Shown: piece after piece, positions 1 to 64,000 of the stretch | How the letters are laid out: the number at the start of each line of letters is the position of its first letter | Position numbering within the stretch: the first letter of the stretch is position 1 | DNA from: Klebsiella pneumoniae | Lineage (GTDB): Bacteria; Pseudomonadota; Gammaproteobacteria; Burkholderiales; SG8-39 | DNA length: 64,000 nucleotides | Assembly: GCA_945906755.1 (NCBI GenBank) | Contig: CAMDRJ010000001.1 | Location: forward strand, 11,638-75,637 | Direction: 5' to 3' | The notes under the pieces: model-generated | Databases searched by the model: none | Seen by the model: the letters and a program-made list of their open reading frames with translations, nothing else | What the model was told of the DNA's origin: nothing | Made by a program: the position numbers and the translations under genes

Positions 1-1863
1 GGCAGCGAACCCGCTGCGGCGACCGGCGCGGCACCCACGCCCGTCGCAAAAAACATCGAGTGCCGCTACACCACGCTGCTTACCGAAGACGATCTTCAGA
101 AATTGCTGCCGCGTTTGAATGATGCATCGCTGGTGGCCTTTGATACAGAGACCACGAGTCTCGATCCGTTCGCAGCGCGCCTGGTCGGCATGTCGTTCTC
201 GATGGTGCCCGGTGAGGCGTTCTATCTTGCGGTCGCGCATGCTTATCCGGATGCGCCCGACCAGCTTGGCGCAGAGCGGGCCTTGGCAATTCTCAAGCCG
301 TGGCTAGAAGATCCGCTGCGCAAAAAGGTCGGGCAGAACTTCAAATACGATCAGCATGTGCTCGCTAATCACGGCATTGCATTGCGTGGCATCGAACACG
401 ACACGCTGTTGCAGTCCTACGTGCTGGAAAGCCATGCCAGACACGATATGGAAACGCTTGCGCAGAGGCATCTTGGGCTGCCTACCATCAGCTACGATGA
501 TGTCACCGGCAAAGGGGCCAACCGCATCGGGTTTGAAGAGGTGTCGGTCGATCGCGCCACCCAGTATTCCAGCGAAGACGCCGACATTACATTGCGCCTG
601 CATGGTGTGCTCTATCCGCAGGTCGCGGCCGACGCGAAGCTCGCGACCATTTACTCCAACATCGAAATGCCGGTGCGGGAAGTGCTGTTTCGCATCGAGC
701 GGAATGGCGTGCTGGTCGATGTGGCGCAATTGGAAGCACAGAGCCACGCGCTTGGGCAAAAAATGCTGGAACTCGAAGCGCGCGCTCATCTCGAGGCGGG
801 CCAGCCTTTCAATCTGAATTCGCCCAAGCAGATCGGCGAGATCTTCTTCGATCGATTGCAATTACCGGTGGTGAAGAAGACGCCGAGCGGTGCGCCATCG
901 ACCGACGAAGAAGTGCTGGAAAAACTCGCGCTCGACTATCCGTTGCCCAAGACCTTGCTCGAATTTCGCGGCGCCGCGAAATTGAAGTCCACCTATACCG
1001 ACAAACTGCCGAAGATGGTCAATCCGCAAACCGGCCGTGTGCATACCAACTATGGGCAGGCCACCGCGGTAACCGGACGGCTGGCCAGCACCGATCCCAA
1101 TCTGCAGAACATCCCGGTGCGCACCGCGGAAGGCCGGCGCGTCCGTGAGGCGTTCATCGCGGCGCCCGATTGCGTGATCGTGTCGGCCGACTATTCGCAG
1201 ATTGAACTTCGCATCATGGCGCATCTATCGGGCGATGAGAGCCTCCTGGCGGCGTTTGCCGGCGGCAAAGATATTCATCGCGCCACCGCGGCTGAGGTGT
1301 TCAATCGCGCGCTTGCCGAGGTGTCGAGCGAAGAGCGCCGTTATGCCAAGGCGATTAACTTCGGGCTGATCTACGGCATGTCGGCGTTTGGTTTGGCGCA
1401 GCAGCTTGGCGTTGAACGCGGCACGGCGCAGACTTATATCGACAGTTATTTCGCGCGCTACCCGGGCGTCAAACGATTCATGGACGAAATCCGCCGTGAC
1501 GCCCGCGAGCGTGGCTATGTTGAGACCGTGTTTGGTCGTCGTCTATGGCTCGCCGAGATTCGCTCGAGCAATCAGGCGCGCCGTGCCGGCGCGGAGCGCG
1601 CCGCGATCAATGCGCCGATGCAGGGGACGGCCGCGGATCTGATTAAACTTGCGATGATCGCAGTGCAAGGTTGGATCGATAGCGAGCGGCTCGCGTCCAA
1701 ATTGATCATGCAGGTGCATGACGAGTTGGTGTTGGAAGTGCCGACTGCGGAGCTTGCTCGCGTTCGTGCGGAGTTGCCGCAGCTGATGACCGGCGTCGCA
1801 ACGCTGCGCGCGCCACTCGTGGTGGATGTTGGCGTCGGGCCCAATTGGGAACAGGCCCATTAA
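1..1863 (+). CDS. polA: DNA polymerase I, C-terminal part (3'-5' exonuclease and polymerase domains); 5' end outside window
   Basis: The frame of ORF 103..1863 stays open back to nt 1. Motifs: FDTETTSL (Exo I), DYSQIELRIMAH (motif A), RRYAKAINFGLIYG (motif B), QVHDELV (motif C). Confidence 0.95.
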   Translation, partial: GSEPAAATGAAPTPVAKNIECRYTTLLTEDDLQKLLPRLNDASLVAFDTETTSLDPFAARLVGMSFSMVPGEAFYLAVAHAYPDAPDQLGAERALAILKPWLEDPLRKKVGQNFKYDQHVLANHGIALRGIEHDTLLQSYVLESHARHDMETLAQRHLGLPTISYDDVTGKGANRIGFEEVSVDRATQYSSEDADITLRLHGVLYPQVAADAKLATIYSNIEMPVREVLFRIERNGVLVDVAQLEAQSHALGQKMLELEARAHLEAGQPFNLNSPKQIGEIFFDRLQLPVVKKTPSGAPSTDEEVLEKLALDYPLPKTLLEFRGAAKLKSTYTDKLPKMVNPQTGRVHTNYGQATAVTGRLASTDPNLQNIPVRTAEGRRVREAFIAAPDCVIVSADYSQIELRIMAHLSGDESLLAAFAGGKDIHRATAAEVFNRALAEVSSEERRYAKAINFGLIYGMSAFGLAQQLGVERGTAQTYIDSYFARYPGVKRFMDEIRRDARERGYVETVFGRRLWLAEIRSSNQARRAGAERAAINAPMQGTAADLIKLAMIAVQGWIDSERLASKLIMQVHDELVLEVPTAELARVRAELPQLMTGVATLRAPLVVDVGVGPNWEQAH

Positions 1864-1880
1864 ATGGAGTGGAACAATCG

Positions 1881-3116
1881 ATGAATCATCCTGGCGACCA
1901 AGCGGCCAACCCCAAATCGAGCGCTCGCTCGTTTGCTGGAGTCTCGTTCGACGAAGCGTTAGCCCGCGCCCGCGCGATGGTCCCCGCCTTGCGCGAGCGT
2001 GCTGCGCGCACCGAAGAGGCGCGCGTGATGCTGCCCGAAACGTTCGCGGAGTTGAAGCAAAGTGGTTTGCTGCGGTATCACATGCCCAAGCGATGGGGCG
2101 GCATGGAGCTGCCGTTTCCCGCGATGATCGATATTCCCACTGAGCTGGCGCGCGGCTGTGCCTCCACCTCGTGGAATTTCCATAATTTCGCGAATCATTC
2201 TTGGCTCCTGGCGATGTTCGATCCCCGGGTCCAGGAAGAAATCTGGGGCGTCGATCCGGATACGCCGATCGCCGCGGGCATCGCCTTTCCGCAAGGCAGC
2301 GGACGCAAGGTAGACGGCGGCTTTGTCATCAGCGGCCATTGGAATTTTGGCAGCGGCGTCGATCTGAGTCCGTGGAGCATGTTTGCCGCCACCATTCGAG
2401 ACCGCGCCGATGGTCCGCCTACCGGCTATCGGTTATGTCTGGTGCCGCGGGCCGAACACGAAATCATCGATGACTGGCAAGTCATGGGCATGCGCGGTAC
2501 CGGCAGCAAGTCGATGCGCATGAAAGACGTGTTTGTTCCGGAATACCGCGCGCTCGACATGACCACCGTGCGTGGCGGGCCGGATTTCCCCGGTGCTCGC
2601 ATGAATCCAGGTCCGCTGTTTCGTGTCCCGCTGGTAGCGATCGCCGGGTACTTCCCGGCGACCTCCGCACTTGGCAATGCCAAGGCGGTGCTCGAGTTGA
2701 CGATCGAGCGGCTCAAGTCGCGACAGACGAGTTATTCGGCAGTGCGCATGAGCGATTTTCAAGCGATTCAGATTCGCGTTGCGATGGCCGCCTCCAAGAT
2801 CGATACCGCAGAATCAATCATGAAGCGGGACTGTGCGACCGCTTGGCAAGACGCCTGCGCCGAAAAGATTCCCGACGATCTCACCAAGCTCGCCTACAAG
2901 CGGAATGCCGCCTTTGGCGTGCAACTGTGCACCGAGGCGGTCGATTCACTACATGCGTTGGCGGGCGCCAACGGCATCTACGAGCAGTATCCGATCGAGC
3001 GCCTGTTTCGCGACGCCCATTCCGCCGCCGGCCATTTCAGTTTCAGCTTCGATGCACACGGCTCGGCATGGGGTGCTGCGGCCCTTGGTGGGGCAGTCAA
3101 CAACCCGATGCTGTAG
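1881..3116 (+). CDS. Acyl-CoA-dehydrogenase-fold flavin-dependent monooxygenase (oxygenase component of a two-component system, HsaA/DszC-like)
   Basis: ORF 1845..3116. Likely start is ATG 1881 (MNHPGD) with GGAG about 11 nt upstream. About 410 aa with an ACAD-like layout and the GHWNFGSG motif typical of this monooxygenase group. Confidence 0.7.
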   Translation: MNHPGDQAANPKSSARSFAGVSFDEALARARAMVPALRERAARTEEARVMLPETFAELKQSGLLRYHMPKRWGGMELPFPAMIDIPTELARGCASTSWNFHNFANHSWLLAMFDPRVQEEIWGVDPDTPIAAGIAFPQGSGRKVDGGFVISGHWNFGSGVDLSPWSMFAATIRDRADGPPTGYRLCLVPRAEHEIIDDWQVMGMRGTGSKSMRMKDVFVPEYRALDMTTVRGGPDFPGARMNPGPLFRVPLVAIAGYFPATSALGNAKAVLELTIERLKSRQTSYSAVRMSDFQAIQIRVAMAASKIDTAESIMKRDCATAWQDACAEKIPDDLTKLAYKRNAAFGVQLCTEAVDSLHALAGANGIYEQYPIERLFRDAHSAAGHFSFSFDAHGSAWGAAALGGAVNNPML

Positions 3117-3370
3117 CGAGGGTGTGGTGGCGCGTTGATGAAGCGCCGGGTATCAAGATTGCGGCGTATTCTATGCGGGTGAACTAGACCAATTTTTGCG
3201 TTCCCGCGCGCCGCACTCATGCGATTTTCTGGCGGCATGTACTTTCATATGCCGCATTCACGCTGGCGTTCGCAACGCCCATCGATTCGGCTTCCGCTGA
3301 AACCGATCCCAACAAGTCTGGCGGCGCAGAAATTGCGATAGATGGTGGCTGGTCACCCATACCGGACGAC

Positions 3371-4075
3371 ATGGTGAATGCGCTCCTCCGTGCGGCGCGC
3401 GTATCCAAACGCGATTTGGTCGTCGATTTAGGTTCCGGTGATGGGCGCATTCCAATCGCTGCGGCGGCGAAGTTTGGCGCACAGGGGATCGGCATCGAGT
3501 CCGATCCGGAAATGATTGCCGCAAGCCGCAAGCGAGCCGAGGAACAGGGTATCAGCCAACGGGTCGAGTTTCGTCAGGAAGATCTGGACAACGTTGATCT
3601 TTCCAAAGCGACAGTCATTACGATCCAACTGGCTGAACCCAATAATGAGAAGTTGCGTTCGAAGTTGCTCCGTCTTAAACCGGGCACCCGCATCGCTGCC
3701 TACAAATACGGCATTGCCGATTGGGAACCGGATGACACGGTGACGGTGGGCGAACACAAGGGCATGCTCTGGGTGGTGCCGATCGATGCCGCCGGCACTT
3801 GGCAGCTCCGATTGGCGGAGGGCCGCGGCACACGGGATTTCGTCTTGACGCTCACCCAACGCTTTCAGCGCATCGAAGGGGATGTGCGCGCTGCCGGTAC
3901 CGCCACTGAGCTGGTGAAACAAGGGATTGTGCGAGGCGGCCGAGTCAGTTTTTCGCTGCCGGGCGAATTCGGTGATCGCTCGTTCTTTGCGCAAATCTTT
4001 AGCGACGTAATGAGCGGCACCGTGTCGGATGGTGTCCGAAGCGTCCGGTTTCGCGCCGACCTAATCGGCAAGTAA
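3371..4075 (+). CDS. Class I SAM-dependent methyltransferase-fold protein with a C-terminal beta-rich extension (paralog A); true start uncertain
   Basis: DLGSGDGR SAM motif I. Collinear similarity to ORF 6723..7562 over the full length. An in-frame signal-peptide-like sequence lies upstream (3188..3370) without a canonical start codon. Confidence 0.75.
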   Translation: MVNALLRAARVSKRDLVVDLGSGDGRIPIAAAAKFGAQGIGIESDPEMIAASRKRAEEQGISQRVEFRQEDLDNVDLSKATVITIQLAEPNNEKLRSKLLRLKPGTRIAAYKYGIADWEPDDTVTVGEHKGMLWVVPIDAAGTWQLRLAEGRGTRDFVLTLTQRFQRIEGDVRAAGTATELVKQGIVRGGRVSFSLPGEFGDRSFFAQIFSDVMSGTVSDGVRSVRFRADLIGK

Positions 4076-4139
4076 CGCGCGATTGCCGCGCCACTGTTTA
4101 GCGCTGTTACGATCATGAACGCCCGAAGTGTCTGCCATC

Positions 4140-4171
4140 AGAAATCTGTGCGGCGCGCCGCGCAGATTTCT
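4140..4171. terminator. GC-rich 32-nt palindromic hairpin between convergent genes
   Basis: agaaatctgtgcggcg/cgccgcgcagatttct gives 16-bp arms with one G-U position. It overlaps the TAG stop of the minus-strand gene. No clear U-tract. Confidence 0.4.
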
Positions 4172-4826
4172 AGCCGCTGCCCCGGGTGTACGGATTGACG
4201 AATTGTTTGACGGTCCGCGCGCGCATCTCAACGCGCTCCAGCCGCCGCAGTTTGCGTGCCTGTACCGGTGAGAACAGTTTGTAGTGCCGGATCTCATCGA
4301 GCATCTCGACGATGTCGTAGCAATCGCCCTTGTTGGTGACCCAGAGTTCCGGGTCGATCCGGCTCAAATCGAATGCGCGCGAATATTCGCGCATCGTTTT
4401 CTCGCGATCATCATTGGAGTATTCATGGAAGTACGACAACGCCAGTTCGCGAAGCGTGCGATAGACCGGATCGCGAAAGCGCAGCGTGCAATTGTTCGTC
4501 TTGGAGATCGCGCCCCAGCAGCCATCGCGCCGGTATAACGTGATGACATGATCGTCGTCGCGTATGGCGCGAATGTCCATCATGATCGGCGCTTCGCCAT
4601 TGATCCATAGCGCAGTCGCCGCCACCATCGCCGCTTCGATGCAATGCGCGCGACGTTGCCTGAGCACTTGCTGAACGGAAAGGTAGGTGTCGCCGTCCGG
4701 CTCGAAGTTGGTCGGAATGCGCGAGATGAAGTCCTGAATCTTCCACGGCGACGAAAGACTCTTCAGTTGGGCGTATTCGGCGCGCGTCAGCCCGAGTTCT
4801 TCCCGTGTCACACCGATTCTGTTCAT
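4170..4826 (-). CDS. Conserved hypothetical protein; possible transglutaminase/papain-like cysteine peptidase fold
   Basis: 218-aa ORF. Cys in RRAHCIEAAMV is followed about 30 aa later by DDDHVITLY and GCWGAIS, the order seen in transglutaminase-like cores. The function call is weak. Confidence 0.7.
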   Translation of the reverse strand: MNRIGVTREELGLTRAEYAQLKSLSSPWKIQDFISRIPTNFEPDGDTYLSVQQVLRQRRAHCIEAAMVAATALWINGEAPIMMDIRAIRDDDHVITLYRRDGCWGAISKTNNCTLRFRDPVYRTLRELALSYFHEYSNDDREKTMREYSRAFDLSRIDPELWVTNKGDCYDIVEMLDEIRHYKLFSPVQARKLRRLERVEMRARTVKQFVNPYTRGSG

Positions 4827-5009
4827 TGCACAATCCTCCTTGAACGACCACCTGCATCATGTTGCGTTGGTATCCGCCGCGCCATCCGCCGTATAACCCG
4901 CGGGAACACCAGACGGCCTTCGATTCTAGGCGAGCAATGACCCGTCCGGACGCCCGTCCGGCGTGAACGAGCGTGATAGCATCCCGCGCCCTTTGTTACA
5001 GGATTACCC

Positions 5010-6005
5010 ATGCGCGCCGTATGGTATGAAAAGCTCGGTCCAGCCGAGGCCGTGTTGCAGCTTGGAGCAATGCCGGATCCAACGCCGGGTCACGGGGAAG
5101 TCCGTGTTCGGATTGGGTTTTCTGGCGTCAACCCCTCCGACGTCAAGCGCCGTGCGGGGCCGGCGACCGCGGCCATCCCGTTTCCGCGCGTCATTCCAAA
5201 TCAAGATGGTGCTGGCATCATCGACGCGATCGGCGCCGGTGTCGATCCCAAGCGTGTTGGCGAGCGGGTATGGCTGCATAGCACCTGTTGGGGCCGGCCG
5301 TTCGGCACCGGCGCCGAGTGGGCGGTGACGCCTGATCACCGCGCGATCAAATTGCCGTCCAATGTGAGCCTCGCTGCTGGCGCTTCGTTGGGCGTGCCGG
5401 CACTCACTGCGCATCGCGCTCTATTTGGGCCCGGTTCGGTGGCAGGTAAAACGGTGTTAGTCACCGGCGGCGCTGGGGCAGTCGGGCTCTATGCGATTCA
5501 ACTTGCCAAATGGGCCGGTGCGCGTGTGATCACCAGCATCTCAAGCGATGAGAAGGCCACTCTAGCGCGTCAAGCGGGTGCCGATCATGTGGTGAACTAT
5601 CGCAAGGAGAATGTTGCGGAGCGCGTGCTTGCGCTGACTGGTCCGGTTGATCACATCGTCGAGGTCGATTTCGCCGCCAATATCGCCACGACGCTCAAGG
5701 TGATCAAGGGGAACGGCACGCTTTCGACCTATGCGTCGATGAGCGACCGCGAGCCCAAGATTCCGTTTTATGCACTGATGAACAAGAACATCAACGTGCT
5801 ATGGGTCACCGTGTACGATCTTACGCGCGAGGCACTCGATGTCGGCGCGCGCGATGTCAACGCGTGGCTTGCCACGGGTAAAGCAGTGTTCCCACCGTTT
5901 CATCCATTCGGCCTGGATGACATGGTCAAGGCGCACCTTGCAGTTGAACAAGGCGCCGTCGGCAAAGTCGTGGTCGCGGTCGGTGGCGAAAACGCCGGGC
6001 GTTGA
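5010..6005 (+). CDS. Zinc-independent MDR-family NADPH:quinone oxidoreductase
   Basis: 331 aa. N-terminal GHGEVRVRIGFSGVNPSDVKRRAG and the Rossmann motif VLVTGGAGAVG. Confidence 0.85.
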   Translation: MRAVWYEKLGPAEAVLQLGAMPDPTPGHGEVRVRIGFSGVNPSDVKRRAGPATAAIPFPRVIPNQDGAGIIDAIGAGVDPKRVGERVWLHSTCWGRPFGTGAEWAVTPDHRAIKLPSNVSLAAGASLGVPALTAHRALFGPGSVAGKTVLVTGGAGAVGLYAIQLAKWAGARVITSISSDEKATLARQAGADHVVNYRKENVAERVLALTGPVDHIVEVDFAANIATTLKVIKGNGTLSTYASMSDREPKIPFYALMNKNINVLWVTVYDLTREALDVGARDVNAWLATGKAVFPPFHPFGLDDMVKAHLAVEQGAVGKVVVAVGGENAGR

Positions 6006-6035
6006 AACGCGGCTCGGCATACAGAAGGAGTGGTA

Positions 6036-6692
6036 GTGATTTTCTATAGTACCGATGGCAATGGGCCCGGGTTCAAGGAACTTGGCTTCGCGCACAATCC
6101 ATTTCTTGCGCTGGTGGTGCCGCGCCCGATCGGTTGGATCAGCTCCGTCGATCAACATGGTGTCGTCAATCTCGCGCCGTTTTCGTTTTTCAACGCGGTT
6201 TCATCGCGCCCGCCGATGGTGTTTTTTGGCGCCAATGGCACGCACCTTACTGCTGGGGGCGAAAAAGATACGCTGCGCAATGTCAGAGAGACCGGCGAGT
6301 TCGTCGCCAATCTCGTGACCTGGGATCTGCGCCAGCAAATGAATGACAGCTCGGCGCCGGCCCCTCGCGATGTCGACGAAATGGATGCCGTGGGATTGGC
6401 GAAGCTGCCTTCGAAGTTCGTCAAAGCGCCGCGCGTGAAGGCATCGCCGGTACACTTCGAGTGCAAGCTCGTGCAGTTCGTCGAGCTGCCCACCGATCCG
6501 AAATCCGGCGAACAGAACACCATAACGATCGGGCGGGTGGTCGGTATCCACATCGACGAGCGGCTGGTCGCCGACGGCATGGTCGATATCACGAAGGCGC
6601 GGCCGGTCGCGCGGCTGGGCTATCTCGACTACACCGTGGTTGACGAAGTCTTCGCGATCAAACGACCGAGTTGGCCGATCAACAAATCCTGA
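6036..6692 (+). CDS. Flavin reductase-like (FMN-binding split-barrel) protein
   Basis: ORF 6030..6692. AAGGAG at 6025..6030 favours GTG 6036 as the start. LAPFSFFNAVSSRPPMVFF is typical of flavin reductase domain proteins. Confidence 0.85.
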   Translation: MIFYSTDGNGPGFKELGFAHNPFLALVVPRPIGWISSVDQHGVVNLAPFSFFNAVSSRPPMVFFGANGTHLTAGGEKDTLRNVRETGEFVANLVTWDLRQQMNDSSAPAPRDVDEMDAVGLAKLPSKFVKAPRVKASPVHFECKLVQFVELPTDPKSGEQNTITIGRVVGIHIDERLVADGMVDITKARPVARLGYLDYTVVDEVFAIKRPSWPINKS

Positions 6693-6722
6693 CAACAGTT
6701 CCGCACAAAGGAGATTCTCAAG

Positions 6723-7562
6723 ATGTTCCGCATGCATCGTATCGTCACGCAATCCATCGTCATCGCGCTATTTGCCGCCAGCGCTGTGCTCGCGCAGCCG
6801 GCCAATGAATACAAACCAAGCGTCGGCCAGTCCGGCAAAGACGTCGTATGGGTGCCGACGCCGGAAGAACTCGTTGAGCGCATGCTCACGATGGCGCAGG
6901 TGACACCGAATGATTTCGTGATCGATCTCGGATCAGGCGATGGCCGCACCGTCATTGCGGCAGCCAAGCGCGGCGCCAGCGCACTTGGCATTGAGTACAA
7001 CCCCGATATGGTGACGCTCTCGACGCGCGCCGCGCAACGGGAGGGGGTGTCGGCCAGGGCGAAGTTCGTCAAAGCCGATATTTTTGAATCGGACTTCTCG
7101 AAGGCAAGTGTCATCACGATGTATTTGCTGCCGGGCTTGAACCTGAAGCTGCGCCCGAAGCTGCTTGAAATGAAGCCGGGCACGCGCCTCGTTTCGCACC
7201 AGTTCACGATGGACGATTGGCAGCCGGATGAAACGTCCTACTTCGATTTCCGCCCAGGCTATCTATGGATCGTGCCGGCCAAGACGCAGGGCAAATGGCG
7301 GATCGATGCGCCAGGGTTCTCAGGACTCGATATGAACTTCGAGCAGACCTTTCAGCGCGTAAAGGGCGACATCGAATTGGCCAACAGCAACCTCAAGGTG
7401 GGTCTACGCGAGACGCGCCTATGGGGTGATCAAATCAGTTTCACGGCAGTTGATACCAGAGGTGTACTGCGTGAATTCACCGGCAGAGTGACCGGTGACC
7501 GGATGGCCGGAACCGTCAGGACGGGCAACGAGACCGCGCAGTGGAGCGCGGTGAAGAAGTAA
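6723..7562 (+). CDS. Class I SAM-dependent methyltransferase-fold protein with N-terminal signal/anchor sequence and a C-terminal beta-rich extension (paralog B)
   Basis: N-terminus MFRMHRIVTQSIVIALFAASAVLAQP. VWVPTPEELVERML followed by DLGSGDGR, a layout resembling membrane-anchored 7-beta-strand lysine methyltransferases. Confidence 0.8.
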   Translation: MFRMHRIVTQSIVIALFAASAVLAQPANEYKPSVGQSGKDVVWVPTPEELVERMLTMAQVTPNDFVIDLGSGDGRTVIAAAKRGASALGIEYNPDMVTLSTRAAQREGVSARAKFVKADIFESDFSKASVITMYLLPGLNLKLRPKLLEMKPGTRLVSHQFTMDDWQPDETSYFDFRPGYLWIVPAKTQGKWRIDAPGFSGLDMNFEQTFQRVKGDIELANSNLKVGLRETRLWGDQISFTAVDTRGVLREFTGRVTGDRMAGTVRTGNETAQWSAVKK

Positions 7563-7642
7563 TACTTTTCCCGATAAGGGGCTGGTCAGCGCGGAGGGGT
7601 TCCGACCACCCCCTCCTAGCGCCGCGCCGCGCCGCGCGAACC

Positions 7643-7951
7643 TTACCTCACCGTCGCATCCCCGCTTTCAACGATCACCAGTTCCACTTCACCCGCGCCG
7701 TTTTTCTTGCGGAATGCGGAGGCTTCCTGGTATTCCTTCGATGCGTGGCAAGCCACCGCCTGTTCGAGTGAAGGAAATTCAATCACGACGAAGCGCGCAA
7801 ATTTTTCCGGGCCTTCGAGAATCTTGAAGCGCCCACCGCGTGCGAGCACCTTGCCGCCAAATTTGCCGATGATTTCGGGTACGCGGTCGGTGTACTTCTT
7901 GTATTCGACCGGGTCGTTGATTTTCGAGCGTGCAAGCCAATAGCCGGGCAT
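7643..7951 (-). CDS. DUF1330 domain protein
   Basis: 102 aa. MPGYWLARSKINDPVEYKKY...FVVIEFPSLEQA matches the DUF1330 pattern. Confidence 0.85.
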   Translation of the reverse strand: MPGYWLARSKINDPVEYKKYTDRVPEIIGKFGGKVLARGGRFKILEGPEKFARFVVIEFPSLEQAVACHASKEYQEASAFRKKNGAGEVELVIVESGDATVR

Positions 7952-7961
7952 GGTGTTCTCC

Positions 7962-9308
7962 TTAGTTGCCTACAATAACTTTCGTTGAGAGCTCGGGCAG
8001 CCAGGTGGCGATACCCGGAAATATTACGATGCAAATGATGACGCCAAGCAGCCCCACCCAGTAAGGCGCCGAACCTCGGAAAATTTCTCCAACCGTCACA
8101 TTCTCTTCGGGCAGCGCCGCTTTGACGGTGAAGACGACCAGTCCAAAGGGCGGCGTCAGAAATCCGGTTTCGATCGCGAGGATACCAATCATCGCAAAGG
8201 CGAGCGGATCAAAACCAAGCGCTCCTGCGATCGGCGCGAACACCGGGACGGTAAGCAGGATGATCGAAATCGAGTCGATCAGACAGCCCAGCACAAACCA
8301 GATCAATACCATCAACGCGAGCACGCCGTAGGGTCCGAAGCCGGTCGCGAGGAACAGGTCCTGGGTCGCCTTGGTGACGCCTGTCATCGACAGCACACGC
8401 GAGTAAAGCTGCGCGGTGAAAAGAAGCAATAACAGCGGAGCGGAAGTGCGCCCCACCGACATCACCACTTCAAACATTTCGCGTGGCTTCATGCCTTTCA
8501 TCAACGCGAAGAGCAACGCGAGGACCGCACCGACGCCCGCGCCTTCGGTGGGCGTGAAAAATCCGAGCCAGATGCCGCCCAGAGTGAGAAAGACCACCGC
8601 GATAACGGTCATCGTGCTCCATGCGGCCTTGCCAACTTCGTGGGACGACAATTCCGCCGTCAGCTTGGCATGTGTTGGTCCGGCCCCCACGAGTTCCGGC
8701 TTCGTCATCGCCACCCAGAGGATATAGACCACGAAGAACGCCACGAGCACGAAGCCAGGCAGCACGCCGGCGAGAAATAGCTTGCCGATCGACTGTTCAG
8801 TGAGCACGCCCCACACGATCATCAATACCGATGGCGGGATCAGCATGCCAAGGCATGCGCTCCCAGCGATGCAGCCGAGCGCGAACTTACGGTTGTAGCC
8901 GTGACGTTTCATTTCCGGATAGGCAATGCGCGAGAATGCTGCCGCCGCCGCGATCGATACGCCGGTTACGAACGCAAAGACTGCATTCGCCAGAACTGTT
9001 GCGACGCCGAGCCGGCCGGGGATCCGCCGCGTGAGGCTGTTGATCAGCGCGAACATATCCCGTGCCGCACCGCACTTGGCGAGGAACTCGCCCATCAGCA
9101 TGAAGAGCGGAATCACGGCGAACACATAGTCACGCAGCGTCTCAAACGCGGTGTTGGCGACGAAGGTGCGGACCATGTCGATGTCGTGATTGATCAGATA
9201 GATCCCCACCGCTGCGGTGGTGCCAAGCGCCACGGCGAGGTGAACACCGAGAAACACCAGTGCGAGCAGCACACCGATCAGGATCGTCATTTCCATGTAA
9301 CCGAACAT
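7962..9308 (-). CDS. dctM: TRAP transporter large permease
   Basis: 448-aa polytopic membrane protein located directly downstream of the small permease. Confidence 0.9.
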   Translation of the reverse strand: MFGYMEMTILIGVLLALVFLGVHLAVALGTTAAVGIYLINHDIDMVRTFVANTAFETLRDYVFAVIPLFMLMGEFLAKCGAARDMFALINSLTRRIPGRLGVATVLANAVFAFVTGVSIAAAAAFSRIAYPEMKRHGYNRKFALGCIAGSACLGMLIPPSVLMIVWGVLTEQSIGKLFLAGVLPGFVLVAFFVVYILWVAMTKPELVGAGPTHAKLTAELSSHEVGKAAWSTMTVIAVVFLTLGGIWLGFFTPTEGAGVGAVLALLFALMKGMKPREMFEVVMSVGRTSAPLLLLLFTAQLYSRVLSMTGVTKATQDLFLATGFGPYGVLALMVLIWFVLGCLIDSISIILLTVPVFAPIAGALGFDPLAFAMIGILAIETGFLTPPFGLVVFTVKAALPEENVTVGEIFRGSAPYWVGLLGVIICIVIFPGIATWLPELSTKVIVGN

Positions 9309-9317
9309 GACGCGCCC

Positions 9318-9839
9318 TCAGTGGGAAGAAGAGACTGCGCCGGCGGGACCCTCGCCTGCCAACGCGGATTTGCAATTCTTGATCGCGAGCAATACGTAAC
9401 AGATCGACGCGAGGCCGGTCCCCACGACGATTACCAGCTTGGCCGGCCATGACGGCACGCGCAAAGCGCCCTCGCCTTCATATTCATCGGAAGTCCACGC
9501 ATGACCCAGTGGCTCGATGCTGCCCCAGCACACCAATCCGAAGAACAGCACGCCGACGATCGCGCCCGCCATGGCGAGAAAGCTTTGCAGCCGCAGCGGG
9601 AAATGCGCGGTGATGAAATCGACGTTGAGCATCGACCCGGAACGAATCGCATAGGCGGCCTGCAAAAAGCAGATGATGACGATCGAGATCGACACCAATT
9701 CAGGTGTTCCCTTGACCGGACTATTAAACACCCCGCGGCCGATGACATCGGCGACGACCAGAAACGACAAAGAAAATCCCAGCACCGCAGCGGCGACCAG
9801 CAGCGTGCGCGCGATGACGTCGAGCGTTCGTTCGATCAT
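9318..9839 (-). CDS. dctQ: TRAP transporter small permease
   Basis: 173 aa with four hydrophobic segments, positioned between dctP and dctM. Confidence 0.85.
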   Translation of the reverse strand: MIERTLDVIARTLLVAAAVLGFSLSFLVVADVIGRGVFNSPVKGTPELVSISIVIICFLQAAYAIRSGSMLNVDFITAHFPLRLQSFLAMAGAIVGVLFFGLVCWGSIEPLGHAWTSDEYEGEGALRVPSWPAKLVIVVGTGLASICYVLLAIKNCKSALAGEGPAGAVSSSH

Positions 9840-9939
9840 GGTTTAGAAGGTCCTCTTGGGAAAGGAAGCGTGCCGCCGACCGCACCAAAAAAGAAACGGC
9901 GCGATACCACGCGCCGTCCTGCCCTGGTGCCAACGCAAA

Positions 9940-10998
9940 TTACTTGATCGTGTAACGCACCGGCCATTTGTGCCCGAGTTTCTCGGCTTCGTCGAGCCCG
10001 AGTTTCAGCACCTGTGAGGCCGGCAGCCCCTGTTTGTTGAGCTCGTCGGCCCGTTGTTGCGGCCAGGCGGCGAGTGACTTGGCCCATTCAAGCCGCACGC
10101 TGTCCGGCAGTTCTTTCACCTTCGCGCCCGCTTTGCGCAAGGCGTCGAGCTGCACACTGTAGTTTTCTTCGTTGACCGCGCCGGTCTTCGCCTCATATTC
10201 GCGCGCGACTTCGGTGATGATGTCTTGCACGTCTTTTGGCAGCTTGGCGAACCGATTCTTGTTCATCGTGAGACCGTGCCAGGTGATGGCGCCAAACCCA
10301 ATGAGTGTGTAGTGCGGGCCCACCTCATGCAGCTTGAAATTTACATAGGCGGAGGGAAACAGGATCATTCCCGAGTACACACCGGTCTGCATCGAGGTGT
10401 AGACCTCCGGCAGCGAAGTCTGCACCGGCACCGCACCCGCGAATTCGAGCCACTTGAGATTGAGGCCCGCCCCGCCGATTTTCTTACCCTTCAGGTCGGC
10501 GACCGTATTCCAGTCGAAGCTGGTGCCGATGTTGTAGCCGTTGTCGGCGATTAGCGCGAGCAGGCGCTGATTAAACTTGTCTTCGAACACTTTCGACAGG
10601 TACGGGACCTTGTCGTACACCGCCCGCGCCATCTTGACGCTTTGGTTGGCGCTCATCGTGCCAAACGGCAGCACGACCTGGAACGAATGCAGCGGCAGAT
10701 TCGAGGGCTCGAAGCAGAAGCAATAGCCGCCGATGTCGATGACGCCGGCTTGTACGCCTTCCAGCGTGTCGCCGACTTTCACCATGGAGCCGCCATAGCC
10801 CTCGACAAATTCGATCTTGTGCTTGGTTCGCGCCGCGACACGCTTGCTCACTTCGGGGACGAAAAACGTCGACATCAGATTGACGTACTGGTTGGGCGCG
10901 GCGTGTCCCGACGCGATGCGCAATTTGATGTCTTCAGCGTGGACCGGGGCGCTTGAAGCAAGTAACGCAGCGGCCGCGAGGGTTGCGATTGCCTTCAT
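9940..10998 (-). CDS. dctP: TRAP transporter substrate-binding protein
   Basis: 352 aa. Signal peptide MKAIATLAAAALLASSAPVHA. First gene of the P-Q-M operon. Confidence 0.9.
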   Translation of the reverse strand: MKAIATLAAAALLASSAPVHAEDIKLRIASGHAAPNQYVNLMSTFFVPEVSKRVAARTKHKIEFVEGYGGSMVKVGDTLEGVQAGVIDIGGYCFCFEPSNLPLHSFQVVLPFGTMSANQSVKMARAVYDKVPYLSKVFEDKFNQRLLALIADNGYNIGTSFDWNTVADLKGKKIGGAGLNLKWLEFAGAVPVQTSLPEVYTSMQTGVYSGMILFPSAYVNFKLHEVGPHYTLIGFGAITWHGLTMNKNRFAKLPKDVQDIITEVAREYEAKTGAVNEENYSVQLDALRKAGAKVKELPDSVRLEWAKSLAAWPQQRADELNKQGLPASQVLKLGLDEAEKLGHKWPVRYTIK

Positions 10999-11273
10999 GT
11001 CTCCTCCGTAATGGCGTTGATGGTCGTGCTTCGACCTACCGGTGTGATATTCGGGGCATTGCTTCGTCCTGTCAACCGCTTTGCGCTGTCACTCAATAGG
11101 TCGCTAGCATTCGAAATTTGTTGCTTTAATACAACGAGATACGATGGCCCTCATTATTTCTCTCAGAAGATGTCTGAGCCACTGAAATATCAGGCGATGC
11201 CATTCAAAGTGCGTCTTGATATACTCCTTGCGCTTATCCACCTGCTTCGATCGGCCCGGCACGAGCGCGTCCC

Positions 11274-11936
11274 GTGAACTTTCCCGTCACCGCCCCATTG
11301 ATTCGCACCAGCGTCTACGAACGTATTCGCGGCGAGATACTGTCGTGTGCGCTGCGTCCCGGCACGCAGTTGCAAGAGCGCGACCTCGCCGACCGCTATG
11401 AGGTGAGCAAATCGCCGATTCGCGACGCGCTGTTGCGATTGCAGGAACAGAACCTGATCGAGGTGCTGCCGCGCAAAGGCTATCGTGTGCGGCCGGTGTC
11501 GGTCGCGGATGCGCGCGAGATGTACGAGATGCGTTCCATCCTCGAGCGATCCTGCGTGGCGCGCATGATCGAGTCGGCACCCGACCCTCTGCTGCAAGGG
11601 CTCGACGCGTTTCGGCTTGCTCCGGCGGATTCCGAATTGAGTGCGTGGATCAACTACAACCGGCGCTTCCATCTTGCGATCGCGGACGGATCGGGTAACT
11701 CGCGCTTGGCGCGCGCGACGCGCGAGATCATCGAGCAGTTCGATCGGCTCACCTATATGAGTGTGACGGCGAGCGAATCAGGCACGTTGTCTGACTTCGT
11801 CCGCGAGCATGTTGAAATCATCCATGTCATTCAGCAGCGGGACAAGCGACAGGCTGCCGCGCTGATGAAAGATCACGTCGAGAGTTCGCGTAAGCGCCTG
11901 CTCGATGCGATCGAAAGTCTTGCCATCGTTCCATAA
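11274..11936 (+). CDS. GntR-family (FadR/FCD subfamily) transcriptional regulator
   Basis: N-terminal winged HTH (ERDLADRYEVSKSPIRDALLRLQEQNLIEVLPRKGYRV) plus an all-helical C-terminal domain. Divergent from dctPQM across an AT-rich gap. Confidence 0.9.
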   Translation: MNFPVTAPLIRTSVYERIRGEILSCALRPGTQLQERDLADRYEVSKSPIRDALLRLQEQNLIEVLPRKGYRVRPVSVADAREMYEMRSILERSCVARMIESAPDPLLQGLDAFRLAPADSELSAWINYNRRFHLAIADGSGNSRLARATREIIEQFDRLTYMSVTASESGTLSDFVREHVEIIHVIQQRDKRQAAALMKDHVESSRKRLLDAIESLAIVP

Positions 11937-11951
11937 GAGAAGGGTTCCATC

Positions 11952-12929
11952 ATGAAAGCACGCGTCGTACGATTCCATAAGGCAGGCGGCCCCGAAGTCA
12001 TGCAGATCGAAACAATCGATTTGCCGGCGCCAGGCCCAGGCGAAGCGGTCGTTCGCAATACGGCGATCGGTCTCAATTTTCAAGACGTCTATCAGCGATC
12101 GGGGTTTTATCCGATGCCCCTGCCAAGCGGCATCGGTACCGAAGCGGCTGGTGTGGTCGAGCAGTGCGGCCCCGGCGTGACGACTTGCAAAGTCGGCGAC
12201 CGGGTGTGTTATGCCGGTGGGCCGATCGGTGCCTATGCGGATTTGCGCGTGATGCCCTCGGATCGCCTCGTCAAGATCCCGGAAGGCATTTCGAACGAGC
12301 AGGCAGCCGCGGCGCTCTTGAAGGGCATGACGGTCGAATATCTGCTCAACCGCACCTATGCACTCAAAGCCAGACAATTCGCCATGATGTACGCGGCGGC
12401 CGGCGGCGTTGGGCTACTGGCCGGGCAGTGGGGCAAGGCGATCGGCGCCAAGATGATCGGCGTGGCGAGCGGGCCGGAGAAAGTAAAGCTGGGGCTGGCC
12501 AACGGCTACACCTACATGATCGATCGCGCGAAAGAAAAGATCGTCGATCGCGTCAAGGAAATTACCGGCGGGGCGATGCTGCCGGTGGTGTATGACTCGG
12601 TCGGCAAGGCCACGTTCGATGACACGCTGAATTCGCTCGCACCGCGCGGCTTTTTCGTCTCGTTCGGTGCGGCAAGCGGCGCGCCGCCCGCGGTGGAAGC
12701 GGGTCTGCTGCAGAAACTCGGCTCGCTCTATTTCACGCGCCCGACGCTGGTCACCTATTGCGCCAAGCGGCCCGATCTCGAAGCCTCATCGACCGCGCTT
12801 TTCGAAATGATCAAAAAAGGCGCGATCAAGGTCCATATTAGCGAGCGCTACCGGATGAATGATGTCATGAGCGCTCACAACGATCTGCAATCCGGCCGCA
12901 CCGTCGGCTCGTCCATCATCATCCCGTAA
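11952..12929 (+). CDS. qor: NADPH:quinone oxidoreductase (zeta-crystallin type)
   Basis: 325 aa. AIGLNFQDVYQRSGFYP and the AAGGVG nucleotide-binding motif. Confidence 0.88.
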   Translation: MKARVVRFHKAGGPEVMQIETIDLPAPGPGEAVVRNTAIGLNFQDVYQRSGFYPMPLPSGIGTEAAGVVEQCGPGVTTCKVGDRVCYAGGPIGAYADLRVMPSDRLVKIPEGISNEQAAAALLKGMTVEYLLNRTYALKARQFAMMYAAAGGVGLLAGQWGKAIGAKMIGVASGPEKVKLGLANGYTYMIDRAKEKIVDRVKEITGGAMLPVVYDSVGKATFDDTLNSLAPRGFFVSFGAASGAPPAVEAGLLQKLGSLYFTRPTLVTYCAKRPDLEASSTALFEMIKKGAIKVHISERYRMNDVMSAHNDLQSGRTVGSSIIIP

Positions 12930-12939
12930 GGAGTCGGCC

Positions 12940-13407
12940 ATGCCCCTATCCCATATCGAACACATGCTGGTGCTGGTCGATGATCTCGACAAAACGCGCG
13001 ATTGGTATCGCGATGTGCTGGGCATGGAAGAAGGCCCGCATCCCGACTTCGGCTTCCCGGTCTATTGGATGTATATGGGCGGAGTCGATGTGGTGCATAT
13101 CGGCCAAAGCGCTCGTACCGCCTCCGACAGCCAGCGCCAGTACCTGGGTCGACTCGCGCAGGCGTCCGATACCGGGACTGGGGCGCTCGATCATGTCGCG
13201 TTCCGGGCCACTGGCCTGGTGAAAATGATCGACCATCTCCAAGCCAAGAACATCAAATTCACCCAGCGCCGCGCCAATGGGCAGGCGCTCTATCAACTTT
13301 TCCTGTTCGATCCGAATGGCCTCAAGATCGAGCTAAACTTCAGCGCTGAAGAGGCGGTGGGGATCGTGCCCGAGTTGATGGCCTCAGATCTGATGAAAAC
13401 CACCTAA
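12940..13407 (+). CDS. VOC (glyoxalase/bleomycin resistance/dioxygenase) family protein
   Basis: 155 aa. IEHMLVLVDD ... LDHVAFR ... KIELNF is the metal-ligand pattern of a VOC fold. Confidence 0.8.
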   Translation: MPLSHIEHMLVLVDDLDKTRDWYRDVLGMEEGPHPDFGFPVYWMYMGGVDVVHIGQSARTASDSQRQYLGRLAQASDTGTGALDHVAFRATGLVKMIDHLQAKNIKFTQRRANGQALYQLFLFDPNGLKIELNFSAEEAVGIVPELMASDLMKTT

Positions 13408-13435
13408 GCGCTTATTGGGAACCTAAGGAAGCCGC

Positions 13436-14149
13436 ATGAAAACCGTAATTGATGCTCTACCTGTGCCGTTCATCGCTGTCGAAGGAACGGACGCGGTATT
13501 TCCGGTTCGCCGCATCTGGTGTGTGGGCCGCAACTATGCCGATCACGCGCGCGAGATGGGTCATGATCCGAATCGTGAGCCGCCGTTTTTCTTCCAGAAG
13601 CCAAGCGATGCGGTGATCGCATCGGGCGCGACGATTCCTTATCCGGTGATGACTAAGGATCTCCACCATGAGATCGAATTGGTGGTCTGCATCGGCAAGG
13701 GCGGCAAGAATATTGCGGTGGACAAGGCGTTTCAGCATGTGTACGGCTATGCCGTGGGGCTCGATATGACGCGCCGTGACCTGCAATCGGATGCGAAGAA
13801 GTTGCAGCGTCCATGGGAAATGGGCAAGAGCTTCGACCAAAGCTGCCCGGTCTCAAAGGTTGTGCCGGCCGCGAAGATCGGCCATCCGAACGCGGGCGCG
13901 ATCTGGGTCAAGGTCAATGGCGAGATCAAGCAAAAGGGCGATCTCAACCAGCAGATCTGGCGCGTCGAGGAAACGATCGCGTATCTGTCGACCTATGTGG
14001 AAATCTTTCCTGGCGATATCATCATGAACGGCACGCCTGCCGGTGTGAGCTCGGTGAAGGCCGGCGACCGGCTGGAAGGCCATGTCGATGGCGTCGGCGA
14101 TCTCGCGATCACCTACGCTGTGGAAGGTCAGATGCGCAAGGCGGCATAG
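13436..14149 (+). CDS. Fumarylacetoacetate hydrolase (FAH) family protein
   Basis: 237 aa. RIWCVGRNYADHAREMG, HHEIELVVCIG and GDIIMNGTPAGV are typical FAH-family blocks. Confidence 0.9.
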   Translation: MKTVIDALPVPFIAVEGTDAVFPVRRIWCVGRNYADHAREMGHDPNREPPFFFQKPSDAVIASGATIPYPVMTKDLHHEIELVVCIGKGGKNIAVDKAFQHVYGYAVGLDMTRRDLQSDAKKLQRPWEMGKSFDQSCPVSKVVPAAKIGHPNAGAIWVKVNGEIKQKGDLNQQIWRVEETIAYLSTYVEIFPGDIIMNGTPAGVSSVKAGDRLEGHVDGVGDLAITYAVEGQMRKAA

Positions 14150-14179
14150 TTTTTCACCCCTCACGAACCGGAGGAATCC

Positions 14180-15043
14180 ATGAACGCACCAGAACGACAG
14201 TTTGTCCGTGCCGATGAAGACGTCGGCAATATTGTGGCGCTTGAGCATGTCAATCTGACTCAGCTCGATCAGCGCATTACGACGATCTTCTACGTCCAGG
14301 GTCTTGGGCTCACGCGCGACCCCTATCTGCATGTGTGGGATACCAACATGTGGATCAATATCGGCAAGCAGCAGGTCCATTCGCCATCCCGCCCGGTGAC
14401 GGTCCTGCGCGGCACGATCGGGATCGTGGTGCCCGAGCTCGATGTGGTGCGTGAAGGCCTGAAGGAAGTCACGCCCAAGCTCGAAGGCACCAAATTCAGC
14501 TGGAAAGACAACGGCACGACGATTGAAACGATGTGCCCCTGGGGCAATAAGTTTCGCGTCCATGGCCCCGAGGCGCGCTTTGGCGACATGCGGCTTGGCA
14601 TGCCCTATATCGATATTCCCGTTCCGCGTGGCACGAGCGAAGGGATCGCACGCTTCTACGAGCAGATCATGCTGGTGCCGTCACGCCGCGAGTTAGGCAA
14701 GAATCCGGCCGCGCATATCGGCATGGGCGTCGGTCAGGTCGTGATCTATCGCGAAACCGATGATCCGATTCCGCCGTTCGATGGTCACCATATCGCGATT
14801 TACGTCGCCAACTTCTCCACGCCGCATAGCGAGTTGAAGCGGCTGGGTCTGGTGTTCGAGGAAAGCGACCAGTGGCAATACCGGTTCCAGGACATCGTCG
14901 ATCCGCAGACCAAGAAAGTGTTGTTCACGCTTGAACATGAGGTGCGCAGCCTCACGCATCCGATGTACGCGCGCCCGTTGATCAACCGTAACTCGGTGCA
15001 GCGGCAGATGTCGTATGTGCGAGGACAAGACGCCTACTATTAG
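14180..15043 (+). CDS. Hypothetical two-module protein, possibly a VOC-like metalloenzyme
   Basis: 287 aa. LEHVNL, GHHIAIYV and LEHEVRS resemble a His/His/Glu ligand triad. I recognise no named family. Confidence 0.65.
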   Translation: MNAPERQFVRADEDVGNIVALEHVNLTQLDQRITTIFYVQGLGLTRDPYLHVWDTNMWINIGKQQVHSPSRPVTVLRGTIGIVVPELDVVREGLKEVTPKLEGTKFSWKDNGTTIETMCPWGNKFRVHGPEARFGDMRLGMPYIDIPVPRGTSEGIARFYEQIMLVPSRRELGKNPAAHIGMGVGQVVIYRETDDPIPPFDGHHIAIYVANFSTPHSELKRLGLVFEESDQWQYRFQDIVDPQTKKVLFTLEHEVRSLTHPMYARPLINRNSVQRQMSYVRGQDAYY

Positions 15044-15055
15044 ATTGGACGCGCG

Positions 15056-15508
15056 ATGTACACCGCCGCAAGCAAACGCCTCACCTCGACTGGGGCGCGC
15101 AAGATGATGTCCACGGCGATCGGGATTGCCGAACAGGCCGGCATTCCGATTACCGTTGCTATCGCCGATGCGGGCGGCCATCTCGTGTTGCTCGAACGCA
15201 TGGAAGGCGGGCGCTTTCACACCGTCCATTCATCGACCACCAAGGCCGTTTGCGCGGCGTCCAACAAGCGGCCGACCGCCGCCAAGGGTGCGCAGGCGCA
15301 AACGCTTGATACCACGCATGCAATCGGTCTTGCCTTGGCCGCGGGGCCAGAACGCTGGACTGCGATGGAAGGCGGCTTCCCGATCATCTTCGATGGCGAA
15401 TGCGTAGGCGGCATCGGCGTGAGTGGCGGCGACTGGACCTTCGATGAGCGCGTCGCCAAAGAGGCGCTGGAGTCGATTGGGGCGAGTTTCAAGATCGATA
15501 ACAAGTAG
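15056..15508 (+). CDS. GlcG/HbpS-like heme-binding protein (DUF336)
   Basis: 150 aa. VAIADAGGHLVLLERMEG and GGFPIIFDGECVGGIGVSGG. Confidence 0.85.
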   Translation: MYTAASKRLTSTGARKMMSTAIGIAEQAGIPITVAIADAGGHLVLLERMEGGRFHTVHSSTTKAVCAASNKRPTAAKGAQAQTLDTTHAIGLALAAGPERWTAMEGGFPIIFDGECVGGIGVSGGDWTFDERVAKEALESIGASFKIDNK

Positions 15509-15528
15509 CGGGTCTTGGTACCCAGAGA

Positions 15529-16548
15529 ATGCCAATGAGCTTCCAGCCAGTACGTGTTGCCTGCATCGGCATGGGTTGGTGGTCAGATGTCTTGGCCGAT
15601 GCAATCAAGCGCTCAACCAAGCTTGAAATTGCCGCCTGCTTTACCCGCTCGGCAGACAAGCGCGCCAAGTTTGCCGCCAAATACGCATGCAACGCCGCGC
15701 CGAGTTATGAAGCGATTCTTGCTGACCCATCGATCGATGCGGTCATCAATACCACGCCCAATAACGTCCATTTGGAGACCACCCGCCAGGCAGCGCGGGC
15801 GGGCAAACACGTTTTTCTCGACAAGCCGATCGCGAACTCGATCGCCGATGGCTTTGCGATCGCCAAGGCCTGTCGCGATGCGGGCGTCGTGCTCGGCATG
15901 GGCTATCAGCGCCGCCGCGAGGCGCAGTTCCGCTGGATTCGCGAGCAGATCGATGCCGGCGTCTTCGGCAAGCTGGTGAACGCCGAAGCAAACATCAGTC
16001 GCGACCGGCTGGGACAATTCGATCTGTCGTCCTGGCGCTATACGGCGGCCGGCATGCCAGGTGGAGTGATGCTGCAAATCGGTATCCACTATATCGATGT
16101 GCTTGAATACTTGATCGGTCCGATCAAATCGGTCAGCGGCTCCCTTGCGCAACTCGTGTTGCCGGGCGACAACCCGGATGTGGCGAGTCTTATCCTGGAG
16201 CATGAAAACGGCGCGCTCTCGACCGTCAATGCGAGCTACGCCTCAGCGGCCGAGTATTACCTCATGAACATTTACGGCAAGGAAGCGAGCGCCTATTACG
16301 ACTTGCATAACGGCTTGCGCTTTCAGAATCGTGGCACGACCAAGGCGGAAGCTATCGCCGTAGCGAAGATCGATACCTTCGTCGATGAACTCGAAGAATT
16401 TGCGATGGCCATCCGCGGTGAAGGCGCACCCGAGGTCGGTGGTGAGCGCGCGACCTTGTCGCTGGCGGTGATTCGTGCGGGCATTGTTTCGGCAAGCGAA
16501 GGACGCCGGGTCGCGGTGGCCGAGATTCTTGCCAAGGAAGCAAAATGA
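15529..16548 (+). CDS. Gfo/Idh/MocA family oxidoreductase
   Basis: 339 aa. N-terminal Rossmann VACIGMGWWS ... GKHVFLDKP. Confidence 0.85.
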   Translation: MPMSFQPVRVACIGMGWWSDVLADAIKRSTKLEIAACFTRSADKRAKFAAKYACNAAPSYEAILADPSIDAVINTTPNNVHLETTRQAARAGKHVFLDKPIANSIADGFAIAKACRDAGVVLGMGYQRRREAQFRWIREQIDAGVFGKLVNAEANISRDRLGQFDLSSWRYTAAGMPGGVMLQIGIHYIDVLEYLIGPIKSVSGSLAQLVLPGDNPDVASLILEHENGALSTVNASYASAAEYYLMNIYGKEASAYYDLHNGLRFQNRGTTKAEAIAVAKIDTFVDELEEFAMAIRGEGAPEVGGERATLSLAVIRAGIVSASEGRRVAVAEILAKEAK

Positions 16549-17504
16549 ATCTCGTTCGCGGCATCGCAGCAGCGTTTATCGCATTGGCGTGCGGCACCGT
16601 GGTGGCGCAAGACGCCCCCTATCCGCAAGAAGGCAAGCATGTCGAGATCACGGTGCTCTTTCCGGCTGGGACTTCGGCTGACGTTACCGCGCGCTTGCTC
16701 GCCGATGGCATGGCGAAGAATCTGGCGGCGTATATCGTGGTGGTCAATCGTCCGGGTGCCGGGGGTGCGATTGGTTATCGCCATGTGGCCGCGCAAAAGC
16801 CAGATGGTTATGCGATGGTCTGGAATTCCAATTCGATCTCGACCGCGTTTCATTCCGGGCAGATGAACATCGATTACCGGGCCTTCGATGCGGTCGCCCG
16901 GGTCTTAGTTGAATCGCCCATTGTTGTGATCAAAGGCGACGCGAAATGGCAGACACTACGCGACCTCATTGCCGACGCAAGATCCCGCCCAGGAGTCCTT
17001 ACTGTCGGCAATTCAGGCGTCGGCAGCCATACGCATATCTTGTCGGTGGCGCTCTTCAACACGGCGGGTACGAAAGTGATCGACGTGCCGTACGCCGCGG
17101 CGCAAGTCGTGCCAAGTCTGCTCGGCGGGCATGTCGATGCGCTCGTTCAATTGCCCGGGGCGCTGGCAAGCCATATGAAGTCGGGGGCTGTTCGTGTGCT
17201 CGCCGCACTGACTGCCACTCGCGATCCGGCCCTGCCTGATGTGCCGACCGCCAAGGAGCAAGGCGTCGATGTCTCGCTCGAGGCATGGCGCGGCATCGCG
17301 CTGCCAAAGGGCGCGCCAAAGAATGTCGTGGTGGCGCTTGAACAAGCGATCCGCAGAACCATCGAGGCGCCTGAGTTTGGTAAAGCCGCCGAACGATTGG
17401 GCATCCGGCCGGCATTTGCCACGGCGGGCGAATTCGGTGCGATCATCGCTAAAGAAGACGTTGAACTTGAGCAGTTGATGCGAGTGATCGGACTCAAGAA
17501 ATAG
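16545..17504 (+). CDS. Bug/TctC-family (tripartite tricarboxylate transporter) substrate-binding protein
   Basis: 319 aa. Signal peptide, RPGAGG motif, and the C-terminal LPDVPT...G pattern. The start overlaps the upstream stop by 4 nt. Confidence 0.9.
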   Translation: MNLVRGIAAAFIALACGTVVAQDAPYPQEGKHVEITVLFPAGTSADVTARLLADGMAKNLAAYIVVVNRPGAGGAIGYRHVAAQKPDGYAMVWNSNSISTAFHSGQMNIDYRAFDAVARVLVESPIVVIKGDAKWQTLRDLIADARSRPGVLTVGNSGVGSHTHILSVALFNTAGTKVIDVPYAAAQVVPSLLGGHVDALVQLPGALASHMKSGAVRVLAALTATRDPALPDVPTAKEQGVDVSLEAWRGIALPKGAPKNVVVALEQAIRRTIEAPEFGKAAERLGIRPAFATAGEFGAIIAKEDVELEQLMRVIGLKK

Positions 17505-17543
17505 CGCATCCGATTTGCCCGGGCGCGCGAACGAGGAGGCTCC

Positions 17544-18518
17544 ATGAAATCAAGGAAGACCATGCGATTCGCACTGGGCGCAGTGCTCGCCATCGCTACG
17601 CATATTGCGTTCGCGCAGGCTTATCCCACCAAGCCGATTCGCCTGATGGTGCCCTTCCCACCGGGTGGGTCGACTGACATCGTCGCGCGGATCGTTGCGC
17701 AGCAGGTCTCGGAACGTCTCGGACAGCAAATGGTCATCGAGAATCGAGGCGGCGCCGGTGGCACGATCGGCACCGCATTGGTTGCCAAGGCGCCGGCCGA
17801 TGGCTACACATTGGTGCTGGGCACGACGAGTACGCATGTCGTTGCACCCGCCGTCTATCCGAAACTCGATTACGACCCGATCAAGGACTTCGCGCCGGTC
17901 TCGCTGCTTGCGGTCACGCCCTATCTGCTGGTCGTGCATCCGAACGTCAAGGCCAACACGCTCAAGGAGTTCGTTGAGGTGGTGCGCGGGCAACCGGGCA
18001 AGCTCAATTACGCATCGGCTGGTACCGGGTCGACCACGCATATCGCGATGGAAATGTTAAAGCTCGCCTCGACCACCGACATGCTGCACATTCCCTTCAG
18101 TGGCAACGGCCCGGCTGGCACCGCAGTGATCGCCGGTCAAGTCGAAGCCTTGTTTGGCAGCCTGCCCGCGGTGTTGCCGCATGCGAGATCGGGCAAGGTG
18201 CGGGCGCTTGCAGTCGGTACGCTCACCCGTTCGCCCGCATTACCCGATGTGCCAACGGTTGCCGAGTCGGGTTACCCAGGGTTTGATGCATCGCTGTGGC
18301 TCGCGATCATGGCGCCCGCCAATGTACCGGCGGCGATTATCGAGCGCTTGAACAAGGAAATCGTTGCGGTCATCAAAGCGCCGGAAAGCGCCGCCGCACT
18401 CGCCAAGGCGGGCGCGGAACCCCTGTCGAGCACACCAGCGGAACTGGCAGCAATGATTCGCGATGGCATTCCAAAGTACGTCAAGGTGGTCCAGACTGCC
18501 GGGATCAAGCCGGAGTAA
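17544..18518 (+). CDS. Bug/TctC-family substrate-binding protein
   Basis: 324 aa. AQAYPTKPIRLMVPFPPGGSTD, NRGGAGG and LPDVPTVAESGYPGF. Confidence 0.9.
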   Translation: MKSRKTMRFALGAVLAIATHIAFAQAYPTKPIRLMVPFPPGGSTDIVARIVAQQVSERLGQQMVIENRGGAGGTIGTALVAKAPADGYTLVLGTTSTHVVAPAVYPKLDYDPIKDFAPVSLLAVTPYLLVVHPNVKANTLKEFVEVVRGQPGKLNYASAGTGSTTHIAMEMLKLASTTDMLHIPFSGNGPAGTAVIAGQVEALFGSLPAVLPHARSGKVRALAVGTLTRSPALPDVPTVAESGYPGFDASLWLAIMAPANVPAAIIERLNKEIVAVIKAPESAAALAKAGAEPLSSTPAELAAMIRDGIPKYVKVVQTAGIKPE

Positions 18519-18534
18519 TCCGATGAGGGGGCCT

Positions 18535-19509
18535 ATGAACCAACGATCACTAATTTTCGGCGCATGCCTTGCACTCGCATTGAGTGCTGCGTCCACCGCG
18601 TTCGCACAGGGCTATCCGGAACGCGTCGTGAAATTCATCGTGCCGTTCTCGGCGGGCGGCGTGTCGGACGTCGTGTCTCGCCCGATTGCGCATCGGCTTG
18701 GCGAGATGTGGGGTCATCAGGCGATCATCGAGAACCGGCCTGGTGCGGGCGGCATGATCGGGTCCGATGTCGTTGCGAAGGCCAAACCAGACGGCTACAC
18801 GCTGCTGCTGTCGGGCAGCACCCATTTCGTCAGCGCCACGCTGCATCAAAAGACGATTGGGTTTCATCCGATCGACGACTTCACGCCGATCGCGCATATC
18901 GCCGAGCAACCCGGCGTGCTGGTGGTGCATCCGTCGGTCGCCGCCAAGTCGCTCGCCGAACTCGTTGTATTGGCCAAAGCGCAGCCCGGTAAGATGAATT
19001 ACGCATCGTCGGGCAATGGCAGTTCCCAACATCTGTTCGCCGCGATGCTGTTTGGCATGGTGGGCATTGAACTCACCCATGTGCCGTACAAAGGCAGCGG
19101 CCCGGCCTTGACCGATCTGCTAAGTGGGATCGTGCCGGTGAGTGTGCCGTCGATCTCGAATGCCATTCCGCATATCCAGGGTGGGAAGTTGCGCGCGCTT
19201 GGGGTGACGAGCGCCAAGCGCGTGGCGGCGCTGCCCGATGTGCCGACGCTCTCTGAGGCCGGCGCGAAAGGCTATGACGCGCAGCTATGGTTCGCAGTGC
19301 TTGGCCCGAAAGGTTTGCCCGCTGCGATCGTGAACAAGGTGTATGAGTCGGTGACCGTCGCGGTCCGGCATCCGGATGTGCTGCGGACCTACGCGCAACA
19401 GGGTATCGATGTGCGCATCATGCCGCCTGCGGAGTTCTCGCAGTATTTCAGATCCGAATCGGTGAAATGGAATCGGGTCGTTAAAGAAGCCGGTGTGTCC
19501 ATTGACTGA
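18535..19509 (+). CDS. Bug/TctC-family substrate-binding protein
   Basis: ORF 18463..19509. ATG 18535 is preceded by GAGGGGG. Signal peptide followed by FAQGYPERVVKFIVPFSAGG. Confidence 0.9.
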   Translation: MNQRSLIFGACLALALSAASTAFAQGYPERVVKFIVPFSAGGVSDVVSRPIAHRLGEMWGHQAIIENRPGAGGMIGSDVVAKAKPDGYTLLLSGSTHFVSATLHQKTIGFHPIDDFTPIAHIAEQPGVLVVHPSVAAKSLAELVVLAKAQPGKMNYASSGNGSSQHLFAAMLFGMVGIELTHVPYKGSGPALTDLLSGIVPVSVPSISNAIPHIQGGKLRALGVTSAKRVAALPDVPTLSEAGAKGYDAQLWFAVLGPKGLPAAIVNKVYESVTVAVRHPDVLRTYAQQGIDVRIMPPAEFSQYFRSESVKWNRVVKEAGVSID

Positions 19510-19526
19510 TTTGTGCAGTACCGACT

Positions 19527-19572
19527 ATTGAGCGTTGCATTTTCAATGCCATTGATCATTGGAACGCTCAAT
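19527..19572. repeat. 46-nt hairpin with 10-bp perfect arms in a convergent intergenic region
   Basis: attgagcgtt (19527..19536) pairs with aacgctcaat (19563..19572). It is followed by an imperfect cccctctcccc...ggggcgagggtgagg GC-rich hairpin. Confidence 0.5.
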
Positions 19573-19616
19573 CCCCTCTCCCCGGCCCCCCCGCAAGGGG
19601 CGAGGGTGAGGTCAGT

Positions 19617-19640
19617 CTTAATTCGCGGTCGCGAATTAAG
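19617..19640. terminator. Perfect palindrome cttaattcgcg-gt-cgcgaattaag; candidate bidirectional terminator
   Basis: 11-bp arms and a 2-nt loop, between the 3' ends of the Bug gene (19509) and the DUF1116 gene (19667). Confidence 0.5.
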
Positions 19641-19666
19641 AAAGGGTCGATGGCGGATCAATCCAC

Positions 19667-21100
19667 TCAAGTCACACCGTACTTTTTTGCGAATGCGTGC
19701 AGTGCGCTGACGTAACAGGCCATCGGCACCCGCACTACGCCGGCGCCCACTTGACCAAGGCCCGCTTGCTTGTGCGCGATGCCGGTCGTAACGACCGGTC
19801 GAATGCCGGAATCGACGACCTTTCTCACATCAATGCCGACTGGCGCCGGTGCGAAATCGAGTGCGGGAAGCGACATCGCCGGATTGCGCCCGACGGTGAT
19901 GTGATACATCTCGCGCGAATACTGCATTGATTGCGCGACGGTGCCGCCAGCCAGCAAGGTCAGCGCGGGTGATGCCGCAAACGAAAAGCCACCGAAGCCG
20001 GCCGTTTCGCAAATGGCGCTATCGCCCAGATCCGGATTGGCGTCTTCCTTCTTGACGCCAGGGAAGTAAAGTCCGACTGGCGTGTCAGACGGCGCTTGGA
20101 ACCACTCTTTGCCAAGACTGCTCACACGAATTGCGGTGGTGACGCCATTGCGGGCCATGGCGGTCACGATCGTCGAGTGATCGATGCCGTGCGCGGCATC
20201 CATCGTTGCTTTCGCTGACACCATCGAAAAATTGAGAAAGAACTGCGAGGTGTCGGCGATGAACTTCAATACCTCGTAGCTACGGGCGCTGTCGACCTTC
20301 GCCTTGGCCAGTGCAGTGGACAGTGCCATATGGAAGAGTGCAGTCGCTGCCGTGTTGCGCGAATGCACCTCATCGCCCATCAAGAGCGCTTGCGATTGAA
20401 TCGCCTTCAGGTCGATGCCACCGATCGCGGCGAGGCCCGCTTTGATCGCCGGTGCGAGCGTGTCGCGAAACCAGCGTAAGCGCGCGATAACCTCTGGGCT
20501 ATTGGCGCCAAAGCGCAGCACCTTACCGATGCCCTCATTGACGTTCGTGTAGGCGACATTGCCATGCGCCTTGTTTTTCACCACGTAGACCGGCATCGAT
20601 GCGGAGATGATGCCGGTCATCGGCCCGACCGCTTGATAGTCGTGACACGAGGCAAACGGAATCTGACCGGACTCAAGGAGCTTCCGCGCATCATCGGCAC
20701 TCGCTGCCCAACCCTCGTACAACACCGCACCGATCATCGCGCCATGCATCGGTCCGCACATATTCTTCCAAGGCACCGGGGCACCCGCGTGCAACAGCGT
20801 GCGGCCGATGTCAGACCAGACCTCGCTGGCGTCCTTCACATCGATCAGGATCGGCTGCGACGACAGAATGCGATCAATCGCGGTGCGGTTGGCCGCATCG
20901 ATGCGCGCGCCGATGCACTGCGGATCGTCCGCATCGCTTGCAATTTGTGCAAGCTCCCATGCAGTACGTGGATCGGCGTCACCGGGCGGTTGCCAGTCGA
21001 GCTGCGTGGCGCGGCCACCGGTGCTGATGACGCTGTGGATGAACGTGTCAACGCCGATATTGAGAATCGACAAGTCTGGTGCGATCAAACTCTGTGTCAC
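19667..21100 (-). CDS. ylbE: DUF1116 family protein (E. coli YlbE homolog)
   Basis: 477 aa. Last gene of the fdrA operon. I recognise the sequence as YlbE-type (…GAPVPWKNMCGPMHGAMIGAVLYEGWA…). Confidence 0.8.
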   Translation of the reverse strand: MTQSLIAPDLSILNIGVDTFIHSVISTGGRATQLDWQPPGDADPRTAWELAQIASDADDPQCIGARIDAANRTAIDRILSSQPILIDVKDASEVWSDIGRTLLHAGAPVPWKNMCGPMHGAMIGAVLYEGWAASADDARKLLESGQIPFASCHDYQAVGPMTGIISASMPVYVVKNKAHGNVAYTNVNEGIGKVLRFGANSPEVIARLRWFRDTLAPAIKAGLAAIGGIDLKAIQSQALLMGDEVHSRNTAATALFHMALSTALAKAKVDSARSYEVLKFIADTSQFFLNFSMVSAKATMDAAHGIDHSTIVTAMARNGVTTAIRVSSLGKEWFQAPSDTPVGLYFPGVKKEDANPDLGDSAICETAGFGGFSFAASPALTLLAGGTVAQSMQYSREMYHITVGRNPAMSLPALDFAPAPVGIDVRKVVDSGIRPVVTTGIAHKQAGLGQVGAGVVRVPMACYVSALHAFAKKYGVT

Positions 21101-21104
21101 GGAT

Positions 21105-21941
21105 TCAAGCCTTGATAGGGGGTTCGAGTGCGAACAGGAAGCCGGTCAACATATCCCAACCGGAGGAATGACCGATCGCGGTCAATGACCGGGCCGCGTC
21201 GATGACCGTTGCAAACGGCGTGGATTCGATGAGGGCATCGACCAGCGCATGCAAGACACCATACGTCGAGCCATCAATGAGATCGGCCAATAGAGCCGCG
21301 CTGATTGCGTGCGTTCGCGTTGGCGCGATGGTGATGATCCGCGCACCGAGCCGTTGCCAGGCGGGGTTGCGCGGCATGCGTAGGTTGCGGGCAAACAGCG
21401 CGCCGCCGACCAGATCATCGCCCGACGGGGTGAGTCCGCTAGCCAGTCCTAGCAGAGGGATCGCCGCTTGTTCAATCTGCTCGATATCATTCGTTACAAG
21501 CGCCAAAGCAAAACGCCGGACGAGGGGCGCAGCAAGATCGAGCGGGAAGGGCGGCGTGTCATTGCCCAGTAAGCGGCCAAAGCCGCGTGGTTCGCCTACC
21601 TCGGTAATACGGTGTCGCAATGCTGTTGCGCGCGCGATGAATGCCGATGCGTCGCCTAGGCGGTGCACAGGATTCGCGAAGGGCACGACTGCTGTCATGT
21701 CAAACATCACCGAGACGCCGCTTCTAACCGGCTCGGCAACCGCCACCATGCGCGGATGCATCGAACGCGGTCGCACGCCAACCCAAATGATGTGACCCGC
21801 CGCCTGCAAATAGGGCGCATCCGGAAAGGTCGCGAGGGGCTCGGCGCGGCCGCGACTCTTTGCCAAGGCCTGATACGCAATCGACCCAGCCGCCAATACG
21901 CGTGCTGCGGTCGCAGAGGTTGTTGCTGCCAATTCGCTCAT
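21105..21941 (-). CDS. ylbF: DUF2877 family protein (E. coli YlbF homolog)
   Basis: 278 aa. ATGA overlap with the carbamate kinase stop. The call rests on size, position and weak sequence recollection. Confidence 0.65.
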   Translation of the reverse strand: MSELAATTSATAARVLAAGSIAYQALAKSRGRAEPLATFPDAPYLQAAGHIIWVGVRPRSMHPRMVAVAEPVRSGVSVMFDMTAVVPFANPVHRLGDASAFIARATALRHRITEVGEPRGFGRLLGNDTPPFPLDLAAPLVRRFALALVTNDIEQIEQAAIPLLGLASGLTPSGDDLVGGALFARNLRMPRNPAWQRLGARIITIAPTRTHAISAALLADLIDGSTYGVLHALVDALIESTPFATVIDAARSLTAIGHSSGWDMLTGFLFALEPPIKA

Positions 21942-22900
21942 GCGGTAATCCGCGTGCCGGCGCGTCCTTCAACCGCATCGAACGCCCGTTCGAGAGAAGT
22001 AATGAGCACGAGCTTGCCGCCTTGTTCGAGGTAGTTGATGGCGGCCTGAATCTTTGGGCCCATGCTGCCTGGTGGAAACTGGCCTTCCTCGAGATAGCGT
22101 CGTGCTTCGCTGACTGACATCGTGTCGAGGAAGCGCTGCGTGGGCTTGCCGAAGTCGATTGCCACGCGTTCAACGCCGGTCACCAGCAACAACGTATCAG
22201 CATTGATGGCCGCCGCCAGCAGCGCGCTCGTCAAATCCTTGTCGATGACCGCCGGCACGCCTTCCCAGGCACCGGAATCCAATCGAACCACCGGAATGCC
22301 ACCGCCGCCCGCCGCGATTGGGATGACATTCGCGCGGAGCAAGGCTTCGATCGCCGCGAGGTCCACGATCGACTTTGGCGCGGGCGATGCCACCACGCGA
22401 CGCCATCCGCGGCCGGAATCCTCGACGAACATCCAGCCGGTTTCTTCTTGCATGCGGCGCGCCTCGGCCTCTGCAAAGAATCTACCCACTGGTTTGGTGG
22501 GACTGGAGAATGCCGGATCATTCGGATCGACTTCCACCTGGGTGACCACCGAACAGGTCGGCGTTGCGATGCCGTGTTGGTGGAGCGTGTTGGTGAAGCT
22601 CTGTTGAAACATATAACCCATACCGCCTTGCGAATGGGCGACGCAGACATCCATTGGCATCGGCGGCAACTCGGTTGCGGTGCGCGCCATGCGAAAGAGG
22701 ATGTTGCCCACTACCGGGCCGTTGCCGTGGGTTAACACGAGTTTGTACCCTGACTGAATGATGCGTACCAGGTGCTCGCACAGCCCCGCCATGATGGCGA
22801 GCTGCTCATTGGCGGTGCCGCGAATCGTCGGCGGATAGCTTGCGTTACCACCTAGGGCAACGACGATGCGCTGTTCTCGCGAGCTGCCTTTGGCGGGCAT
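21938..22900 (-). CDS. arcC: Carbamate kinase
   Basis: 320 aa. VVALGGNA, LTHGNGPVVG and IAAGGGGIPV are carbamate kinase hallmarks. Confidence 0.9.
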   Translation of the reverse strand: MPAKGSSREQRIVVALGGNASYPPTIRGTANEQLAIMAGLCEHLVRIIQSGYKLVLTHGNGPVVGNILFRMARTATELPPMPMDVCVAHSQGGMGYMFQQSFTNTLHQHGIATPTCSVVTQVEVDPNDPAFSSPTKPVGRFFAEAEARRMQEETGWMFVEDSGRGWRRVVASPAPKSIVDLAAIEALLRANVIPIAAGGGGIPVVRLDSGAWEGVPAVIDKDLTSALLAAAINADTLLLVTGVERVAIDFGKPTQRFLDTMSVSEARRYLEEGQFPPGSMGPKIQAAINYLEQGGKLVLITSLERAFDAVEGRAGTRITA

Positions 22901-22902
22901 GG

Positions 22903-24444
22903 TCAGGTGCGGGCCGTGATGATTGCGCCGGCCAAGCGCGCGACCGCACTGCTATCAGACAGCACGACCGCACCGGCCCGGCGAAGGGTCGACTCCTGTT
23001 TGGAGCGGACTTGCGGATCGTCTTCGGTGCCGCACACGAACGCGAGAATCGGCATGGTGCGGCTGGCTTCTCGCGCCACCGCCTGGGCTTGGCTGATCGC
23101 CGGCGCCAGCGCAGCGGCCGGATCTGGATGACTGCCATGCCCCAGCACCACATCGAGCACGATGAGTGCCGTCTCAGGATCACGCGATTCCTGCACAATG
23201 CGTTCGATGCGCGAAGTCGGATCGATCATCGGATGGGGTCTGCCCACGGTGAACGCGTCATCGCCCAGATCGAGCGCGGTATGTTCAATGCTTTTGCGTG
23301 GATCGGGGAGCACTCGCGTCTTGTCCAGCGCGGCATTCGAATAGGCCGCGATGTTGGCGGTACGCCAAATCGCTTGTGCCTCCGAGCAATACGTTCCGCC
23401 TGAGTAGAGGGCGCGAATGAAACGCTGCTCCTTGTGCAACAAACGTGCAATCTGCAATGCGGACCGCGCCTCGTTTTCAGCCGGCGCCGCCGCGCGGCCC
23501 TGCAGCAGCTCCACTGCTTTCGCGGCGCCATCGAAAAGCGTCGCGGCGACGTGAACGTTTCCTTTTGATTCAAGCTTCGCGCCGATAAACAAGACCACGG
23601 CGGGTTTGCCGATGCTGTGCAATTTATCAAGCACCGTTCGGGTGACTTTGGCGGATGGCGGCTTGGAAATGACCACCAGCACCTTTGTGGCCGGATCAGC
23701 GCCCAGCAATTCGATCGCCGCGAGCGTGGTGAGACCACCGACCGCCTCGTTCAGATCGCGACCGCCGGTGCCGATTGCGTGCGACACGCCTTCACCGAGG
23801 TGATGGATCTGCGTCGACACTTCCTGCAAGCCGGTGCCCGATGCCGCCACCAAGCCGATTGCGCCGCGACGAACCACGTTCGCGAATCCCATCGGTACGC
23901 CGGCGATGATGGCTGTGCCGCAATCCGGCCCCATGACGAGCAGGCCCTTGCGACGCGCAAGTTGTTTGATCGCGACTTCCTGTTCGATCGGCACGTTGTC
24001 GCTGAAAATAAACGCATGCAGGCCCGCTTTGATGGCTTTGATTGCCTCGGCGGCTGCATAGGGCCCGGGCACGGAGATCTGGGCGATGCGTGCGGACCCT
24101 TGGCCCAGAGCCATGGCGATCGAGCGGACTGGAATCGTCGATACGCGCCCCTCTTCACCAGCACTCGAACCGGCGGCGGAAAGCTTGGCATCAATCGCCT
24201 TCAGCGCCCGCTCGACCTCCGCATCAGTGGGCCCCTCGATCACGATCATGAGATCAGCGGGCACCGCGCCGGTCAGCGCAGCAGCGAGCAGCTTTGCCTC
24301 GGTGAGGATCTCTTTATTGGCGGGCGTTCCCATCAGCAAGGTCACGCGCGTATCGCGGGCGGCCGATTGCACGTCCTCGGCGATGCGCATGAGCGCGACG
24401 GAATCTTTGTAAAGACTGGCCTTGACGAGTGATCGAATCGACAC
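22903..24444 (-). CDS. fdrA: FdrA family protein (succinyl-CoA-synthetase-alpha-like fold)
   Basis: 513 aa. Central block VMGPDCGTAIIAGVPMGFAN and AASGTGLQEV resembles the SCS alpha/CoA-ligase fold. First gene of the four-gene operon. Confidence 0.85.
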   Translation of the reverse strand: MSIRSLVKASLYKDSVALMRIAEDVQSAARDTRVTLLMGTPANKEILTEAKLLAAALTGAVPADLMIVIEGPTDAEVERALKAIDAKLSAAGSSAGEEGRVSTIPVRSIAMALGQGSARIAQISVPGPYAAAEAIKAIKAGLHAFIFSDNVPIEQEVAIKQLARRKGLLVMGPDCGTAIIAGVPMGFANVVRRGAIGLVAASGTGLQEVSTQIHHLGEGVSHAIGTGGRDLNEAVGGLTTLAAIELLGADPATKVLVVISKPPSAKVTRTVLDKLHSIGKPAVVLFIGAKLESKGNVHVAATLFDGAAKAVELLQGRAAAPAENEARSALQIARLLHKEQRFIRALYSGGTYCSEAQAIWRTANIAAYSNAALDKTRVLPDPRKSIEHTALDLGDDAFTVGRPHPMIDPTSRIERIVQESRDPETALIVLDVVLGHGSHPDPAAALAPAISQAQAVAREASRTMPILAFVCGTEDDPQVRSKQESTLRRAGAVVLSDSSAVARLAGAIITART

Positions 24445-24555
24445 GATGTTCGTGAATCTAAATGGGGGTCACAGAAGCCCCGCATCGCAATGCGGGGAAG
24501 CTATGCAAGGGAAGCCATATTGCCTGGCAGGCCTGCGTACCAACCGAATTACACA

Positions 24556-24846
24556 TCAAGGACTGCGGGGCGTGGCATCACTTTGCGGCGCATCGAATTC
24601 CGGAAAGAGCGAAAGCTGTCTACCGCCCATCAGCACTGCCTGCTCGACCAGGGTTCTCGCTTCGCGCAGCGTGGTCGTTTGACCGCCATGATTGTCCACC
24701 CGCCAGCGATATTTCATCTCGAGATGTTTCCCTGGCTCCACTTCAATCTGACCAAGGCGATTTTTGCCGAGCCAGTAGCCATGCGACTTGTAGCCGCGCT
24801 CCCAGAACGGTTTCGCGCGCGAACGCCGTTTTTTGGTTGTCGCCAT
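24556..24846 (-). CDS. Small basic hypothetical protein (96 aa) carrying a QLSLF pentapeptide
   Basis: ATG 24846 with GGGAGGGG 11-13 nt upstream. Codon third positions are GC-rich like neighbouring genes. I recognise no family. Confidence 0.4.
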   Translation of the reverse strand: MATTKKRRSRAKPFWERGYKSHGYWLGKNRLGQIEVEPGKHLEMKYRWRVDNHGGQTTTLREARTLVEQAVLMGGRQLSLFPEFDAPQSDATPRSP

Positions 24847-24968
24847 GACGCAGCTCGCCCCTCCCTGACCGTCAAACGCCTGACCTGATGCCGATCAACC
24901 GATCGAGGTCGCGAATTATCCATCATTTCGCCCTGCCGGCCGAGTCGCGCAAAAGGTCAACGCAAGGG

Positions 24969-25727
24969 TCAGAGCTTTTGGGCCGCGGCGCGCAGCATCG
25001 CGCCGGGTTCATCGCCGGCAAATCCGGCCGCAAACAAATCGATACTCTCCTTGATGGCGGCCTCAAGTGGTGTCTCCTCCCATAGCTGCGTGAGTCGTTT
25101 CTGGGTACGCATCGCGCCTGGTGCATTGGCTGCCAGCGTGGCCACCAGTGCATTGGTGGCGGTATCGAGCGTGTCAGGGCTGACGACCTGTTCGACCAGG
25201 CCCCAGCGCAGCGCTTGTTCGGCATCGATGTTGGCACCGGTCAGTACCAGCCAGCGCGCGCGGCCCGCACCAATCAGGCGCGGCAGCAATGCCGCCTCGA
25301 CGACAGAGGGCAAGCCGATCTTTACTTCCGGCATACCGAAGACCGCGCGGTCCGCGGCGATCCGCAGATCGCAGGCCGCCGCGAGCTCAAGCCCGGCGCC
25401 CAACACATGACCTTGAATGCGTGCCACCACCGGTACCGGGCAATCCCGCACCGCTTTGCAGGCCAGGTGGATCAGGGTAATAAAGCTTCGCGCGGAGGTT
25501 GCATCGAGGGTCGCCATCTCACGCACATCGGCACCGCCAATGAAGGCCCGATCGCCCGCGCTGGCAAGGATGACCGCACGCAGTTGCGCATCGGCGGATA
25601 GCGTTGCGAAGCGGGTAATGAGCTCGGTCAGTAGCTCGCTCGATAGGGCATTCGATTTGGCCGGGCGGTTAATCGTGACGCGCGCCACCCCAGGCAGACT
25701 CTGCTCGACCATGACAAGTTGCGACAT
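24969..25727 (-). CDS. Enoyl-CoA hydratase/isomerase (crotonase) family protein
   Basis: ORF 24969..25802. The likely start is MSQLVMVEQ at 25727, which avoids overlap with yqaA. Motifs: VTINRPAKSNAL and GHVLGAGLELAAACD. Confidence 0.85.
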   Translation of the reverse strand: MSQLVMVEQSLPGVARVTINRPAKSNALSSELLTELITRFATLSADAQLRAVILASAGDRAFIGGADVREMATLDATSARSFITLIHLACKAVRDCPVPVVARIQGHVLGAGLELAAACDLRIAADRAVFGMPEVKIGLPSVVEAALLPRLIGAGRARWLVLTGANIDAEQALRWGLVEQVVSPDTLDTATNALVATLAANAPGAMRTQKRLTQLWEETPLEAAIKESIDLFAAGFAGDEPGAMLRAAAQKL

Positions 25728-25746
25728 ATCGTTTCCCTTCGCCGCT

Positions 25747-26163
25747 TCATCCATTAGCGCCAGCCAACCAGCCGACGACGAGGTATCGCAGCAGCCGGCC
25801 AATTCCTTGAAAAAAGGCGACCGCGAGCCAGTTCAAGCGGAGCCACCCGGCCGCTAGACACAGCCCATCGCCAATGATCGGCAGCCAGGCCAGCGCGAGG
25901 AGCGGAGCACCATACCGTCGGATGCGCGCCAACTGCGGAAGTCCTCGCGGCTCGCGCGCGATTCGGCCCAGAAGATAGGTTGTCATGCCGCCCAAGGTAT
26001 TGCCGATGCAAGCGAGCGTAATAGCCGCCGCGAGCGCCTGTGGATGCAGCTTTAAAAAACCAAACAGCACCGCTTCCGAGGAGAACGGGATGATCGTCGC
26101 GGAGACAAAGGATGCGGCGAACAATCCCGCCAAGCCGGTTTCCTCCGTTATCCAATCACCCAT
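25747..26163 (-). CDS. yqaA: YqaA/DedA-related small membrane protein
   Basis: 138 aa. FVSATIIPFSSEAVLFG is typical of YqaA. Four hydrophobic segments. Confidence 0.8.
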   Translation of the reverse strand: MGDWITEETGLAGLFAASFVSATIIPFSSEAVLFGFLKLHPQALAAAITLACIGNTLGGMTTYLLGRIAREPRGLPQLARIRRYGAPLLALAWLPIIGDGLCLAAGWLRLNWLAVAFFQGIGRLLRYLVVGWLAGANG

Positions 26164-26207
26164 GCTGCAAGGATAGCTGCTCCCGAAAAGCCTGTTGAAT
26201 CTAGGTC

Positions 26208-26302
26208 GTCACTCCCGCGAAGGCGGGAGTCCAAGGAGTCCACAATCTTGGCTGCGCGTGGCATCAAGTAGCTACTGGATTCCCGCCTTCGCGGGAATGA
26301 CG
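26208..26302. repeat. Pair of REP-like 25-nt hairpin elements in inverted orientation
   Basis: gtcactcccgcgaaggcgggagtcc (26208..26232) and ggattcccgccttcgcgggaatgac (26278..26302). The second is the reverse complement of the first with 2 mismatches. Each unit is itself a stem-loop. Confidence 0.75.
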
Positions 26303-26416
26303 TATCAGGGTGAACTCGCGCGAATTTCAACATACTGCTAAGTCACGACATGCGGTCATGTACCAGAGGCTCGTGTACCATTCGCGCCCCTTGTGGCAGA
26401 TGCCGGACGGAAGTTC

Positions 26417-27928
26417 ATGTCGCGCGATTACCTTGAGCGCATTTTGCGGGCGCGGGTCTACGATGTTGCGGAGCAAACGCCGCTCGAGGTGGCGGCCAAC
26501 CTGTCGGCGCGACTCGACAATCGGCTCCTGCTAAAGCGCGAGGACACGCAGTCGGTGTTCTCGTTCAAGTTGCGGGGTGCCTACAACAAGATGGCCAACC
26601 TGCCGGCGACAGAACTCAGGCGTGGCGTGATCGCTGCCTCCGACGGCAATCATGCACAAGGGGTTGCGCTCGCCGCGCAACGGCTGGCGTGCAAAGCGGT
26701 CATCGTCATGCCGGTCACCACGCCGCGCATCAAGATCGATGCGGTCGTGGCACGTGGCGCCGAAGTCATTCTCCACGGCGATTCGTATAGCGACGCCTAT
26801 GCAAAAGCGCGCGCGATGCAGACGAAGCGTCGCCTCACCTTCGTGCATCCCTATGACGATCCGGATGTCATCGCCGGGCAGGGCACCATCGGCATGGAAA
26901 TCCTGCGTCAAGCGAGCCGTCCGGTGCATGCGATCTTCGTGCCAATTGGCGGCGGTGGCCTCATCGCCGGGATCGCCGCCTATGTGAAGCGCGTGCAACC
27001 GACCGTGAAGATCATTGGCGTGCAGCCGATCGATGCGGATGCGATGGCGCAGTCGATCACAGCGGGGCGGCGTGTGACGCTCGCGCAAGTGGGCCTGTTC
27101 GCCGATGGCGTCGCGGTGAAGCAGGTCGGTGCGGAAACGTTCCGCATCGCACGCGCGCTGGTCGATGAGATCGTTCGTGTCGATACCGACGCGATTTGCG
27201 CTGCGATCAAGGATGCTTTCGAGGACACCCGCTCCATTCTCGAGCCGGCCGGCGCATTGGCGATCGCGGGCGCCAAGTCGTATGTCGGCGCGCACGGCAT
27301 CCGGGGCAAGGACCTCGTTGCGATCGCCTCAGGGGCTAATACCAACTTCGATCGCCTGCGCTTCGTTGCCGAGCGCGCTGAAGTGGGCGAACATCGTGAG
27401 GCGATTCTTGCGGTGACGATCCCGGAGCGTCCGGGCAGTTTCAAGGCGTTCTGTTCGTTGCTTGGCACGCATAATGTGACCGAGTTCAATTACCGGATCG
27501 CCGACCCGGACGAGGCGCATGTGTTTGTCGGCGTGCAGGTGCGCGATCGCATTGAAACCAAACGGTTGGTGCGGCTCCTCGATCGTGCCGGACTCCAATC
27601 GCTTGATCTGTCCGATAACGAGATGGCTAAGCTGCACGTCCGTCATCTGGTGGGTGGGCGCGCCCCATGGGCCCAGCACGAGCGGCTCTATCGATTCGAT
27701 TTTCCGGAACGACCGGGCGCGTTGATGCGGTTTCTCGAGGCGATGCAATCGGATTGGAATATCAGCCTGTTCCACTATCGCAATCACGGCGCCGATGTCG
27801 GTCGCGTGCTGGTGGGGATTCAGGTGCAGCCGGGCGAGATGCCCGCGTTTCGCCGGTTTCTCGCGCGGCTCGGCTATCCATACGAGGATGAAAGCAAGAA
27901 TGCGGCGTACCGGTTGTTTCTCGGGTAG
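26417..27928 (+). CDS. ilvA: Biosynthetic threonine dehydratase with two C-terminal ACT-like regulatory domains
   Basis: ORF 26393..27928; start at MSRDYLERIL (26417). PLP-lysine motif FSFKLRGAYNKM. Length about 503 aa. Confidence 0.95.
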   Translation: MSRDYLERILRARVYDVAEQTPLEVAANLSARLDNRLLLKREDTQSVFSFKLRGAYNKMANLPATELRRGVIAASDGNHAQGVALAAQRLACKAVIVMPVTTPRIKIDAVVARGAEVILHGDSYSDAYAKARAMQTKRRLTFVHPYDDPDVIAGQGTIGMEILRQASRPVHAIFVPIGGGGLIAGIAAYVKRVQPTVKIIGVQPIDADAMAQSITAGRRVTLAQVGLFADGVAVKQVGAETFRIARALVDEIVRVDTDAICAAIKDAFEDTRSILEPAGALAIAGAKSYVGAHGIRGKDLVAIASGANTNFDRLRFVAERAEVGEHREAILAVTIPERPGSFKAFCSLLGTHNVTEFNYRIADPDEAHVFVGVQVRDRIETKRLVRLLDRAGLQSLDLSDNEMAKLHVRHLVGGRAPWAQHERLYRFDFPERPGALMRFLEAMQSDWNISLFHYRNHGADVGRVLVGIQVQPGEMPAFRRFLARLGYPYEDESKNAAYRLFLG

Positions 27929-27938
27929 CTGATGCGCG

Positions 27939-28556
27939 TCACGACGGCACTACCACCAGCACGCCATTGACGCGCTGATAGAGCGCGCGCTCCGTGACGA
28001 CGAAATCCATCGGAATGTCGTAAGGCTGTGGGCGAATGGTTTCCAGCCTTGCAATTTCATAGGCGACGCCAATCGTTCTAGGACGTATAGGCAAGCTGGC
28101 CAGCGTTCGATCAAAAAATCCCGCGCCGTAGCCAAGCCGATAGCCGCCCGTATCAAAGCCGTTCATGGGAACGAGCATCGTGTCCGGTACCACACTATTC
28201 CCGTCCTTTGGGTAAGGGATATCGAGCGCGCCGCGTGCCAGTTCGACGCCGGGATGCCATGCCCGAAATTCAAGTGGCGTGCGCGGTGCGACAACGACTG
28301 GTAGTGCGGTCACCGCGCCGCGTTCGCGCAGCCGCTTGACCAAGGGCCGTGCGTCGTATTCGTTCTTGATCGGCCAACAGAACGCGATGACACCGATGGC
28401 GAGGTCAGCGAAATAATGTTGAAGGCGTCGATCGATTTGGTCGCGCCAATCGCGAAGTGTGACCTCGTCAACTTGTAACCGTGCCGCAACCAATGTATCG
28501 CGTTGTGCCTGACGCCAAGCTTGCAATGTGCCGTCTTGTGAATCTGGTCTTCGCAT
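27939..28556 (-). CDS. 5-formyltetrahydrofolate cyclo-ligase
   Basis: ORF 27939..28694; likely start is ATG 28556 (MRRPDSQ). C-terminal motif VPMNGFDTGGYRLGYGAGFFDRTL. Confidence 0.85.
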   Translation of the reverse strand: MRRPDSQDGTLQAWRQAQRDTLVAARLQVDEVTLRDWRDQIDRRLQHYFADLAIGVIAFCWPIKNEYDARPLVKRLRERGAVTALPVVVAPRTPLEFRAWHPGVELARGALDIPYPKDGNSVVPDTMLVPMNGFDTGGYRLGYGAGFFDRTLASLPIRPRTIGVAYEIARLETIRPQPYDIPMDFVVTERALYQRVNGVLVVVPS

Positions 28557-28648
28557 GCCGCAGCATATCGAAGGTGAGGATATCGCGTCCGATCCGGATG
28601 AACGATGATGGCTCCTCCACATGTTATGCTGACTCAGCCAAAAAACGT

Positions 28649-30586
28649 ATGCATACCAAGAGATTGGCCTACCTTCGCTTCGCCGCCGTCGCAACGACGA
28701 TGTTCTTTCTCGGTGCCGCGCCTGCTACGGCGTCGGATGAGTTGATCGCCGCCGCCGCCGACGCGTTCCAGAAGAGAGATGGCGCTCGCCTCGCGCGGCA
28801 TGTGGAACCGACCAAATCGCATCGCCTGGGTCAGTATGTGGAGTACTGGGCGCTCCGCATTAATCTTGACGATCAGCCGGCCGCCGCCGTTCGCGGTTTT
28901 CTGGAGCGCTTTGAGGGGACCTACAACGCCGACCGCCTGCGCAGCGAATGGCTGCGCTCACTTGGCAAGCGCGGGCAGTGGGAGACTTTCCAAACAGAAT
29001 ATGCAGCCTATACCGGCAAGGACCCGGAGATCGTTTGCTACGGAATCTTGTCGCAGCATCGCCTCGGTGAAACGGCCAATCTGGATGCATTCCGCCACAT
29101 CTGGCGAGAGCCCAGGGAACTGGCGGAAGGCTGCGCTACGCTTGCAGATCAGTTGGCGCGCGACGGTCGTCTGGCGGTCGATGTGGTCTGGGAACGCGCA
29201 CGCTCGCTGTCGGAAAACGGTTTTACGTTCTCGCTCAAACGCACCTTGACGCTTCTGCCACCAAAGGAAGCGGTGTCGGCGGCCCTGGTTGAACAGATTC
29301 TTGCCAATCCGCAGCGCGCGTTCGAGCCGAACGGGGTCAATCTCACAACGCGCGGCGGGCGTGAACTCTACGCAATGGCATTGGGTCGTGTCGCTCGGCG
29401 CGATCCCCACCAAGCCGCGAAACTCTTCTCGCCGGCCGTGCAAGCCAGATTCCCGGAAGCCGAACGGGCCTATGCCTTTGCGCAGTTCGCGCTGCACGGC
29501 GCGCGAAACCATTCGCCCGAATCAGTGAATTGGTATGCACAGACGGGCAAGGCGATCCTTTCTGAGGAGCAACTGGCTTGGAAAGTGCGCTCGGCATTGC
29601 GCGCACAGAATTGGCCGGAAGTCGATCGTACCGTGGCGGCGATGGGCCCGACCCAGAAAGAGGATCCGACCTGGACCTACTGGCGCGCGCGGGCACTACG
29701 CCAGATGGATCAGGTCGAAGTGGCCGATCAGCTATTCGGCAAGATTGCGGGCCAACATAATTTTTACGGCAATCTGGCCGCCGAAGAAATCGGTGCAACG
29801 ATCGTGATTCCGTCGCCGGGCACGCAAATATCGCCGGAAGAGCTTGCGTTCATTAGCGAGAATCCCGGCTTGCAACGTGCCCTTGCGCTTATCAAACTGC
29901 AGCTGCGTACCGATGCCGTTCGCGAATGGATCTTCTCGACACGCGGCCTATCGGATCGCCAACTCATTGCGGCCGCCGAATTGGCGCGCAACAACCAGAT
30001 TTGGGACCGCGCTATCAGCACGGCCGATCGCACGCTCGATCATCATGATTTCAGATTGCGCTATCTCGCCCCGTACCGGGATGTCTTTGCCACCAATGCC
30101 GGCCGCTATGGACTGGAAGAAAGTTGGGTCCTTGGCATCGCGCGCCAGGAAAGCCGGTTTATCGTGAATGCAAAGTCCACGGCCGGTGCCTCTGGGCTCA
30201 TGCAATTGATGCCCGCCACCGCGCAACTGGTCGCCAAGCGGATCGGCATGACGTCGTTTACGCAGAGTCGCGTCACCGAGCCGGAAATCAATATTCAATT
30301 GGGTACGCGCTACATGCGCCAGGTGTTGGACGATCTGGACGGGCATCCGCTGCTCGCCTCGGCCGCGTATAACGCCGGGCCGCGCCGCGCCCAGCAATGG
30401 CGTGCGTCAACGCCGCTCGAAGGGGCAATCTACGCTGAATCCATCCCGTTCAATGAAACGCGCGATTACGTCAAGCGGGTGTTTGCCAACACCATGTACT
30501 ACGCACGACTGAGCGGTGGGGACGTGGCTCCACTCAAGACCCGGCTTGGCATCATCGCGCCGCGTCCGGCCGGCTGGGTGATGTAA
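28649..30586 (+). CDS. slt: Soluble lytic murein transglycosylase
   Basis: ORF 28481..30586; start ATG 28649 gives the signal peptide MHTKRLAYLRFAAVATTMFFLGAAPATA. SLT catalytic block ESRF...GASGLMQLMPATA...AYNAGP. Confidence 0.9.
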   Translation: MHTKRLAYLRFAAVATTMFFLGAAPATASDELIAAAADAFQKRDGARLARHVEPTKSHRLGQYVEYWALRINLDDQPAAAVRGFLERFEGTYNADRLRSEWLRSLGKRGQWETFQTEYAAYTGKDPEIVCYGILSQHRLGETANLDAFRHIWREPRELAEGCATLADQLARDGRLAVDVVWERARSLSENGFTFSLKRTLTLLPPKEAVSAALVEQILANPQRAFEPNGVNLTTRGGRELYAMALGRVARRDPHQAAKLFSPAVQARFPEAERAYAFAQFALHGARNHSPESVNWYAQTGKAILSEEQLAWKVRSALRAQNWPEVDRTVAAMGPTQKEDPTWTYWRARALRQMDQVEVADQLFGKIAGQHNFYGNLAAEEIGATIVIPSPGTQISPEELAFISENPGLQRALALIKLQLRTDAVREWIFSTRGLSDRQLIAAAELARNNQIWDRAISTADRTLDHHDFRLRYLAPYRDVFATNAGRYGLEESWVLGIARQESRFIVNAKSTAGASGLMQLMPATAQLVAKRIGMTSFTQSRVTEPEINIQLGTRYMRQVLDDLDGHPLLASAAYNAGPRRAQQWRASTPLEGAIYAESIPFNETRDYVKRVFANTMYYARLSGGDVAPLKTRLGIIAPRPAGWVM

Positions 30587-30744
30587 GCAAGAGCGGAGGC
30601 CGGATGCAATGACGCTTACCGATGAGCGATCGCGCGCGGTCGCCGCGCGTTAGAATCCGGTCCAGTCGCGGGGGCGAGTACACCGCCGTTCCGTGCGGCC
30701 CGCCCACCTGTCATCGTTCCCTTCCTCGCTAAAGCGCCTTATCC

Positions 30745-31734
30745 ATGGCTCGAATCTGTTTAATAGGTGGTAGCGGTTTTCTTGGCCGCAACATCGCCGA
30801 ACTCCTGGTCCGTGACCAGCATGTCGTGGTCGTGCCGACGCGGCGCCGTGAGCGCGCCAAGCGCAATCTGATTTTCTTGCCGACCGTCGATGTGATCGAG
30901 GCGAATGTCCATGACGACGCCGCCCTCGATGCGGCCCTGACGGGCTGCGAAGTCGTCATCAATCTCGTCGGCGTGTTGCACAGTCCATCCGCGCAACCCT
31001 ACGGTCCGGCGTTTGCGCGTGCCCATGTGCAATTGCCGGAGCGAATTGTTCGGGCCTGTGAACGGATCGGTGTGCGACGGTTGATCCATATGAGCGCCTT
31101 GGGTGCCGCTGCCGATGCGCCGAGCGAATATCAGCGCTCCAAAGCCGCCGGCGAAACGGCTGTCCTTGCCGCATCGGGAAAGCTCGATATCACAATCTTT
31201 CGGCCATCGGTCGTGTTCGGGATGGACGATCAGTTCCTCAATCTGTTCGCCACCATGCAGCGCCTGTTGCCAGTGGTCGTGTTGGCAGGTTGTGGCGCGA
31301 AATTTCAGCCGGTCTTCATCGAGGATGTCGCCCGCGCTGTCGTAGCGAGCCTCGACAGCAAAGAAAGCTTTGGCAAACGCTATGACCTGGTGGGGCCGAA
31401 GGTCTATACGCTTCGAGAGCTGGTGCGATACGCCGGCGCGATGGCGAAATGTCCGCGACCGATCATCGAAGTGGGCGAACGCCTTGGGATGTTGCAAGCG
31501 ATGGTCATGGAACTTGGCATCGTCAAGTTCGCACTCGGTCGCCAGCTGATGAGCCGCGACAACCTGCGCTCGATGCAGATCGACAATGTTTCGGGCGCCG
31601 CATTCCCGTTCGGCATCACACCGACGCCGCTCGAATCAGTCGCGCCCACCTATCTCACCGGCGTATTCGCGCGGTCCCGTTACAGCACCTATCGCTATCG
31701 GGCTGGGCGTTCCCCTGGATTCATGCAACGGTAA
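30745..31734 (+). CDS. NAD(P)H-binding complex I NDUFA9-like / NmrA-type epimerase-family protein
   Basis: 329 aa. MARICLIGGSGFLGRNI Rossmann N-terminus. Confidence 0.8.
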   Translation: MARICLIGGSGFLGRNIAELLVRDQHVVVVPTRRRERAKRNLIFLPTVDVIEANVHDDAALDAALTGCEVVINLVGVLHSPSAQPYGPAFARAHVQLPERIVRACERIGVRRLIHMSALGAAADAPSEYQRSKAAGETAVLAASGKLDITIFRPSVVFGMDDQFLNLFATMQRLLPVVVLAGCGAKFQPVFIEDVARAVVASLDSKESFGKRYDLVGPKVYTLRELVRYAGAMAKCPRPIIEVGERLGMLQAMVMELGIVKFALGRQLMSRDNLRSMQIDNVSGAAFPFGITPTPLESVAPTYLTGVFARSRYSTYRYRAGRSPGFMQR

Positions 31735-31740
31735 GACATC

Positions 31741-32406
31741 ATGGCAAGTCTCAGTCTGGTCATCGGCAACAAGAACTACTCATCCTGGTCGATGCGCGCA
31801 TGGATCCTGATGACGCATTTCGGTATTGCATTCGATGAGATTCAAACCTGGCTCTATCAACCCGATACCGAGGCGAGCATCAAGCGCTATAGCCCGACCG
31901 GGCTGGTGCCCTGCCTGATCGACGGGCCGTTGCATATCTGGGATACCTTGGCGATCGCCGAATATCTCGCTGAAAAATTTCCCAATAAGAACCTGTGGCC
32001 GGTTGCCCCGGACGCACGCGCGATTGCGCGGTCAGTCACCGCCGAAATGCATGCGGGCTTTGGCGCCTTGCGCCGGTCGATGCCGATGAACATTCGCAAT
32101 CGCTATCCTGGCAAGGGTCGTGGCGACGAAGTCGATCGCGATATCGCGCGTCTGGAGGCGCTGTGGAATGATTGCAGGCGTCGCTTCGGCGCGGGCGGTG
32201 ATTATCTGTTTGGGCAGTTTTCGATTGCCGATGCGTTCTATGCGCCGATCGTGTTTCGCTTCAACACCTATGGCGTTCGACCGCGCGGTCTGGCCGACCT
32301 CTACATGCAGGCCATGCTGGCGAGCCCCGCGCTGCAGAAGCTGGCGCGCGAGGCTGCCGCTGAAGGTCATGCGTTGTCGGTGTACGACGATCGCTATCCT
32401 GCTTGA
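31741..32406 (+). CDS. Glutathione S-transferase family protein
   Basis: 221 aa. [17 protein letters not shown]-terminus is typical of the YfcF-like GST group. Confidence 0.8.
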
Positions 32407-32432
32407 CCCACTTGTGCGCGCGGCGCACTGAC

Positions 32433-33545
32433 ATGAGCGCGCATTCCATTCCTGTGCCCGGCAAGGTGTACGAAGTGGGCGGTGCCGTTCGCGATCGGCT
32501 ACTTGGCCGGCCGGTGCAGGATCGCGATTTCGTCGTGGTCGGTGCGACCCCAGAAGAAATGGAACGGGCCGGCTTCAAACCGGTGGGCAGCGACTTTCCG
32601 GTCTTTCTGCATCCTGAGACGCATGACGAATATGCACTGGCGCGCACCGAGCGAAAGTCCGGACGTGGTTACAAGGGCTTCACCGTCCACACCAGTCCTG
32701 ATGTGACCTTGGAAGAAGACCTGGCGCGACGCGATCTCACGATCAACGCGATTGCCGCCGATGTCGACGGCAAGATCATCGATCCATTTGGCGGCGTGAG
32801 CGACCTGCAGCAGGGCATCTTGCGCCATGTGAGCGAGGCGTTCGTCGAAGACCCGGTTCGCCTCCTGAGAATCGCGCGATTCGTCGCCCGCTACGGCTTT
32901 CGTATTGCACCCGAGACGGAGGCGCTTCTTCGCACCATGGTTGCAAACGGTGAAGTGGATGCGCTGGTATCTGAACGCGTATGGCAAGAATTGTCCAAAG
33001 GCCTCATGGAGCCCGCACCGGTTCGCATGCTGGACACACTCGACCAGGTCGGCGCGCTGGTGCGTATCCTGCCCGAGTGGAAAAGTGTTGAGCCGATTCG
33101 GGTCAAGCAGGCGTTGGCGACTGCGGCTCAACAAAATCTTCCGCTTGCAGCGCGCTTTGCCCTGTTTTTTGTCGGTGCTCCCGAGGAAGCGGTGGCGGCG
33201 GCTGGTGTTCGGTTGCGAGCGCCAGCCGAATGTGTTGAGCTTGCTCTTATCCTGCAGCGTCATGGCCATGCGATGATGGCTGCGATGCGCGCCGATGCCG
33301 AGGCATTGGTCGCGTTGCTGCAACATCTTGATCCCTATCGACGTCCGGAGCGGTTTGCATTAATGCTGGATTCTTTGCTCGCCATGGATGCCGCTGCGTT
33401 GCCTGCGGTGGCTCGCCTGCGATTGGCGTTCCAGGCGGTGGGGAGTGTGTCGACCGGGCAGATCGCCAAGAGCCATCCAGGCGGCGAGGCGCAGGCAATT
33501 CGCGCCGCGCGTGTTGCGGCGGTCCGCGCGGCGTTGAGCGCATGA
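32433..33545 (+). CDS. cca: CCA-adding tRNA nucleotidyltransferase (class II) lacking a recognisable HD phosphohydrolase domain
   Basis: ORF 32403..33545; start MSAHSIP (32433). Head-domain motifs [21 protein letters not shown] and [10 protein letters not shown]. No H...HD...D block in the C-terminal half. Confidence 0.85.
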
Positions 33546-34930
33546 GGACCGCATCGATCGGCGCGGAACTGCGATTGCTCGGGCGTGGCCTTGGCTGCAA
33601 TCTGCTGGCGGGGTTTAGGTTGGCGCTCTTTATGCGCGTGTCGCCCGCACAATTTCGGGTGTCGGCGGCCCATTTGCTCGTCCTGCTCGCATTCAACCTG
33701 CTCGTATGGTTTTGCGCCGATGTGTTCACGGTTGGCCTGTCCGGAGAACTGCGTCCGGAATCGCTTACGACGCTGTTCGCGCAGATCGGGGTGATGCTGC
33801 TGGTGAGTACGCTCATTGCCGGCCTCGCTGGGCGCGGCGAATTGGCGCTGCTGCTACCGATCATGTGTAACGCCTGGGATGTTTTCTTTGAAGCGATTTT
33901 CCTCGCTGAAGCAGCGCTCGGATTGACCGCGAATCAGCTTATTGCACCGGAGGTTGCGAACGGGCTTGCGCTCGTCCTGTTGCTCTGGCCGTTGTTGGTT
34001 GTGCTGCGTGCAGTCGTGATTGCGATGCCGGTGCGACGCTGGCAAACAGCGCCGGCGCTGGTGTTGTCGGTCGGATTGTTTTGGACGCTCACAACGCTCC
34101 TGCCGCGTGCCGATCTATGGCAGGTGCCGGGCCGCGGCTTGCAGGGCATCGCATCGGGCATTGAGCAGGAAGCGCTGTTTCATCGGCAGCCCTTGTTGCT
34201 GGAACAAGCCCTCGAACGATTGTCCGGCACGCCGTCGAATTCGCCGGAGTTGTTCTTCCTTGGTGTGTCGCCCTACGCATCGCAGGATGTGTTTCTGCGT
34301 GAGATGCGTTCGGTTGCGCGAATTCTCGAACGGCGTTTTTCGATTGCGGACCGGTCTGTGGTGCTGATCAACAATCGCACCACGCTTGGCACTTTCCCGA
34401 TTGCAACCGCGACGAATCTGCGCGCGGCACTGGCTCGCTTCGGCGAACGGATGAATATTGAAAATGATGTGCTGCTGCTTTTTCTCACCACGCATGGCGA
34501 GCCGTCGCATGAACTGGTGTTTGATTTGCCGCCCTTGGTGCTCGATCCGGTGCGCCCCACCGATCTTGCCGAGATGCTGGACGAAAGTGGCATTCGCTGG
34601 CGCGTGATCGTCATTTCCGCTTGTTATTCGGGTGGCTTCGTCGAGGCGCTGAAGAGCCCCTACACGATCGTCATCACGGCGTCCGATGCGACTTCAACAT
34701 CGTTCGGTTGTGCGCATGAGAATGAATGGACCCATTTTGGTGAGGCGTATTTCAACGAGGGCATCGTGCAGAACCCCTCTTTTGTCGAGGCATTCGAAAT
34801 CGCGCGCAATGCGATCGCACAGCGTGAGAAGGCAGAGCGGCTGGAGCCTTCGAACCCGCAGCTGTTTGTGGGTGAGGCGATTCGTGAACGGCTCGACGTT
34901 CTCACGCGCCGCTGGGCGGACGTCAAATAA
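33542..34930 (+). CDS. Membrane-anchored peptidase C13 (legumain/caspase-like) family protein
   Basis: 462 aa. Multi-TM N-terminal half. C-terminal half has [10 protein letters not shown] and [12 protein letters not shown], a His-Cys dyad in the C13 arrangement. Confidence 0.75.
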
Positions 34931-35117
34931 ATCGCGCGAGCAGCGCGAGCAGGGCCGAAAGCAAGATCGTCGTGGTGAACGGCAGATAGACGTCGCGGCC
35001 GCGAATGCGAAACACCACATCGCCTGGCAGCTTGCCAAGGCCAAAGCGTGCGAGCAGCGGCATCAAACCGGTTAACAGGATCAACGCAACGAGCGTCGTG
35101 ATAAGCCATTTGAACAT
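34923..35117 (-). CDS. DUF2905 small membrane protein
   Basis: 64 aa from ATG 35117. MFKWLITTLVALILL...LGKLPGDVVF...LPFTTTILLS matches the DUF2905 pattern. The ORF-track start at 35306 is an over-extension. Confidence 0.7.
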   Translation of the reverse strand: MFKWLITTLVALILLTGLMPLLARFGLGKLPGDVVFRIRGRDVYLPFTTTILLSALLALLARFI

Positions 35118-35202
35118 GGCCGCATTATGACTCCCGCGGCCTGATGCCGTGGGCGTTTGTCGTACACTTCGATGTAAACGTGCCATCGCCTGAGGAGGAT
35201 TC

Positions 35203-35827
35203 ATGATCGATCTGTACACATGGGGAACGCCGAACGGTCGCAAGGTATCAGTCATGCTCGAAGAATGTGGCTTGCCGTACACGACGCACAAGGTCGATAT
35301 CGGCAAAGCGAATGATCAGTTCAAGCCGGAGTTTCTCGCGATCAGTCCGAATGGCAAGATTCCGGCCATCGTTGATTCCGAGGGCCCGGGCGGCAAGCGC
35401 TATTCGATGTTCGAATCCGGCGCGATCCTGGTCTATCTTGCGGGCAAGACCGGCAAGTTCATGCCCGACGATCTCGCAGGCAAGTACGACACGTTGCAAT
35501 GGCTCATGTTTCAGATGGCATCGGTCGGACCCATGTTTGGACAGGTTCATCATTTTCTGCGCGCGGCGCCAGAGCCGGTGCCCTATGGCATCGAACGCTA
35601 TTCGAAGGAGAAGGACCGCTTGTATGTATGGGGTCATGAACAAGCGGCTTGGTGAATCACGCTACCTTGCCGGCAGCACCTACTCGATCGCCGACATCGC
35701 GACCTATCCATGGGTGTCGCGCTTCGACTATCACAAGACCAATCTCGATGATCATCCGCACGTTAAGCGTTGGCACGACGAACTGAGCGCACGGAAGGCG
35801 GTGCAGCGGGGCATGGCGGTGCCTTGA
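35203..35827 (+). pseudogene. Glutathione S-transferase (YghU/Nu-class-like) interrupted by a 4-bp tandem duplication
   Basis: The N-terminal part is in the frame of ORF 35203..35655. The C-terminal part (GVMNKRLGESRYLAGSTYSIADIATYPW...) is in the frame of ORF 35267..35827. The frames rejoin if one GTAT of gtatgtat (35622..35629) is removed. Confidence 0.8.
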
Positions 35828-35828
35828 T

Positions 35829-36491
35829 TCAGTTCTTCCGCGCGTAGCGCCCAAGAAAAGCGTTGATTTCTTCAATGCGCAATTGGGGTTCGCGGTGGTC
35901 GACCTCGCTGCCGGTGACGCGATTCATCCATGCCATATTGCGCTCCATGCGCGCGGTCACGGCCCGCCATTCTGTCGCTGTATAGCGACGTGGATCAGGC
36001 AGGACATGGCACTGCTGGCAGGCCAGCCGAAATGATTGGCTGCTGGCGCGTTCGAGTTCGGGATAACGGTCCCGTTCGATCGCTTGCTGCGCATAGCGCC
36101 TGAGATAGGCGGTAATCAGCGCCACTTCGTTGGGATCGGGGGTCATGACATCGCCCATCATCGCTTGCATGAGCGCGCCCCGATTGCCCTTGCCATCGAT
36201 GCGCTTCACCATGCGATCGACCACGCGTGGCCAGCGCGCCGCATCGTGCATCGCCGGGCTGGGCAGGTGATGACATTGGACGCAGTAACGCACCAACAAA
36301 CGCGCGCCGCGCGATCGTGGATCGGGGAGTTCGGCGGGCGAGAGCGCAGGCGGCAGAATCCGTTCGAGCATCGGGCCCTGTGGAGAGCCGGCCCAGCGCT
36401 GCCGAGCGGTTTCCACCGCACGTTCCGCATCGCTTGCAGCGAATACGTGCATTGAAATGCAAAGGCCGACTATCAAGCAAACGACGCGCAT
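35829..36491 (-). CDS. Secreted dihaem cytochrome c
   Basis: 220 aa. Signal peptide MRVVCLIVGLCISMHVFAA. Two CxxCH motifs (CVQCH, CQQCH), each followed by a ...W..V..RM... module. Confidence 0.8.
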   Translation of the reverse strand: MRVVCLIVGLCISMHVFAASDAERAVETARQRWAGSPQGPMLERILPPALSPAELPDPRSRGARLLVRYCVQCHHLPSPAMHDAARWPRVVDRMVKRIDGKGNRGALMQAMMGDVMTPDPNEVALITAYLRRYAQQAIERDRYPELERASSQSFRLACQQCHVLPDPRRYTATEWRAVTARMERNMAWMNRVTGSEVDHREPQLRIEEINAFLGRYARKN

Positions 36492-36519
36492 GATGAGAGG
36501 TCAATACCGGTTGTCGATC

Positions 36520-37683
36520 CTAGAGCGCAGCGCGGCGATCGCCATTCGCAAAACCGATCAATGGCTGATCGAAACCTTTGCTGAATGCGATGGCCTTGAA
36601 TAATTCACCCATCTCGGCGGGCGATAGTAATCGCTGCACAGCATTGGCCATTGGCAAATAGCGGGCGGGTTCGTCGGGCGGCGTCCGTGCCAGCAAATCG
36701 GTAATGCCGCAGCTGATGAGGAAATTGGCCTGCGATGTGTAGCCGGCAAGTTCGAGGCCTGCTGCACCGGCATGCGTTGCGATCGCTGAAAAATCCACAT
36801 GCGCGGTGATATCGATCAGGCCGGGCAAAAAAAACGGATCGTCCAGCGCACGGTGGCGATAGTGACAGCGCAGCGTGCCCATCATGCGCTCCGGATGATA
36901 AAACTCGCGGGCCGGAAAGCCGTAGTCGATGAACAGGGCCGCCCCGCGCGTCAGCATCGTGCCGATCGCAGCAATGAAGCCGCGTGCTGCCAAGCCGATC
37001 TCGGTCGTGTAGGGGGGGCTGAGGTCGAGAGCCCGGCCGATCTGCAGGAGATCGCCGCTCGCGGAACGCCCTGCTAAATTGAAACGCTCGGCATTGTTGT
37101 CGAACATGACACCCAGCTCATCGATCCCTTGTGCGGCGATGTGCAACAAATGGACCGGCATCGCATCGAGCACTTCATTGCCGATGACCAGGCCGTTGAA
37201 CATCGGCGGCAATTGATTGAGCCAGATCACGCGTTCCATGAGTTGCGGTACGCGTGCGCGGAGCAGATCGCGTTCCCGTTCGCGCAGATCGGCCGATACC
37301 TCGAGGATGTAGTAGTGCTCGGGCAGGCAGTGTTCGCGTTCGAGTTCTTCGAGGATGGCGGCGGCGAGGGCGCCTGTGCCGGCGCCGATTTCGAGAATGT
37401 CAGGGCACCCCGCCTTGATCAATTGCATCGCCTGACGCGCAATCGCGTCCCCAAACAGCGGCGTCAGCTCGGGGGCGGTGATGAAATCACCCTTCTCGCC
37501 CAGTTTGCGCGCACCCGCGCTGTAGTACCCAAGCCCGGGTGCATAGAGCGCGAGCGACATATAGTCGGCAAAGCTGATCCATCCACCGGCTGTTGCGATC
37601 TGATCGCGGATATGCGCCTCGACCCGGCGGCTGTGCGCCAAGGCGTCGGGCGACGGATCAGGAATCGGCGGGCTGGCGGACAT
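36520..37683 (-). CDS. MidA/NDUFAF7-family SAM-dependent methyltransferase (DUF185)
   Basis: ORF 36520..37821; likely start MSASPPIP (37683). Motifs GDFITAPELTPLFG and ILEIGAGTGALA. Confidence 0.85.
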   Translation of the reverse strand: MSASPPIPDPSPDALAHSRRVEAHIRDQIATAGGWISFADYMSLALYAPGLGYYSAGARKLGEKGDFITAPELTPLFGDAIARQAMQLIKAGCPDILEIGAGTGALAAAILEELEREHCLPEHYYILEVSADLRERERDLLRARVPQLMERVIWLNQLPPMFNGLVIGNEVLDAMPVHLLHIAAQGIDELGVMFDNNAERFNLAGRSASGDLLQIGRALDLSPPYTTEIGLAARGFIAAIGTMLTRGAALFIDYGFPAREFYHPERMMGTLRCHYRHRALDDPFFLPGLIDITAHVDFSAIATHAGAAGLELAGYTSQANFLISCGITDLLARTPPDEPARYLPMANAVQRLLSPAEMGELFKAIAFSKGFDQPLIGFANGDRRAAL

Positions 37684-37768
37684 CGCAAGAGGTGTCTGAA
37701 GTGGCAACGGGGATGGTGGACCAATCCAGTAGAATCCACAACCCGCCTCGTCTGAAGCCCGCCTACCC

Positions 37769-38521
37769 ATGTCCACCGCTCCACTTACCGGCAAGGCCGC
37801 ACTGATTACCGGCGGCGCCAAGCGCGTCGGGGCAGCTGTTGCCAGGCGATTGCATGGGGCCGGGGCGAATCTGGTCGTGCATTACAAGACTTCGCACCGC
37901 GAAGCCCATGCGCTACAGGACGAATTGAATGGGATTCGCGATAAGTCGGTGAGTCTGGTGCAGGCCGATCTCCTCGATATCGCCGGGTTGAGTGAACTCG
38001 TCAAGACCACCGTCTCGGTGTGTGGTCGGCTCGATATTTTGATTAACAACGCGTCCACGTTCCATGCGAGTCCGATCGGCGAGATTACCGAGCAGCACTG
38101 GGAAGACCTGGTCGGCTCCAATTTGAAAGCACCGCTGTTTCTAGCGCAGGCGGCCGCGCCGCATTTGCGACGAAGCTCAGGCAGCATCGTCAACATCACC
38201 GATATTCACGCCGACCGCCCGCTCAAGAGCTATGTGGTCTATAGCGTCGCGAAGGCCGGGCTCGTTGGGCTCACCAAATCGCTCGCGCGCGAACTTGGTC
38301 CTGAGGTGCGCGTGAATGGCGTAGCGCCCGGTCCGATTCTCTGGCCCGATGATGGATCGTTCGATGCGGTGACACGTCAACGGGTCATTTCCCATACTCT
38401 GCTGAAACGCGTTGGCGATCCCGACGATATCGCCCGGGCCGTCTATTTTCTCGTCGCCGATGCCTCTTATGTGACCGGTCAAATCATCGCGATCGACGGC
38501 GGTCGGAGCGTCAACCTGTGA
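37769..38521 (+). CDS. Pteridine reductase / FolM-like short-chain dehydrogenase
   Basis: 250 aa. ALITGGAKRVGAAV, NNAS and the YSVAKAG catalytic motif. Confidence 0.8.
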   Translation: MSTAPLTGKAALITGGAKRVGAAVARRLHGAGANLVVHYKTSHREAHALQDELNGIRDKSVSLVQADLLDIAGLSELVKTTVSVCGRLDILINNASTFHASPIGEITEQHWEDLVGSNLKAPLFLAQAAAPHLRRSSGSIVNITDIHADRPLKSYVVYSVAKAGLVGLTKSLARELGPEVRVNGVAPGPILWPDDGSFDAVTRQRVISHTLLKRVGDPDDIARAVYFLVADASYVTGQIIAIDGGRSVNL

Positions 38522-39519
38522 TGGCGATCTGGTTGTCACGGCTAATTGGCGTTGCCGCGTTGTGTGCATTGACTGTCGCGGGACATGCCCAGCAGGCACC
38601 CGAAGCGGCCCGTGAAAGACTTGGCGAACGGCCGATTATCGGCTTTGTCGAAGACGTGCCCACGACCGCGGAAGTTGCCGGAGTCGGTCAACCCGTCACG
38701 CTGGAGCCCCATGTGCGGGTCGTATTCGTCAGTACCGCAGAAGGTTGGAAACCCGCTTGTACCTATGGCGAAGGCGAACCCGAGCGCCCGGAGTGTCTCG
38801 ATCTCGATTTGATTCGTCCGGTGACCTGGACCGTCGTGCATCAAGGCAAGCGGCTTGGTGAAGTGGAAACCAACGGCTGGTACGACGCACGCTATTACCG
38901 GACACTTGGAGTCCTGAAGCGCATTTCCAAGTCTGCGCCGCGTATCGGTAAACCGGACAAAGCGTTTGCGTCGTGGCTCGCGCCTGCCGCGCATCGCCCG
39001 GTGCTCGCGTATCGCAACGTAAATCTCCCCAGCCCGACGGGTTTGGTCAATACGGGTTGGGTCAATACCAAGCCCGCAGTGACCGACATGGCGATGATTC
39101 ACGCCATGTTTTTGCTTGCGTTCAAGGCGATGCCTCACTGCGGCGCGCCACCTGGTGCAACCCAAGCCATCGAAGCGAAGCACCTGTTCGTTTCGCATTC
39201 GACGCGCAATAAAGCGGGCGATCGTCTTCTAGGCGTACGGCTTGACCCCAAGTTCGCGAAGGGCTGCGAGGGGCCGCTTGGCTTGGAATGGTCCGATCTG
39301 TGGTTTTACGCCGCGGCTGATAAAGCACCGGTCATGTTGCCGGTCGAAATCGAAAATGACATGGCCCCTTTTCGCATGTCGCTGGTCGAAATGAGCGACC
39401 TCGACGGCGATGGCAAACCCGAAGCGCTGTTTTGGTTTTCGTCGCATAGCGTCGAGGGCTATCTCTTGGTCCATGATCAATTCGAGCGGCAGGTTCGCTT
39501 CATCTGGAAATATCAATGA
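38518..39519 (+). CDS. Secreted hypothetical protein
   Basis: 333 aa. Signal peptide [27 protein letters not shown]-terminal DLDGDGKPE motif. 4-nt start/stop overlaps with both neighbours. Confidence 0.7.
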
Positions 39520-40418
39520 ACGCCCCCGATTTTCTTAAAGCAGAAAAGGCCGCGCGCGAGGCCAACAAGCTCGATCGCAGGCTCTGCCGGGCGGTGGGTC
39601 AGGCGATATCTGACTTCGACATGATTCGCGCGGGCGATCGCGTGATGGTGTGCTTATCAGGCGGCAAAGACAGCTACGGCATGCTCGATATCCTGCAAAA
39701 GCTGCGGGTGCGGGCGCCGATCGATTTCGAAATTATCGCGGTCAATCTGGATCAAGGGCATCCGGGATTTCCAGAGCACATCCTGCCCCATTTCCTCACC
39801 AAGCAAGGCGTGCCGTTTCGCATCGAAAAGCAGGACACCTATTCCATCGTGAAGCGGGTGGTCCCGGAAGGCAAGACGATGTGCTCGCTTTGCTCGCGCT
39901 TGCGGCGCGGCGTGTTGTACCGGGTGGCCGGCGAGCTAGGTGCGACGCGCATCGCGCTTGGCCATCATCGCGACGACATCATGGAAACGTTTTTCCTCAA
40001 TCTGTTTTTCGGCGGCAAGCTGAAAGCGATGCCGCCCAAGCTGGTGTCCGATGACGGTCGCCATGTGGTGATTAGACCGCTCGCCTATGTGAAGGAAGCT
40101 GATCTCGAACAATACGCAATCGAACGCGCGTTCCCGATCATTCCATGTGATCTCTGTGGCTCGCAAGATATGCTGCAAAGGAAGCAGGTGAAGGCGATGC
40201 TGCGCGATTGGGAGAAGCGTTTTCCCGGTCGTGTCGAGTCGATCTTTAGGAGCATGCAGAACGTGCGCGGTTCGCATCTGCTCGATCGCTCGCTCTTCGA
40301 TTTCGTCAATCTCGCCCCCACCGGCGTGCCCGATCCAGAGGGTGACAAGGCGTTTGATGGCGATCCTTGCGAAACGCCCGCCACGACCGGCTTCCCGATT
40401 CCGGTGACCAGTCGGTAG
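39516..40418 (+). CDS. ttcA: tRNA 2-thiocytidine(32) synthetase
   Basis: PP-loop CLSGGKDS, plus the cysteine motifs [10 protein letters not shown] and PCDLCGSQ. Confidence 0.95.
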
Positions 40419-40537
40419 TCGGTCCAGCCGGCGTCGGGTGTAAAGGGCGGCGTTCCCCAACGCTGCGCGGCGGCCGGCAATCGCCCGCCCGAGCGCGAAA
40501 TTCACGGATTGGAACAATTGGTTTGCCAGATCCATGT

Positions 40538-40556
40538 TGTCAAAGTAAACTTGACA
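40538..40556. promoter_or_regulatory. TGTCAA-N7-TTGACA palindrome overlapping a -35-like TTGACA; candidate operator/promoter
   Basis: tgtcaaagtaaacttgaca lies 20-30 nt upstream of the HTH-encoding ORF start. Confidence 0.3.
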
Positions 40557-40575
40557 TGATAGTCTCGCCGCACAC

Positions 40576-40851
40576 TTGAAGGATGCCATGCCCAACGTTC
40601 CCGATCGTCTTATCGCGCTGTTCGGTTCCCAGGCCGAAGTCGCTCGCCGCCTGCGGATCGACCGGGCCGTGATCAGCCATTGGGTGAAATGCGGTTATGT
40701 GCCTGCGCGTTGGTCGATGGAAGTCCAGTCGGTAACCGGCGGACAGATCGGCGCGGATGAGGTGCTGCGGGAAGCCACGCTCGCCAAACCGATTCGGTTG
40801 AAATCACGCTCCGACGATGACTCAGTTTCTGCTAACCAGGAAGGACACCAC
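40576..40851 (+). other. In-frame 5' extension of the aminotransferase ORF encoding a Cro/YdaS-like helix-turn-helix domain
   Basis: LFGSQAEVARRLRIDRAVISHWVKCGYVPARWSMEVQSVTGGQI fits the YdaS/Cro-like HTH pattern. Possible starts are TTG 40576 and ATG 40588, the latter with GAAGGA 4 nt upstream. There is no stop before the aminotransferase. Confidence 0.6.
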
Positions 40852-42102
40852 ATGAATCAATTTGCCCCCGCCAAGCGCATCACTTCATTTCATCCGCCGC
40901 AACGCACATTGATGGGGCCCGGGCCCACCGAGATTCATCCGCGCGTGCTCACCACGATGAGTCAGCCCGCGATCGGCTATCTCGATCCGGTGTTCGTCGA
41001 GATGATGGAAGAACTCAAGTCGCTGCTGCGTTACGCCTATCAGACTAAGAATCCGCTGACCTTCCCGGTGTCGGGCCCAGGCTCGGTGGGGATGGAATAC
41101 TGCTTCGTCAATCTGGTCGTGCCAGGCGACAAGGTGATCGTCGCCCGCAACGGCGTATTTGGCGGCCGGATGATCGAGAACGTCGAGCGCGCGGGCGGCA
41201 AGGCGATCGTCGTCGAGAGCGAATGGGGCGAGCCGGTTGATCCGAATAAGGTCGAAGAAGCCTTCAAGGCCAATCGCGATGCACGGCTGTTTTCATTCGT
41301 GCATGCGGAAACCTCGACCGGCGTGCAATCGGATGCGAAGACGCTCGTCGCCCTGGCGCATCAGTACGAATCGCTCGCGATTGTCGATGCGGTCACGTCC
41401 CTCGGCGGCTCGCCGCTCAAGGTCGACGAGTGGAATATCGACGCGGTCTACTCCGCCAGCCAGAAATGCCTGTCATGCACGCCCGGCCTGTCGCCCGTGT
41501 CGTTTTCCGAGCGCGTGGTCGATTATGTGAAAGCCCGCAAGGACAAGATCAAGAGCTGGTTCATGGATATGAATCTGTTGCTTGGCTACTGGGGTGCCAC
41601 GACCCGCACTTACCATCACACCGCGCCGACCAATTCGCTGTTTGGATTGCATGAGGCGTTGCTCCTCATTCGCGAAGAAGGGCTCGAGAACTCCTGGGCC
41701 AGGCATGCCCGCCACCACTTGGCGCTCAAGGCCGGTCTGGAGGCGATGGGTCTGCAATTCTTGGTGAAAGAAGCCTATCGGCTCCCGCAAATGAATGCGG
41801 TGCGGATTCCCGAGTCGATCCAATCGAAAGATGCCGATATTCGCAAACGGCTCCTCAACGATTTCAATCTCGAAATCGGTGCAGGGCTCGGACCTTTGGC
41901 TGGCAAGATCTGGCGGATCGGTACGATGGGCTACAGCTCACGACCGGAGAACGTAATGCTGTGCCTCTCGGCGCTTGGTTCGGTGCTGGATGACATCGGC
42001 TACAAGATTCATGTCGGTGACGCGGAAGCCGCTGCGCACCAGGCCTATGCCTCACTCCACGCCAAAGCCGCGCAAGCCAAGCAGCAGAAGAAGGCTGCGT
42101 AA
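40852..42102 (+). CDS. Class V aminotransferase (alanine-glyoxylate / serine-pyruvate aminotransferase type)
   Basis: MNQFAPAKR... start at ATG 40852 with AGGAAGGA upstream. LMGPGPTEIHPRVL N-terminal motif and SASQKCLS PLP-lysine context. Confidence 0.88.
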   Translation: MNQFAPAKRITSFHPPQRTLMGPGPTEIHPRVLTTMSQPAIGYLDPVFVEMMEELKSLLRYAYQTKNPLTFPVSGPGSVGMEYCFVNLVVPGDKVIVARNGVFGGRMIENVERAGGKAIVVESEWGEPVDPNKVEEAFKANRDARLFSFVHAETSTGVQSDAKTLVALAHQYESLAIVDAVTSLGGSPLKVDEWNIDAVYSASQKCLSCTPGLSPVSFSERVVDYVKARKDKIKSWFMDMNLLLGYWGATTRTYHHTAPTNSLFGLHEALLLIREEGLENSWARHARHHLALKAGLEAMGLQFLVKEAYRLPQMNAVRIPESIQSKDADIRKRLLNDFNLEIGAGLGPLAGKIWRIGTMGYSSRPENVMLCLSALGSVLDDIGYKIHVGDAEAAAHQAYASLHAKAAQAKQQKKAA

Positions 42103-42124
42103 CACCGTCGCCGCGGTTCATCAG

Positions 42125-42162
42125 AAGGGCCACATCGGATTCGGGCGTGGCCCTTTTGCTTT
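42125..42162. terminator. Rho-independent terminator candidate (bidirectional) between convergent genes
   Basis: aagggccac (42125..42133) pairs with gtggccctt (42147..42155), followed by ttgcttt. Confidence 0.6.
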
Positions 42163-43213
42163 ACATCTTCAGCACCACCCGACCAACGATCTTGCCGTCC
42201 TTCAGCTCTTGCAACGAGCGCTCGACTTGATCGAGATTGCGCGTCTCAATCGGGATCGATTTCAATTTGCCGGCGCGGGCAAGTGCGACGACTTCCTTCA
42301 GTTCGGCAACGGTGCCCACATACGAGCCCTGAATCGCGATACAGCGCTGGGCGATTGGCACGAGGCTCACCGGTATCTCGCCACCGAATAGTCCGCAGAC
42401 GACGTACTTACCGCCTTTGCGTAGCGATGCCACACCAAGCGTTGCCGTCTCGGTGGCGCCGACGAGATCAATCACGGCTTGGGTGCCGCCCCCCGACATC
42501 TTCTGGAGTTTGGCAAGCGCTTCCTTGTCGCGCGAATCGAGCACCGCGCTGGCGCCGGCCGCTCTTGCGGCATCGAGTTTCGCCGCATCGATGTCGACTG
42601 CCACCACGTTGCGATGTCCAAGCGCCTTGAGGATCGCAATACATTGCAGGCCGAGGCCACCCGCGCCCATCACGACCACCCAATCGTCCGCCTCAAATGG
42701 CCCCGCTCGCCGGATCGCGCCGAAGGTCGTTAGACCCGAGCAGGCGAGGGTCGCAGCAAATGCCGGTTCCACCCCCGCCGCATCGACCAGGTAGCGTGGA
42801 TGCGGAACGATCAGGTAATCCGCATAGCCGCCTGGGCGTCCCACGCCCATGAAGCGCGGCGCCATGCAAAGATTGTCATTACCGCTGTTGCACTTTGCGC
42901 AGTTGCCGCAGCCGGTCCAGGGACAGACGAGTCGATCTTGCCCGATCGGCACAGCACCCGCGTCCGGCCCGGCCGCCATCACCGTGCCCAATGGTTCATG
43001 GCCCATTGTGATCGGCGGCTTCATACCGCGTTCGGTCATGTAAAACCGCTTGCCGCCACCCAATTCAAAGTAGCCGTCCCGGATGTGCACATCGCTATGG
43101 CAAACGCCTGAATACTTGAGCTTGATCAGCACTTCGGTGCCGGTGGGCTTCGGCGTCTCGCGCATTACGCGTTGTAAAGGCTTGCCCCAATCAACGACTT
43201 CGTAGCTCTCCAT
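42161..43213 (-). CDS. Zinc-dependent alcohol dehydrogenase (MDR family)
   Basis: ORF 42161..43330; likely start MESYEVVDW (43213). Signature GVCHSDVH and GAGGLG. Confidence 0.85.
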   Translation of the reverse strand: MESYEVVDWGKPLQRVMRETPKPTGTEVLIKLKYSGVCHSDVHIRDGYFELGGGKRFYMTERGMKPPITMGHEPLGTVMAAGPDAGAVPIGQDRLVCPWTGCGNCAKCNSGNDNLCMAPRFMGVGRPGGYADYLIVPHPRYLVDAAGVEPAFAATLACSGLTTFGAIRRAGPFEADDWVVVMGAGGLGLQCIAILKALGHRNVVAVDIDAAKLDAARAAGASAVLDSRDKEALAKLQKMSGGGTQAVIDLVGATETATLGVASLRKGGKYVVCGLFGGEIPVSLVPIAQRCIAIQGSYVGTVAELKEVVALARAGKLKSIPIETRNLDQVERSLQELKDGKIVGRVVLKM

Positions 43214-43421
43214 CTTGGCGTCTCCTTGTGAGTCTTCCGCGTTTCCACCGTCGATTCTAATCGCGATGGCAGCAAGCGCGGCATTTGCACTCTGCCCACC
43301 GCCCGATCCGGCCGATGAGCCTGGATGCATGCCCGGTTGAGCAACTCAAGCGGTCCTGCGAAGTGTGACAACCAGGCGATCGACGTTCTGTCGGATTCGC
43401 TCCATCGTTCAGGAGAATGGC

Positions 43422-43766
43422 ATGAAACCGCGTGGCGAACGCATTGCCTGCATGATCGAAACCGTCGATGGCGCTCGCGGCGTCTATTCGGTGTTCGCCG
43501 GATCAGAACCGCAATCGATTGATCGCATCGATCCGGTGGAATGGGGTGCGACGAAACCATCGGGGCGCGTGAAGCTCGCAATGTTCAGTGTCATCGCCGA
43601 AATGGGTATGACCGGGCAGATTGTCCGCATCACCGGGCTGGAATGGATGGCGCTGATGCGAGCGAATCAAATGCAACACTTCTACGCGACCATCCTATGG
43701 GGTGGCGGGCCGCTGAAGGTCGTTCAAGACGCGCTCGAAGTGGGAAAGGCGGGCGTTCCCGCATAG
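43422..43766 (+). CDS. Hypothetical protein
   Basis: ORF 43365..43766. ATG 43422 is preceded by AGGAGA. 114 aa. No recognisable family. Confidence 0.55.
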   Translation: MKPRGERIACMIETVDGARGVYSVFAGSEPQSIDRIDPVEWGATKPSGRVKLAMFSVIAEMGMTGQIVRITGLEWMALMRANQMQHFYATILWGGGPLKVVQDALEVGKAGVPA

Positions 43767-43840
43767 CCGTTGCGGCAACTCATTTGGAAAACAATCCTGA
43801 GACCTTTACGAAAAGCTCCGACTAGTTCACAACGCACTCG

Positions 43841-45145
43841 GTGAAATTTCGTCGCACCTGTGCTTTCTTTAGCACGCTAGCGCAAAATGCGCGCATTAGA
43901 GCTTTACAGATGTTCCCTCCCAGCATGACGCACGACGAAGCACGCACAATTTCGTGGCGCTCGATCGCATCCATCACCCTCGTGGTGCTTGGCGTCGTCA
44001 TCGTGGTCGCGTTCGGATGGCAGGCCATTCGTGCCGAAGACGACACACGTACGCGCCTTGCCAATGCGCAAGCTCTCACGCGCCATGTCCTCGAGTTACG
44101 TTATCTGGCCGCTGATCTTGATGCTGCGCAAATCGTCTATGCGATTGAACTTTCGCGGAGCGGTCAAGCAGACCTAAAAGAAGGTCATCCGGTAAAGCTG
44201 GCGTTTTCGGGTGCCCTGACTGCATATCGTTCAAGGCTCGCCGCGATCGATGTGGCGCGCCTCACCATCGATGAGCAACGTCATCATCAGGCCGTGCAAC
44301 GCGCATTCGAGCTGTTTGCCAAATCGCAAGAACGAATGCTCGCCAGAAATCGGCAAAGTGCTGCCCAGGCTGGCGGCGCATCGCAAGACGGCAATGTCAA
44401 GCCGTCCTTCAAGCCTTCCGTGGAATTGGTGGCAGAGTTGGTGGAGCGCGTGAGTTCGCGCGCGGACCGGGCCGCCGTATTGGCCGCGCATGCGAGTGAC
44501 TACGCCGGGATATGGAAAGTTGTGGTCGGGGCAACGATCGCATTGCTTGGCGCGCTCTTTGGTGTGATCAACGCGCGGACCATCATGCAACGCGTCGGTC
44601 AAATCGGCAGCTTCGATCCGTTTTCGGGCATCGATCAACTGACTTCGGTGGCCAATCGCCGTCGCTTTGACGAAGAGTGTCCACGCGCCTTGGAGCGCGC
44701 TCGTCGAACAGAGCGTGAAGTCTCGGTAGCCAAGCTCGATCTGGACAATTTCGATGTGATCAGCGGGACCAATGGCCATCTGGCGGGCAATCGCTTGCTG
44801 GCGGCGACTGCGGCGTCGATATCTTCGCGTTTGCGGGAAGGGGACATGATTGCGCATTATGGTCCGGAGGAATTCGCCATCATCCTGCATGGATGCAGTG
44901 CCGATGCCGCGCGCGAAATTATCGATCGGGTTCGGGAGCTGGTTCCTGAAGGCCTCACGTTTTCCGCTGGCGTTATGGCTTCCGACGGCCATGAAGACGC
45001 GGCCATGACGCTCGCGCGCGCGGACCAAGCCCTTGATGCCGCGACGCATGCAGGACGCAATCGCACCGTCATCATGCGTCGTGATGCAACCGTCGAGCTG
45101 CAGCGCGACACCGACTTGCCGTTTGTGGTGGTGCGACGGGGCTAG
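43841..45145 (+). CDS. Membrane-associated GGDEF-domain protein with a degenerate active site (GPEEF) and retained RxxD I-site
   Basis: TM segment ITLVVLGVVIVVAF. GGDEF domain with LDLDNFDVISGTNGHLAGNRLL and REGD-MIAHY-GPEEF. The start may be further downstream (MFPPS at 43910). Confidence 0.8.
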   Translation: MKFRRTCAFFSTLAQNARIRALQMFPPSMTHDEARTISWRSIASITLVVLGVVIVVAFGWQAIRAEDDTRTRLANAQALTRHVLELRYLAADLDAAQIVYAIELSRSGQADLKEGHPVKLAFSGALTAYRSRLAAIDVARLTIDEQRHHQAVQRAFELFAKSQERMLARNRQSAAQAGGASQDGNVKPSFKPSVELVAELVERVSSRADRAAVLAAHASDYAGIWKVVVGATIALLGALFGVINARTIMQRVGQIGSFDPFSGIDQLTSVANRRRFDEECPRALERARRTEREVSVAKLDLDNFDVISGTNGHLAGNRLLAATAASISSRLREGDMIAHYGPEEFAIILHGCSADAAREIIDRVRELVPEGLTFSAGVMASDGHEDAAMTLARADQALDAATHAGRNRTVIMRRDATVELQRDTDLPFVVVRRG

Positions 45146-45172
45146 CACCCCGGCCGCGGTGACGCCATAGCT

Positions 45173-46135
45173 ATGTCATCGCACCACCATCCGAGTCACT
45201 CCGCGCATGACGCTCACCACGATCACGCTCACCACGATCACGGCCACCACCACGCGCACGGCCCTGGGCCCGGGCATCGCGCGTTTGCCTGGAGCATCAC
45301 GCTCAATCTTTGTCTCGTAACCGGTCAATTCATATTCGGTGTGATGGCCGGTTCCCTTGCGCTGATTGCCGATGCGGGCCATAACCTAGCCGATGTCCTC
45401 GGACTTTTTATTGCTTGGTTTGCGGCGGCCGCAGCGCGGCGGGTGCCCACCCCCCGATTGAGTTATGGATTGCGTGCAACATCGATTTGGGCGGCGCTCA
45501 TCAACGCCGGACTTATCCTCGTCGCTTGCGGCGCGATTGCCTGGGAAGCCATGCATCGATTTTCCGTGCCGCGCGAAGTCGCCGGTCATATCGTGATCTG
45601 GGTGGCCCTGGCGGGCGTCGTCATCAACGGGCTATCGGCGGTGCTGTTTCATCGCTCGGCCGCCCACGACTTGAATGCAAAGGGCGCATATCTGCATTTG
45701 ATCGGGGATGCGGCCGTCTCACTCGGTGTGGTCGTGGCAGGGATTGCCATCGTGCTCACCGGATGGTCCTGGATCGATCCCGCGATGAGCCTACTGGTGG
45801 TGACCTTCATCGTGTTTGCGACTTGGCGGATGTTTCGTGAATCGCTCAATCTCGCCTTGGGCGGCGTGCCGCTTGGCATTGACCCGGGCGAGGTCCGTGC
45901 GTTTCTTCGGTCGCATACTGGGGTCACCGCGCTACATGATTTGCATGTGTGGGCCATGAGCACCACCGAAGTTGCCTTGACGGCGCATCTGGTTATGCCG
46001 ACCGGACATCCGGGGGACGAATTTCTCCGGCAACTTTGTGAATCCCTTGAAGCGCGGTTCGGTATTCATCATGCGACGATTCAGATCGAACAAGGCAGCA
46101 TCGAATGCCGTCTCGCACCTGATCATGTAGTCTGA
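45173..46135 (+). CDS. czcD: Cation diffusion facilitator (CzcD/ZitB-type) metal efflux protein with a His-rich N-terminus
   Basis: 320 aa. HNLADVLG (TM2) and HLIGDAAVSLGVV (TM5) motifs. N-terminal HHHPSHSAHDAHHDHAHHDHGHHHAH. Confidence 0.9.
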   Translation: MSSHHHPSHSAHDAHHDHAHHDHGHHHAHGPGPGHRAFAWSITLNLCLVTGQFIFGVMAGSLALIADAGHNLADVLGLFIAWFAAAAARRVPTPRLSYGLRATSIWAALINAGLILVACGAIAWEAMHRFSVPREVAGHIVIWVALAGVVINGLSAVLFHRSAAHDLNAKGAYLHLIGDAAVSLGVVVAGIAIVLTGWSWIDPAMSLLVVTFIVFATWRMFRESLNLALGGVPLGIDPGEVRAFLRSHTGVTALHDLHVWAMSTTEVALTAHLVMPTGHPGDEFLRQLCESLEARFGIHHATIQIEQGSIECRLAPDHVV

Positions 46136-46160
46136 GGGCAGGAGATCAAAGGGGACCGTA

Positions 46161-47015
46161 ATGCCAACCAGTGAACCGGAGCAACTCGCCGCACAAATCG
46201 CCGGGTTGATCGAACACCGCTTCGGTGAATCCTGTGCGGTCGATGCCAAGCTTCAGGGCCTCGACGGCTTGTTTCGCATCGCCGATCATCGCGTCAAGCG
46301 CCACTACACCGATCAACCGGTCACGCATGAGTTGATCCGCATGCTTTGTGCGCTCGCGCTGTCCTCGCCGTCAAAGAGCGATCTGCAACAGCGCGACATC
46401 GTGGTGCTGCACGATGCCAGCCAGCGCGCGCGGATCGCGAATTTCTTTCCAGGCGATCCGTGGATGGCCAAGGCGCCGGTCTTTCTCGTCTTCTGCGGCA
46501 ATAACCGTCGGCAACGGCAATTGCACGCCTGGCGTGGTATTCCCTTTGCTAATGATCATCTCGATCCGTTCTTCAATGCCGCGGTTGATGCCGCGATTGC
46601 GCTCGGCACGTTTATCGCTGCCGCGGAAACCGTGGGGCTCGGCTGCTGCCCGATCAGTGTGATTCGCAATCATGCTGAAGCAGTGAGCGAAATCATCGGA
46701 CTGCCCGATCATGTGTTTCCGGTCGCCGGCATGACGGTCGGTTGGCCCGCCCACCACCGCGAGATCAGTCTTCGCCTGCCGATCAAGACCACCGTTCACA
46801 TCGATCGCTTCGATGACAGCGCGGTACGCGAGCAAGTTGAGGCCTATGACCAGCGCCGGCATGCGGTGCAACCAATTCGGCAGCAACGCGATGTCGCGGT
46901 GCATGGCGAAGCGAAGGAATATGGCTGGTCCGAAGACAAGGCGCGTCAGTACGCCAAGCCCGACCGGGACGATTTCGGCGCCTATGTGCGAAGACGCGGG
47001 TTCAAGCTCTTCTAA
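46161..47015 (+). CDS. Nitroreductase family NADPH-dependent oxidoreductase (NfsA-like)
   Basis: 284 aa. RVKRHYTDQPV ... SSPSKSDLQQRDIVV ... CCPISVIRN is a typical nitroreductase fold pattern. Confidence 0.8.
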   Translation: MPTSEPEQLAAQIAGLIEHRFGESCAVDAKLQGLDGLFRIADHRVKRHYTDQPVTHELIRMLCALALSSPSKSDLQQRDIVVLHDASQRARIANFFPGDPWMAKAPVFLVFCGNNRRQRQLHAWRGIPFANDHLDPFFNAAVDAAIALGTFIAAAETVGLGCCPISVIRNHAEAVSEIIGLPDHVFPVAGMTVGWPAHHREISLRLPIKTTVHIDRFDDSAVREQVEAYDQRRHAVQPIRQQRDVAVHGEAKEYGWSEDKARQYAKPDRDDFGAYVRRRGFKLF

Positions 47016-47839
47016 GCGTCCTTAAAATTCGGGGCGCGCTTTTCCTGCATGGCGGCGATGCCCTCTCTTAGGTCTGCTGACTGTTGACTGGCGACGTACG
47101 CTCGATCGATCGCGTCTGCATCCATCTTTCCACGCGCGATCGCGTTCAAGTGGTGCTTCATGCTGCGTACCACTGCGGGTGCCCCGGCGCTAAGCGATCC
47201 GACCATCGCCGTCACCCGGGCCTCGAACTCGTTCGGGGCGACGAGCGCGTCATAAAACCCATAGGTGTTCATCTCCTCGCAGGGGACGGGGTCGCCCAGC
47301 AGGAACAGACGCTTGGCGGCCGAGAGCCCAAGGCGCTCGACATAGCGGCGCATCGCGCCTGAGTAGTAGTGCAAGCCGATCCGCATCGCGGGCATCACGA
47401 AGCGTGAGCCGGTGACGCCGACTCGGAAGTCGCAGGCGAGCGCAAGATCGGTCGCCCCGCCATAGACGCTGCCATTCATCGCTGCGATGGTCGGAATCGG
47501 GAACGCCTCGATGGTGTCGATCAGCGCATCCCACTTGATCGAATGATCGCCCGCGTCAAGCTCGATGAGTGCCTGCAGTGTGTAGCCGGAACTGAATGTC
47601 TTCGCGCCGGTCCCAGTGAACACTAGCGCGCGGATGCCGGGCGTTTGCTCAACCGCGGCAAGGTGATCGCGCAGCACCGGAAGATCCACCGGATCAATGC
47701 GGTTGTGCTCGCGCGGTCGATTGAAGCGGATCGTGGCGCACACCCCTTCAATCGTTAGGATGGGCGAAGAAGAACCAATAGCGTCTGACATGAGAAGAGG
47801 CTCACACCTTGAGAAGAGTTCGGGCCGATTATCAGCCAT
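47012..47839 (-). CDS. Enoyl-CoA hydratase/isomerase family protein
   Basis: 275 aa. ATIRFNRPREHNRI and the MNGSVYGGATDLALACD oxyanion-hole block. AGGA lies 5 nt upstream of ATG 47839. Confidence 0.85.
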   Translation of the reverse strand: MADNRPELFSRCEPLLMSDAIGSSSPILTIEGVCATIRFNRPREHNRIDPVDLPVLRDHLAAVEQTPGIRALVFTGTGAKTFSSGYTLQALIELDAGDHSIKWDALIDTIEAFPIPTIAAMNGSVYGGATDLALACDFRVGVTGSRFVMPAMRIGLHYYSGAMRRYVERLGLSAAKRLFLLGDPVPCEEMNTYGFYDALVAPNEFEARVTAMVGSLSAGAPAVVRSMKHHLNAIARGKMDADAIDRAYVASQQSADLREGIAAMQEKRAPNFKDA

Positions 47840-47845
47840 CCGATT

Positions 47846-47943
47846 CCTGAGCGGTGCTTTCTCAGGTAAAAGAAAAGGGTGTAACGGGCCCTGCGGGGCG
47901 CGTTACACCTTTCACCTCGCGTACCTCGATCCGATGAAAGGTG
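47846..47943 (+). promoter_or_regulatory. Structured gcvT leader with mutually exclusive hairpins; the last one sequesters the SD/start
   Basis: cctgag/ctcagg (47846-51 / 47861-66). ggtgtaacg/cgttacacc (47878-86 / 47901-09). cacctttca/tgaaaggtg (47906-14 / 47935-43). Stems 2 and 3 share cacc, and stem 3 covers aaagg and the GTG. Confidence 0.35.
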
Positions 47944-49064
47944 CCGATGTCCGATCCCGTTGAGACGCTACTCGTCACACCGCTGAACGCGTTGCATCGC
48001 GCGCTTGGCGCAAGGCTCGTGCCTTTCGCCGGCTATGCGATGCCGGTGCAGTTTCCTGCCGGTATCCTCGCCGAGCACCTCCATACACGCACCAAGGCCA
48101 GCCTGTTCGATGTCTCGCATATGGGCCAGATTCGTTTGTCCGGGCCGGATGCCGCAGCGAGCCTGGAATCACTCGTGCCGGCCGATATCATCGGGTTGCC
48201 TGCCGGTCGGCAGCGCTATACCTATTTCACCAATGACGCCGGTGGCATCGAGGACGATCTGATGGTTGCCAACACCGGCGATGCACTCATGCTGGTGGTC
48301 AACGCCTCACGCAAAGCCAACGATCTTGCCTGGCTGCGGTCGCGAATCGGCAACCGCTGTCAGATTGAACCAATGGCTGATCGCGCCTTGCTTGCCTTGC
48401 AGGGCCCGGCGTCTGCGCGCGTGCTGGCGCGCCTTGTTCCGTCGGTCGCGGCGATGCGCTTCATGCAAGTCGCGCCGGCGACCGTCGATGGCATCGAGCT
48501 TTCACTGTCACGTTCTGGCTACACCGGCGAGGATGGCTTTGAGATCAGCGTGCGAGCGATGCGGAGCGCTTGGCCAAACGATTGCTCGCCGATGACGATG
48601 TTGCGCCCGCCGGCTTGGGCGCGTGGGATTCGTTGCGCCTGGAAGCGGGCCTGTGTCTGTATGGCCACGATATCGGCGCGACCATCTCACCGGTCGAAGC
48701 CGCGCTTGAATGGGCGATTCAAAAAGTGCGCCGGAACGGCGGTGCACGCGTCGGTGGGTTCCCCGGTGCGGCAATCATCTTGCAGCAGATCGAGCAAGGA
48801 ACCGCGCGTCGTCGAGTCGGACTGATCCCCGATGGCCGCGCGCCGATCCGCGAGGGCGAGGCCTTGTTCGATAGCGAACAACGCCACGTCGGCCGGGTCA
48901 CCAGCGGCGGATTCGGCGCATCGGTGAATGGCCCGATCGCGATGGCCCTCGTCGAAACCAAATATGCCGCGCCCGGACTTACTTTGACGGCGGTCGTTCG
49001 TGACCGACCACGCCCATGCCGCGTTGTCGCGTTGCCGTTTGTGCCACATCAATACTGTCGGTAA
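47941..49064 (+). pseudogene. gcvT: Glycine cleavage system aminomethyltransferase (T protein), disrupted by a -1 frameshift
   Basis: The N-terminal part is in the frame of ORF 47941..48825 up to ...GYTGEDGFEISVRA. The C-terminal part is in the frame of ORF 48570..49064 (DAERLAKRLLA...LRLEAGLCLYGHDI...). The frames meet at about 48558 with one nucleotide missing. Confidence 0.85.
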
Positions 49065-49092
49065 CACCGGCCTTTAAATTTGGAGTCAAACA

Positions 49093-49464
49093 ATGAGCAC
49101 ACGCTACACCGCCGATCACGAATGGATCCGGATTGAGTCAGGCGACGTTGCCGCCGTCGGGATCACCGCATTCGCGCAAGAGCAGCTTGGCGATATCGTT
49201 TTCGTGGAGTTGCCCGCGATCGGTCGCAAAGTGAAGAAGGGCGAAGACGTAGCGGTGATCGAATCGGTCAAGACCGCCGCGGATTGCAAGGCACCAGCGT
49301 CTGGCACGGTTGTCGAAGTCAACAAGGCACTCGAAGATGAGCCCGGCAAGGTCAATCAAGAACCTTTGAGCGGCGGCTGGTTTTTCAAGCTCAAGCTCGA
49401 CGCACCGGACGAGCTTGGCGCTTTGATGGATGAAGCCGCGTATCAAGCGAGCATCAAGAAGTAG
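49093..49464 (+). CDS. gcvH: Glycine cleavage system H protein
   Basis: 123 aa with the lipoyl-lysine motif VIESVKTAAD. Confidence 0.95.
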   Translation: MSTRYTADHEWIRIESGDVAAVGITAFAQEQLGDIVFVELPAIGRKVKKGEDVAVIESVKTAADCKAPASGTVVEVNKALEDEPGKVNQEPLSGGWFFKLKLDAPDELGALMDEAAYQASIKK

Positions 49465-49486
49465 CGGCATGCAGCGGAGATCAGCG

Positions 49487-52390
<2,904 letters not shown>

Positions 52391-52392
<2 letters not shown>

Positions 52393-52561
52393 AGGGGGAC
52401 GCTACCATTTATTAGTCCTGCTCTTTCCTCGGTCGTCCACGTGGACGAAATTGCAGCGCTTGCCCTGTCAGCTGCTCGGAAATAAAGGGGAGAAATAAAG
52501 GGGACGCTTCCACTTTGTAAATAAAAGGGACGGTTCCATTTAATGGAGTGATAAAATGGAA
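52391..52561. repeat. Array of REP-like AAAGGGGACG(C/T)T(A/T)CC units plus an orphan copy of the RAYT gene 3' end
   Basis: Units at 52391..52410, 52497..52516 and 52523..52542, with a partial unit at 52484..52492. 52391..52479 aligns with 54824..54911 (by eye roughly 85-90 % identical) and still encodes LTGQALQFRPRGRPRKEQD-stop on the minus strand. Confidence 0.8.
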
Positions 52562-52677
52562 GCCGGTATCAGGCCCTACCCTTTGCCATCCGAATCGGTC
52601 GTGCACTTGTCTACGAATGGCGGCGTACGCGTGGGTGTGATGTCGCTGAAAATCGGCGCGAATAGCCGCGCAAAGGC

Positions 52678-53364
52678 CTACTCGATGCGTTCATATGCCG
52701 GCAGGGTTAGGAATTCCACATACTCACCAACGGTGATTCTCTCGAAGAGCTGCGCGCCTTCTTCATATTTCCCGGCGCGCCAGGCTTCCTCGCCCAGATA
52801 AGCGCGCACCTTCGGCAGTTCTTCGGCGAGCAGTTGGCGGAACAGCTCCACTGTTACCTTGCGGCCATCGTCCAGCACGCCCTTGGTTGAGCGGATCCAC
52901 TGCCAGATCTGTGAGCGCGAGATCTCGGCGGTCGCGGCGTCCTCCATCAGGTTGAACACCGGCACGCAACCATTGCCGGCGAGCCACGCGCCCAAGTATT
53001 GAATGCCCACCGAGATGTTGTTGCGCAAGCCCGCCTCGGTGATCGGCGTCGAGGGCCGGAAGTCGAGCAGATCTTTCGCCGACACATTGACGTCGGGGCG
53101 TTGCTTGCCGTATTGGTTGCGCGCCGGCATGTGCTGGTCGAACACCGCCTTCGCGACCGGCACCAGCGCCGGATGCGCGACCCACGTACCGTCGCAACCG
53201 TCGGTGACTTCGCGCAGCTTGTCTTGGCGCACTTTGTCGAGAGCTGCTTCATTGGCCGCAGGATCGTTCTTGATCGGGATCTGCGCAGCCATGCCGCCCA
53301 TTGCCGGTGCATTGCGACGATGACAGGTCTTCACGAGCAAGAGCGCATAGGCGCGCATGAACGG
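52678..53364 (-). pseudogene. aceB: Malate synthase A, C-terminal fragment only (5'-truncated)
   Basis: FMRAYALLLVKTCHRRNAPAMGGMAAQIP ... DGTWVAHP ... NLMEDAATAEISRSQIWQW ... FLTLPAYERIE corresponds to roughly the last 40 % of malate synthase A. Nothing resembling the N-terminal part lies upstream. Confidence 0.85.
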
Positions 53365-53447
53365 TGTGCAAGCACCACGGGCTCGCGTTGCGCTGGTTCG
53401 ATCGCAAGCCCGTGCTGGCACGCGACAACGACCGCGAAGTGCAGAGC

Positions 53448-54425
53448 ATGATGCGATCGTTCTTCGAGTCGCCCGGCACGATCTTTCTTAATCGGGCCCT
53501 GCAGAACGACTCGGCGCGATTGAAATTCGATTTAGCCTCCCACCTGGCCCACAAGATTTTGCATGGCGGCGACGGGCTCAAGTCGCCGCATGCCACTGGT
53601 GGTCAAATGGGCGGGAGCCCCGCGGGCGTGCAGGTTGCAGCGAGCATGAGCCCGCAGGATGTCTTACATGCATGGCGGGATTTCGAATGCAGTTTCTTTG
53701 CCGGCGCGCTGCTTGCGCCCAAGGCGCCGTTTCGCCGTTTTCTCGCGCGCGAGTCGTACCGTGTGGAAGCAGGCGAGAAGATCGAGCTCACCCCTGCGGT
53801 GGTGATGCGCCGCATGACGAAGGTCTCACCCTATCCATACTGGCATTTCTTCGATGCCTATCCGCCCGGATATCTACGCGCGGTCTATCGCGGCAACGGC
53901 ATTCCGCTGCCCTGGGGAAACATGGCGCAGGTGTCCGACCCATGCCCCAATTGGGCGGTGTTCCGCATGCTCGGGGCGAGCCGCGGCGCGGACCGTGGTT
54001 CCCAGATTTCGGTGCTGCTCGATGGCGATCAAGCGCACCTCTATTGTTGTCACTCACGCCGCACCACTGACATGGCCGGCAATTCGCATGTGCTGTCAGT
54101 GGGCGTGGATCTCTCCCCGGCGCTGGATTCACACGGGGCGGAGGCGAAGAGCGTGGTGAAAAGCATCGCGGAGGCCTGCTTGCAGCATCACGGCGAAGCG
54201 AAAATTCCCAAGGCTGCAGAGGAGGCGATCCGGGCGGTGGCGAAGGTTCTCAACGTCGCGTGGGTCGAAGAAGCACTGACCAAGCCCGCCCGCATCATCT
54301 GCCCGCGCAGCATGCATTGCCCAAGGACAGAGCACTGTGATGGCACAGAGATGTCGCGGGCGCGCGAGATCACCGATGTGCGCGAAGAGATCGTCGGACG
54401 TTCGCGGCGGGGGCGTCAGGCGTAG
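53448..54425 (+). pseudogene. ScfR/RamB/PrpR-like regulator (ImmA-like plus DUF2083-type C-terminal region) lacking the N-terminal XRE HTH; probably 5'-truncated
   Basis: Blocks FFAGALLAPKAPFRRFL, VVMRRMTKV, DPCPNWAVFRML and the C-terminal Cys cluster CPRSMHCPRTEHC parallel the family. No HTH is encoded, and the ORF begins within about 80 nt of the aceB fragment end. Confidence 0.5.
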
Positions 54426-54439
54426 CAAGAGTTTTCGCG

Positions 54440-54790
54440 TCAGGTTGCCCAGACTTTCAATGAGCAATGCGATGCCGCATGGACAAAGTCATTGTCAGTC
54501 GTCAGCAGCGTCAGGTCATGGCGGATGCAGAGCTGCGCCAGCAAAGCATCGATAGTCCCGATCTGCACGCCTGCGCGGCGGCACAAGTTGCGCAACTGCG
54601 CGGCGTCGATATGATCTTGCCAGTCCGGGCTGAGGAGCGGCAATGCGGCAAATCGTTCGACAATGGCCTTGCGCGAGCGTGGGCCGGCAAAACCCTGCAG
54701 TAACTCCTGCAGAACGAGCCCGGTCGTGACGACGATTTCCTCACCGACCAGCGCTGTACGCAGAGCCTGGACTTGAGGCGAATTGGACAG
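54440..54790 (-). pseudogene. vapC: PIN-domain VapC toxin, 5'-truncated (no start codon, first catalytic Asp region and antitoxin missing)
   Basis: Minus-strand translation LSNSPQVQALRTALVGEEIVVTTGLVLQELLQGF...IGTIDALLAQLCIRHDLTLLTTDNDF is VapC-like. The reading frame runs into the REP units at 54798..54842 with no ATG/GTG/TTG before 54643. Confidence 0.7.
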
Positions 54791-54797
54791 CGGGGAA

Positions 54798-55577
54798 AAA
54801 GGGGACGTGGAAAAAGGGTGGGAAAAAGGGGACGTTACCCTTAATCCTGCTCCTTCCTCGGTCGTCCCCGGGGACGGAATTGCAGCGCTTGGCCCGTCAG
54901 CTTCTCCAATTTGCCGATAAATCGCGCTGAGCCGCAGGGCAGACCTCTATCAACATTTCGCCGCAGCACTTCGAGTTCCTGTGGTTCATCGCCCTCGGCC
55001 AGCCAGTTCGACCAGTTGCCGATCCCGTCGAATTGCCTGCGCCAGGAGGCGACGTTGGTCAGAACCGAATCAGCGCGCAATCCACAGTGCGCAGCGGCGC
55101 TGGACCAGTGATAGTTCTCGGCCTTGCGGACAATTTTCGCTCGGACCGGATTGCGTTCGACGTAGCGAATGGCGGCCCACAGATATTCCTCGTCGAGTGC
55201 CGACGAGAAGAATCGCCCTTGCCACAGATGGCCCTTCCAGCCGTGGCTGCGATTGACGCGCTGCGCATAACGCATGTGCAGCGGCTTGAGTACTTGGTGC
55301 AAGCCGTCTTCAGTTCCTGGCACTGCGACGAGATGGATATGATTGTCCATCAGACAGTACGCGAGCACCTCGACCTCGTGTTGCTCGGCGTAGGCCTTTA
55401 GCCAGCCAAGATAAGCTTCGCGGTCTTCATCGGTGAAAAACACAGGCTCGCGACGATTCCCCCGTTGCGTGATGTGGTGGGGTACAAGGGCACAGACGGC
55501 GCGGGCGAGTCTTGGCATAGCGGAGACGCCACCATGAAAGGTGAAAGCTGTGTAACTTAAAGGGTAACGTCCCCTTT
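54798..55577 (-). mobile_element. RAYT unit: IS200-like Y1 transposase gene bracketed by inverted REP-like elements
   Basis: The 18-nt core aaaggggacgttaccctt (54825..54842) and its exact reverse complement (55560..55577) flank the gene. There is an extra partial unit at 54798..54810. The left core overlaps the TAA stop. Confidence 0.8.
54841..55518 (-). CDS. REP-associated tyrosine transposase (RAYT, IS200/IS605 Y1 superfamily)
   Basis: 225 aa. HHITQRGN, the HUH-type motif MDNHIHLV, and the Tyr region AAIRYVERNPVRA. Confidence 0.85.
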   Translation of the reverse strand: MPRLARAVCALVPHHITQRGNRREPVFFTDEDREAYLGWLKAYAEQHEVEVLAYCLMDNHIHLVAVPGTEDGLHQVLKPLHMRYAQRVNRSHGWKGHLWQGRFFSSALDEEYLWAAIRYVERNPVRAKIVRKAENYHWSSAAAHCGLRADSVLTNVASWRRQFDGIGNWSNWLAEGDEPQELEVLRRNVDRGLPCGSARFIGKLEKLTGQALQFRPRGRPRKEQD

Positions 55578-55840
55578 AACCCCGAAATAAATGCGGCCAA
55601 TCCACTTCAGCCTCCTCGTCGGCCGATAAAGCGCGCGCGGTGTGACGAAAGCGCAGGCCGTGGCCGGGAACGGTCAGCACCGCCTCGCGACCCAGCCGCT
55701 GGCGCAGCGATGCGGCCGGCACGTTCAAGTTGTTGTCGCATGCGACCGCAATCGACCACGGGTAGTTCTCCGCGCGATTGACGCGCAGGGCATATCGCGA
55801 ATGCGTGGCGCGAAGTAGCCTCTCTTCGCATGCGATGCCC
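55576..55840 (-). pseudogene. Degraded second RAYT copy (N-terminus and catalytic Tyr segment deleted)
   Basis: ...LLRATHSRYALRVNR-AENYPWSIAVAC... aligns with LKPLHMRYAQRVNR...[about 40 aa missing]...AENYHWSSAAAHC of the intact copy. No HUH motif. Confidence 0.55.
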
Positions 55841-55855
55841 CTTGCAACCGTTTCG

Positions 55856-56818
55856 CTAGTCGAGCCCCTTTGCCTTCGCAAACGCGCGCAGCTCGTCAAT
55901 GTCTTTCTTGTGTTTGGATGCGCCCATCTCCCAGATGCTGTCGGCGAATACGCGCTGCACCTTCGCGGCTTGTTCTGGCCCCATTTGCACGATGGTCATG
56001 CCCTTTGCCAACAGCTCTTTCTCTTCATTGGCGATGATGCCTCTCACCGTGTCAAACCAGCGCAGTTCCGCTTTGCGTGCTTCGTCGAGAAAAATTTTCT
56101 GATCGGCCGCGCTGATCTTGTTCCACGCGGCGAGATTGACGAGAATCGGAATCGTGCCGTAGCCAAACGCCGGACGGACCAGATGCTTTGACACCTCGTA
56201 GTAGCGGGCGTCCAGCACGCCGTAGGTGGGATAGGCGAAGCCGTCCACCACACCTTTGTCGAGTGCGGTGTAGATCTCCCCGACCGGCATCGTTACCACT
56301 GATGCGCCCATCATGCGGATCACGCCCGCGTACGCCGGGTTGCCGCGGATCTTGCGGCCTTGCAGATCACCCGCGGCGGTGAGCGGCTGGCGCACGACTA
56401 GCTGATAGCCGCCTTGCGGGGAAAACGCCACCGACAGCACCTTCAAGCCGATGCGGTTGTACATCTTGTCGACCAGATCGAAAATCCCGGAGGAGCGGCG
56501 CTGCTCAGGCGTGCCGCCCAGCGCATCGAGCGAACCAAGGATCGATGTGGTGCCGAAGTGATAGACGCCATGCGTGAAGAGGAACTGGAAAGCGCCCGAA
56601 GCGACCGGCTGCAGTTGTTCAAACGCGGGGACCGTTTCCGGCCCGCTTACGATGAACTTGATGCGGCCATTGGTCGCTGCTTCCACCGCTTTCATATACG
56701 GCTCGGCGTATTGCGGCACCTGCGGGCTGTTGCGATCCCAGCCGTTCAACCAGCGATAGTCGGCTGCCACGACGTTCTGCGCGGCGATGAGCAGCGCCAG
56801 CATCAACACTTTCTTCAT
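55856..56818 (-). CDS. TRAP-type (DctP family) substrate-binding protein, orphan
   Basis: 320 aa. Signal peptide MKKVLMLALLIAAQNVVA. Close paralog of the next gene. Confidence 0.85.
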   Translation of the reverse strand: MKKVLMLALLIAAQNVVAADYRWLNGWDRNSPQVPQYAEPYMKAVEAATNGRIKFIVSGPETVPAFEQLQPVASGAFQFLFTHGVYHFGTTSILGSLDALGGTPEQRRSSGIFDLVDKMYNRIGLKVLSVAFSPQGGYQLVVRQPLTAAGDLQGRKIRGNPAYAGVIRMMGASVVTMPVGEIYTALDKGVVDGFAYPTYGVLDARYYEVSKHLVRPAFGYGTIPILVNLAAWNKISAADQKIFLDEARKAELRWFDTVRGIIANEEKELLAKGMTIVQMGPEQAAKVQRVFADSIWEMGASKHKKDIDELRAFAKAKGLD

Positions 56819-56858
56819 GTCTCTCTCCTATTGTTTTATAGCCGCTGCCAAGTGCTGG

Positions 56859-57818
56859 TCAGAGCCCTTTTGATTTGGCCAACGCGCGCATTTCTTCGAT
56901 GTCTTTTTTCGACTTCTGCATCGACAACTCCCAAAGCCCCTCGGCCCATGCGTCTTTCAGCTTGGCCTTCTGTGCGGCACCCATCTCGACGATCTGCATG
57001 CCTTTGGCGACCAGGGCCTTGTCTTCTTCCTCGGCGAGGCGGGCGTATTCCCGATACCAGATCGCCTCGTATTTCTTGCCGACATCGGTGAGGATTTTTT
57101 TCTCGGACTCAGAGAGCCTGTTCCAGGCCTGCAGATTCATGAAGATCGGATTCATGTTGAAACCAAACGATGGTCGCAACACGTATTTCGCCACCTCATA
57201 CCAGCGATAGTTGAGCGGCCCGATCACCGGCCATGCAGCGCCATCGACCACGCCCTTATCGAGTGCCGTGTAGATTTCACCAGGGGGCATCTGTACCGGC
57301 GTTGCACCGAGCATCCGGAAAACGGCTGTATAGCTTGGGGTGCCGCGGATCTTGCGGCCTTGCAGATCACCGGCTGGGCTCGGCGGCTGGCGCAGCAAAA
57401 TGCCGTATCCTCCATCTGGGGTCATCGGCGAGGCGACCAGTTTGAGGCCAAGCTTCTGATAATGGCGGTCGATCCATTCCAGTACGCCCGATGCGCGCCG
57501 CGACTTCTCGTCCCCGCCGACCCCTTCAAACGCGGTCAGCACCGGCGTCGTGCCGAAGTGGTAGGCGCCATGGGTATAGAGAAAGTGGAAGGCGCCCGAG
57601 GCCACCGGCTGCAACTGCTCGAATGCCGGCACGGTTTCCGGTCCGCTGTGAAGGATCTTGATGCTGCCCTTCGAGGCCACCTCGACCTCCTTGATGAAGG
57701 GTTCGATGATGATCGGCATCGCCGGATAGTTTCTGTCCCAGCCGCTTAGCCAGCGATAATCGGCCGCGGCGACGGCTTGCGCAGACAACAGCAGCACCAG
57801 CATTACTACTCGCTTCAT
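56859..57818 (-). CDS. TRAP-type (DctP family) substrate-binding protein, orphan (tandem paralog)
   Basis: ORF 56859..57857; start MKRVVMLVLLLSAQAVAA (57818). Shares long identical blocks with its neighbour (SGPETVPAFEQLQPVASGAF). Confidence 0.85.
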   Translation of the reverse strand: MKRVVMLVLLLSAQAVAAADYRWLSGWDRNYPAMPIIIEPFIKEVEVASKGSIKILHSGPETVPAFEQLQPVASGAFHFLYTHGAYHFGTTPVLTAFEGVGGDEKSRRASGVLEWIDRHYQKLGLKLVASPMTPDGGYGILLRQPPSPAGDLQGRKIRGTPSYTAVFRMLGATPVQMPPGEIYTALDKGVVDGAAWPVIGPLNYRWYEVAKYVLRPSFGFNMNPIFMNLQAWNRLSESEKKILTDVGKKYEAIWYREYARLAEEEDKALVAKGMQIVEMGAAQKAKLKDAWAEGLWELSMQKSKKDIEEMRALAKSKGL

Positions 57819-58046
57819 ATACATCTCCTTTGTCTCGTCGTGCGATCGTGGTCGCATCGTCGCTTAGAACCCGGGCGGGGGCCGGGACGGTTTCCTTGCC
57901 AAGCGGAGTCTACCTAGTTTGGGGAATTGAGAAGGCAGCGGCCGGCTCGGTCCTTCCGATGGGCAAACGCCCACGAGCCGACATGGTTGCTTGTCTGGTC
58001 GGGTGGCCCGACAATGCAGGTTCTTCTCAAGTCCTCAAATCATTCA

Positions 58047-60128
58047 ATGGCCTCATCTCCCTGGCGCATCGGTATCGATACCGGCGGCACGTTTACTGAC
58101 ATCGTTGCCGTGCATGGCGGCACCGGGCGCATGCTCGTTTCCAAGGTGGCGAGCACGCCGGCGAACCCCGCATTGGGGCTCGTCAATGGGGTGAAAGAAG
58201 TGATGCGAATCGCGGGAGAGCCGCTGACATCGGTCGCCACGCTCTCGCACGGTACGACGGTCGCGACGAACGCTCTATTGCAAGGGGCGATTGATGGGCT
58301 TGGGCTCATCGTCACCGAAGGCTTTCGCCACATCCTGGAGATCGCGCGTCAGACGGTGCCCGATGGCTATGGCAATTCGTATTTCTGGGTAAAGCCCGAT
58401 CGGCTGGTGCCGCTTGATCTCGTTCATGAAGTGGGTGGCCGTCTCAATTTCCGCGGCGAAGAATTGCGTCCGCTCGATGAAGAAAGCGTGGTCAATGCGG
58501 CGCGTTTCTTCAAGCGCAAAGGCGTTCGCACCGTCGGCGTCTGCCTGATTCATTCGTATGCGAATGCGGCGCATGAGCAGCGCGTGCGAGAAATTCTGCT
58601 GGCCGAATATCCGGATCTGGTGATCTCGCTATCGTGCGAGGTGTTGCCGGAATATCGCGAATACGAGCGTGCGGTCACCACCTTGGTCGATGCGTTTGTG
58701 AAGCCGCATATGAGTGTGTATCTGCGCCGAATCCAAGACGAGCTGGGGGCCGAGCTGGCCGGCAAGCCGTTTCTGGTGATGCAGTCATCAGGTGGTGTGA
58801 TCAGTGCCCAGCAAGTCGTCCGCAAACCGATTACCACGGCGCTCTCTGGGCCCGCGGCGGGTGCGCTCGGATGCTCGGTGGTGGCCAAGCTCGCCGGATT
58901 CGAGGATGTCGTGACGCTCGATGCAGGCGGTACCTCCACTGACATTTGTCTCATCGAGAAGGGCACGGCGCATCTCACCAATGGCTCATCGATCGGACAA
59001 TTCCCAGTTCGTATCCCGATGATCGATATCGAGACGATCGGTACCGGCGGCGGATCGATTGCGTGGCTATCGCGCGAGGGGCATCTCAAGGTAGGACCCA
59101 AAAGCGCGGGCGCGGTGCCGGGGCCGATGTGTTATCCAAATGGCGGCGAGCAACCCACGATTACGGATGCGAACCTCGTGTTGGGTCGCATTCCACCCGC
59201 GCTGATCGGTGGCGGTATCGCTCTCAATGCCGAACGTTCGCGTGCCGGGATCGCAGCGCTTGGCGAGCGGCTTGGCAAACGGATGTCGATTGAACAATTG
59301 GCGGAAGGCATTCTGGAAATCGCCAATTGGAACCAGGCCAATTGCATCCGGCAGATGACCATTCAAAAGGGCATCGACCCACGCCGCTTCGCGCTTCTAT
59401 CATTCGGCGGTGCGGGGCCCGCGCAATCACCCGCTGTGATGCGGCTGCTTGGCATGGCATGCTGCATCGTGCCGTTCAACCCGGGCAATCTCTCAGCGTT
59501 CGGCTTGCTCGCGGTCGATTGGCGGACCGACCATATCGCCACCCGCGTGACGCATGAAGAGGCAATCGACGCCGCGACGATCCGCGAAGTGTTCACCAGG
59601 TTGGAGCGCGAAGCCACCGAAACGCTGGCGCGCGATGGCATCGATCCGGCGCGTTGCCGCACCGTCCGCGAAGCTGATCTGCGCTATGTCGGCCAATCGA
59701 TGGAAGTGCGGGTGGCAGCTCCAGCGGGCGATATCGATGATCGTTTTATTGCGCGCCTCATCGAAGCCTTTCATAGCGCCCATCGCAAGGCCTTCGGCTA
59801 CGACTACGCGGGCAAGCAAAAGATCGAGTTGGTGAACTACTGCGTGTCAGGCTTTGGCATGATCGAGCGGCCCGCGCTGCCGCAACTGGCGCCAATGCCT
59901 GGCGTGGTGCCGGTGCGCAAAGGCATGCGTAAAGTGTATTTCGATGGTGCGTGGCTCGAGACCCCTATCTACGATCGCGCAGTGTTGCCTGCCGCCCACC
60001 GCATCGAAGGTCCGTGTGTCGTTGAAGAATTCGGCTCGACGACGGTGGTTTGGCCCGGCCAATGGTTGGAGGTCGATGGCCACGGCATCATGCTCGTGCG
60101 CGAAAAAGTGACAGCGATCAGGACGTGA
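58047..60128 (+). CDS. hyuA: Hydantoinase/oxoprolinase family protein, A (ATP-binding) subunit
   Basis: ORF 57927..60128; start MASSPWRIGIDTGGTFTD (58047). About 693 aa. Confidence 0.9.
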   Translation: MASSPWRIGIDTGGTFTDIVAVHGGTGRMLVSKVASTPANPALGLVNGVKEVMRIAGEPLTSVATLSHGTTVATNALLQGAIDGLGLIVTEGFRHILEIARQTVPDGYGNSYFWVKPDRLVPLDLVHEVGGRLNFRGEELRPLDEESVVNAARFFKRKGVRTVGVCLIHSYANAAHEQRVREILLAEYPDLVISLSCEVLPEYREYERAVTTLVDAFVKPHMSVYLRRIQDELGAELAGKPFLVMQSSGGVISAQQVVRKPITTALSGPAAGALGCSVVAKLAGFEDVVTLDAGGTSTDICLIEKGTAHLTNGSSIGQFPVRIPMIDIETIGTGGGSIAWLSREGHLKVGPKSAGAVPGPMCYPNGGEQPTITDANLVLGRIPPALIGGGIALNAERSRAGIAALGERLGKRMSIEQLAEGILEIANWNQANCIRQMTIQKGIDPRRFALLSFGGAGPAQSPAVMRLLGMACCIVPFNPGNLSAFGLLAVDWRTDHIATRVTHEEAIDAATIREVFTRLEREATETLARDGIDPARCRTVREADLRYVGQSMEVRVAAPAGDIDDRFIARLIEAFHSAHRKAFGYDYAGKQKIELVNYCVSGFGMIERPALPQLAPMPGVVPVRKGMRKVYFDGAWLETPIYDRAVLPAAHRIEGPCVVEEFGSTTVVWPGQWLEVDGHGIMLVREKVTAIRT

Positions 60129-60139
60129 AGGAAACCCGA

Positions 60140-62023
60140 ATGGATAAAGCATTGCACACCCATCCCTGGCCGCGCCCGCCCGCGCGCACGCGACCGATCG
60201 AAGTCGATCCGATCGTCTTGCAGATCGTCGAGGGCACCATCAATTCGATCGAGCGCGAGATCGAATACGCCATCGAGCGCACCGCGCGCTCACCGATGAT
60301 TCGTGAAGCGCATGATTATCGTGTCGGCCTCTTTGATCGCTATTGTCGCAAGCTCACCGGGCGCTCATATTCGGCGATGCCCAATGCGGTCGTGCGCGAC
60401 TACCCGCCCGAGACGATGAAGCCGGGCGACGTGTTCCTGATGAACGACACCTACCTTACCGAAGGCTCGATCGGTCATCTGCCCGATGTCTGTTCGACGG
60501 TGCCGGTATTCAACGATGGTGTGGTCGTCGCTTACATCCAGGCATTCGGTCATCACGACGATATCGGTGGTCGCGTGCCGGGGTCGATGCCGGGCACCGC
60601 TATGTCGGTGTTCGAGGAAGGGCTGTCGATTCCGCCGGTCAAGATTTACAGTGAAGGCGTGCGCAACGATGAGGCGCTCAAGATCGTGCGCCGCAATACG
60701 CGCGTGCCGGAAATGCTCGAAGCCGATCTCGATAGCGAAATGCAATCGATCATGATGGGTGCGGCGCGCATGGGCGAATTGTTCACGCGCTTTGGCACCG
60801 CGGTGGTGGAGGCGTGTTTTCAGGCGATTCTCGACAAATGCGCAAATATCTACCGCGATGAGCTATTGCCGAAGATCCCGGACGGCGAATTCTCCTGGGA
60901 AGACTATGTCGAGCACGACGGCGTGAGCGCGCCGCGCCTGCACAAGCTCGCACTCAAGATGACCAAAAAAAGCGGCAAGATCATCCTTGACTTCAACGGC
61001 ACCGATCCGCAGTCGCCCGGGCCGATCAACTGGCCGGCCGACTATGCCGATGGCGCCTTTCTTTGTAAGTGGATCGCACCGATCCTGCGCAATCTCGCCG
61101 ATTCGCCAGAGCGTGCCGCCGAAATCAGCGTGAATGAAGGCGTGTGCGATGTGTTTGAAGTGGTCTTCCCGCCGAAAGGAACCCTCATCACCCCAGTGTG
61201 GCCGGCCGCCACCAATGCGCGTTCGTTCGTCTTGCTGCGTTCATTGGGGCTGCTCGCCGGTGCGGTGGCGATTGCCAATGGCGGCAAGATGCCGGCCGAT
61301 CAGGAAACCATCCGCTACTCCGGCTTTTACGGGAACGATTTGAACGGCGTGCCGTTCCTCTCACGCGAAGTGTTAGGCGGCGGATCGGGCGGGCGCTCGT
61401 ATGCAGATGGCAATGATGCGATCCATATCGTGCCCGATTCGCGCAATCAACCCGCCGAGTTCACCGAGAATCGTTTTCCGATCATCGTCGAGAAGCTCGC
61501 GCTACGAACCGATTCCGGCGGGGCGGGCTTGCGTCGTGGCGGCCTTGGCTATGAGAAGCACTACCGGGTGCTGGTCGACTGCCACACGATTGTCACCGCA
61601 GATCGTGTGCGCCTCGGTTGTTATGGTGTGAATGGCGGCAAGGCGGGTCAGCCTTTCTGCGTTACCGTCGATCTGCATGGCAAGCCAAAGGATCTCGGTG
61701 GTTTGGTCGATGGCGAACCGTTGAAGGCGGGCCAGACGATGCGGGTCGTCACGACCGGCGGTGGCGGATGGGGTGATCCACTTGAGCGCGAGCCTGAGCT
61801 AGTGCGCATCGATGTTGAGCAGGGCAAGGTGTCGCGAAAGGCGGCTCGGGATGATTACGGCGTAGTCCTTCGCGCGGCCAAAGTGGCCGGTGGGTTTCGT
61901 ATCGACGACAAGGCCACGGGAACCCTGCGTGAGACACTGCGCGCCAAGCGGACCGGGCCGTTGCCGATGATTGATCGCGGCCCGGGCTATGAAAAGCTTA
62001 GGCAAACTGTCGCAAAATCGTAA
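60140..62023 (+). CDS. hyuB: Hydantoinase B/oxoprolinase family protein
   Basis: ORF 60050..62023; start MDKALHT (60140). Motifs EVDPIVLQIVEG...SPMIREAHDY... and a GGGGWGDPLER C-terminal block. Confidence 0.9.
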   Translation: MDKALHTHPWPRPPARTRPIEVDPIVLQIVEGTINSIEREIEYAIERTARSPMIREAHDYRVGLFDRYCRKLTGRSYSAMPNAVVRDYPPETMKPGDVFLMNDTYLTEGSIGHLPDVCSTVPVFNDGVVVAYIQAFGHHDDIGGRVPGSMPGTAMSVFEEGLSIPPVKIYSEGVRNDEALKIVRRNTRVPEMLEADLDSEMQSIMMGAARMGELFTRFGTAVVEACFQAILDKCANIYRDELLPKIPDGEFSWEDYVEHDGVSAPRLHKLALKMTKKSGKIILDFNGTDPQSPGPINWPADYADGAFLCKWIAPILRNLADSPERAAEISVNEGVCDVFEVVFPPKGTLITPVWPAATNARSFVLLRSLGLLAGAVAIANGGKMPADQETIRYSGFYGNDLNGVPFLSREVLGGGSGGRSYADGNDAIHIVPDSRNQPAEFTENRFPIIVEKLALRTDSGGAGLRRGGLGYEKHYRVLVDCHTIVTADRVRLGCYGVNGGKAGQPFCVTVDLHGKPKDLGGLVDGEPLKAGQTMRVVTTGGGGWGDPLEREPELVRIDVEQGKVSRKAARDDYGVVLRAAKVAGGFRIDDKATGTLRETLRAKRTGPLPMIDRGPGYEKLRQTVAKS

Positions 62024-62032
62024 GGGATCTAA

Positions 62033-63004
62033 ATGATGCACATTCGAATCTGCTGTTCGATCATTGCGGCGTTTATGCTCACGCTGACTTCATCGATCGC
62101 CCTCGCTCAAGCATTTCCGAACAAGCCGGTGCGGATCATCGTTGCCTTCGCGCCGGGCGGTCCGGTAGATGTCGTCGCGCGTCTGGTCGCGATCAAGATG
62201 CAAGACACGCTTGGCCAAACGGTGATCGTGGAAAATCGCCCGAGCACCACCGGCAATATCGGTTCGGCCTTCGTTGCCAAGGCCCCAGCCGATGGCTACA
62301 CGCTATTGGCCAATTCGAGCTCCATCGCCGTCAATGTGACCCTCACTCCCAACGCCGGCTACGACGCGGAAAAGGAACTCGCTCCACTGATACAGGTCGC
62401 GACGCAACCTAATTTGATCGTGGTGCATCCAGGCGTCAATGCGAAGAACATCGCTGAGTTGATTGCGCTCGCGAAGACGGGGAAACTTTCCTATGCGTCC
62501 CCCGGTAATGGCACGACGCCGCATCTCACCGCTGAGAACTTGTTTCGCACGCTGGCGAAGGTCAATGTGACGCATGTGCCGTACAAGGGAGCGGGGCCGG
62601 CCGCGGCGGCGGTCGTTGCGGGTGAACCTGAGATCGGCTCGCTTGCCGTGACCGCGCCGATTCCGTTTGTGCGCGGCGGCCGGCTGAAAGCGTTGGCCAT
62701 ATCGAGTGCAAAGCGCCACCCTGCCTTGCCGGATGTTCCCACGCTGGTGGAATCCGGCTATCCAACCATCCAGGACTACACCTGGGTGGGCCTCTTTGCC
62801 CCGACCGGCACACCGGCCGACGCGATGCAGAAACTGAATGAAAGCGTCAATCGAGCGCTGCAACAAGCAGATGTGCGCGAACGCTTGGAATCGCTGCTGT
62901 TCGAACCGATCGGCGGGACGTCCCAGCAGTTTGCCGACTATGTGAAGCTTGAAATCGTGAAGTGGGGCAAGGTGGTCAAGGACACCGGAGCAAAAGTGGA
63001 TTGA
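62033..63004 (+). CDS. Bug/TctC-family substrate-binding protein
   Basis: 323 aa. Signal peptide, AQAFPNKPVRIIVAFAPGGPVD and LPDVPTLVESGYP. Confidence 0.9.
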   Translation: MMHIRICCSIIAAFMLTLTSSIALAQAFPNKPVRIIVAFAPGGPVDVVARLVAIKMQDTLGQTVIVENRPSTTGNIGSAFVAKAPADGYTLLANSSSIAVNVTLTPNAGYDAEKELAPLIQVATQPNLIVVHPGVNAKNIAELIALAKTGKLSYASPGNGTTPHLTAENLFRTLAKVNVTHVPYKGAGPAAAAVVAGEPEIGSLAVTAPIPFVRGGRLKALAISSAKRHPALPDVPTLVESGYPTIQDYTWVGLFAPTGTPADAMQKLNESVNRALQQADVRERLESLLFEPIGGTSQQFADYVKLEIVKWGKVVKDTGAKVD

Positions 63005-63906
63005 GCCGCGTCGTCGTTGTCGGCAGCATCAATATCGACTTGGTGGCGCGGGTCGATCGATTCCCGCGCGCCGGCGAAACGGCGCTGGGGCGTAACCTGC
63101 AGCGGTTTCCAGGCGGCAAAGGCGCCAATCAGGCCGTCGCGGCAGCACGACTCGGTGCGCCGACCAGGATGATCGGTGCGGTCGGCGACGACGCCTTCGG
63201 TGCCGAGATGTTGGCCTTTCTCGTATTGATGGGTGTGAATCAACACGGCGTCGTAACGCGGACCGCTACGCCAACAGGAACGGCACTCATCACCGTATGC
63301 GCAGGAGAAAATTCAATCATCGTGGTGCCCGGTGCCAACGCATGCGTTACACCTGATTCAGTCGCAGAACTTGATCTTCATGCGGGCGACATGCTGCTCT
63401 GCCAGCTCGAAGTGCCGATCCCAATCGTCAATGCCGCGATCGCCCGTGCGAATACCTGCGGTGCGCGAGCCATTCTGAACGCCGCGCCCGCGCTCACGCA
63501 AGCTGATGCCGCTTGCAAAGCCTGTGACATCCTGGTGGTCAATGAAGTAGAACTGGGCGTCTTTGCAAAGGCGCAGATCGATGCCGACGCTTCGATCGAG
63601 GTCATTGCTGACGCTGCAAAGCGGCTAAGGGGCAAGGACGATCAGGTGATCATCGTTACGCTTGGCGCGCGTGGGGCGGTCGCCCTGTCACGGCAAGGAT
63701 GGTTTCATGAGCCTGCGCGGCATGTCGCGGTCGTCGATACGACCGGCGCAGGCGATTGCTTTTGCGGAGCCTTGGCAGCGTCTCTTGCAAGGGGTGTGAC
63801 CTTGCAGGCGGCGGTCAGATTTGCCAACGCCGCCGCATCGATCTGTGTGCAGCGCATGGGCGCGGGGCCTGCCATGCCGACGTTATCGGAAGTCGAAGCG
63901 CTGTAA
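63001..63906 (+). CDS. rbsK: Ribokinase (PfkB family)
   Basis: ORF 62962..63906. TTG 63001 overlaps the upstream stop. Motifs VVVGSINIDL, GGKGANQAVAAARLG and DTTGAGDCFCGALA. Confidence 0.85.
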   Translation: MSRVVVVGSINIDLVARVDRFPRAGETALGRNLQRFPGGKGANQAVAAARLGAPTRMIGAVGDDAFGAEMLAFLVLMGVNQHGVVTRTATPTGTALITVCAGENSIIVVPGANACVTPDSVAELDLHAGDMLLCQLEVPIPIVNAAIARANTCGARAILNAAPALTQADAACKACDILVVNEVELGVFAKAQIDADASIEVIADAAKRLRGKDDQVIIVTLGARGAVALSRQGWFHEPARHVAVVDTTGAGDCFCGALAASLARGVTLQAAVRFANAAASICVQRMGAGPAMPTLSEVEAL

Positions 63907-63911
63907 GGTTT

Positions 63912-64000
63912 CTACCGATACGAGAGCAGCGTATCGACCACCAGATCAATCAACGCACGCGATTGCGCCGCCAAGGCGACCCGCGCATTGGCATGCGTCG
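63912..64000 (-). CDS. 3' end of an unidentified minus-strand gene (continues beyond the window)
   Basis: Open minus-strand frame ...ANARVALAAQSRALIDLVVDTLLSYR-stop (stop complement at 63912..63914). Too short to assign. Confidence 0.3.
   Translation of the reverse strand, partial: THANARVALAAQSRALIDLVVDTLLSYR

Follow-up and report, generated by a model that had tools for sequence, protein, structure and literature searches.

Does a reading frame that joins a Cro/YdaS-type HTH to a class V aminotransferase encode a regulator and an enzyme in one protein, and from which of its start codons is it read? The question arises from one gene in a 64-kb stretch of DNA (the window, analysed as a whole). 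The initial annotation offered two explanations: a long regulator-enzyme isoform plus a short enzyme-only isoform from one mRNA, with autoregulation, or a former two-gene arrangement whose stop codon was lost. The 508-codon frame, the two SD motifs, the two ATGs and the palindrome that it listed are each present where it placed them, and the HTH and the enzyme do share one frame, with no stop codon between the two parts of the window ORF (Table 1). The likely first start is ATG 40588, which gives 504 aa, and public data contain a 504-aa protein (P0001) identical to the window protein. We favor, with moderate confidence, the first explanation: the sequence suggests a self-controlling bifunctional enzyme-repressor ("trigger enzyme") made as two proteoforms from one mRNA. 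The fusion itself, selection on the HTH, the internal SD and ATG, and conservation of a dyad in the promoter all support this reading.

The segment between HTH and enzyme was first described as a polar linker of ~25 aa. One part fits, a segment of variable sequence in which the internal SD is encoded; the other part (40786..40809) is a conserved basic tail with the family motif KPxRxKSR. Free-standing phage relatives end in a similar K-P-basic tail, and the tail of the fusion probably contacts DNA.

Table 1. Predicted features of the HTH-aminotransferase gene and its promoter, in window coordinates
Feature	Position	Strand	Remarks
Putative -35 hexamer TTGTCA	40537..40542	+	17 nt 5' of the extended -10; also left arm of the candidate operator
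19-bp dyad, candidate operator, TGTCAAAGTAAACTTGACA	40538..40556	.	conserved in 79/79 parsed loci
Extended -10, TGATAGTCT (TG-A-TAGTCT)	40557..40565	+	family consensus TGnTAnnnT
Mechanical ORF from TTG, 508 codons	40576..42102
SD-like GAAGGA	40578..40583	+	4 nt before ATG 40588; specific to the window/L001/L005 clade
ORF of the long proteoform, 504 aa (HTH, tail, linker, AGT)	40588..42102	+	stop TAA at 42100..42102
All-alpha Cro/YdaS-type HTH, residues 1-66	40588..40785	+	Pfam, AF2, Foldseek; pN/pS 0.29
Conserved basic tail KPIRLKSR	40786..40809	+	P68, K72, S73 and R74 invariant
Variable disordered linker, residues 75-88	40810..40851	+	encodes the internal SD; pLDDT ~30-45; pN/pS 0.42
Internal Shine-Dalgarno, AGGAAGGA	40838..40845	+	6 nt before ATG 40852
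Putative short proteoform / AGXT-family class V aminotransferase, 416 aa from Met89	40852..42099	+
PLP-pyridine Asp D267 (IVDAVTS)	41386..41388
PLP lysine K293 (SASQK)	41464..41466
Substrate-carboxylate Arg R443 (KIWRIG)	41914..41916

Promoter block and candidate operator

For comparison we used the best 80 of at least 552 relatives in a genome scan, each locus from a separate species-level MAG. A conserved block, TTGTCAAAnTnAnTTTG(A/T)CATGnTAnnnT, is found with at most 3 mismatches in all 79 parsed loci, once per locus and only upstream of the fusion gene. We read its layout as a -35 and an extended -10 separated by 17 nt; a 19-bp dyad covers the -35 and the spacer. Block positions 1-6 are invariant (79/79), and the TG, T-12, A-11 and T-7 of the extended -10 are kept in nearly all loci. 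Within the spacer, positions 13-20 (TTTGnCA) hardly vary and form a mirror image of the left arm that includes the central T/A pair; the symmetry-related positions 9 (T) and 11 (A) were unspecified in the search pattern and are nonetheless conserved. Information content collapses in the DNA that flanks the block.

The palindrome TGTCAA-N7-TTGACA that was initially noted at 40538..40556 is confirmed and is conserved as this dyad, for which the family consensus is TGTCAAAnTnAnTTTG(A/T)CA and the window copy is also given as TGTCAAAnTnAnTTTGACA. It is centered at 40547, about -25 from the transcription start, which is predicted near 40572, and is the sole family-consensus match in the 64-kb window, where 0.12 matches are expected by chance. 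In ~40% of loci the right arm is TTTGTCA instead of TTTGACA, which makes a direct repeat of TTGTCA an alternative reading of the site. The TTGACA that had been proposed as a -35-like hexamer is present, 3 nt from the -10; a better candidate for the -35 is the left arm, TTGTCA (40537..40542). The -10 hexamer of the window, TAGTCT, is weak and matches TATAAT at three of six positions. Because TAGTCT is a poor hexamer, a sigma-70 consensus scanner missed the conserved extended -10 in the window; it reported only a non-conserved alternative promoter match, TTGCCA-17-TAAACT, at 40523..40551. An Rfam scan of the window returned no riboswitch or RNA element.

Part of the conservation of the block could come from promoter function alone. 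The HTH might then bind DNA with some target other than the dyad, the block being a strong promoter or the site of another regulator, and the HTH-AGT protein might act on other genes or anchor the enzyme to DNA. Much of the block does coincide with the -35 and the extended -10. Across the related loci we found no covariation of the variable right-arm base (A/T) with recognition-helix residues. The search for further operator sites (a regulon) found none besides the self-site and covered the 64 kb of the window genome and ~8 kb per related locus. We nevertheless consider this explanation unlikely. Promoter spacers are normally not conserved, yet here positions 13-20 repeat the left arm in mirror image. 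The dyad co-occurs with the HTH in 79 of 79 loci and is absent from the one unfused relative examined, and self-operators that overlap the promoter are the rule for Cro/cI-type proteins.

First and internal start codons

Both starts had been described as preceded by an SD. This is so in the window, and at the internal start it extends to the family; the SD at the first ATG is restricted to the small clade of the window. The duplex energy at the first start is -5.5 in the window and L001 and -3.3 in L005 (GAAGAA). Most other loci have no SD there, with energies mostly above -3, and the distance from the -10 to the start is 6-7 nt in 27/78 loci and at most 10 nt in 45/78. An ATG 6-10 nt after the -10 with no SD, as in about half of the lineages, points to a leaderless mRNA, and in these lineages the first start looks leaderless or nearly so. 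In loci such as L047 and L074 the predicted transcription start is the A of the ATG. The putative leaderless start is GTG in six loci and ATA in one (L063). The window start is 22 nt after the -10 and has GAAGGA; by this measure it is not leaderless, and the window clade appears to have a short leader.

The internal ATG (40852) is invariant across the related loci, and an SD-like motif lies 8-13 nt before it in 79 of 79. The duplex energy of this SD is -4 or lower in every one of the 79 loci, with a mean of -6.2, compared with -2.5 for background and for 1147 other in-frame ATGs. The glycine codon within the SD is GGR (GGG or GGA) in 69/69 loci, versus 24% gene-wide, which indicates that synonymous codon choice maintains the SD. 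In the alignment, the native start (MNAFSPP) of an unfused Sinorhizobium AGT falls at the internal Met; this AGT, the one unfused relative examined, has its own SD and neither the HTH nor the dyad. Judged by these patterns, the internal start is under selection. Fourfold-degenerate sites in the coding region for the HTH and linker vary freely except at the SD, which speaks against a conserved internal promoter for the short form, and we rejected that candidate.

A gene of this kind could also make one proteoform, a regulator-enzyme, with the internal SD and ATG as a tolerated remnant or with a role other than initiation, such as pausing for HTH folding. Gene callers mostly report the long ORF, and a Met at the domain boundary could be retained for structure. 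Against this stand the SD energies and the glycine codon choice, which hold across the loci although the encoded residues vary. Synonymous sites in this old fusion are near saturation, so a mere SD remnant should have decayed, and it is at this internal position that unfused AGTs natively begin. We regard a single proteoform as distinctly improbable and continue with the two-proteoform reading.

Domains and conservation of the fusion

When the 88-aa N-terminus is scanned alone, it scores 33.3 bits for PF15943 (YdaS; gathering threshold 30) and 29.6 bits for PF14549 (P22_Cro), slightly below its threshold of 30.2. In the full-length protein PF15943 gives 29.2 bits, slightly below 30, so the Cro/YdaS-like assignment of the initial annotation stands for the isolated segment and is borderline for the whole protein. 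Precomputed Pfam matches to PF15943, with or without PF14549, are present on all of the best 120 homologs, and the phage regulator families phrog_409 and phrog_35 (PHROG) also match the N-terminal domain. In the AF2 model, residues 1-66 form a five-helix bundle (helices 4-12, 15-22, 26-35, 40-50 and 56-66) with pLDDT ~90. A Foldseek search with this model gives as top PDB structural matches the Cro proteins of Xfaso 1, N15 and P22, and YdaS; for 3bd1 (Xfaso 1 Cro) the target TM is 0.85, the rmsd 1.2-1.8 and the identity 30%, and the E-values are modest (2e-3) because the HTH domain is small. The nearest standalone relative of the HTH (49% identity) occupies the place of cro in the early region of a prophage, followed by DnaB_C and RusA genes. 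A family profile run against the six-frame translation of the window found no HTH copy beyond the one. The nearest NCBIfam domain is NF046037 ("carph-isopro domain"), at 34.5 bits versus a cut-off of 38; it also scores the phage relatives of the HTH, slightly below the cut-off.

The pN/pS ratio is 0.29 for the HTH, 0.20 for the enzyme and highest, 0.42, for the linker; the HTH value indicates purifying selection. The most conserved stretches of the domain are the recognition-helix region (DRAVVxxWVKxGY) and the basic tail. From pN/pS, the predicted Cro fold, the Pfam and PHROG matches and the prophage relative we conclude that the HTH is functional, and its best reading, by sequence, is a domesticated prophage Cro-type domain. 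Domesticated HTH domains change function at times, and the full-length YdaS and P22_Cro scores are borderline, so the N-terminal domain may have given up DNA binding and now serve the aminotransferase as a protein-protein, localisation or stability module. That is highly improbable, however, given that the parts expected at the DNA are the ones most conserved, that the gene's own promoter carries a dyad of the right size, and that the fold model matches DNA-bound Cro structures (AF2, Foldseek).

The aminotransferase scores 66.5 bits for PF00266 (threshold 21.5). Its best PDB sequence match is the Nostoc AGT 1vjo (E = 1e-103), followed by PucG 3isl (E = 2e-85) and human AGXT (E = 1e-78); it reaches none of the NCBIfam equivalog thresholds (BhcA, 208 vs 650). 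The three predicted catalytic residues in Table 1 are invariant among 41 aligned homologs, and we take K293, D267 and R443 to correspond, by alignment, to K209, D183 and R360 of human AGT. The solved structures closest to the enzyme are dimeric AGTs, and we predict a homodimeric, active transaminase. In the full-length AF2 monomer the N-terminal arm of the AGT has low confidence and the placement of the HTH is uninformative.

The fusion is uninterrupted and in frame in 80/80 of the related loci examined (73-94% identity); orthologous loci, when checked for the same N-terminal extension, keep the upstream coding sequence. Among the best 120 protein clusters, 120/120 are ~500 aa long and carry PF15943 together with PF00266, the protein search being saturated with fused members. 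The carriers are uncultured Burkholderiales from soil and freshwater, and the group is large; the sequences indicate that the fusion is real and old. A chimera, sequencing error or lost stop in the window genome only was possible a priori, and among the family's database fragments many contain frameshifts or are chimeras, but this has next to no probability against 80 independent MAG loci from many studies and assemblers, the 120 clusters, and purifying selection on the HTH and junction. The lost-stop origin proposed initially is therefore untenable as a recent accident or assembly artefact, which the 80 intact loci rule out. It holds as remote history, since the HTH relatives sit at the prophage Cro position and unfused AGTs start at the internal Met.

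The genes downstream differ from locus to locus, which suggests that the fusion gene is monocistronic. Upstream, SDR-ttcA synteny is kept; these genes are functionally unrelated and are separated from the fusion by its own promoter. Operon partners were rejected on both sides for these reasons.

Proposed autoregulation and related systems

The monocistronic gene would be transcribed from a sigma-70-type promoter (-35 TTGTCA at 40537, 17-nt spacer, extended -10 at 40557). Translation from the 5'-proximal ATG would give the long form of 504 aa, made of the Cro-type HTH, the basic tail, a flexible linker of ~20-40 residues and the aminotransferase; in the window the leader would be ~16 nt and include GAAGGA. 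The internal SD and ATG 40852, the ancestral AGT start, would give the short form of 416 aa, the enzyme alone. AGXT-family enzymes are obligate homodimers, so the enzyme body may supply the dimerisation that is weak in free Cro proteins. In long/long dimers two HTHs could bind the dyad, whose half-sites lie about 10 bp apart, and occlude RNA polymerase, resulting in negative autoregulation. Long/short heterodimers would carry one HTH and presumably bind poorly, so that the ratio of starts would tune repression. Modulation of binding by PLP or substrate occupancy is speculative.

More tentatively, an ancestor of these uncultured Burkholderiales may have captured a prophage Cro on a core aminotransferase gene and so acquired a self-contained circuit. 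The leaderless 5'-AUG would produce a scarce repressor-enzyme and the retained native SD and AUG an abundant plain enzyme. The two forms would mix in the obligate enzyme dimer, and only long/long dimers would repress through the 19-bp dyad. Occupancy of the promoter would then report directly on the amount of enzyme and perhaps on its PLP or substrate state. If true, a phage part would here have been used to build homeostatic control of a metabolic enzyme in a manner not described before.

Literature searches returned no published description of an HTH-AGT fusion. As in trigger enzymes, a DNA-binding domain is covalently attached to an enzyme with intact catalytic residues in a conserved single gene. 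The textbook trigger enzyme is PutA of Escherichia coli, Salmonella and relatives. PutA carries a small DNA-binding domain at the N-terminus of an active metabolic enzyme, forms dimers and represses the promoter region of its own (put) genes, all of which is proposed here for the fusion as well. It differs in having a ribbon-helix-helix domain rather than a Cro-type HTH, an unrelated enzyme family, and a flavoenzyme switch that works by redox state and membrane binding. We know of no second in-frame proteoform or leaderless start in PutA.

BirA and NadR likewise carry an N-terminal HTH-type domain on an active enzyme of the regulated pathway and use dyad operators. The archaeal RbkR is a bifunctional enzyme-repressor of the same layout (PMC5397151). 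All three resemble the fusion in having an HTH on an enzyme, and their dyad operators in the regulated promoters parallel the candidate operator here; they differ in that their HTHs are winged-helix or Xre-type, of other families, that their targets are biosynthetic operons for which the reaction product acts as corepressor, and that none contains a PLP aminotransferase. Two proteoforms translated from a leaderless mRNA are not known for any of them.

The MocR/GabR/PdxR regulators have an N-terminal DNA-binding domain, a long flexible linker and a dimeric PLP fold-type I aminotransferase-like domain, and they couple PLP chemistry to transcription (PMC6677901, PMC5801912). In MocR proteins a GntR-type winged HTH is joined to a class I (AAT-like) domain that is generally a sensor and not a metabolic enzyme, whereas the fusion has a Cro/YdaS HTH and a class V AGXT-type domain with all catalytic residues, and its PLP domain would also be made without the HTH. 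A profile scan of the window protein finds no GntR-type domain and no PF00155, only PF00266 (some homologs add a secondary PF00155), which bears out the earlier distinction from the MocR/GabR type.

The HTH shares its fold and sequence family with phage Cro proteins (P22, N15, Xfaso 1) and with YdaS of Rac/CP-933P. Lambdoid Cro dimers bind dyad operators of ~17-19 bp that overlap promoters, and the window dyad is 19 bp. Phage Cro proteins are stand-alone, 60-80 aa long and located in immunity regions; the HTH of the fusion, in contrast, is chromosomal, fixed in its clade and covalently attached to a housekeeping-type enzyme. A leaderless message for a phage repressor has a classic precedent in lambda cI transcribed from PRM.

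Pairs of proteoforms from in-frame internal initiation include CheA-L/S, ClpB and IF2. AerR also occurs as such a long and short pair (PMC6199135). In these systems, as proposed for the fusion, a single mRNA is read from two in-frame starts; a functional N-terminal domain is missing from the short form, which can alter the activity of the long form. None of AerR, CheA, ClpB and IF2 is known to pair a DNA-binding long form with an enzyme-only aminotransferase short form.

Self-regulating fusions of enzyme and transcription factor are few (PutA, BirA, NadR, RbkR, MocR), and each is informative. If our reading is right, this gene would contribute a new combination of a phage Cro-type HTH and a complete class V PLP aminotransferase, with a clear evolutionary origin in a domesticated prophage immunity protein. 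It would also have an unusual expression design, in which an SD-less 5'-terminal start for the regulator is combined with a retained SD-led start for the enzyme, with a built-in setting of the repressor:enzyme ratio and mixed dimers. The predicted operator, promoter, starts and domain boundaries can each be placed to the nucleotide and are conserved in 80 or more species, and the hypothesis is directly testable with synthetic DNA although the host is uncultured. Annotation pipelines call the fusion proteins ordinary aminotransferases or shorten them to 396 aa; if the proposed role is correct, this leaves a regulatory function invisible in hundreds of environmental genomes.

Domain composition of the fusion protein

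The sequence features described for this region by the initial annotation (two in-frame ATGs, their Shine-Dalgarno (SD) motifs and a palindrome) are present on re-reading the window. The ORF is open throughout, confirming that the HTH and the aminotransferase (AGT) lie in one frame without an intervening stop.

Features of the fusion locus (window coordinates)
Feature	Position	Strand	Remark
Fusion ORF	40576 (TTG) to TAA 42100..42102		likely start ATG 40588
SD-like GAAGGA	40578..40583		4 nt 5' of ATG 40588
Internal SD AGGAAGGA	40838..40845		6 nt 5' of in-frame ATG 40852
Palindrome TGTCAA-N7-TTGACA	40538..40556		dyad centre 40547
Predicted promoter elements (conserved)			-35 TTGTCA, 17-nt spacer, extended -10 TGnTAnnnT; key T-12, A-11 and T-7 invariant (79-locus alignment)
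Second promoter-like match TTGCCA-17-TAAACT	40523..40551		overlaps operator
Region matching NF046037	40588..40760		
Region matching MSQ20709.1	40924..42102		
SDR-family reductase	37769..38521		5' neighbor
333-aa ORF	38518..39519		between SDR and ttcA-like genes
ttcA-like PP-loop ATPase	39516..40418		5' neighbor
Zn-dependent alcohol dehydrogenase	42161..43330	-	3' neighbor
GGDEF protein	43841..45145	+	3' neighbor

The N-terminal HTH is a bona fide Cro/YdaS family member. In a scan of the first 88 residues by themselves, YdaS scores above its Pfam gathering threshold (33.3 versus 30) and P22_Cro narrowly below its own (29.6 versus 30.2); the segment also matches phage transcription-regulator PHROGs. 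Residues 1-66 form a five-helix bundle in the AlphaFold2 model (pLDDT about 90), and the nearest PDB folds are the all-alpha Cro of Xfaso 1 (target TM 0.85, 30% identity), N15 and P22, then YdaS. The linker, residues 67 to about 105, is predicted to be disordered (AlphaFold2 models). The nearest NCBIfam domain model to the HTH is NF046037, "carph-isopro domain" (34.5 bits, cut-off 38), which matches prophage relatives slightly under the cut-off too. A search of representative proteins with the HTH also retrieved P0160 (661 aa), P0210 (744 aa), P0262 (449 aa) and P0244 (278 aa), each with 5-7 tandem HTH units; they match dozens of HTH families, are unrelated to the fusion locus, and may be real poly-HTH proteins or prediction artefacts.

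C-terminal to the linker, the protein is a class V aminotransferase of the AGXT family (PF00266, 66.5 bits). Its best solved relative in a PDB sequence search is the Nostoc AGT (1vjo, E = 1e-103), with PucG and human AGXT next, and the catalytic PLP lysine K293, D267 and R443 are invariant among aligned homologues. No equivalog threshold was reached in an NCBIfam scan of the protein. Public annotation labels fusion-family proteins plain aminotransferases. MSQ20709.1 (P0270), from the window protein's own 90% cluster, is a 396-aa "alanine--glyoxylate aminotransferase family protein" at NCBI, starting MGPGP...; because the HTH start and the conserved internal Met89 both lie 5' of this position, the annotation hides the fusion. 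A full-text literature search found no published description of a Cro/YdaS-aminotransferase fusion.

Conservation and origin

At least 552 relatives turned up when one genome per GTDB species was scanned. The best 80 of these (73-94% identity) are all MAGs of uncultured Burkholderiales or Betaproteobacteria from many projects. The HTH frame runs stop-free into the aminotransferase in 80/80 (L021 ends at a contig edge; L060 is intact), which refutes, as a recent event, the alternative that a stop codon between two genes was lost. All of the best 120 clusters from the protein search measure about 500-517 aa, with PF15943, with or without PF14549, plus PF00266, at identities down to 76%. Pairwise comparisons put pN/pS at 0.29 in the HTH, 0.42 in the linker and 0.20 in the enzyme, and synonymous sites are close to saturated; the HTH value indicates that this domain is translated and constrained. 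Judged from sequence comparison, the fusion is ancient and selected, and no accident.

Searching with only the HTH among 1.84 billion representatives recovered, besides the fusion family and numerous fragments of that family, true stand-alone relatives of 77-87 aa (32-49% identity) that share the fusion's "E-A-x-x-x-K-P-basic" tail. The closest free-standing relative among the matches listed, P0158, is encoded in a prophage early region directly 5' of DnaB_C helicase and RusA genes, the cro position of the prophage. Unfused AGT relatives (Sinorhizobium pSymA, about 53% identity) start MNAFSPP..., aligned with the internal Met89 of the fusion (MNQFAPA...), and have their own SD and an upstream stop; the one examined has no HTH and no palindrome. 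The simplest history would be capture of a prophage Cro gene ahead of an AGT gene that kept its native start.

Two predicted translation starts

The internal ATG is invariant (79/79 loci) and always has GGGAG, GGAAAGGAAG or AGGAA at about -13 to -8, even as the residues encoded there vary (GKEA, GSDA, GTDN, ESDP, EGHH). Anti-SD duplex energy at this site averages -6.2 kcal/mol and is at or below -4 in all 79; the corresponding values are -2.5 at in-frame background positions and -2.6 at 1147 other ATGs in frame. In 69/69 loci the Gly codon within the SD is GGG or GGA; over the whole gene, Gly is GGC in 65% and GGR in 24%. Other fourfold-degenerate sites of the HTH and linker vary freely, which makes conservation of an internal promoter less likely. 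The pattern across loci is strong evidence for continued use of the ancestral AGT ribosome-binding site; this would give a 416-aa enzyme-only proteoform alongside the 504-aa form.

The claim that both starts are SD-preceded holds in the window; across the family an SD before the first start is atypical. This start lies 6-7 nt 3' of the -10 hexamer in 27/78 loci and within 10 nt in 45/78, and in such loci it has no SD (duplex energies mostly above -3 kcal/mol), an arrangement expected of a leaderless or near-leaderless mRNA. The lambda cI mRNA from PRM is leaderless. In the clade made up of the window, L001 and L005, the interval is 22-23 nt and carries an SD-like motif (GAAGGA in the window and L001, GAAGAA in L005). 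One related locus, L063 (3963-4010), has ATA where the first ATG belongs, with the promoter/operator block intact (-10 TAGAAT); either a sequencing error or loss of the long form in this lineage might explain it.

Putative promoter-operator block and proposed circuit

The DNA 5' of the fusion, aligned in 79 loci, is unconserved except for one 29-nt block, TTGTCAAAnTnAnTTTG(A/T)CATGnTAnnnT. Its geometry favors a -35 on the left arm of the palindrome, not on the right-arm TTGACA chosen by the initial annotation. Within the block is a 19-bp dyad, TGTCAAAnTnAnTTTGnCA, with 8/9 symmetry-related pairs conserved, including a central T/A pair that the search pattern left unspecified. Promoter spacers are normally unconserved, so the conserved right arm within the spacer argues for a protein-binding site. 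The candidate operator motif occurs once per related locus, and once in the 64-kb window versus 0.12 expected by chance. The dyad is centered near -25 relative to the predicted transcription start, so that protein bound there would block access of RNA polymerase. The TTGCCA of the second promoter-like match is common to only the window, L001 and L005, the clade with the 22-23-nt leader. Upstream of P0158 (prophage locus L081, intergenic, 2415-2470) are TTTGACAT and GTTGACAA, half-site words identical to those of the fusion operator, as a direct pair 32 nt apart versus the inverted pair of the operator.

The 5' neighbors are syntenic (SDR in 49/80 loci, ttcA-like in 63/80), and the 333-aa ORF between them is found in L001 only among the 80. 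A convergent cluster of metF-like (methylene-THF reductase), ahcY-like (SAH hydrolase) and third genes recurs 0.1-3 kb 3' of the fusion in about a dozen loci (L012, L032, L036, L046, L048, L055, L056, L059, L062 and others); the window instead has the alcohol dehydrogenase and GGDEF genes. Since the promoter block separates the fusion from the upstream genes, and the downstream genes vary between loci, the fusion gene is its own transcription unit. The sole conserved cis-element lies in the promoter of the gene itself, an indication of autoregulation. The comparative evidence supports the reading of two isoforms with autoregulation.

AGXT-type enzymes are obligate dimers, and homologues of the AGT part with solved structures include dimers (PDB sequence search). 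A long/long dimer would carry a pair of Cro-type HTHs, both with a basic tail and attached by flexible linkers, and may repress the promoter by binding the dyad; a long/short dimer, with one HTH, would be expected to bind weakly. Scarce initiation at the SD-less first start and efficient internal initiation would keep the repressor:enzyme ratio low, and read-through transcripts from ttcA would favor the short form. As with other trigger enzymes, binding to DNA may respond to PLP, PMP or substrate state. We consider this full package moderately likely; its weakest links are DNA binding to the dyad, the leaderless start and the heterodimer logic. The proposed circuit is defined to the nucleotide level and so is open to direct testing.

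We know of no dual proteoforms from in-frame starts in the present combination. AerR is an example of such proteoforms (PMC6199135). Functionally the fusion resembles the bifunctional enzyme-repressors, or trigger enzymes, PutA, BirA, NadR and RbkR (PMC5397151 for RbkR). Its PLP-domain logic is like that of MocR/GabR (PMC6677901), from which it is distinct, as initially stated: it lacks a GntR-type HTH, its PLP domain belongs to class V, and the enzyme is complete and would be made without the HTH as well.

Follow-up and report, generated by a model that had tools for sequence, protein, structure and literature searches.

The interval between gcvP and a TRAP-type DctP gene analysed here is very probably a REPtron/TIRtron, a published class of element, in which one intact RAYT-type Y1 (HUH) transposase gene is accompanied by two inverted, cognate 19-nt hairpins. 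It represents an ordinary case of a familiar type, a hairpin-framed Y1 transposase gene among debris: what is left of two older copies and several disrupted host genes surround the intact gene, and the stretch between the two conserved flanking genes changes fast (Table 1). The family assignment, the clade-wide architecture of gene plus hairpins, the spread of the hairpin elsewhere, the debris of older copies and the replaced content of the interval are all established. Statements on repeats and copies that refer to the window concern 64 kb of the genome, the whole stretch of DNA that was analysed.

Table 1. Features of the gcvP-to-DctP interval and its flanks (window coordinates)
Feature	Position	Strand	Basis or remark
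gcvP (glycine dehydrogenase), conserved left flank	49487..52392	+	Pfam GDC-P
REP1, AAAGGGGGACGCTACCATT	52391..52409	+	decayed 3'-flanking hairpin of remnant A
RAYT remnant A, last ~21 codons plus stop of a diverged copy	52412..52480	-	88% nt identity to 54841-54906
Repeat array: truncated unit GAAATAAAGGGGA (52479-52491), REP2 AAAGGGGACGCTTCCACTTT (52497-52516), REP3 AAAAGGGACGGTTCCATTT (52523-52541)	52479..52541	+	
Malate synthase A pseudogene, C-terminal half only	52678..53364	-	Pfam MS_TIM-barrel and MS_C
DUF3612/XRE-family regulator pseudogene, lacking ~170 N-terminal residues including the HTH	53365..54425	+	Pfam DUF3612
vapC (PIN toxin) pseudogene, lacking ~15 N-terminal residues and any start codon	54440..54790	-	PIN profile 13-118 of 120
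27-nt 'stutter': truncated repeat GGGAAAAAGGGGACGT plus GGAAAAAGGGT	54793..54819	+	duplicates the 5' portion of the following unit
3'-flanking hairpin of intact RAYT gene, AAAGGGGACGTTACCCTT	54825..54842	+	motif search; 2-nt overlap with the stop codon of the gene
Intact RAYT-type Y1/HUH transposase gene, 225 aa	54841..55518	-	Pfam Y1_Tnp (PF01797), E 1e-14
5'-flanking hairpin of intact RAYT gene, AAAGGGGACGTTACCCTTT	55559..55577	-	motif search; 41 nt upstream of ATG
RAYT remnant C (probable third copy), heavily decayed, without HUH region	55576..55840	-	colinear blocks to RAYT homolog P0081
TRAP-type DctP solute-binding protein gene, conserved right flank	55856..56818	-	Pfam DctP

The NCBIfam model that best describes the intact gene is REP_Tyr_transpos, with a score of 70.3 bits that falls under the curated cutoff of 80; the IS200 model gives 20.5 bits, with a cutoff of 55. 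In an alignment of 26 sequences, the HUH motif (His60-Ile-His62) and Tyr119 are invariant, and the gene retains every residue that is invariant in the family. The top match in a profile search of the PDB is E. coli TnpA_REP (PDB code 4ER8, E 3.5e-4), with ISDra2 TnpA marginally behind (E 6e-4). Homologs number in the thousands, the best 120 of them at 73–100% identity. Typically, a genome carries a single intact RAYT gene; the window holds this one intact RAYT copy and two remnants, and no second intact or identical copy. Taken together, the Pfam, NCBIfam and PDB profile matches and the architecture seen in homologs bear out the preliminary description of the locus as a RAYT-type Y1 gene with cognate inverted hairpins.

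As had been reported from the letters, the gene is bracketed by exact inverted 18-mers, AAAGGGGACGTTACCCTT at 54825–54842 on the forward strand and its exact reverse complement at 55560–55577. The hairpin consensus is 19 nt long, with a stem AAAGGG/CCCTTT and a loop GACGYTA. The 3'-flanking unit folds with a 5-bp stem and a 7-nt loop (−4.9 kcal/mol) and the 5'-flanking unit (55559–55577) with an 8-bp stem and a 7-nt loop (−6.0 kcal/mol); the fold of REP1 is weak (−1.5 kcal/mol). All are short hairpins, and they fold better than shuffled sequences by a margin of only about 2 s.d. REP1 indeed overlaps the gcvP stop codon TAA (52390–52392), as had been noted for the first unit, and the units of the array at 52479–52541 have the same orientation as REP1 and are of a variant type with TTCCAYTT. 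A motif search of the 64-kb window places related units at 52392, 52498 and 52524, and a partial one at 54798; besides the flanking pair, such units are confined to 52391–52541 and 54793–54842. The statement that they occur nowhere else in the window thus holds, save for a single match with three mismatches at 22694, which is the only comparable match in the ~60 kb of the window outside the locus. The absence of copies elsewhere in the window argues against a high-copy family here, and by our own estimate, given zero in ~60 kb, more than ~175 copies in a 3.5-Mb genome are improbable.

The architecture of gene plus hairpins was compared in a sample of 80 metagenome loci. In nearly every homolog of at least ~58% identity with both flanks on the contig, a near-consensus AAAGGGGACGCTACCCTTT hairpin is located 25–50 nt before the ATG and an inverted copy within ~25 nt after the stop codon, and more distant homologs have related GGGGACA-type hairpins. 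At least 120 matches to the 18-nt pattern were obtained from the genome collection; among the matches listed, most are from Pseudomonadota, many form inverted doublets 25–60 nt apart, and several genomes have matches on more than one contig. The preliminary description had suggested that the repeat family may be lineage-specific. This does not apply, since the same 19-nt unit flanks homologs down to ~58% identity, and the hairpin is dispersed in Zeta-, Beta-, Gamma- and Alphaproteobacteria. L127 contains two 300-bp elements that are 93% identical and bounded by hairpin-containing terminal inverted repeats (TIRs). Extra partial RAYT copies beside intact ones recur in L141, L149, L189 and L199. 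Truncated tandem units immediately upstream of full hairpins occur twice in this window and in over 20 unrelated genomes, with ends mostly after GGGGA or after GACGC.

Remnant A is recovered with an E value of 3e-8 by tblastn and of 1.4e-5 by profile. Over the last 19 codons, all seven differences from the intact copy are synonymous and at third positions; a third-position placement of all seven would be expected by chance with a probability of ~5e-4. The pattern supports the view, put forward earlier, that this orphan 3' end derives from a once-functional paralog, and it points to a diverged copy that was formerly under purifying selection. As for remnant C, the earlier description of the segment as a third copy without the HUH region and the Tyr segment is upheld with respect to both losses, the catalytic Tyr segment being removed by a 126-nt in-frame gap, but its identity as a RAYT copy is a matter of probability. 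Three colinear blocks match residues 74–94, 127–143 and 207–226 of the homolog P0081, and tblastn with the intact copy aligns residues 75–94 and 130–143; at the nucleotide level, stretches of 25 nt (88%) and 20 nt (80%) match, next to each other and in frame. A repeat-like sequence is present at the 3' end of the segment (55584–55607). A Pfam search of remnant C gave no match. Against the RAYT profile, remnant C ranks third among all six-frame segments of the window, and because the E value is 0.11 and 1 of 500 shuffles scored higher, we regard it as a probable, not a certain, third RAYT copy.

The host genes between the two conserved flanks are fragments. The malate synthase fragment covers profile positions 283–510 of 511 and scores 317 bits with TIGR01344, for which the cutoff is 594; full-length homologs of the regulator have 520–527 residues and possess the HTH. 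The native arrangement in relatives is aceB, a 369-aa gene and the regulator, near ntrBC-glnA. Window positions 52694–53364 match L214 7170–7840 at 83%, and 53365–54397 match L214 10515–11547, so that the two pseudogenes are joined at 53364/53365 by a clean deletion of 2,674 bp, and no repeat unit is present at the junction. The vapC fragment corresponds to positions 16–125 of 125 in the NCBIfam VapC profile, its translation contains no Met, no vapB is present, and the 5' break of vapC adjoins repeat units. Outside the nest, gcvP has a frameshift near 49831, where the intact 970-aa GcvP of a relative splits into frames 2 and 1 in tblastn, and gcvT is likewise frameshifted.

Synteny with L126 (~80% nucleotide identity) stops at 52385 on the gcvP side, and synteny with both L124 and L126 stops at 55852–55857 on the DctP side. 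In L126, the gcvP-to-DctP interval is occupied by five different genes, which makes the turnover of the interval real. It also retains a 47-nt RAYT fragment at 91% nucleotide identity and an exact AAAGGGGACGTTACC located 5 nt past the gcvP stop codon, the position orthologous to REP1. This is the one hairpin copy in the 21 kb of L126, beside gcvP and the RAYT debris, and the 11.3 kb of L124 contain none. With no copy in the ~60 kb outside the locus, none in the part of L124 and one in that of L126, the defining trait of repetition throughout the genome is not observed for this organism.

The preliminary description placed every host-gene breakpoint at a REP unit. This cannot be upheld for the 53364/53365 junction, nor for the internal in-frame deletions of remnant C, where there is no repeat either, and RAYT activity is therefore unnecessary for explaining all of the damage. 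Ordinary illegitimate or homologous recombination together with general decay may instead have broken the host genes, with the transposase and its hairpins as bystanders in a permissive, non-essential gap, an alternative that we consider a serious one, if somewhat less than even in likelihood. Besides the repeat-free breaks, it accommodates the frameshifts in gcvP and gcvT, which suggest that decay reaches beyond the nest, and neither a target duplication nor an intermediate of transposition was observed. It does not readily account for the four junctions located at repeat units (at the 3' end of gcvP and the 5' end of vapC and, among the remnants, at the inner end of A and the 3' end of C), for the stutter near vapC, which is polymorphic between samples of one strain, being missing in L003 from another sample of the same strain, or for the recurrence of RAYT debris beside live RAYT genes in unrelated genomes. 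We infer that the transposase is active here, and that it, and not ordinary recombination, may have made those breaks that are located at hairpins.

A different and rather unlikely possibility is that the hairpin–gene–hairpin unit is an autonomous insertion sequence similar to IS200/IS605, with three separate insertions, perhaps targeting existing hairpins, of which two have decayed. IS200/IS605 elements (IS608, ISDra2 TnpA) share with the locus the Y1/HUH fold and motifs, and hairpin DNA as the presumed substrate. The closest homologs (76–81% identity) have unrelated genomic neighbourhoods, with recA/alaS, RHS and accC next to them; the three RAYT copies have a common orientation, each with a 3' hairpin; the synonymous divergence of remnant A is expected of an independent arrival; and RAYT groups 1 and 6 have been described as the most IS-like (Bertels et al. 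2017, PMC5581495). However, the window has one intact copy and none identical to it, the IS200 model stays far under its cutoff, and the flanking hairpins are mutually inverted, unlike the same-strand ends of IS200/IS605; on these three points membership of that family was rejected. In addition, plasmids yielded no close relative, at an identity above 40%, and the debris at the same locus in L126 fits long residence over repeated arrival. A reading of the repeat units as A/G-rich matches that arose by chance, and of the inverted 18-mers as functionless, would agree with the shortness of the units and their weak folding z-scores, but is refuted by the three matches with up to three mismatches found, where 0.01 are expected, and by dozens of independent loci in which the same distance separates the 19-mer from the gene.

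Returning to the REPtron/TIRtron assignment, the locus resembles the REPtron of E. coli K-12 yafM (Nunvar 2010; Messing 2012, PDB 4ER8) in that one Y1/HUH gene is framed by inverted, short, imperfect palindromes, and 4ER8 is also the closest solved structure to the protein in the profile search. TnpA_REP cleaves in vitro between C and T, with strand transfer (Ton-Hoang 2012, PMC3333891); this strand transfer makes tandem BIMEs, and tandem partial units are present beside full ones here. The bottom strand of the hairpin is GGGTAGCGTCCCC, and thus contains the GTAG and CTAC tetranucleotides that are important in E. coli. Unlike the E. coli enzyme, which has 165 residues, the protein has 225 and is only distantly related (E 3.5e-4); the 19-nt unit has a 6-bp stem with GTAG in the loop rather than in a 5' tail, and high-copy dispersal is not visible in this genome. 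TIRtrons (TIRYTs) are RAYT-like genes with terminal inverted repeats, some of which share GGGGWSAS at a fixed distance from the gene, and a low or zero repeat copy number is reported for Accumulibacter (Di Nocera et al. 2013, PMC3733652). The longer RAYT-like protein, the inverted repeats at a conserved distance from start and stop, and a repeat copy number that is low or zero in many hosts are points of similarity. The repeat core is a partial one: at this locus it reads GGGGACGC/GGGGACGT and fits GGGGWSAS at 7 of 8 positions, in a comparison with the published motif only, and homologs that are more distant have GGGGACAG or GGGACAC.

RAYT groups with low repeat copy number are known, and abundant repeats occur only in groups 2 and 3 (Bertels et al. 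2017, PMC5581495). In analogy to the REPIN-RAYT systems of Pseudomonas and Enterobacteria (Bertels & Rainey 2011, PMC3116915; PMC5581495), the transposase appears to be a long-time resident of one locus, with debris at the orthologous locus in L126, and in other genomes the hairpin forms inverted doublets and the 300-bp TIR-bounded element. Unlike in those systems, the copy number is apparently low, and since the window contains no REPIN-type inverted doublet, the units at 52391–52541 all being direct, a REPIN assignment was rejected for the window.

If it works as E. coli TnpA_REP and IS608 TnpA do, the enzyme would bind single-stranded DNA at the hairpin, make a cut close by, with a 5'-phosphotyrosine intermediate, and then rejoin the strands. 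In this way, hairpin-bounded DNA could be copied, deleted or amplified in tandem. The element has been resident in the gcvP-to-DctP gap since before the split from the relative of ~80% identity. Beside the live copy, two older ones, both with a 3' hairpin of their own, have decayed, and the gap has meanwhile shed its original genes and gained foreign gene fragments (aceB with its regulator, and vapC).

Both hairpins that frame the live gene read GACGT, while the clade consensus is GACGC, a variant that could impair cleavage if the E. coli rule of cutting between C and T applied. By the same analogy, the stutter units may be footprints of cleavage and strand transfer in the hairpin loop, at the cut between C and TAC that is also made by E. 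coli TnpA_REP. The two GACGT hairpins of the live gene may then be cleavage-dead variants, so that the repeat would have remained unspread in this genome though the gene was kept, and successive transposase copies may replace one another in the gap, trapping fragments of host genes. As a joint proposal, with stutters as in vivo RAYT footprints, GACGT hairpins as cleavage-dead and the gap as a long-lived transposase 'home', we consider this doubtful.

Current understanding is unchanged by these results. They add a well-delimited example of the low-copy, long-protein RAYT-like branch, in an uncultured Burkholderiales-like bacterium, and one 19-nt hairpin is kept near-unchanged beside the gene throughout a clade extending over several proteobacterial classes. 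The truncated hairpin units that recur provide a lead on the cut site of the enzyme of this clade. A locus of this type can stay in a single chromosomal place amid full replacement of its surroundings, which fits RAYTs as long-term residents and not as hopping insertion sequences.

The interval between gcvP and the DctP gene of this uncultured Burkholderiales-like betaproteobacterium holds a REP/RAYT nest as described in the preliminary description, i.e., an intact RAYT (REP-associated Y1/HUH tyrosine transposase) gene set in inverted hairpins and accompanied by RAYT remnants and repeat units. The coordinates reported there for the inverted 18-mer pair are accurate, and the main features are collected in the table.

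Principal features of the nest, in window positions
Feature	Position	Strand	Remarks
Remnant A	52412-52480	minus	Encodes last ~21 residues and stop
Flanking 18-mer, AAAGGGGACGTTACCCTT	54825-54842	plus	
Intact RAYT gene (Y1_Tnp protein)	54841-55518	minus	225 aa; Pfam E 1e-14
Flanking 18-mer, exact reverse complement	55560-55577	minus	
Remnant C	55576-55840	minus	

Among the NCBIfam models, 'REP-associated tyrosine transposase' scores best for the intact protein, though its 70.3 bits fall short of the curated cutoff of 80; IS200 scores 20.5 bits (cutoff 55). All invariant residues of a 26-homolog alignment are present in the window protein, among them the HUH histidines His60 and His62, and Tyr119 in the RYVERNP motif. 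A profile was required to find a structural relative, since a single-sequence search of the PDB sequences with the 225-residue protein gave no match; with the 26-homolog profile, the best solved structure is E. coli TnpA_REP (PDB code 4ER8, E 3.5e-4), and ISDra2 TnpA follows narrowly behind. Homologs number thousands, the best 120 being 73-100% identical and nearly all 223-230 residues long, and the genomic contexts of the closest (76-81% identity) are unrelated. A plasmid search returned homologs of at most 38% identity and no close relative.

Within the window, the hairpin repeat, AAAGGGGACGYTWCC, is confined to this locus. Three copies of the 18-mer at up to three mismatches occur in the 64-kb window, where 0.01 would be expected, and a relaxed 14-mer search recovers both flanking copies together with three further units (52393, 52498 and 52524), the only remaining match (22694, three mismatches) being at chance level. 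A partial unit begins at 54798, and the stop codon of gcvP overlaps with unit one. When folded, a check proposed in the preliminary description, the two gene-flanking units form hairpins with a stem of 5-8 bp and a loop of 7 nt (-4.9 and -6.0 kcal/mol), energies that are about 2 sd better than those of shuffles, as expected at such short length; the units at 52391-52541 fold more weakly. Neither Rfam nor tRNA scans gave a match in the region, which therefore has no RNA of a known family and no integration site at a tRNA, and the sole match in a literature search with the repeat sequence was an unrelated primer. The units REP2 and REP3 (52497-52541) have a TTCCAYTT variant in common with repeat-like sequence that lies 3'-terminally in remnant C (55584-55607). 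This variant resembles the GGGACACTTCCTATTT hairpins that flank much more distant RAYT homologs, a hint that the locus also contains another, older type of repeat. A second RAYT/hairpin system made up of REP2/REP3 and remnant C was also considered, and no supporting homology was found.

The combination of gene and hairpin is a property of the whole clade. Across 80 metagenome loci, nearly all homologs of at least ~58% identity with complete flanks have a hairpin 25-50 nt upstream of the ATG and an inverted copy within ~25 nt of the stop codon, and the clade consensus is AAAGGGGACGCTACCCTTT, with the stem AAAGGG/CCCTTT and the loop GACGCTA. Homologs below ~55% identity lack the clade motif, and their flanks carry related hairpins, for example AAATAGGGACACTTCCTATTT or ATAGGGGACAGTCACCTAT. 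This layout matches both the REPtron concept (Ton-Hoang et al. 2012, PMC3333891) and the TIRtrons/TIRYTs, RAYT-like genes with inverted repeats at fixed distance, some of which have GGGGWSAS in common (Di Nocera et al. 2013, PMC3733652).

As for the remnants, the seven nucleotide differences between remnant A and the last 19 codons of the intact copy are all synonymous and in third positions; seven third-position changes out of seven have a chance of ~5e-4. This supports the earlier proposal that remnant A is a diverged second paralog that was once functional or under selection. The third copy, remnant C, is a less clear case. It matches a RAYT homolog in three colinear blocks (residues 74-94, 127-143 and 207-226), and the identification is based on these short blocks. 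At the nucleotide level it has one match of 25 nt (88%) and one of 20 nt (80%), which are adjacent and in the same frame here but 126 nt apart in the intact gene. Among the six-frame segments of the window, it ranks third against the RAYT profile, with an E-value of only 0.11, and it has no Pfam or NCBIfam match and nothing matching in the other loci. Judging from the blocks, the nucleotide matches and the profile rank together, remnant C is probably a RAYT copy in advanced decay, with the HUH and Tyr segments missing. Partial or second copies also lie within ~1-3 kb of an intact RAYT in four other metagenome contigs (L141 8785-9045, L149 1906-2124, L189 11925-13697 and L199 281-601), and nests with decayed copies thus recur in the RAYT family.

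The age of the element can be judged from the JGI contig L126, which is syntenic with the window on both sides at ~80-82% nucleotide identity (window 63994-55852 and 52385-49279) up to the DctP and gcvP stop codons. Between these, L126 has 6.9 kb with five genes absent from the window (AlkZ-like, MFS, OYE-type reductase and two TctC), and none of the interval content of the window except two traces. One is an exact AAAGGGGACGTTACC located 5 nt past the gcvP stop codon, and the other is a 47-nt fragment, 91% identical to the window RAYT, that covers residues 173-188. These traces show that the element already resided in the gap when the two lineages split; since then, one has lost it and the other has kept it. 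An 'RPRGRP' match in L126 is on the wrong strand (E 6.5) and due to chance. With its five other genes in L126, the gap is a hot spot of turnover, as suggested previously. The closest relative by DctP, L124 (87% nucleotide identity), stops in unrelated sequence 346 nt after DctP and offers no view of the gap. The DctP genes are two tandem paralogs (55856-57857, ~56% amino acid identity) that are kept in L124, L125 and L126.

The claim that all breakpoints lie at repeats does not hold. Four junctions do so, namely the gcvP end, the inner end of remnant A, the 5' end of vapC and the 3' end of remnant C, but at least three lie elsewhere: 53364/53365 and two internal deletions of remnant C. The RAYT may have mediated some of these rearrangements, as the preliminary description proposed. 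The malate-synthase and regulator fragments of the window derive from a native locus that in relatives comprises aceB, a 369-aa gene and the regulator, near ntrBC-glnA. Window 52694-53364 matches 7170-7840 of contig L214, and window 53365-54397 matches L214 10515-11547; a clean deletion of 2,674 bp thus brought the two fragments together at 53364/53365, a junction without a repeat. The vapC fragment lacks ~15 N-terminal residues and a start codon, no vapB is present, and its break adjoins repeat units. The repeat array is separated from the malate synthase stop codon by ~136 nt (52542-52677) with no match to the region downstream of aceB in the relative L214. Within this stretch, to the right of the array, 43 nt (52585-52627) are 72% identical to the gcvP 3' end (52343-52385), a marginal likeness in that 1 of 500 shuffles reaches the score; they may be a decayed duplicate of that end, or may match it by chance. 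Upstream, both glycine-cleavage genes look frameshifted, gcvP (49487-52392) near 49831 and gcvT (47941-49064) near 48556-48575, which could be real decay or assembly error; GcvP of L126 is intact (970 residues).

The suggestion of a lineage-specific repeat family can be set aside, since the motif is scattered across diverse Pseudomonadota. A scan with the pattern AAAGGGGACGYTWCCMYT, one genome per species, gave at least 120 matches, with ~280 chance matches estimated for the whole collection. Among the matches listed, which do not include the genome of the window, Pseudomonadota predominate overwhelmingly (Mariprofundaceae, Nitrosomonas, Rhodoferax, Rhodospirillaceae, Hyphomicrobiales, Methylococcales and others), many loci have plus/minus pairs 25-60 nt apart, several genomes are represented on two or three contigs, and only four of the surrounding 8-kb blocks contain a full RAYT homolog, so that most of these hairpin copies are dispersed away from the gene. 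Contig L127 belongs to the genome whose RAYT is the closest JGI homolog (76% identical), and carries two ~300-bp elements (5740-6045 and 8831-9125), 93% identical to each other and each framed by 32-nt terminal inverted repeats with the hairpin at their start, as in a MITE-like derivative. The dispersal, the doublets and these elements show that in other genomes the hairpin is a true repeat, mobile or amplifiable. In this organism, copies outside the locus are absent from the other ~60 kb of the window; the relative L124 has none, and L126 a single one, beside gcvP. By our own estimate, zero copies in ~60 kb make a family of more than ~175 copies per 3.5-Mb genome unlikely, and a low number would fit the low-copy groups of Bertels et al. 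(2017, PMC5581495), where some RAYT groups have only about 12-14 copies of the flanking 16-mer.

In more than 20 unrelated genomes (e.g., on contigs L008, L025, L028, L065, L088, L118, L207 and L212), truncated 5' parts of the hairpin, with 3-6 nt of 5' flank, are repeated in tandem immediately before a full hairpin in the same orientation. Truncation ends mostly after GGGGA or GACGC, and both types are present in the window (52479-52491 and 54793-54819). Orphan halves near a full unit are 5' in 31 cases and 3' in 8, all eight of the latter being point-mutated full units. In another sample, the same strain lacks the 27-nt unit at 54793-54819 (metagenome contig L003 1190-1231 compared with window 54793-54835, otherwise 100% identical over the aligned length); the partial repeat beside vapC is thus polymorphic in the population. 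TnpA_REP of E. coli binds REP as single strands and cleaves it at C↓T, with a covalent tyrosine intermediate, and is able to generate tandem BIMEs through strand transfer (PMC3333891). Its C↓TAC cut site corresponds to GACGC↓TAC of the present hairpin, and the truncated units could be a footprint of such cleavage, or of hairpin-induced replication slippage. Nearly all homolog-flanking hairpins read GACGCTACCC, whereas those at 54825-54842 and 55559-55577 read GACGTTACCC (GACGT), a change in the C of the C↓T dinucleotide that cleavage by the E. coli enzyme requires.

By analogy, the window enzyme probably recognizes the 19-nt hairpin on single-stranded DNA, and probably cuts and rejoins DNA near it. 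The original observation is thus confirmed and its interpretation partly supported. The most fitting reading of the nest is a REPtron/TIRtron that has long resided here, along with debris from two earlier copies, in a dispensable gap that also gathers ordinary deletions and rearrangements. The locus adds to the already known REPtron/TIRtron kind.

Follow-up and report, generated by a model that had tools for sequence, protein, structure and literature searches.

Head-to-head fragments of malate synthase A and a DUF3612 regulator: the probable relic of a divergent locus that lost its interior

Regulators of the ScfR/IsaR group combine an XRE HTH with an M78-like region and a DUF2083 domain bearing a [4Fe4S] cluster, and the clade is defined by the cysteine motif C-x2-C-x4-C (PMC6765138). 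As to DUF3612, its only trace in the literature that we searched is a Vibrio natriegens gene that acquired mutations in each of two independent acetate-evolved lines (bioRxiv 10.1101/2025.06.23.661028), which fits a role of this domain in acetate metabolism. In the stretch of DNA analysed here (64,000 nucleotides of a betaproteobacterial genome, hereafter the window), the 3' parts of a malate synthase A gene (aceB') and of a DUF3612-type regulator gene (reg') stand head to head at 52678-54425 (Table 1). It is very probable that the two together form a non-functional relic of a former aceB-X-regulator segment whose interior has been lost. They are the remains of ordinary gene decay, in other words pseudogene fragments, and not a new system.

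Table 1. Features of the relic and of the island around it (window coordinates)
Feature	Position	Strand	Description and basis
aceB'	52678-53364	minus	last 228 codons and stop of malate synthase A; TIGR01344, Pfam, DNA collinearity with L005 7170-7840
reg'	53365-54425	plus	last 351 codons and stop of a ~521-aa XRE-HTH/M78-like/DUF3612 regulator; collinear with L005 10515-11547
Deletion junction	53364-53365	none	zero spacer; base-by-base comparison with both L005 flanks
Contigs sharing the junction			L001 ERZ27280224; L003 ERZ27280297; L092 ERZ27280310 (ENA k141); L002 ERR5863117 (Logan)
Terminator-like hairpin and T-run	52560-52576	minus	~100 nt downstream of the aceB' stop; consensus scan
Variable island	52386-55851	none	holds the relic, REP/RAYT and vapC'; blastn against L090
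Island left edge	52391-52541	none	REP-like motif, 87-nt RAYT remnant, two more REP-like motifs (52497-52541)
vapC'	54440-54784	minus	VapC/PIN toxin; NF047959 positions 16-125 of 125, E 7.8e-24
RAYT gene	54841-55518	minus	apparently intact, within the REP-arm bracket 54820-55582

A sequence-only reading of this DNA had proposed that both genes are 5'-truncated, face away from each other and have no promoter or intergenic region left, and that the minus strand encodes only roughly the last 40% of malate synthase A, with homology starting near 53364. Our searches bear this out. Full-length malate synthase A has ~543 codons, and codons 1-315 are missing from aceB'. The minus-strand ORF 52678-53421 matches TIGR01344 at positions 283-510 of 511 (E 1.4e-94), and its 317.2 bits fall below the curated full-length cut-off of 594.5 bits. 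Homology begins at the P of PFMRAY (codon 53364-53362). The Pfam search of aceB' recovered the whole MS_C domain (PF20659, positions 2-118 of 118, E 6.7e-39), only positions 142-247 of 248 of MS_TIM-barrel (PF01274), the first 141 profile positions being gone, and no MS_N domain (PF20656). More than half of the TIM barrel is absent, a part that in malate synthases holds the Mg2+ and glyoxylate ligands. We also considered a naturally short malate synthase family with which aceB' might align end to end, and rejected it: the two short matches that we checked turned out to be a gene cut by a contig end (P0157) and a gene split by a frameshift (L089). Among GTDB species representatives, which do not include the window's own genome, the closest malate synthase is that of L009 (90% aa).

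The regulator has been shortened in the same fashion. In the full-length L005 homolog the HTH occupies residues 17-78, the M78-like region residues 205-318 and DUF3612 residues 323-496. The plus-strand ORF 53364-54425 (353 aa) holds a complete DUF3612 (PF12268, positions 1-173 of 176, E 1.9e-66, 224 bits against a cut-off of 25) and a weak match to Peptidase_M78/IrrE-like, but the domain search found no HTH in it; the HTH and the linker up to residue 171 are gone. Since its only DNA-binding domain has been lost, reg' should be unable to bind DNA. What is left aligns closely with full-length proteins, being 87% identical to the 522-aa P0002 from residue ~173 of the latter onward, and it keeps all family-invariant residues but one. 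The possibility that homologs naturally lack an HTH and start at the same position did not hold up either: in a search of 5.8 billion proteins, the best 119 non-self homologs of reg' (78-87% identity) are all 502-550 aa long and all carry HTH_3/HTH_31, and a naturally short, HTH-less family was accordingly rejected.

The assignment of the regulator to the DUF2083/ScfR type, as made from the sequence alone, did not survive. The C-terminal domain is DUF3612, and PF09856 (DUF2083) matched neither reg' (E <= 0.01) nor the full-length L005 homolog (E <= 0.1). In the family alignment, the invariant cysteine motif of the reg' family is ICPRSxHCPRxxxCDG, i.e. C-x5-C-x5-C, unlike the C-x2-C-x4-C of ScfR/IsaR. 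Searches of the PDB with phmmer and with a profile did not match the solved PrpR chains and gave only generic XRE HTH matches. An AlphaFold model of reg' built from a 10-sequence alignment (pLDDT 46) was too poor for a fold search against PrpR (PDB 6CYY).

A comparison, base by base, with both flanks on the contig of the close relative L005 (JGI 3300036830) placed the switch between the two genes at 53364/53365. By blastn, L005 7170-7840 corresponds to 52694-53364 of the window and L005 10515-11547 to 53365-54397. The gap of about 80 nt that had been assumed between the two homologies does not exist, as they abut. Relative to L005, 2,674 bp are missing at the junction, namely malate synthase codons 1-315, a 27-nt spacer, the 369-aa gene X, a 78-nt intergenic region and regulator codons 1-171 plus one base. 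Neither fragment has its native start codon. The GTG that the ORF finder reads as the start of the 353-aa ORF owes its existence to the junction, G53364 belonging to the aceB side and TG being what is left of a Leu CTG codon in the regulator, and the mechanical ORFs of aceB' and reg' overlap at 53364-53421. No microhomology is evident at the breakpoints in comparison with L005, a proxy that is only 81-83% identical to the window. The same junction is present, at 99.99-100% identity, in four more contigs from four other samples. The junction and its flanking 30-mers had no match in JGI metagenomes.

Relatives reveal what the locus must have looked like. One gene order recurs on every contig that carries one of the nearest regulators (L005, L006, L007/L008 and the P0004 contig): xth, followed by aceB and X, both reading toward xth, and then, in the opposite direction, the regulator and Y. 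The divergent aceB-regulator pair suggested by the sequence-only reading is thus intact in L005, L006, L007 and the P0004 contig, with the correction that X, a complete gene of 357-372 aa, lies between aceB and the divergent promoter. X is absent at the relic. X and Y are ~60% identical paralogs in which only a weak ApbA-like Rossmann N-terminus could be recognized. In four relatives, the intergenic region between X and the regulator contains an invariant triple direct repeat, AAATTTCAC-N5-AAATTTCAC-N6-AATTTCAC, and the AAATTTCAC repeat likewise precedes aceB in L009 and L088, neither of which has a regulator next to that gene. The triple repeat is absent from the window, and it probably represents the operator of the lost divergent promoter region. 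Nor did tblastn detect the N-terminal parts of aceB and of the regulator anywhere in the 64-kb window; when the L005 proteins (malate synthase, X, regulator, Y and xth) served as queries, only aceB' and reg' came up, i.e. no second copies in the window.

In its orientation (head to head), in the partners involved and in having lost precisely the interior, the relic agrees with this conserved arrangement, and one internal deletion is therefore the simplest history. The ancestral segment would have been one contiguous stretch, with aceB and X on one side of the operator and promoter and the regulator on the other. Most simply, a single illegitimate deletion of ~2.7 kb without obvious microhomology would have taken its interior, removing aceB codons 1-315, all of X, the intergenic region with the triple AAATTTCAC and regulator codons 1-171 including the HTH, and would have left the two 3' parts joined head to head at 53364/53365. 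The earlier proposal of a single deletion in a divergent regulator-target pair therefore stands insofar as exactly the interior of the relatives' divergent locus is missing, while it needs to be extended to gene X, which was lost as well. That the deletion at 53364/53365 was one event we infer from this correspondence.

The relic is not located where aceB normally is. In relatives the native aceB site adjoins xth, and xth was not found in the window by tblastn; the relic is ectopic. As this is not the native aceB site, the relic gives no ground for concluding that the glyoxylate shunt was lost. The closest GcvP relatives of the window are encoded on contigs L090 (88% aa) and L091 (86% aa). By blastn, L090 1-12900 aligns with window 39934-52385 and L090 19793-22913 with window 55852-58988, and between these flanks the window has an island of ~3.5 kb, while L090 carries 6.9 kb of different genes at the same position. 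The two share there just one 47-nt match, inside the RAYT gene. The orthologous position in L090 thus offers no intact aceB-regulator pair: between gcvP and two dctP genes it has five other genes (two TctC, an OYE-type oxidoreductase, an MFS transporter and an AlkZ-like gene). In L091, yet another gene set follows gcvP.

The island is rich in REP and RAYT (REP-associated tyrosine transposase) sequences. The REP motif AAGGGGACGYTWCC occurs five times in the window versus 0.66 expected, in all cases within 52393-55576. The RAYT gene scores above the cut-off for PF01797 (E 1.1e-14) and, with 70.3 bits, below the cut-off of 80 for NF047646; it is bracketed by 23-nt inverted REP arms at 54820-54842 and 55560-55582 (I1, 91% complementary). 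The 87-nt remnant at the left edge (52391-52477) is 83-88% identical to 54824-54906 (direct repeat D1, 88% to 54841-54906), and 52415-52477 on the minus strand corresponds to the last 21 codons of the RAYT gene (tblastn with the RAYT protein: 21 aa, 95%, E 3.8e-8). A further degenerate RAYT piece is possible at 55741-55821, with a weak match (E 0.033). vapC' lacks the first ~15 codons and the start codon, its reading frame running into REP motifs, and it falls short of a complete PIN domain, which would begin with a start codon and include the N-terminal acidic residue. As for RAYT and REP sequences being the cause of the deletion, they are co-located with it, which does not show causality. 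In GC3 (0.71-0.75) and in distance to the nearest homologs the relic is similar to the native genes on either side; both features would agree with descent within one lineage without proving it. As to how the segment came to the gcvP-dctP spot, the relic may be what remains of a copy that was relocated, duplicated or imported into this rearrangement-prone place, or of a larger rearrangement.

Given such surroundings, one might suppose that aceB' and reg' never formed one locus here but arrived separately and became neighbours through successive illegitimate recombination in a hotspot that accumulates junk. The island does hold several unrelated remnants (vapC', RAYT pieces and REPs), the position is ectopic and L009, the source of the closest malate synthase in the genome collection, has no regulator adjoining that gene. 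However, orientation and partner identity match the conserved divergent locus exactly, the missing part is precisely its interior with zero spacer, and aceB' is about as near to the malate synthase of L005, which has the divergent locus, as to that of L009 (dN 0.062 vs 0.065). We therefore regard separate arrivals as unlikely, though less so than the other alternatives considered below.

Returning to the preferred reading, a relic of one locus, we asked how far the two fragments have decayed. Neither shows decay. Against its three closest relatives reg' has a dN/dS of 0.074-0.081, and of 0.114 when L004, which is more distant, is taken; pairs of intact regulator genes give 0.08-0.18 over the same columns. 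For aceB' the values are 0.06-0.13 vs 0.13-0.19 between intact genes; the L012 row was left out of this comparison owing to an in-frame stop in the upstream extension chosen for it. At sites that are >=98% conserved in 119 homologs, reg' has one private change in 189 (E81Q) and aceB' none, while intact homologs have 0-4. Since both fragments are undecayed, the deletion should be recent relative to the divergence from known relatives. Nonetheless, open frames of 228 and 351 codons without relaxed selection are equally expected of a retained functional fragment. Variation among the assemblies amounts to five SNPs, three of them in the 687-nt aceB'. The aceB' variants, P0361 included, comprise M138R (in the NLMED motif) and Q153K, which hit residues invariant in 119 homologs. 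This looks like early drift in a dead gene, the numbers being small. Genome-wide decay was rejected for this neighbourhood, as 11 of the 13 genes common to the window and L090 are intact; gcvT and gcvP, upstream of the relic, are frameshifted in the window (at ~48552 and ~49831, respectively).

Expression signals are scarce around both fragments. The promoter scan of 52200-55700 found no sigma-70-like promoter, and nothing resembling a Shine-Dalgarno sequence stands ahead of GTG 53364, of ATG 53445 or of the earliest in-frame ATG in aceB'. The upstream sequence of each fragment is simply the antisense of the other. The hairpin downstream of aceB' may be the retained aceB terminator, although the region held fewer such sites than its shuffles in the terminator scan. 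The same scan predicted no terminator between gcvP and reg', so that there may be some read-through from the plus-strand gcvTHP genes into reg'. A search of 47000-57000 against Rfam returned nothing, including no glycine riboswitch before gcvT. Taken together, we infer that aceB' and reg' are both silent.

It is this potential read-through, together with the absence of decay, that gives some room to another explanation, according to which the 353-aa ORF is a functional HTH-less sensor (M78-like plus DUF3612) that is expressed from gcvTHP and would either soak up ligand or interfere, as a dominant-negative partner, with an intact paralog. The ORF is intact, with a GTG created at the junction; no terminator was predicted after gcvP; the single private change at 189 conserved sites and the dN/dS of ~0.08 would suit a protein under selection; and reg' has zero SNPs among the five assemblies as against three in aceB'. 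Yet recency accounts for the lack of decay equally well, and zero SNPs per 1 kb is what the background rate would lead one to expect. Moreover, neither of the two candidate starts (GTG 53364 and ATG 53445) has a promoter or a Shine-Dalgarno sequence, HTH-less proteins number 0 among the 119 nearest homologs, and the upstream gcvT and gcvP genes are themselves frameshifted. We consider a functional reg' quite improbable. A more specific version, in which reg' would be an anti-regulator born of the deletion, with its GTG arising in frame by chance and its read-through product persisting by titrating ligand away from an intact DUF3612 regulator encoded elsewhere in the genome or by drawing that regulator into inactive oligomers, is slightly more improbable still. 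Finally, an assembly chimera at 53364/53365 is the least credible alternative. In its favour, the DNA derives from a metagenome assembly, whose quality the frameshifted gcvT and gcvP nearby could call into question. Against it, five assemblies share the junction and the break sites have no repeat in common that could produce a mis-join, which together all but exclude one; in addition, 11 of the 13 genes shared with L090 are intact.

The relic itself, as the very probable outcome of the ~2.7-kb deletion, is of little import beyond annotation. Public assemblies annotate both ORFs as genes (a 'malate synthase' of 226-247 aa and a 'DUF3612 protein' of 353 aa), and a pseudogene-fragment flag is due. 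Likewise, metabolic reconstructions of the source MAG should not tally aceB' or reg' as a glyoxylate-shunt enzyme or as its regulator. A modest gain comes from the intact relatives, which define a conserved aceB-X/DUF3612-regulator-Y locus with a sharp candidate operator, three copies of AAATTTCAC.

How, then, does the locus compare with described systems? The surrounding island resembles REPtrons in having a 225-aa Y1/IS200-like transposase flanked by inverted REP arms, with more REP copies present, and differs from them in that two degenerate RAYT remnants lie beside the apparently intact copy, with unrelated gene fragments in between. The C-terminal 228 residues encoded by aceB' are 85-90% identical to intact betaproteobacterial malate synthase A, including the conserved NLMEDAATAEI stretch, whereas residues 1-315, the start codon, the ribosome-binding site and the promoter are missing, so that aceB' is a remnant and not an enzyme. 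Similarly, reg' retains the M78-like region and the whole of DUF3612 at 78-87% identity to DUF3612-type XRE regulators, and in contrast to them its DNA-binding HTH and linker (residues 1-171) have been deleted. The intact parent of reg', for its part, shares with ScfR/IsaR regulators (RamB, PrpR, MccR and PccR) a layout in which an XRE HTH is followed by an M78/IrrE-like region and by a C-terminal domain with cysteines, as well as the same kind of genomic tie to glyoxylate-cycle genes (PMC6765138, PMC10370305), which in the relatives takes the form of a genomic association with aceB. The parent plausibly works like an ScfR, its likeness to that family being one of layout. The aceB-X/regulator-Y locus is a testable handle on an uncharacterised regulator family, an apparent counterpart of RamB/PrpR.

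Beside the relic, in which the 3' parts of malate synthase A (aceB') and of a DUF3612 regulator (reg') abut head to head, both gcvT and gcvP are frameshifted, outside homopolymers in either case. In gcvP the base was lost at GTGCTC^AGAATCCC, inside RNVL/ENPAWYTAY. The same split gene calls recur in L001 and L092, contigs from other samples that share the relic junction. Intact are gcvH and 10 other genes common to the window and L090, a contig of a close GcvP relative. Therefore, the glycine cleavage system directly beside the relic appears to have been freshly inactivated.

The relic itself varies within the population. Three of the five SNPs found between this population's assemblies fall in the 687-nt aceB' fragment, and two of these three are non-synonymous, changing positions that do not vary across 119 homologs (M138R and Q153K). 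None of the five lies in reg', a fragment of 1,061 nt. This enrichment in aceB' exceeds what relaxed selection alone would predict. A malate synthase A split into two gene calls (175 and 319 aa) was also seen in an unrelated 163-kb soil contig (L089 5431-6960); it represents a further case of a broken aceB or else a frameshift introduced by assembly.

Both fragments lie in the island between gcvP and dctP, together with a REPtron-like unit, in which a REP-associated tyrosine transposase (RAYT) gene is placed between 23-nt inverted REP arms. All five copies of the AAGGGGACGYTWCC motif are inside the island, at 52393-55576. Two RAYT remnants, one clear and one weak, are present in the same orientation. 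A vapC (PIN toxin) remnant lacks its first ~15 codons, a start codon and any antitoxin gene, and its reading frame continues into REP sequence.

Coordinates of the features discussed
Feature	Contig	Position	Strand or remark
gcvT	window	47941-49064	frame switch near 48552
gcvP	window	49487-52392	1 base missing at ~49831
RAYT remnant, clear	window	52415-52477	within 52391-52541
aceB' SNP	window	52855	
aceB' SNP	window	~52900-52902	residue 153 of 226-aa gene call
aceB' SNP	window	52946	
vapC remnant	window	54440-54784	-
REPtron-like unit	window	54820-55582	
RAYT remnant, weak	window	55741-55821	
Triple repeat	L004	9937-9972	
Triple repeat	L005	9943-9978	
Triple repeat	L006	2449-2484	
Triple repeat	L007	2221-2256	
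Triple repeat	L009	8957-8992	
Triple repeat	L088	9001-9022	
X	L005	8813-9922	
Y	L005	11681-12748	

The stretch from gcvP to the two dctP genes is hypervariable in close relatives, three genomes carrying three different gene sets (window 52386-55851 vs L090 12901-19792 vs L091 12914-17118). L090 retains a 47-nt piece (14060-14106) with 91% identity to the interior of the window's RAYT gene. In one related MAG (L010 5704-10687), gcvP is followed immediately by an aceB in the same direction of transcription; a gcvP-aceB neighbourhood therefore occurs naturally in the clade, with the relative orientation opposite to that in the window.

In relatives' contigs, a triple direct repeat of invariant sequence, AAATTTCAC-N5-AAATTTCAC-N6-AATTTCAC, is located in the promoter region separating the X-aceB genes from the DUF3612 regulator, and is also found upstream of aceB without an adjacent regulator. 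This repeat is a candidate operator for the uncharacterised DUF3612 regulator family. X and Y are paralogs of ~355-370 aa, about 60% identical to each other, and in many MAGs of Burkholderiales they flank aceB or the DUF3612 regulator; besides L005, counterparts are present in L004, L006, L007, L009, L012 and L015. Presumably both proteins are connected with the metabolism of glyoxylate or acetate. Neither matches a Pfam family above threshold, and their N-terminus bears a weak resemblance to the ApbA/ketopantoate-reductase-like Rossmann fold.
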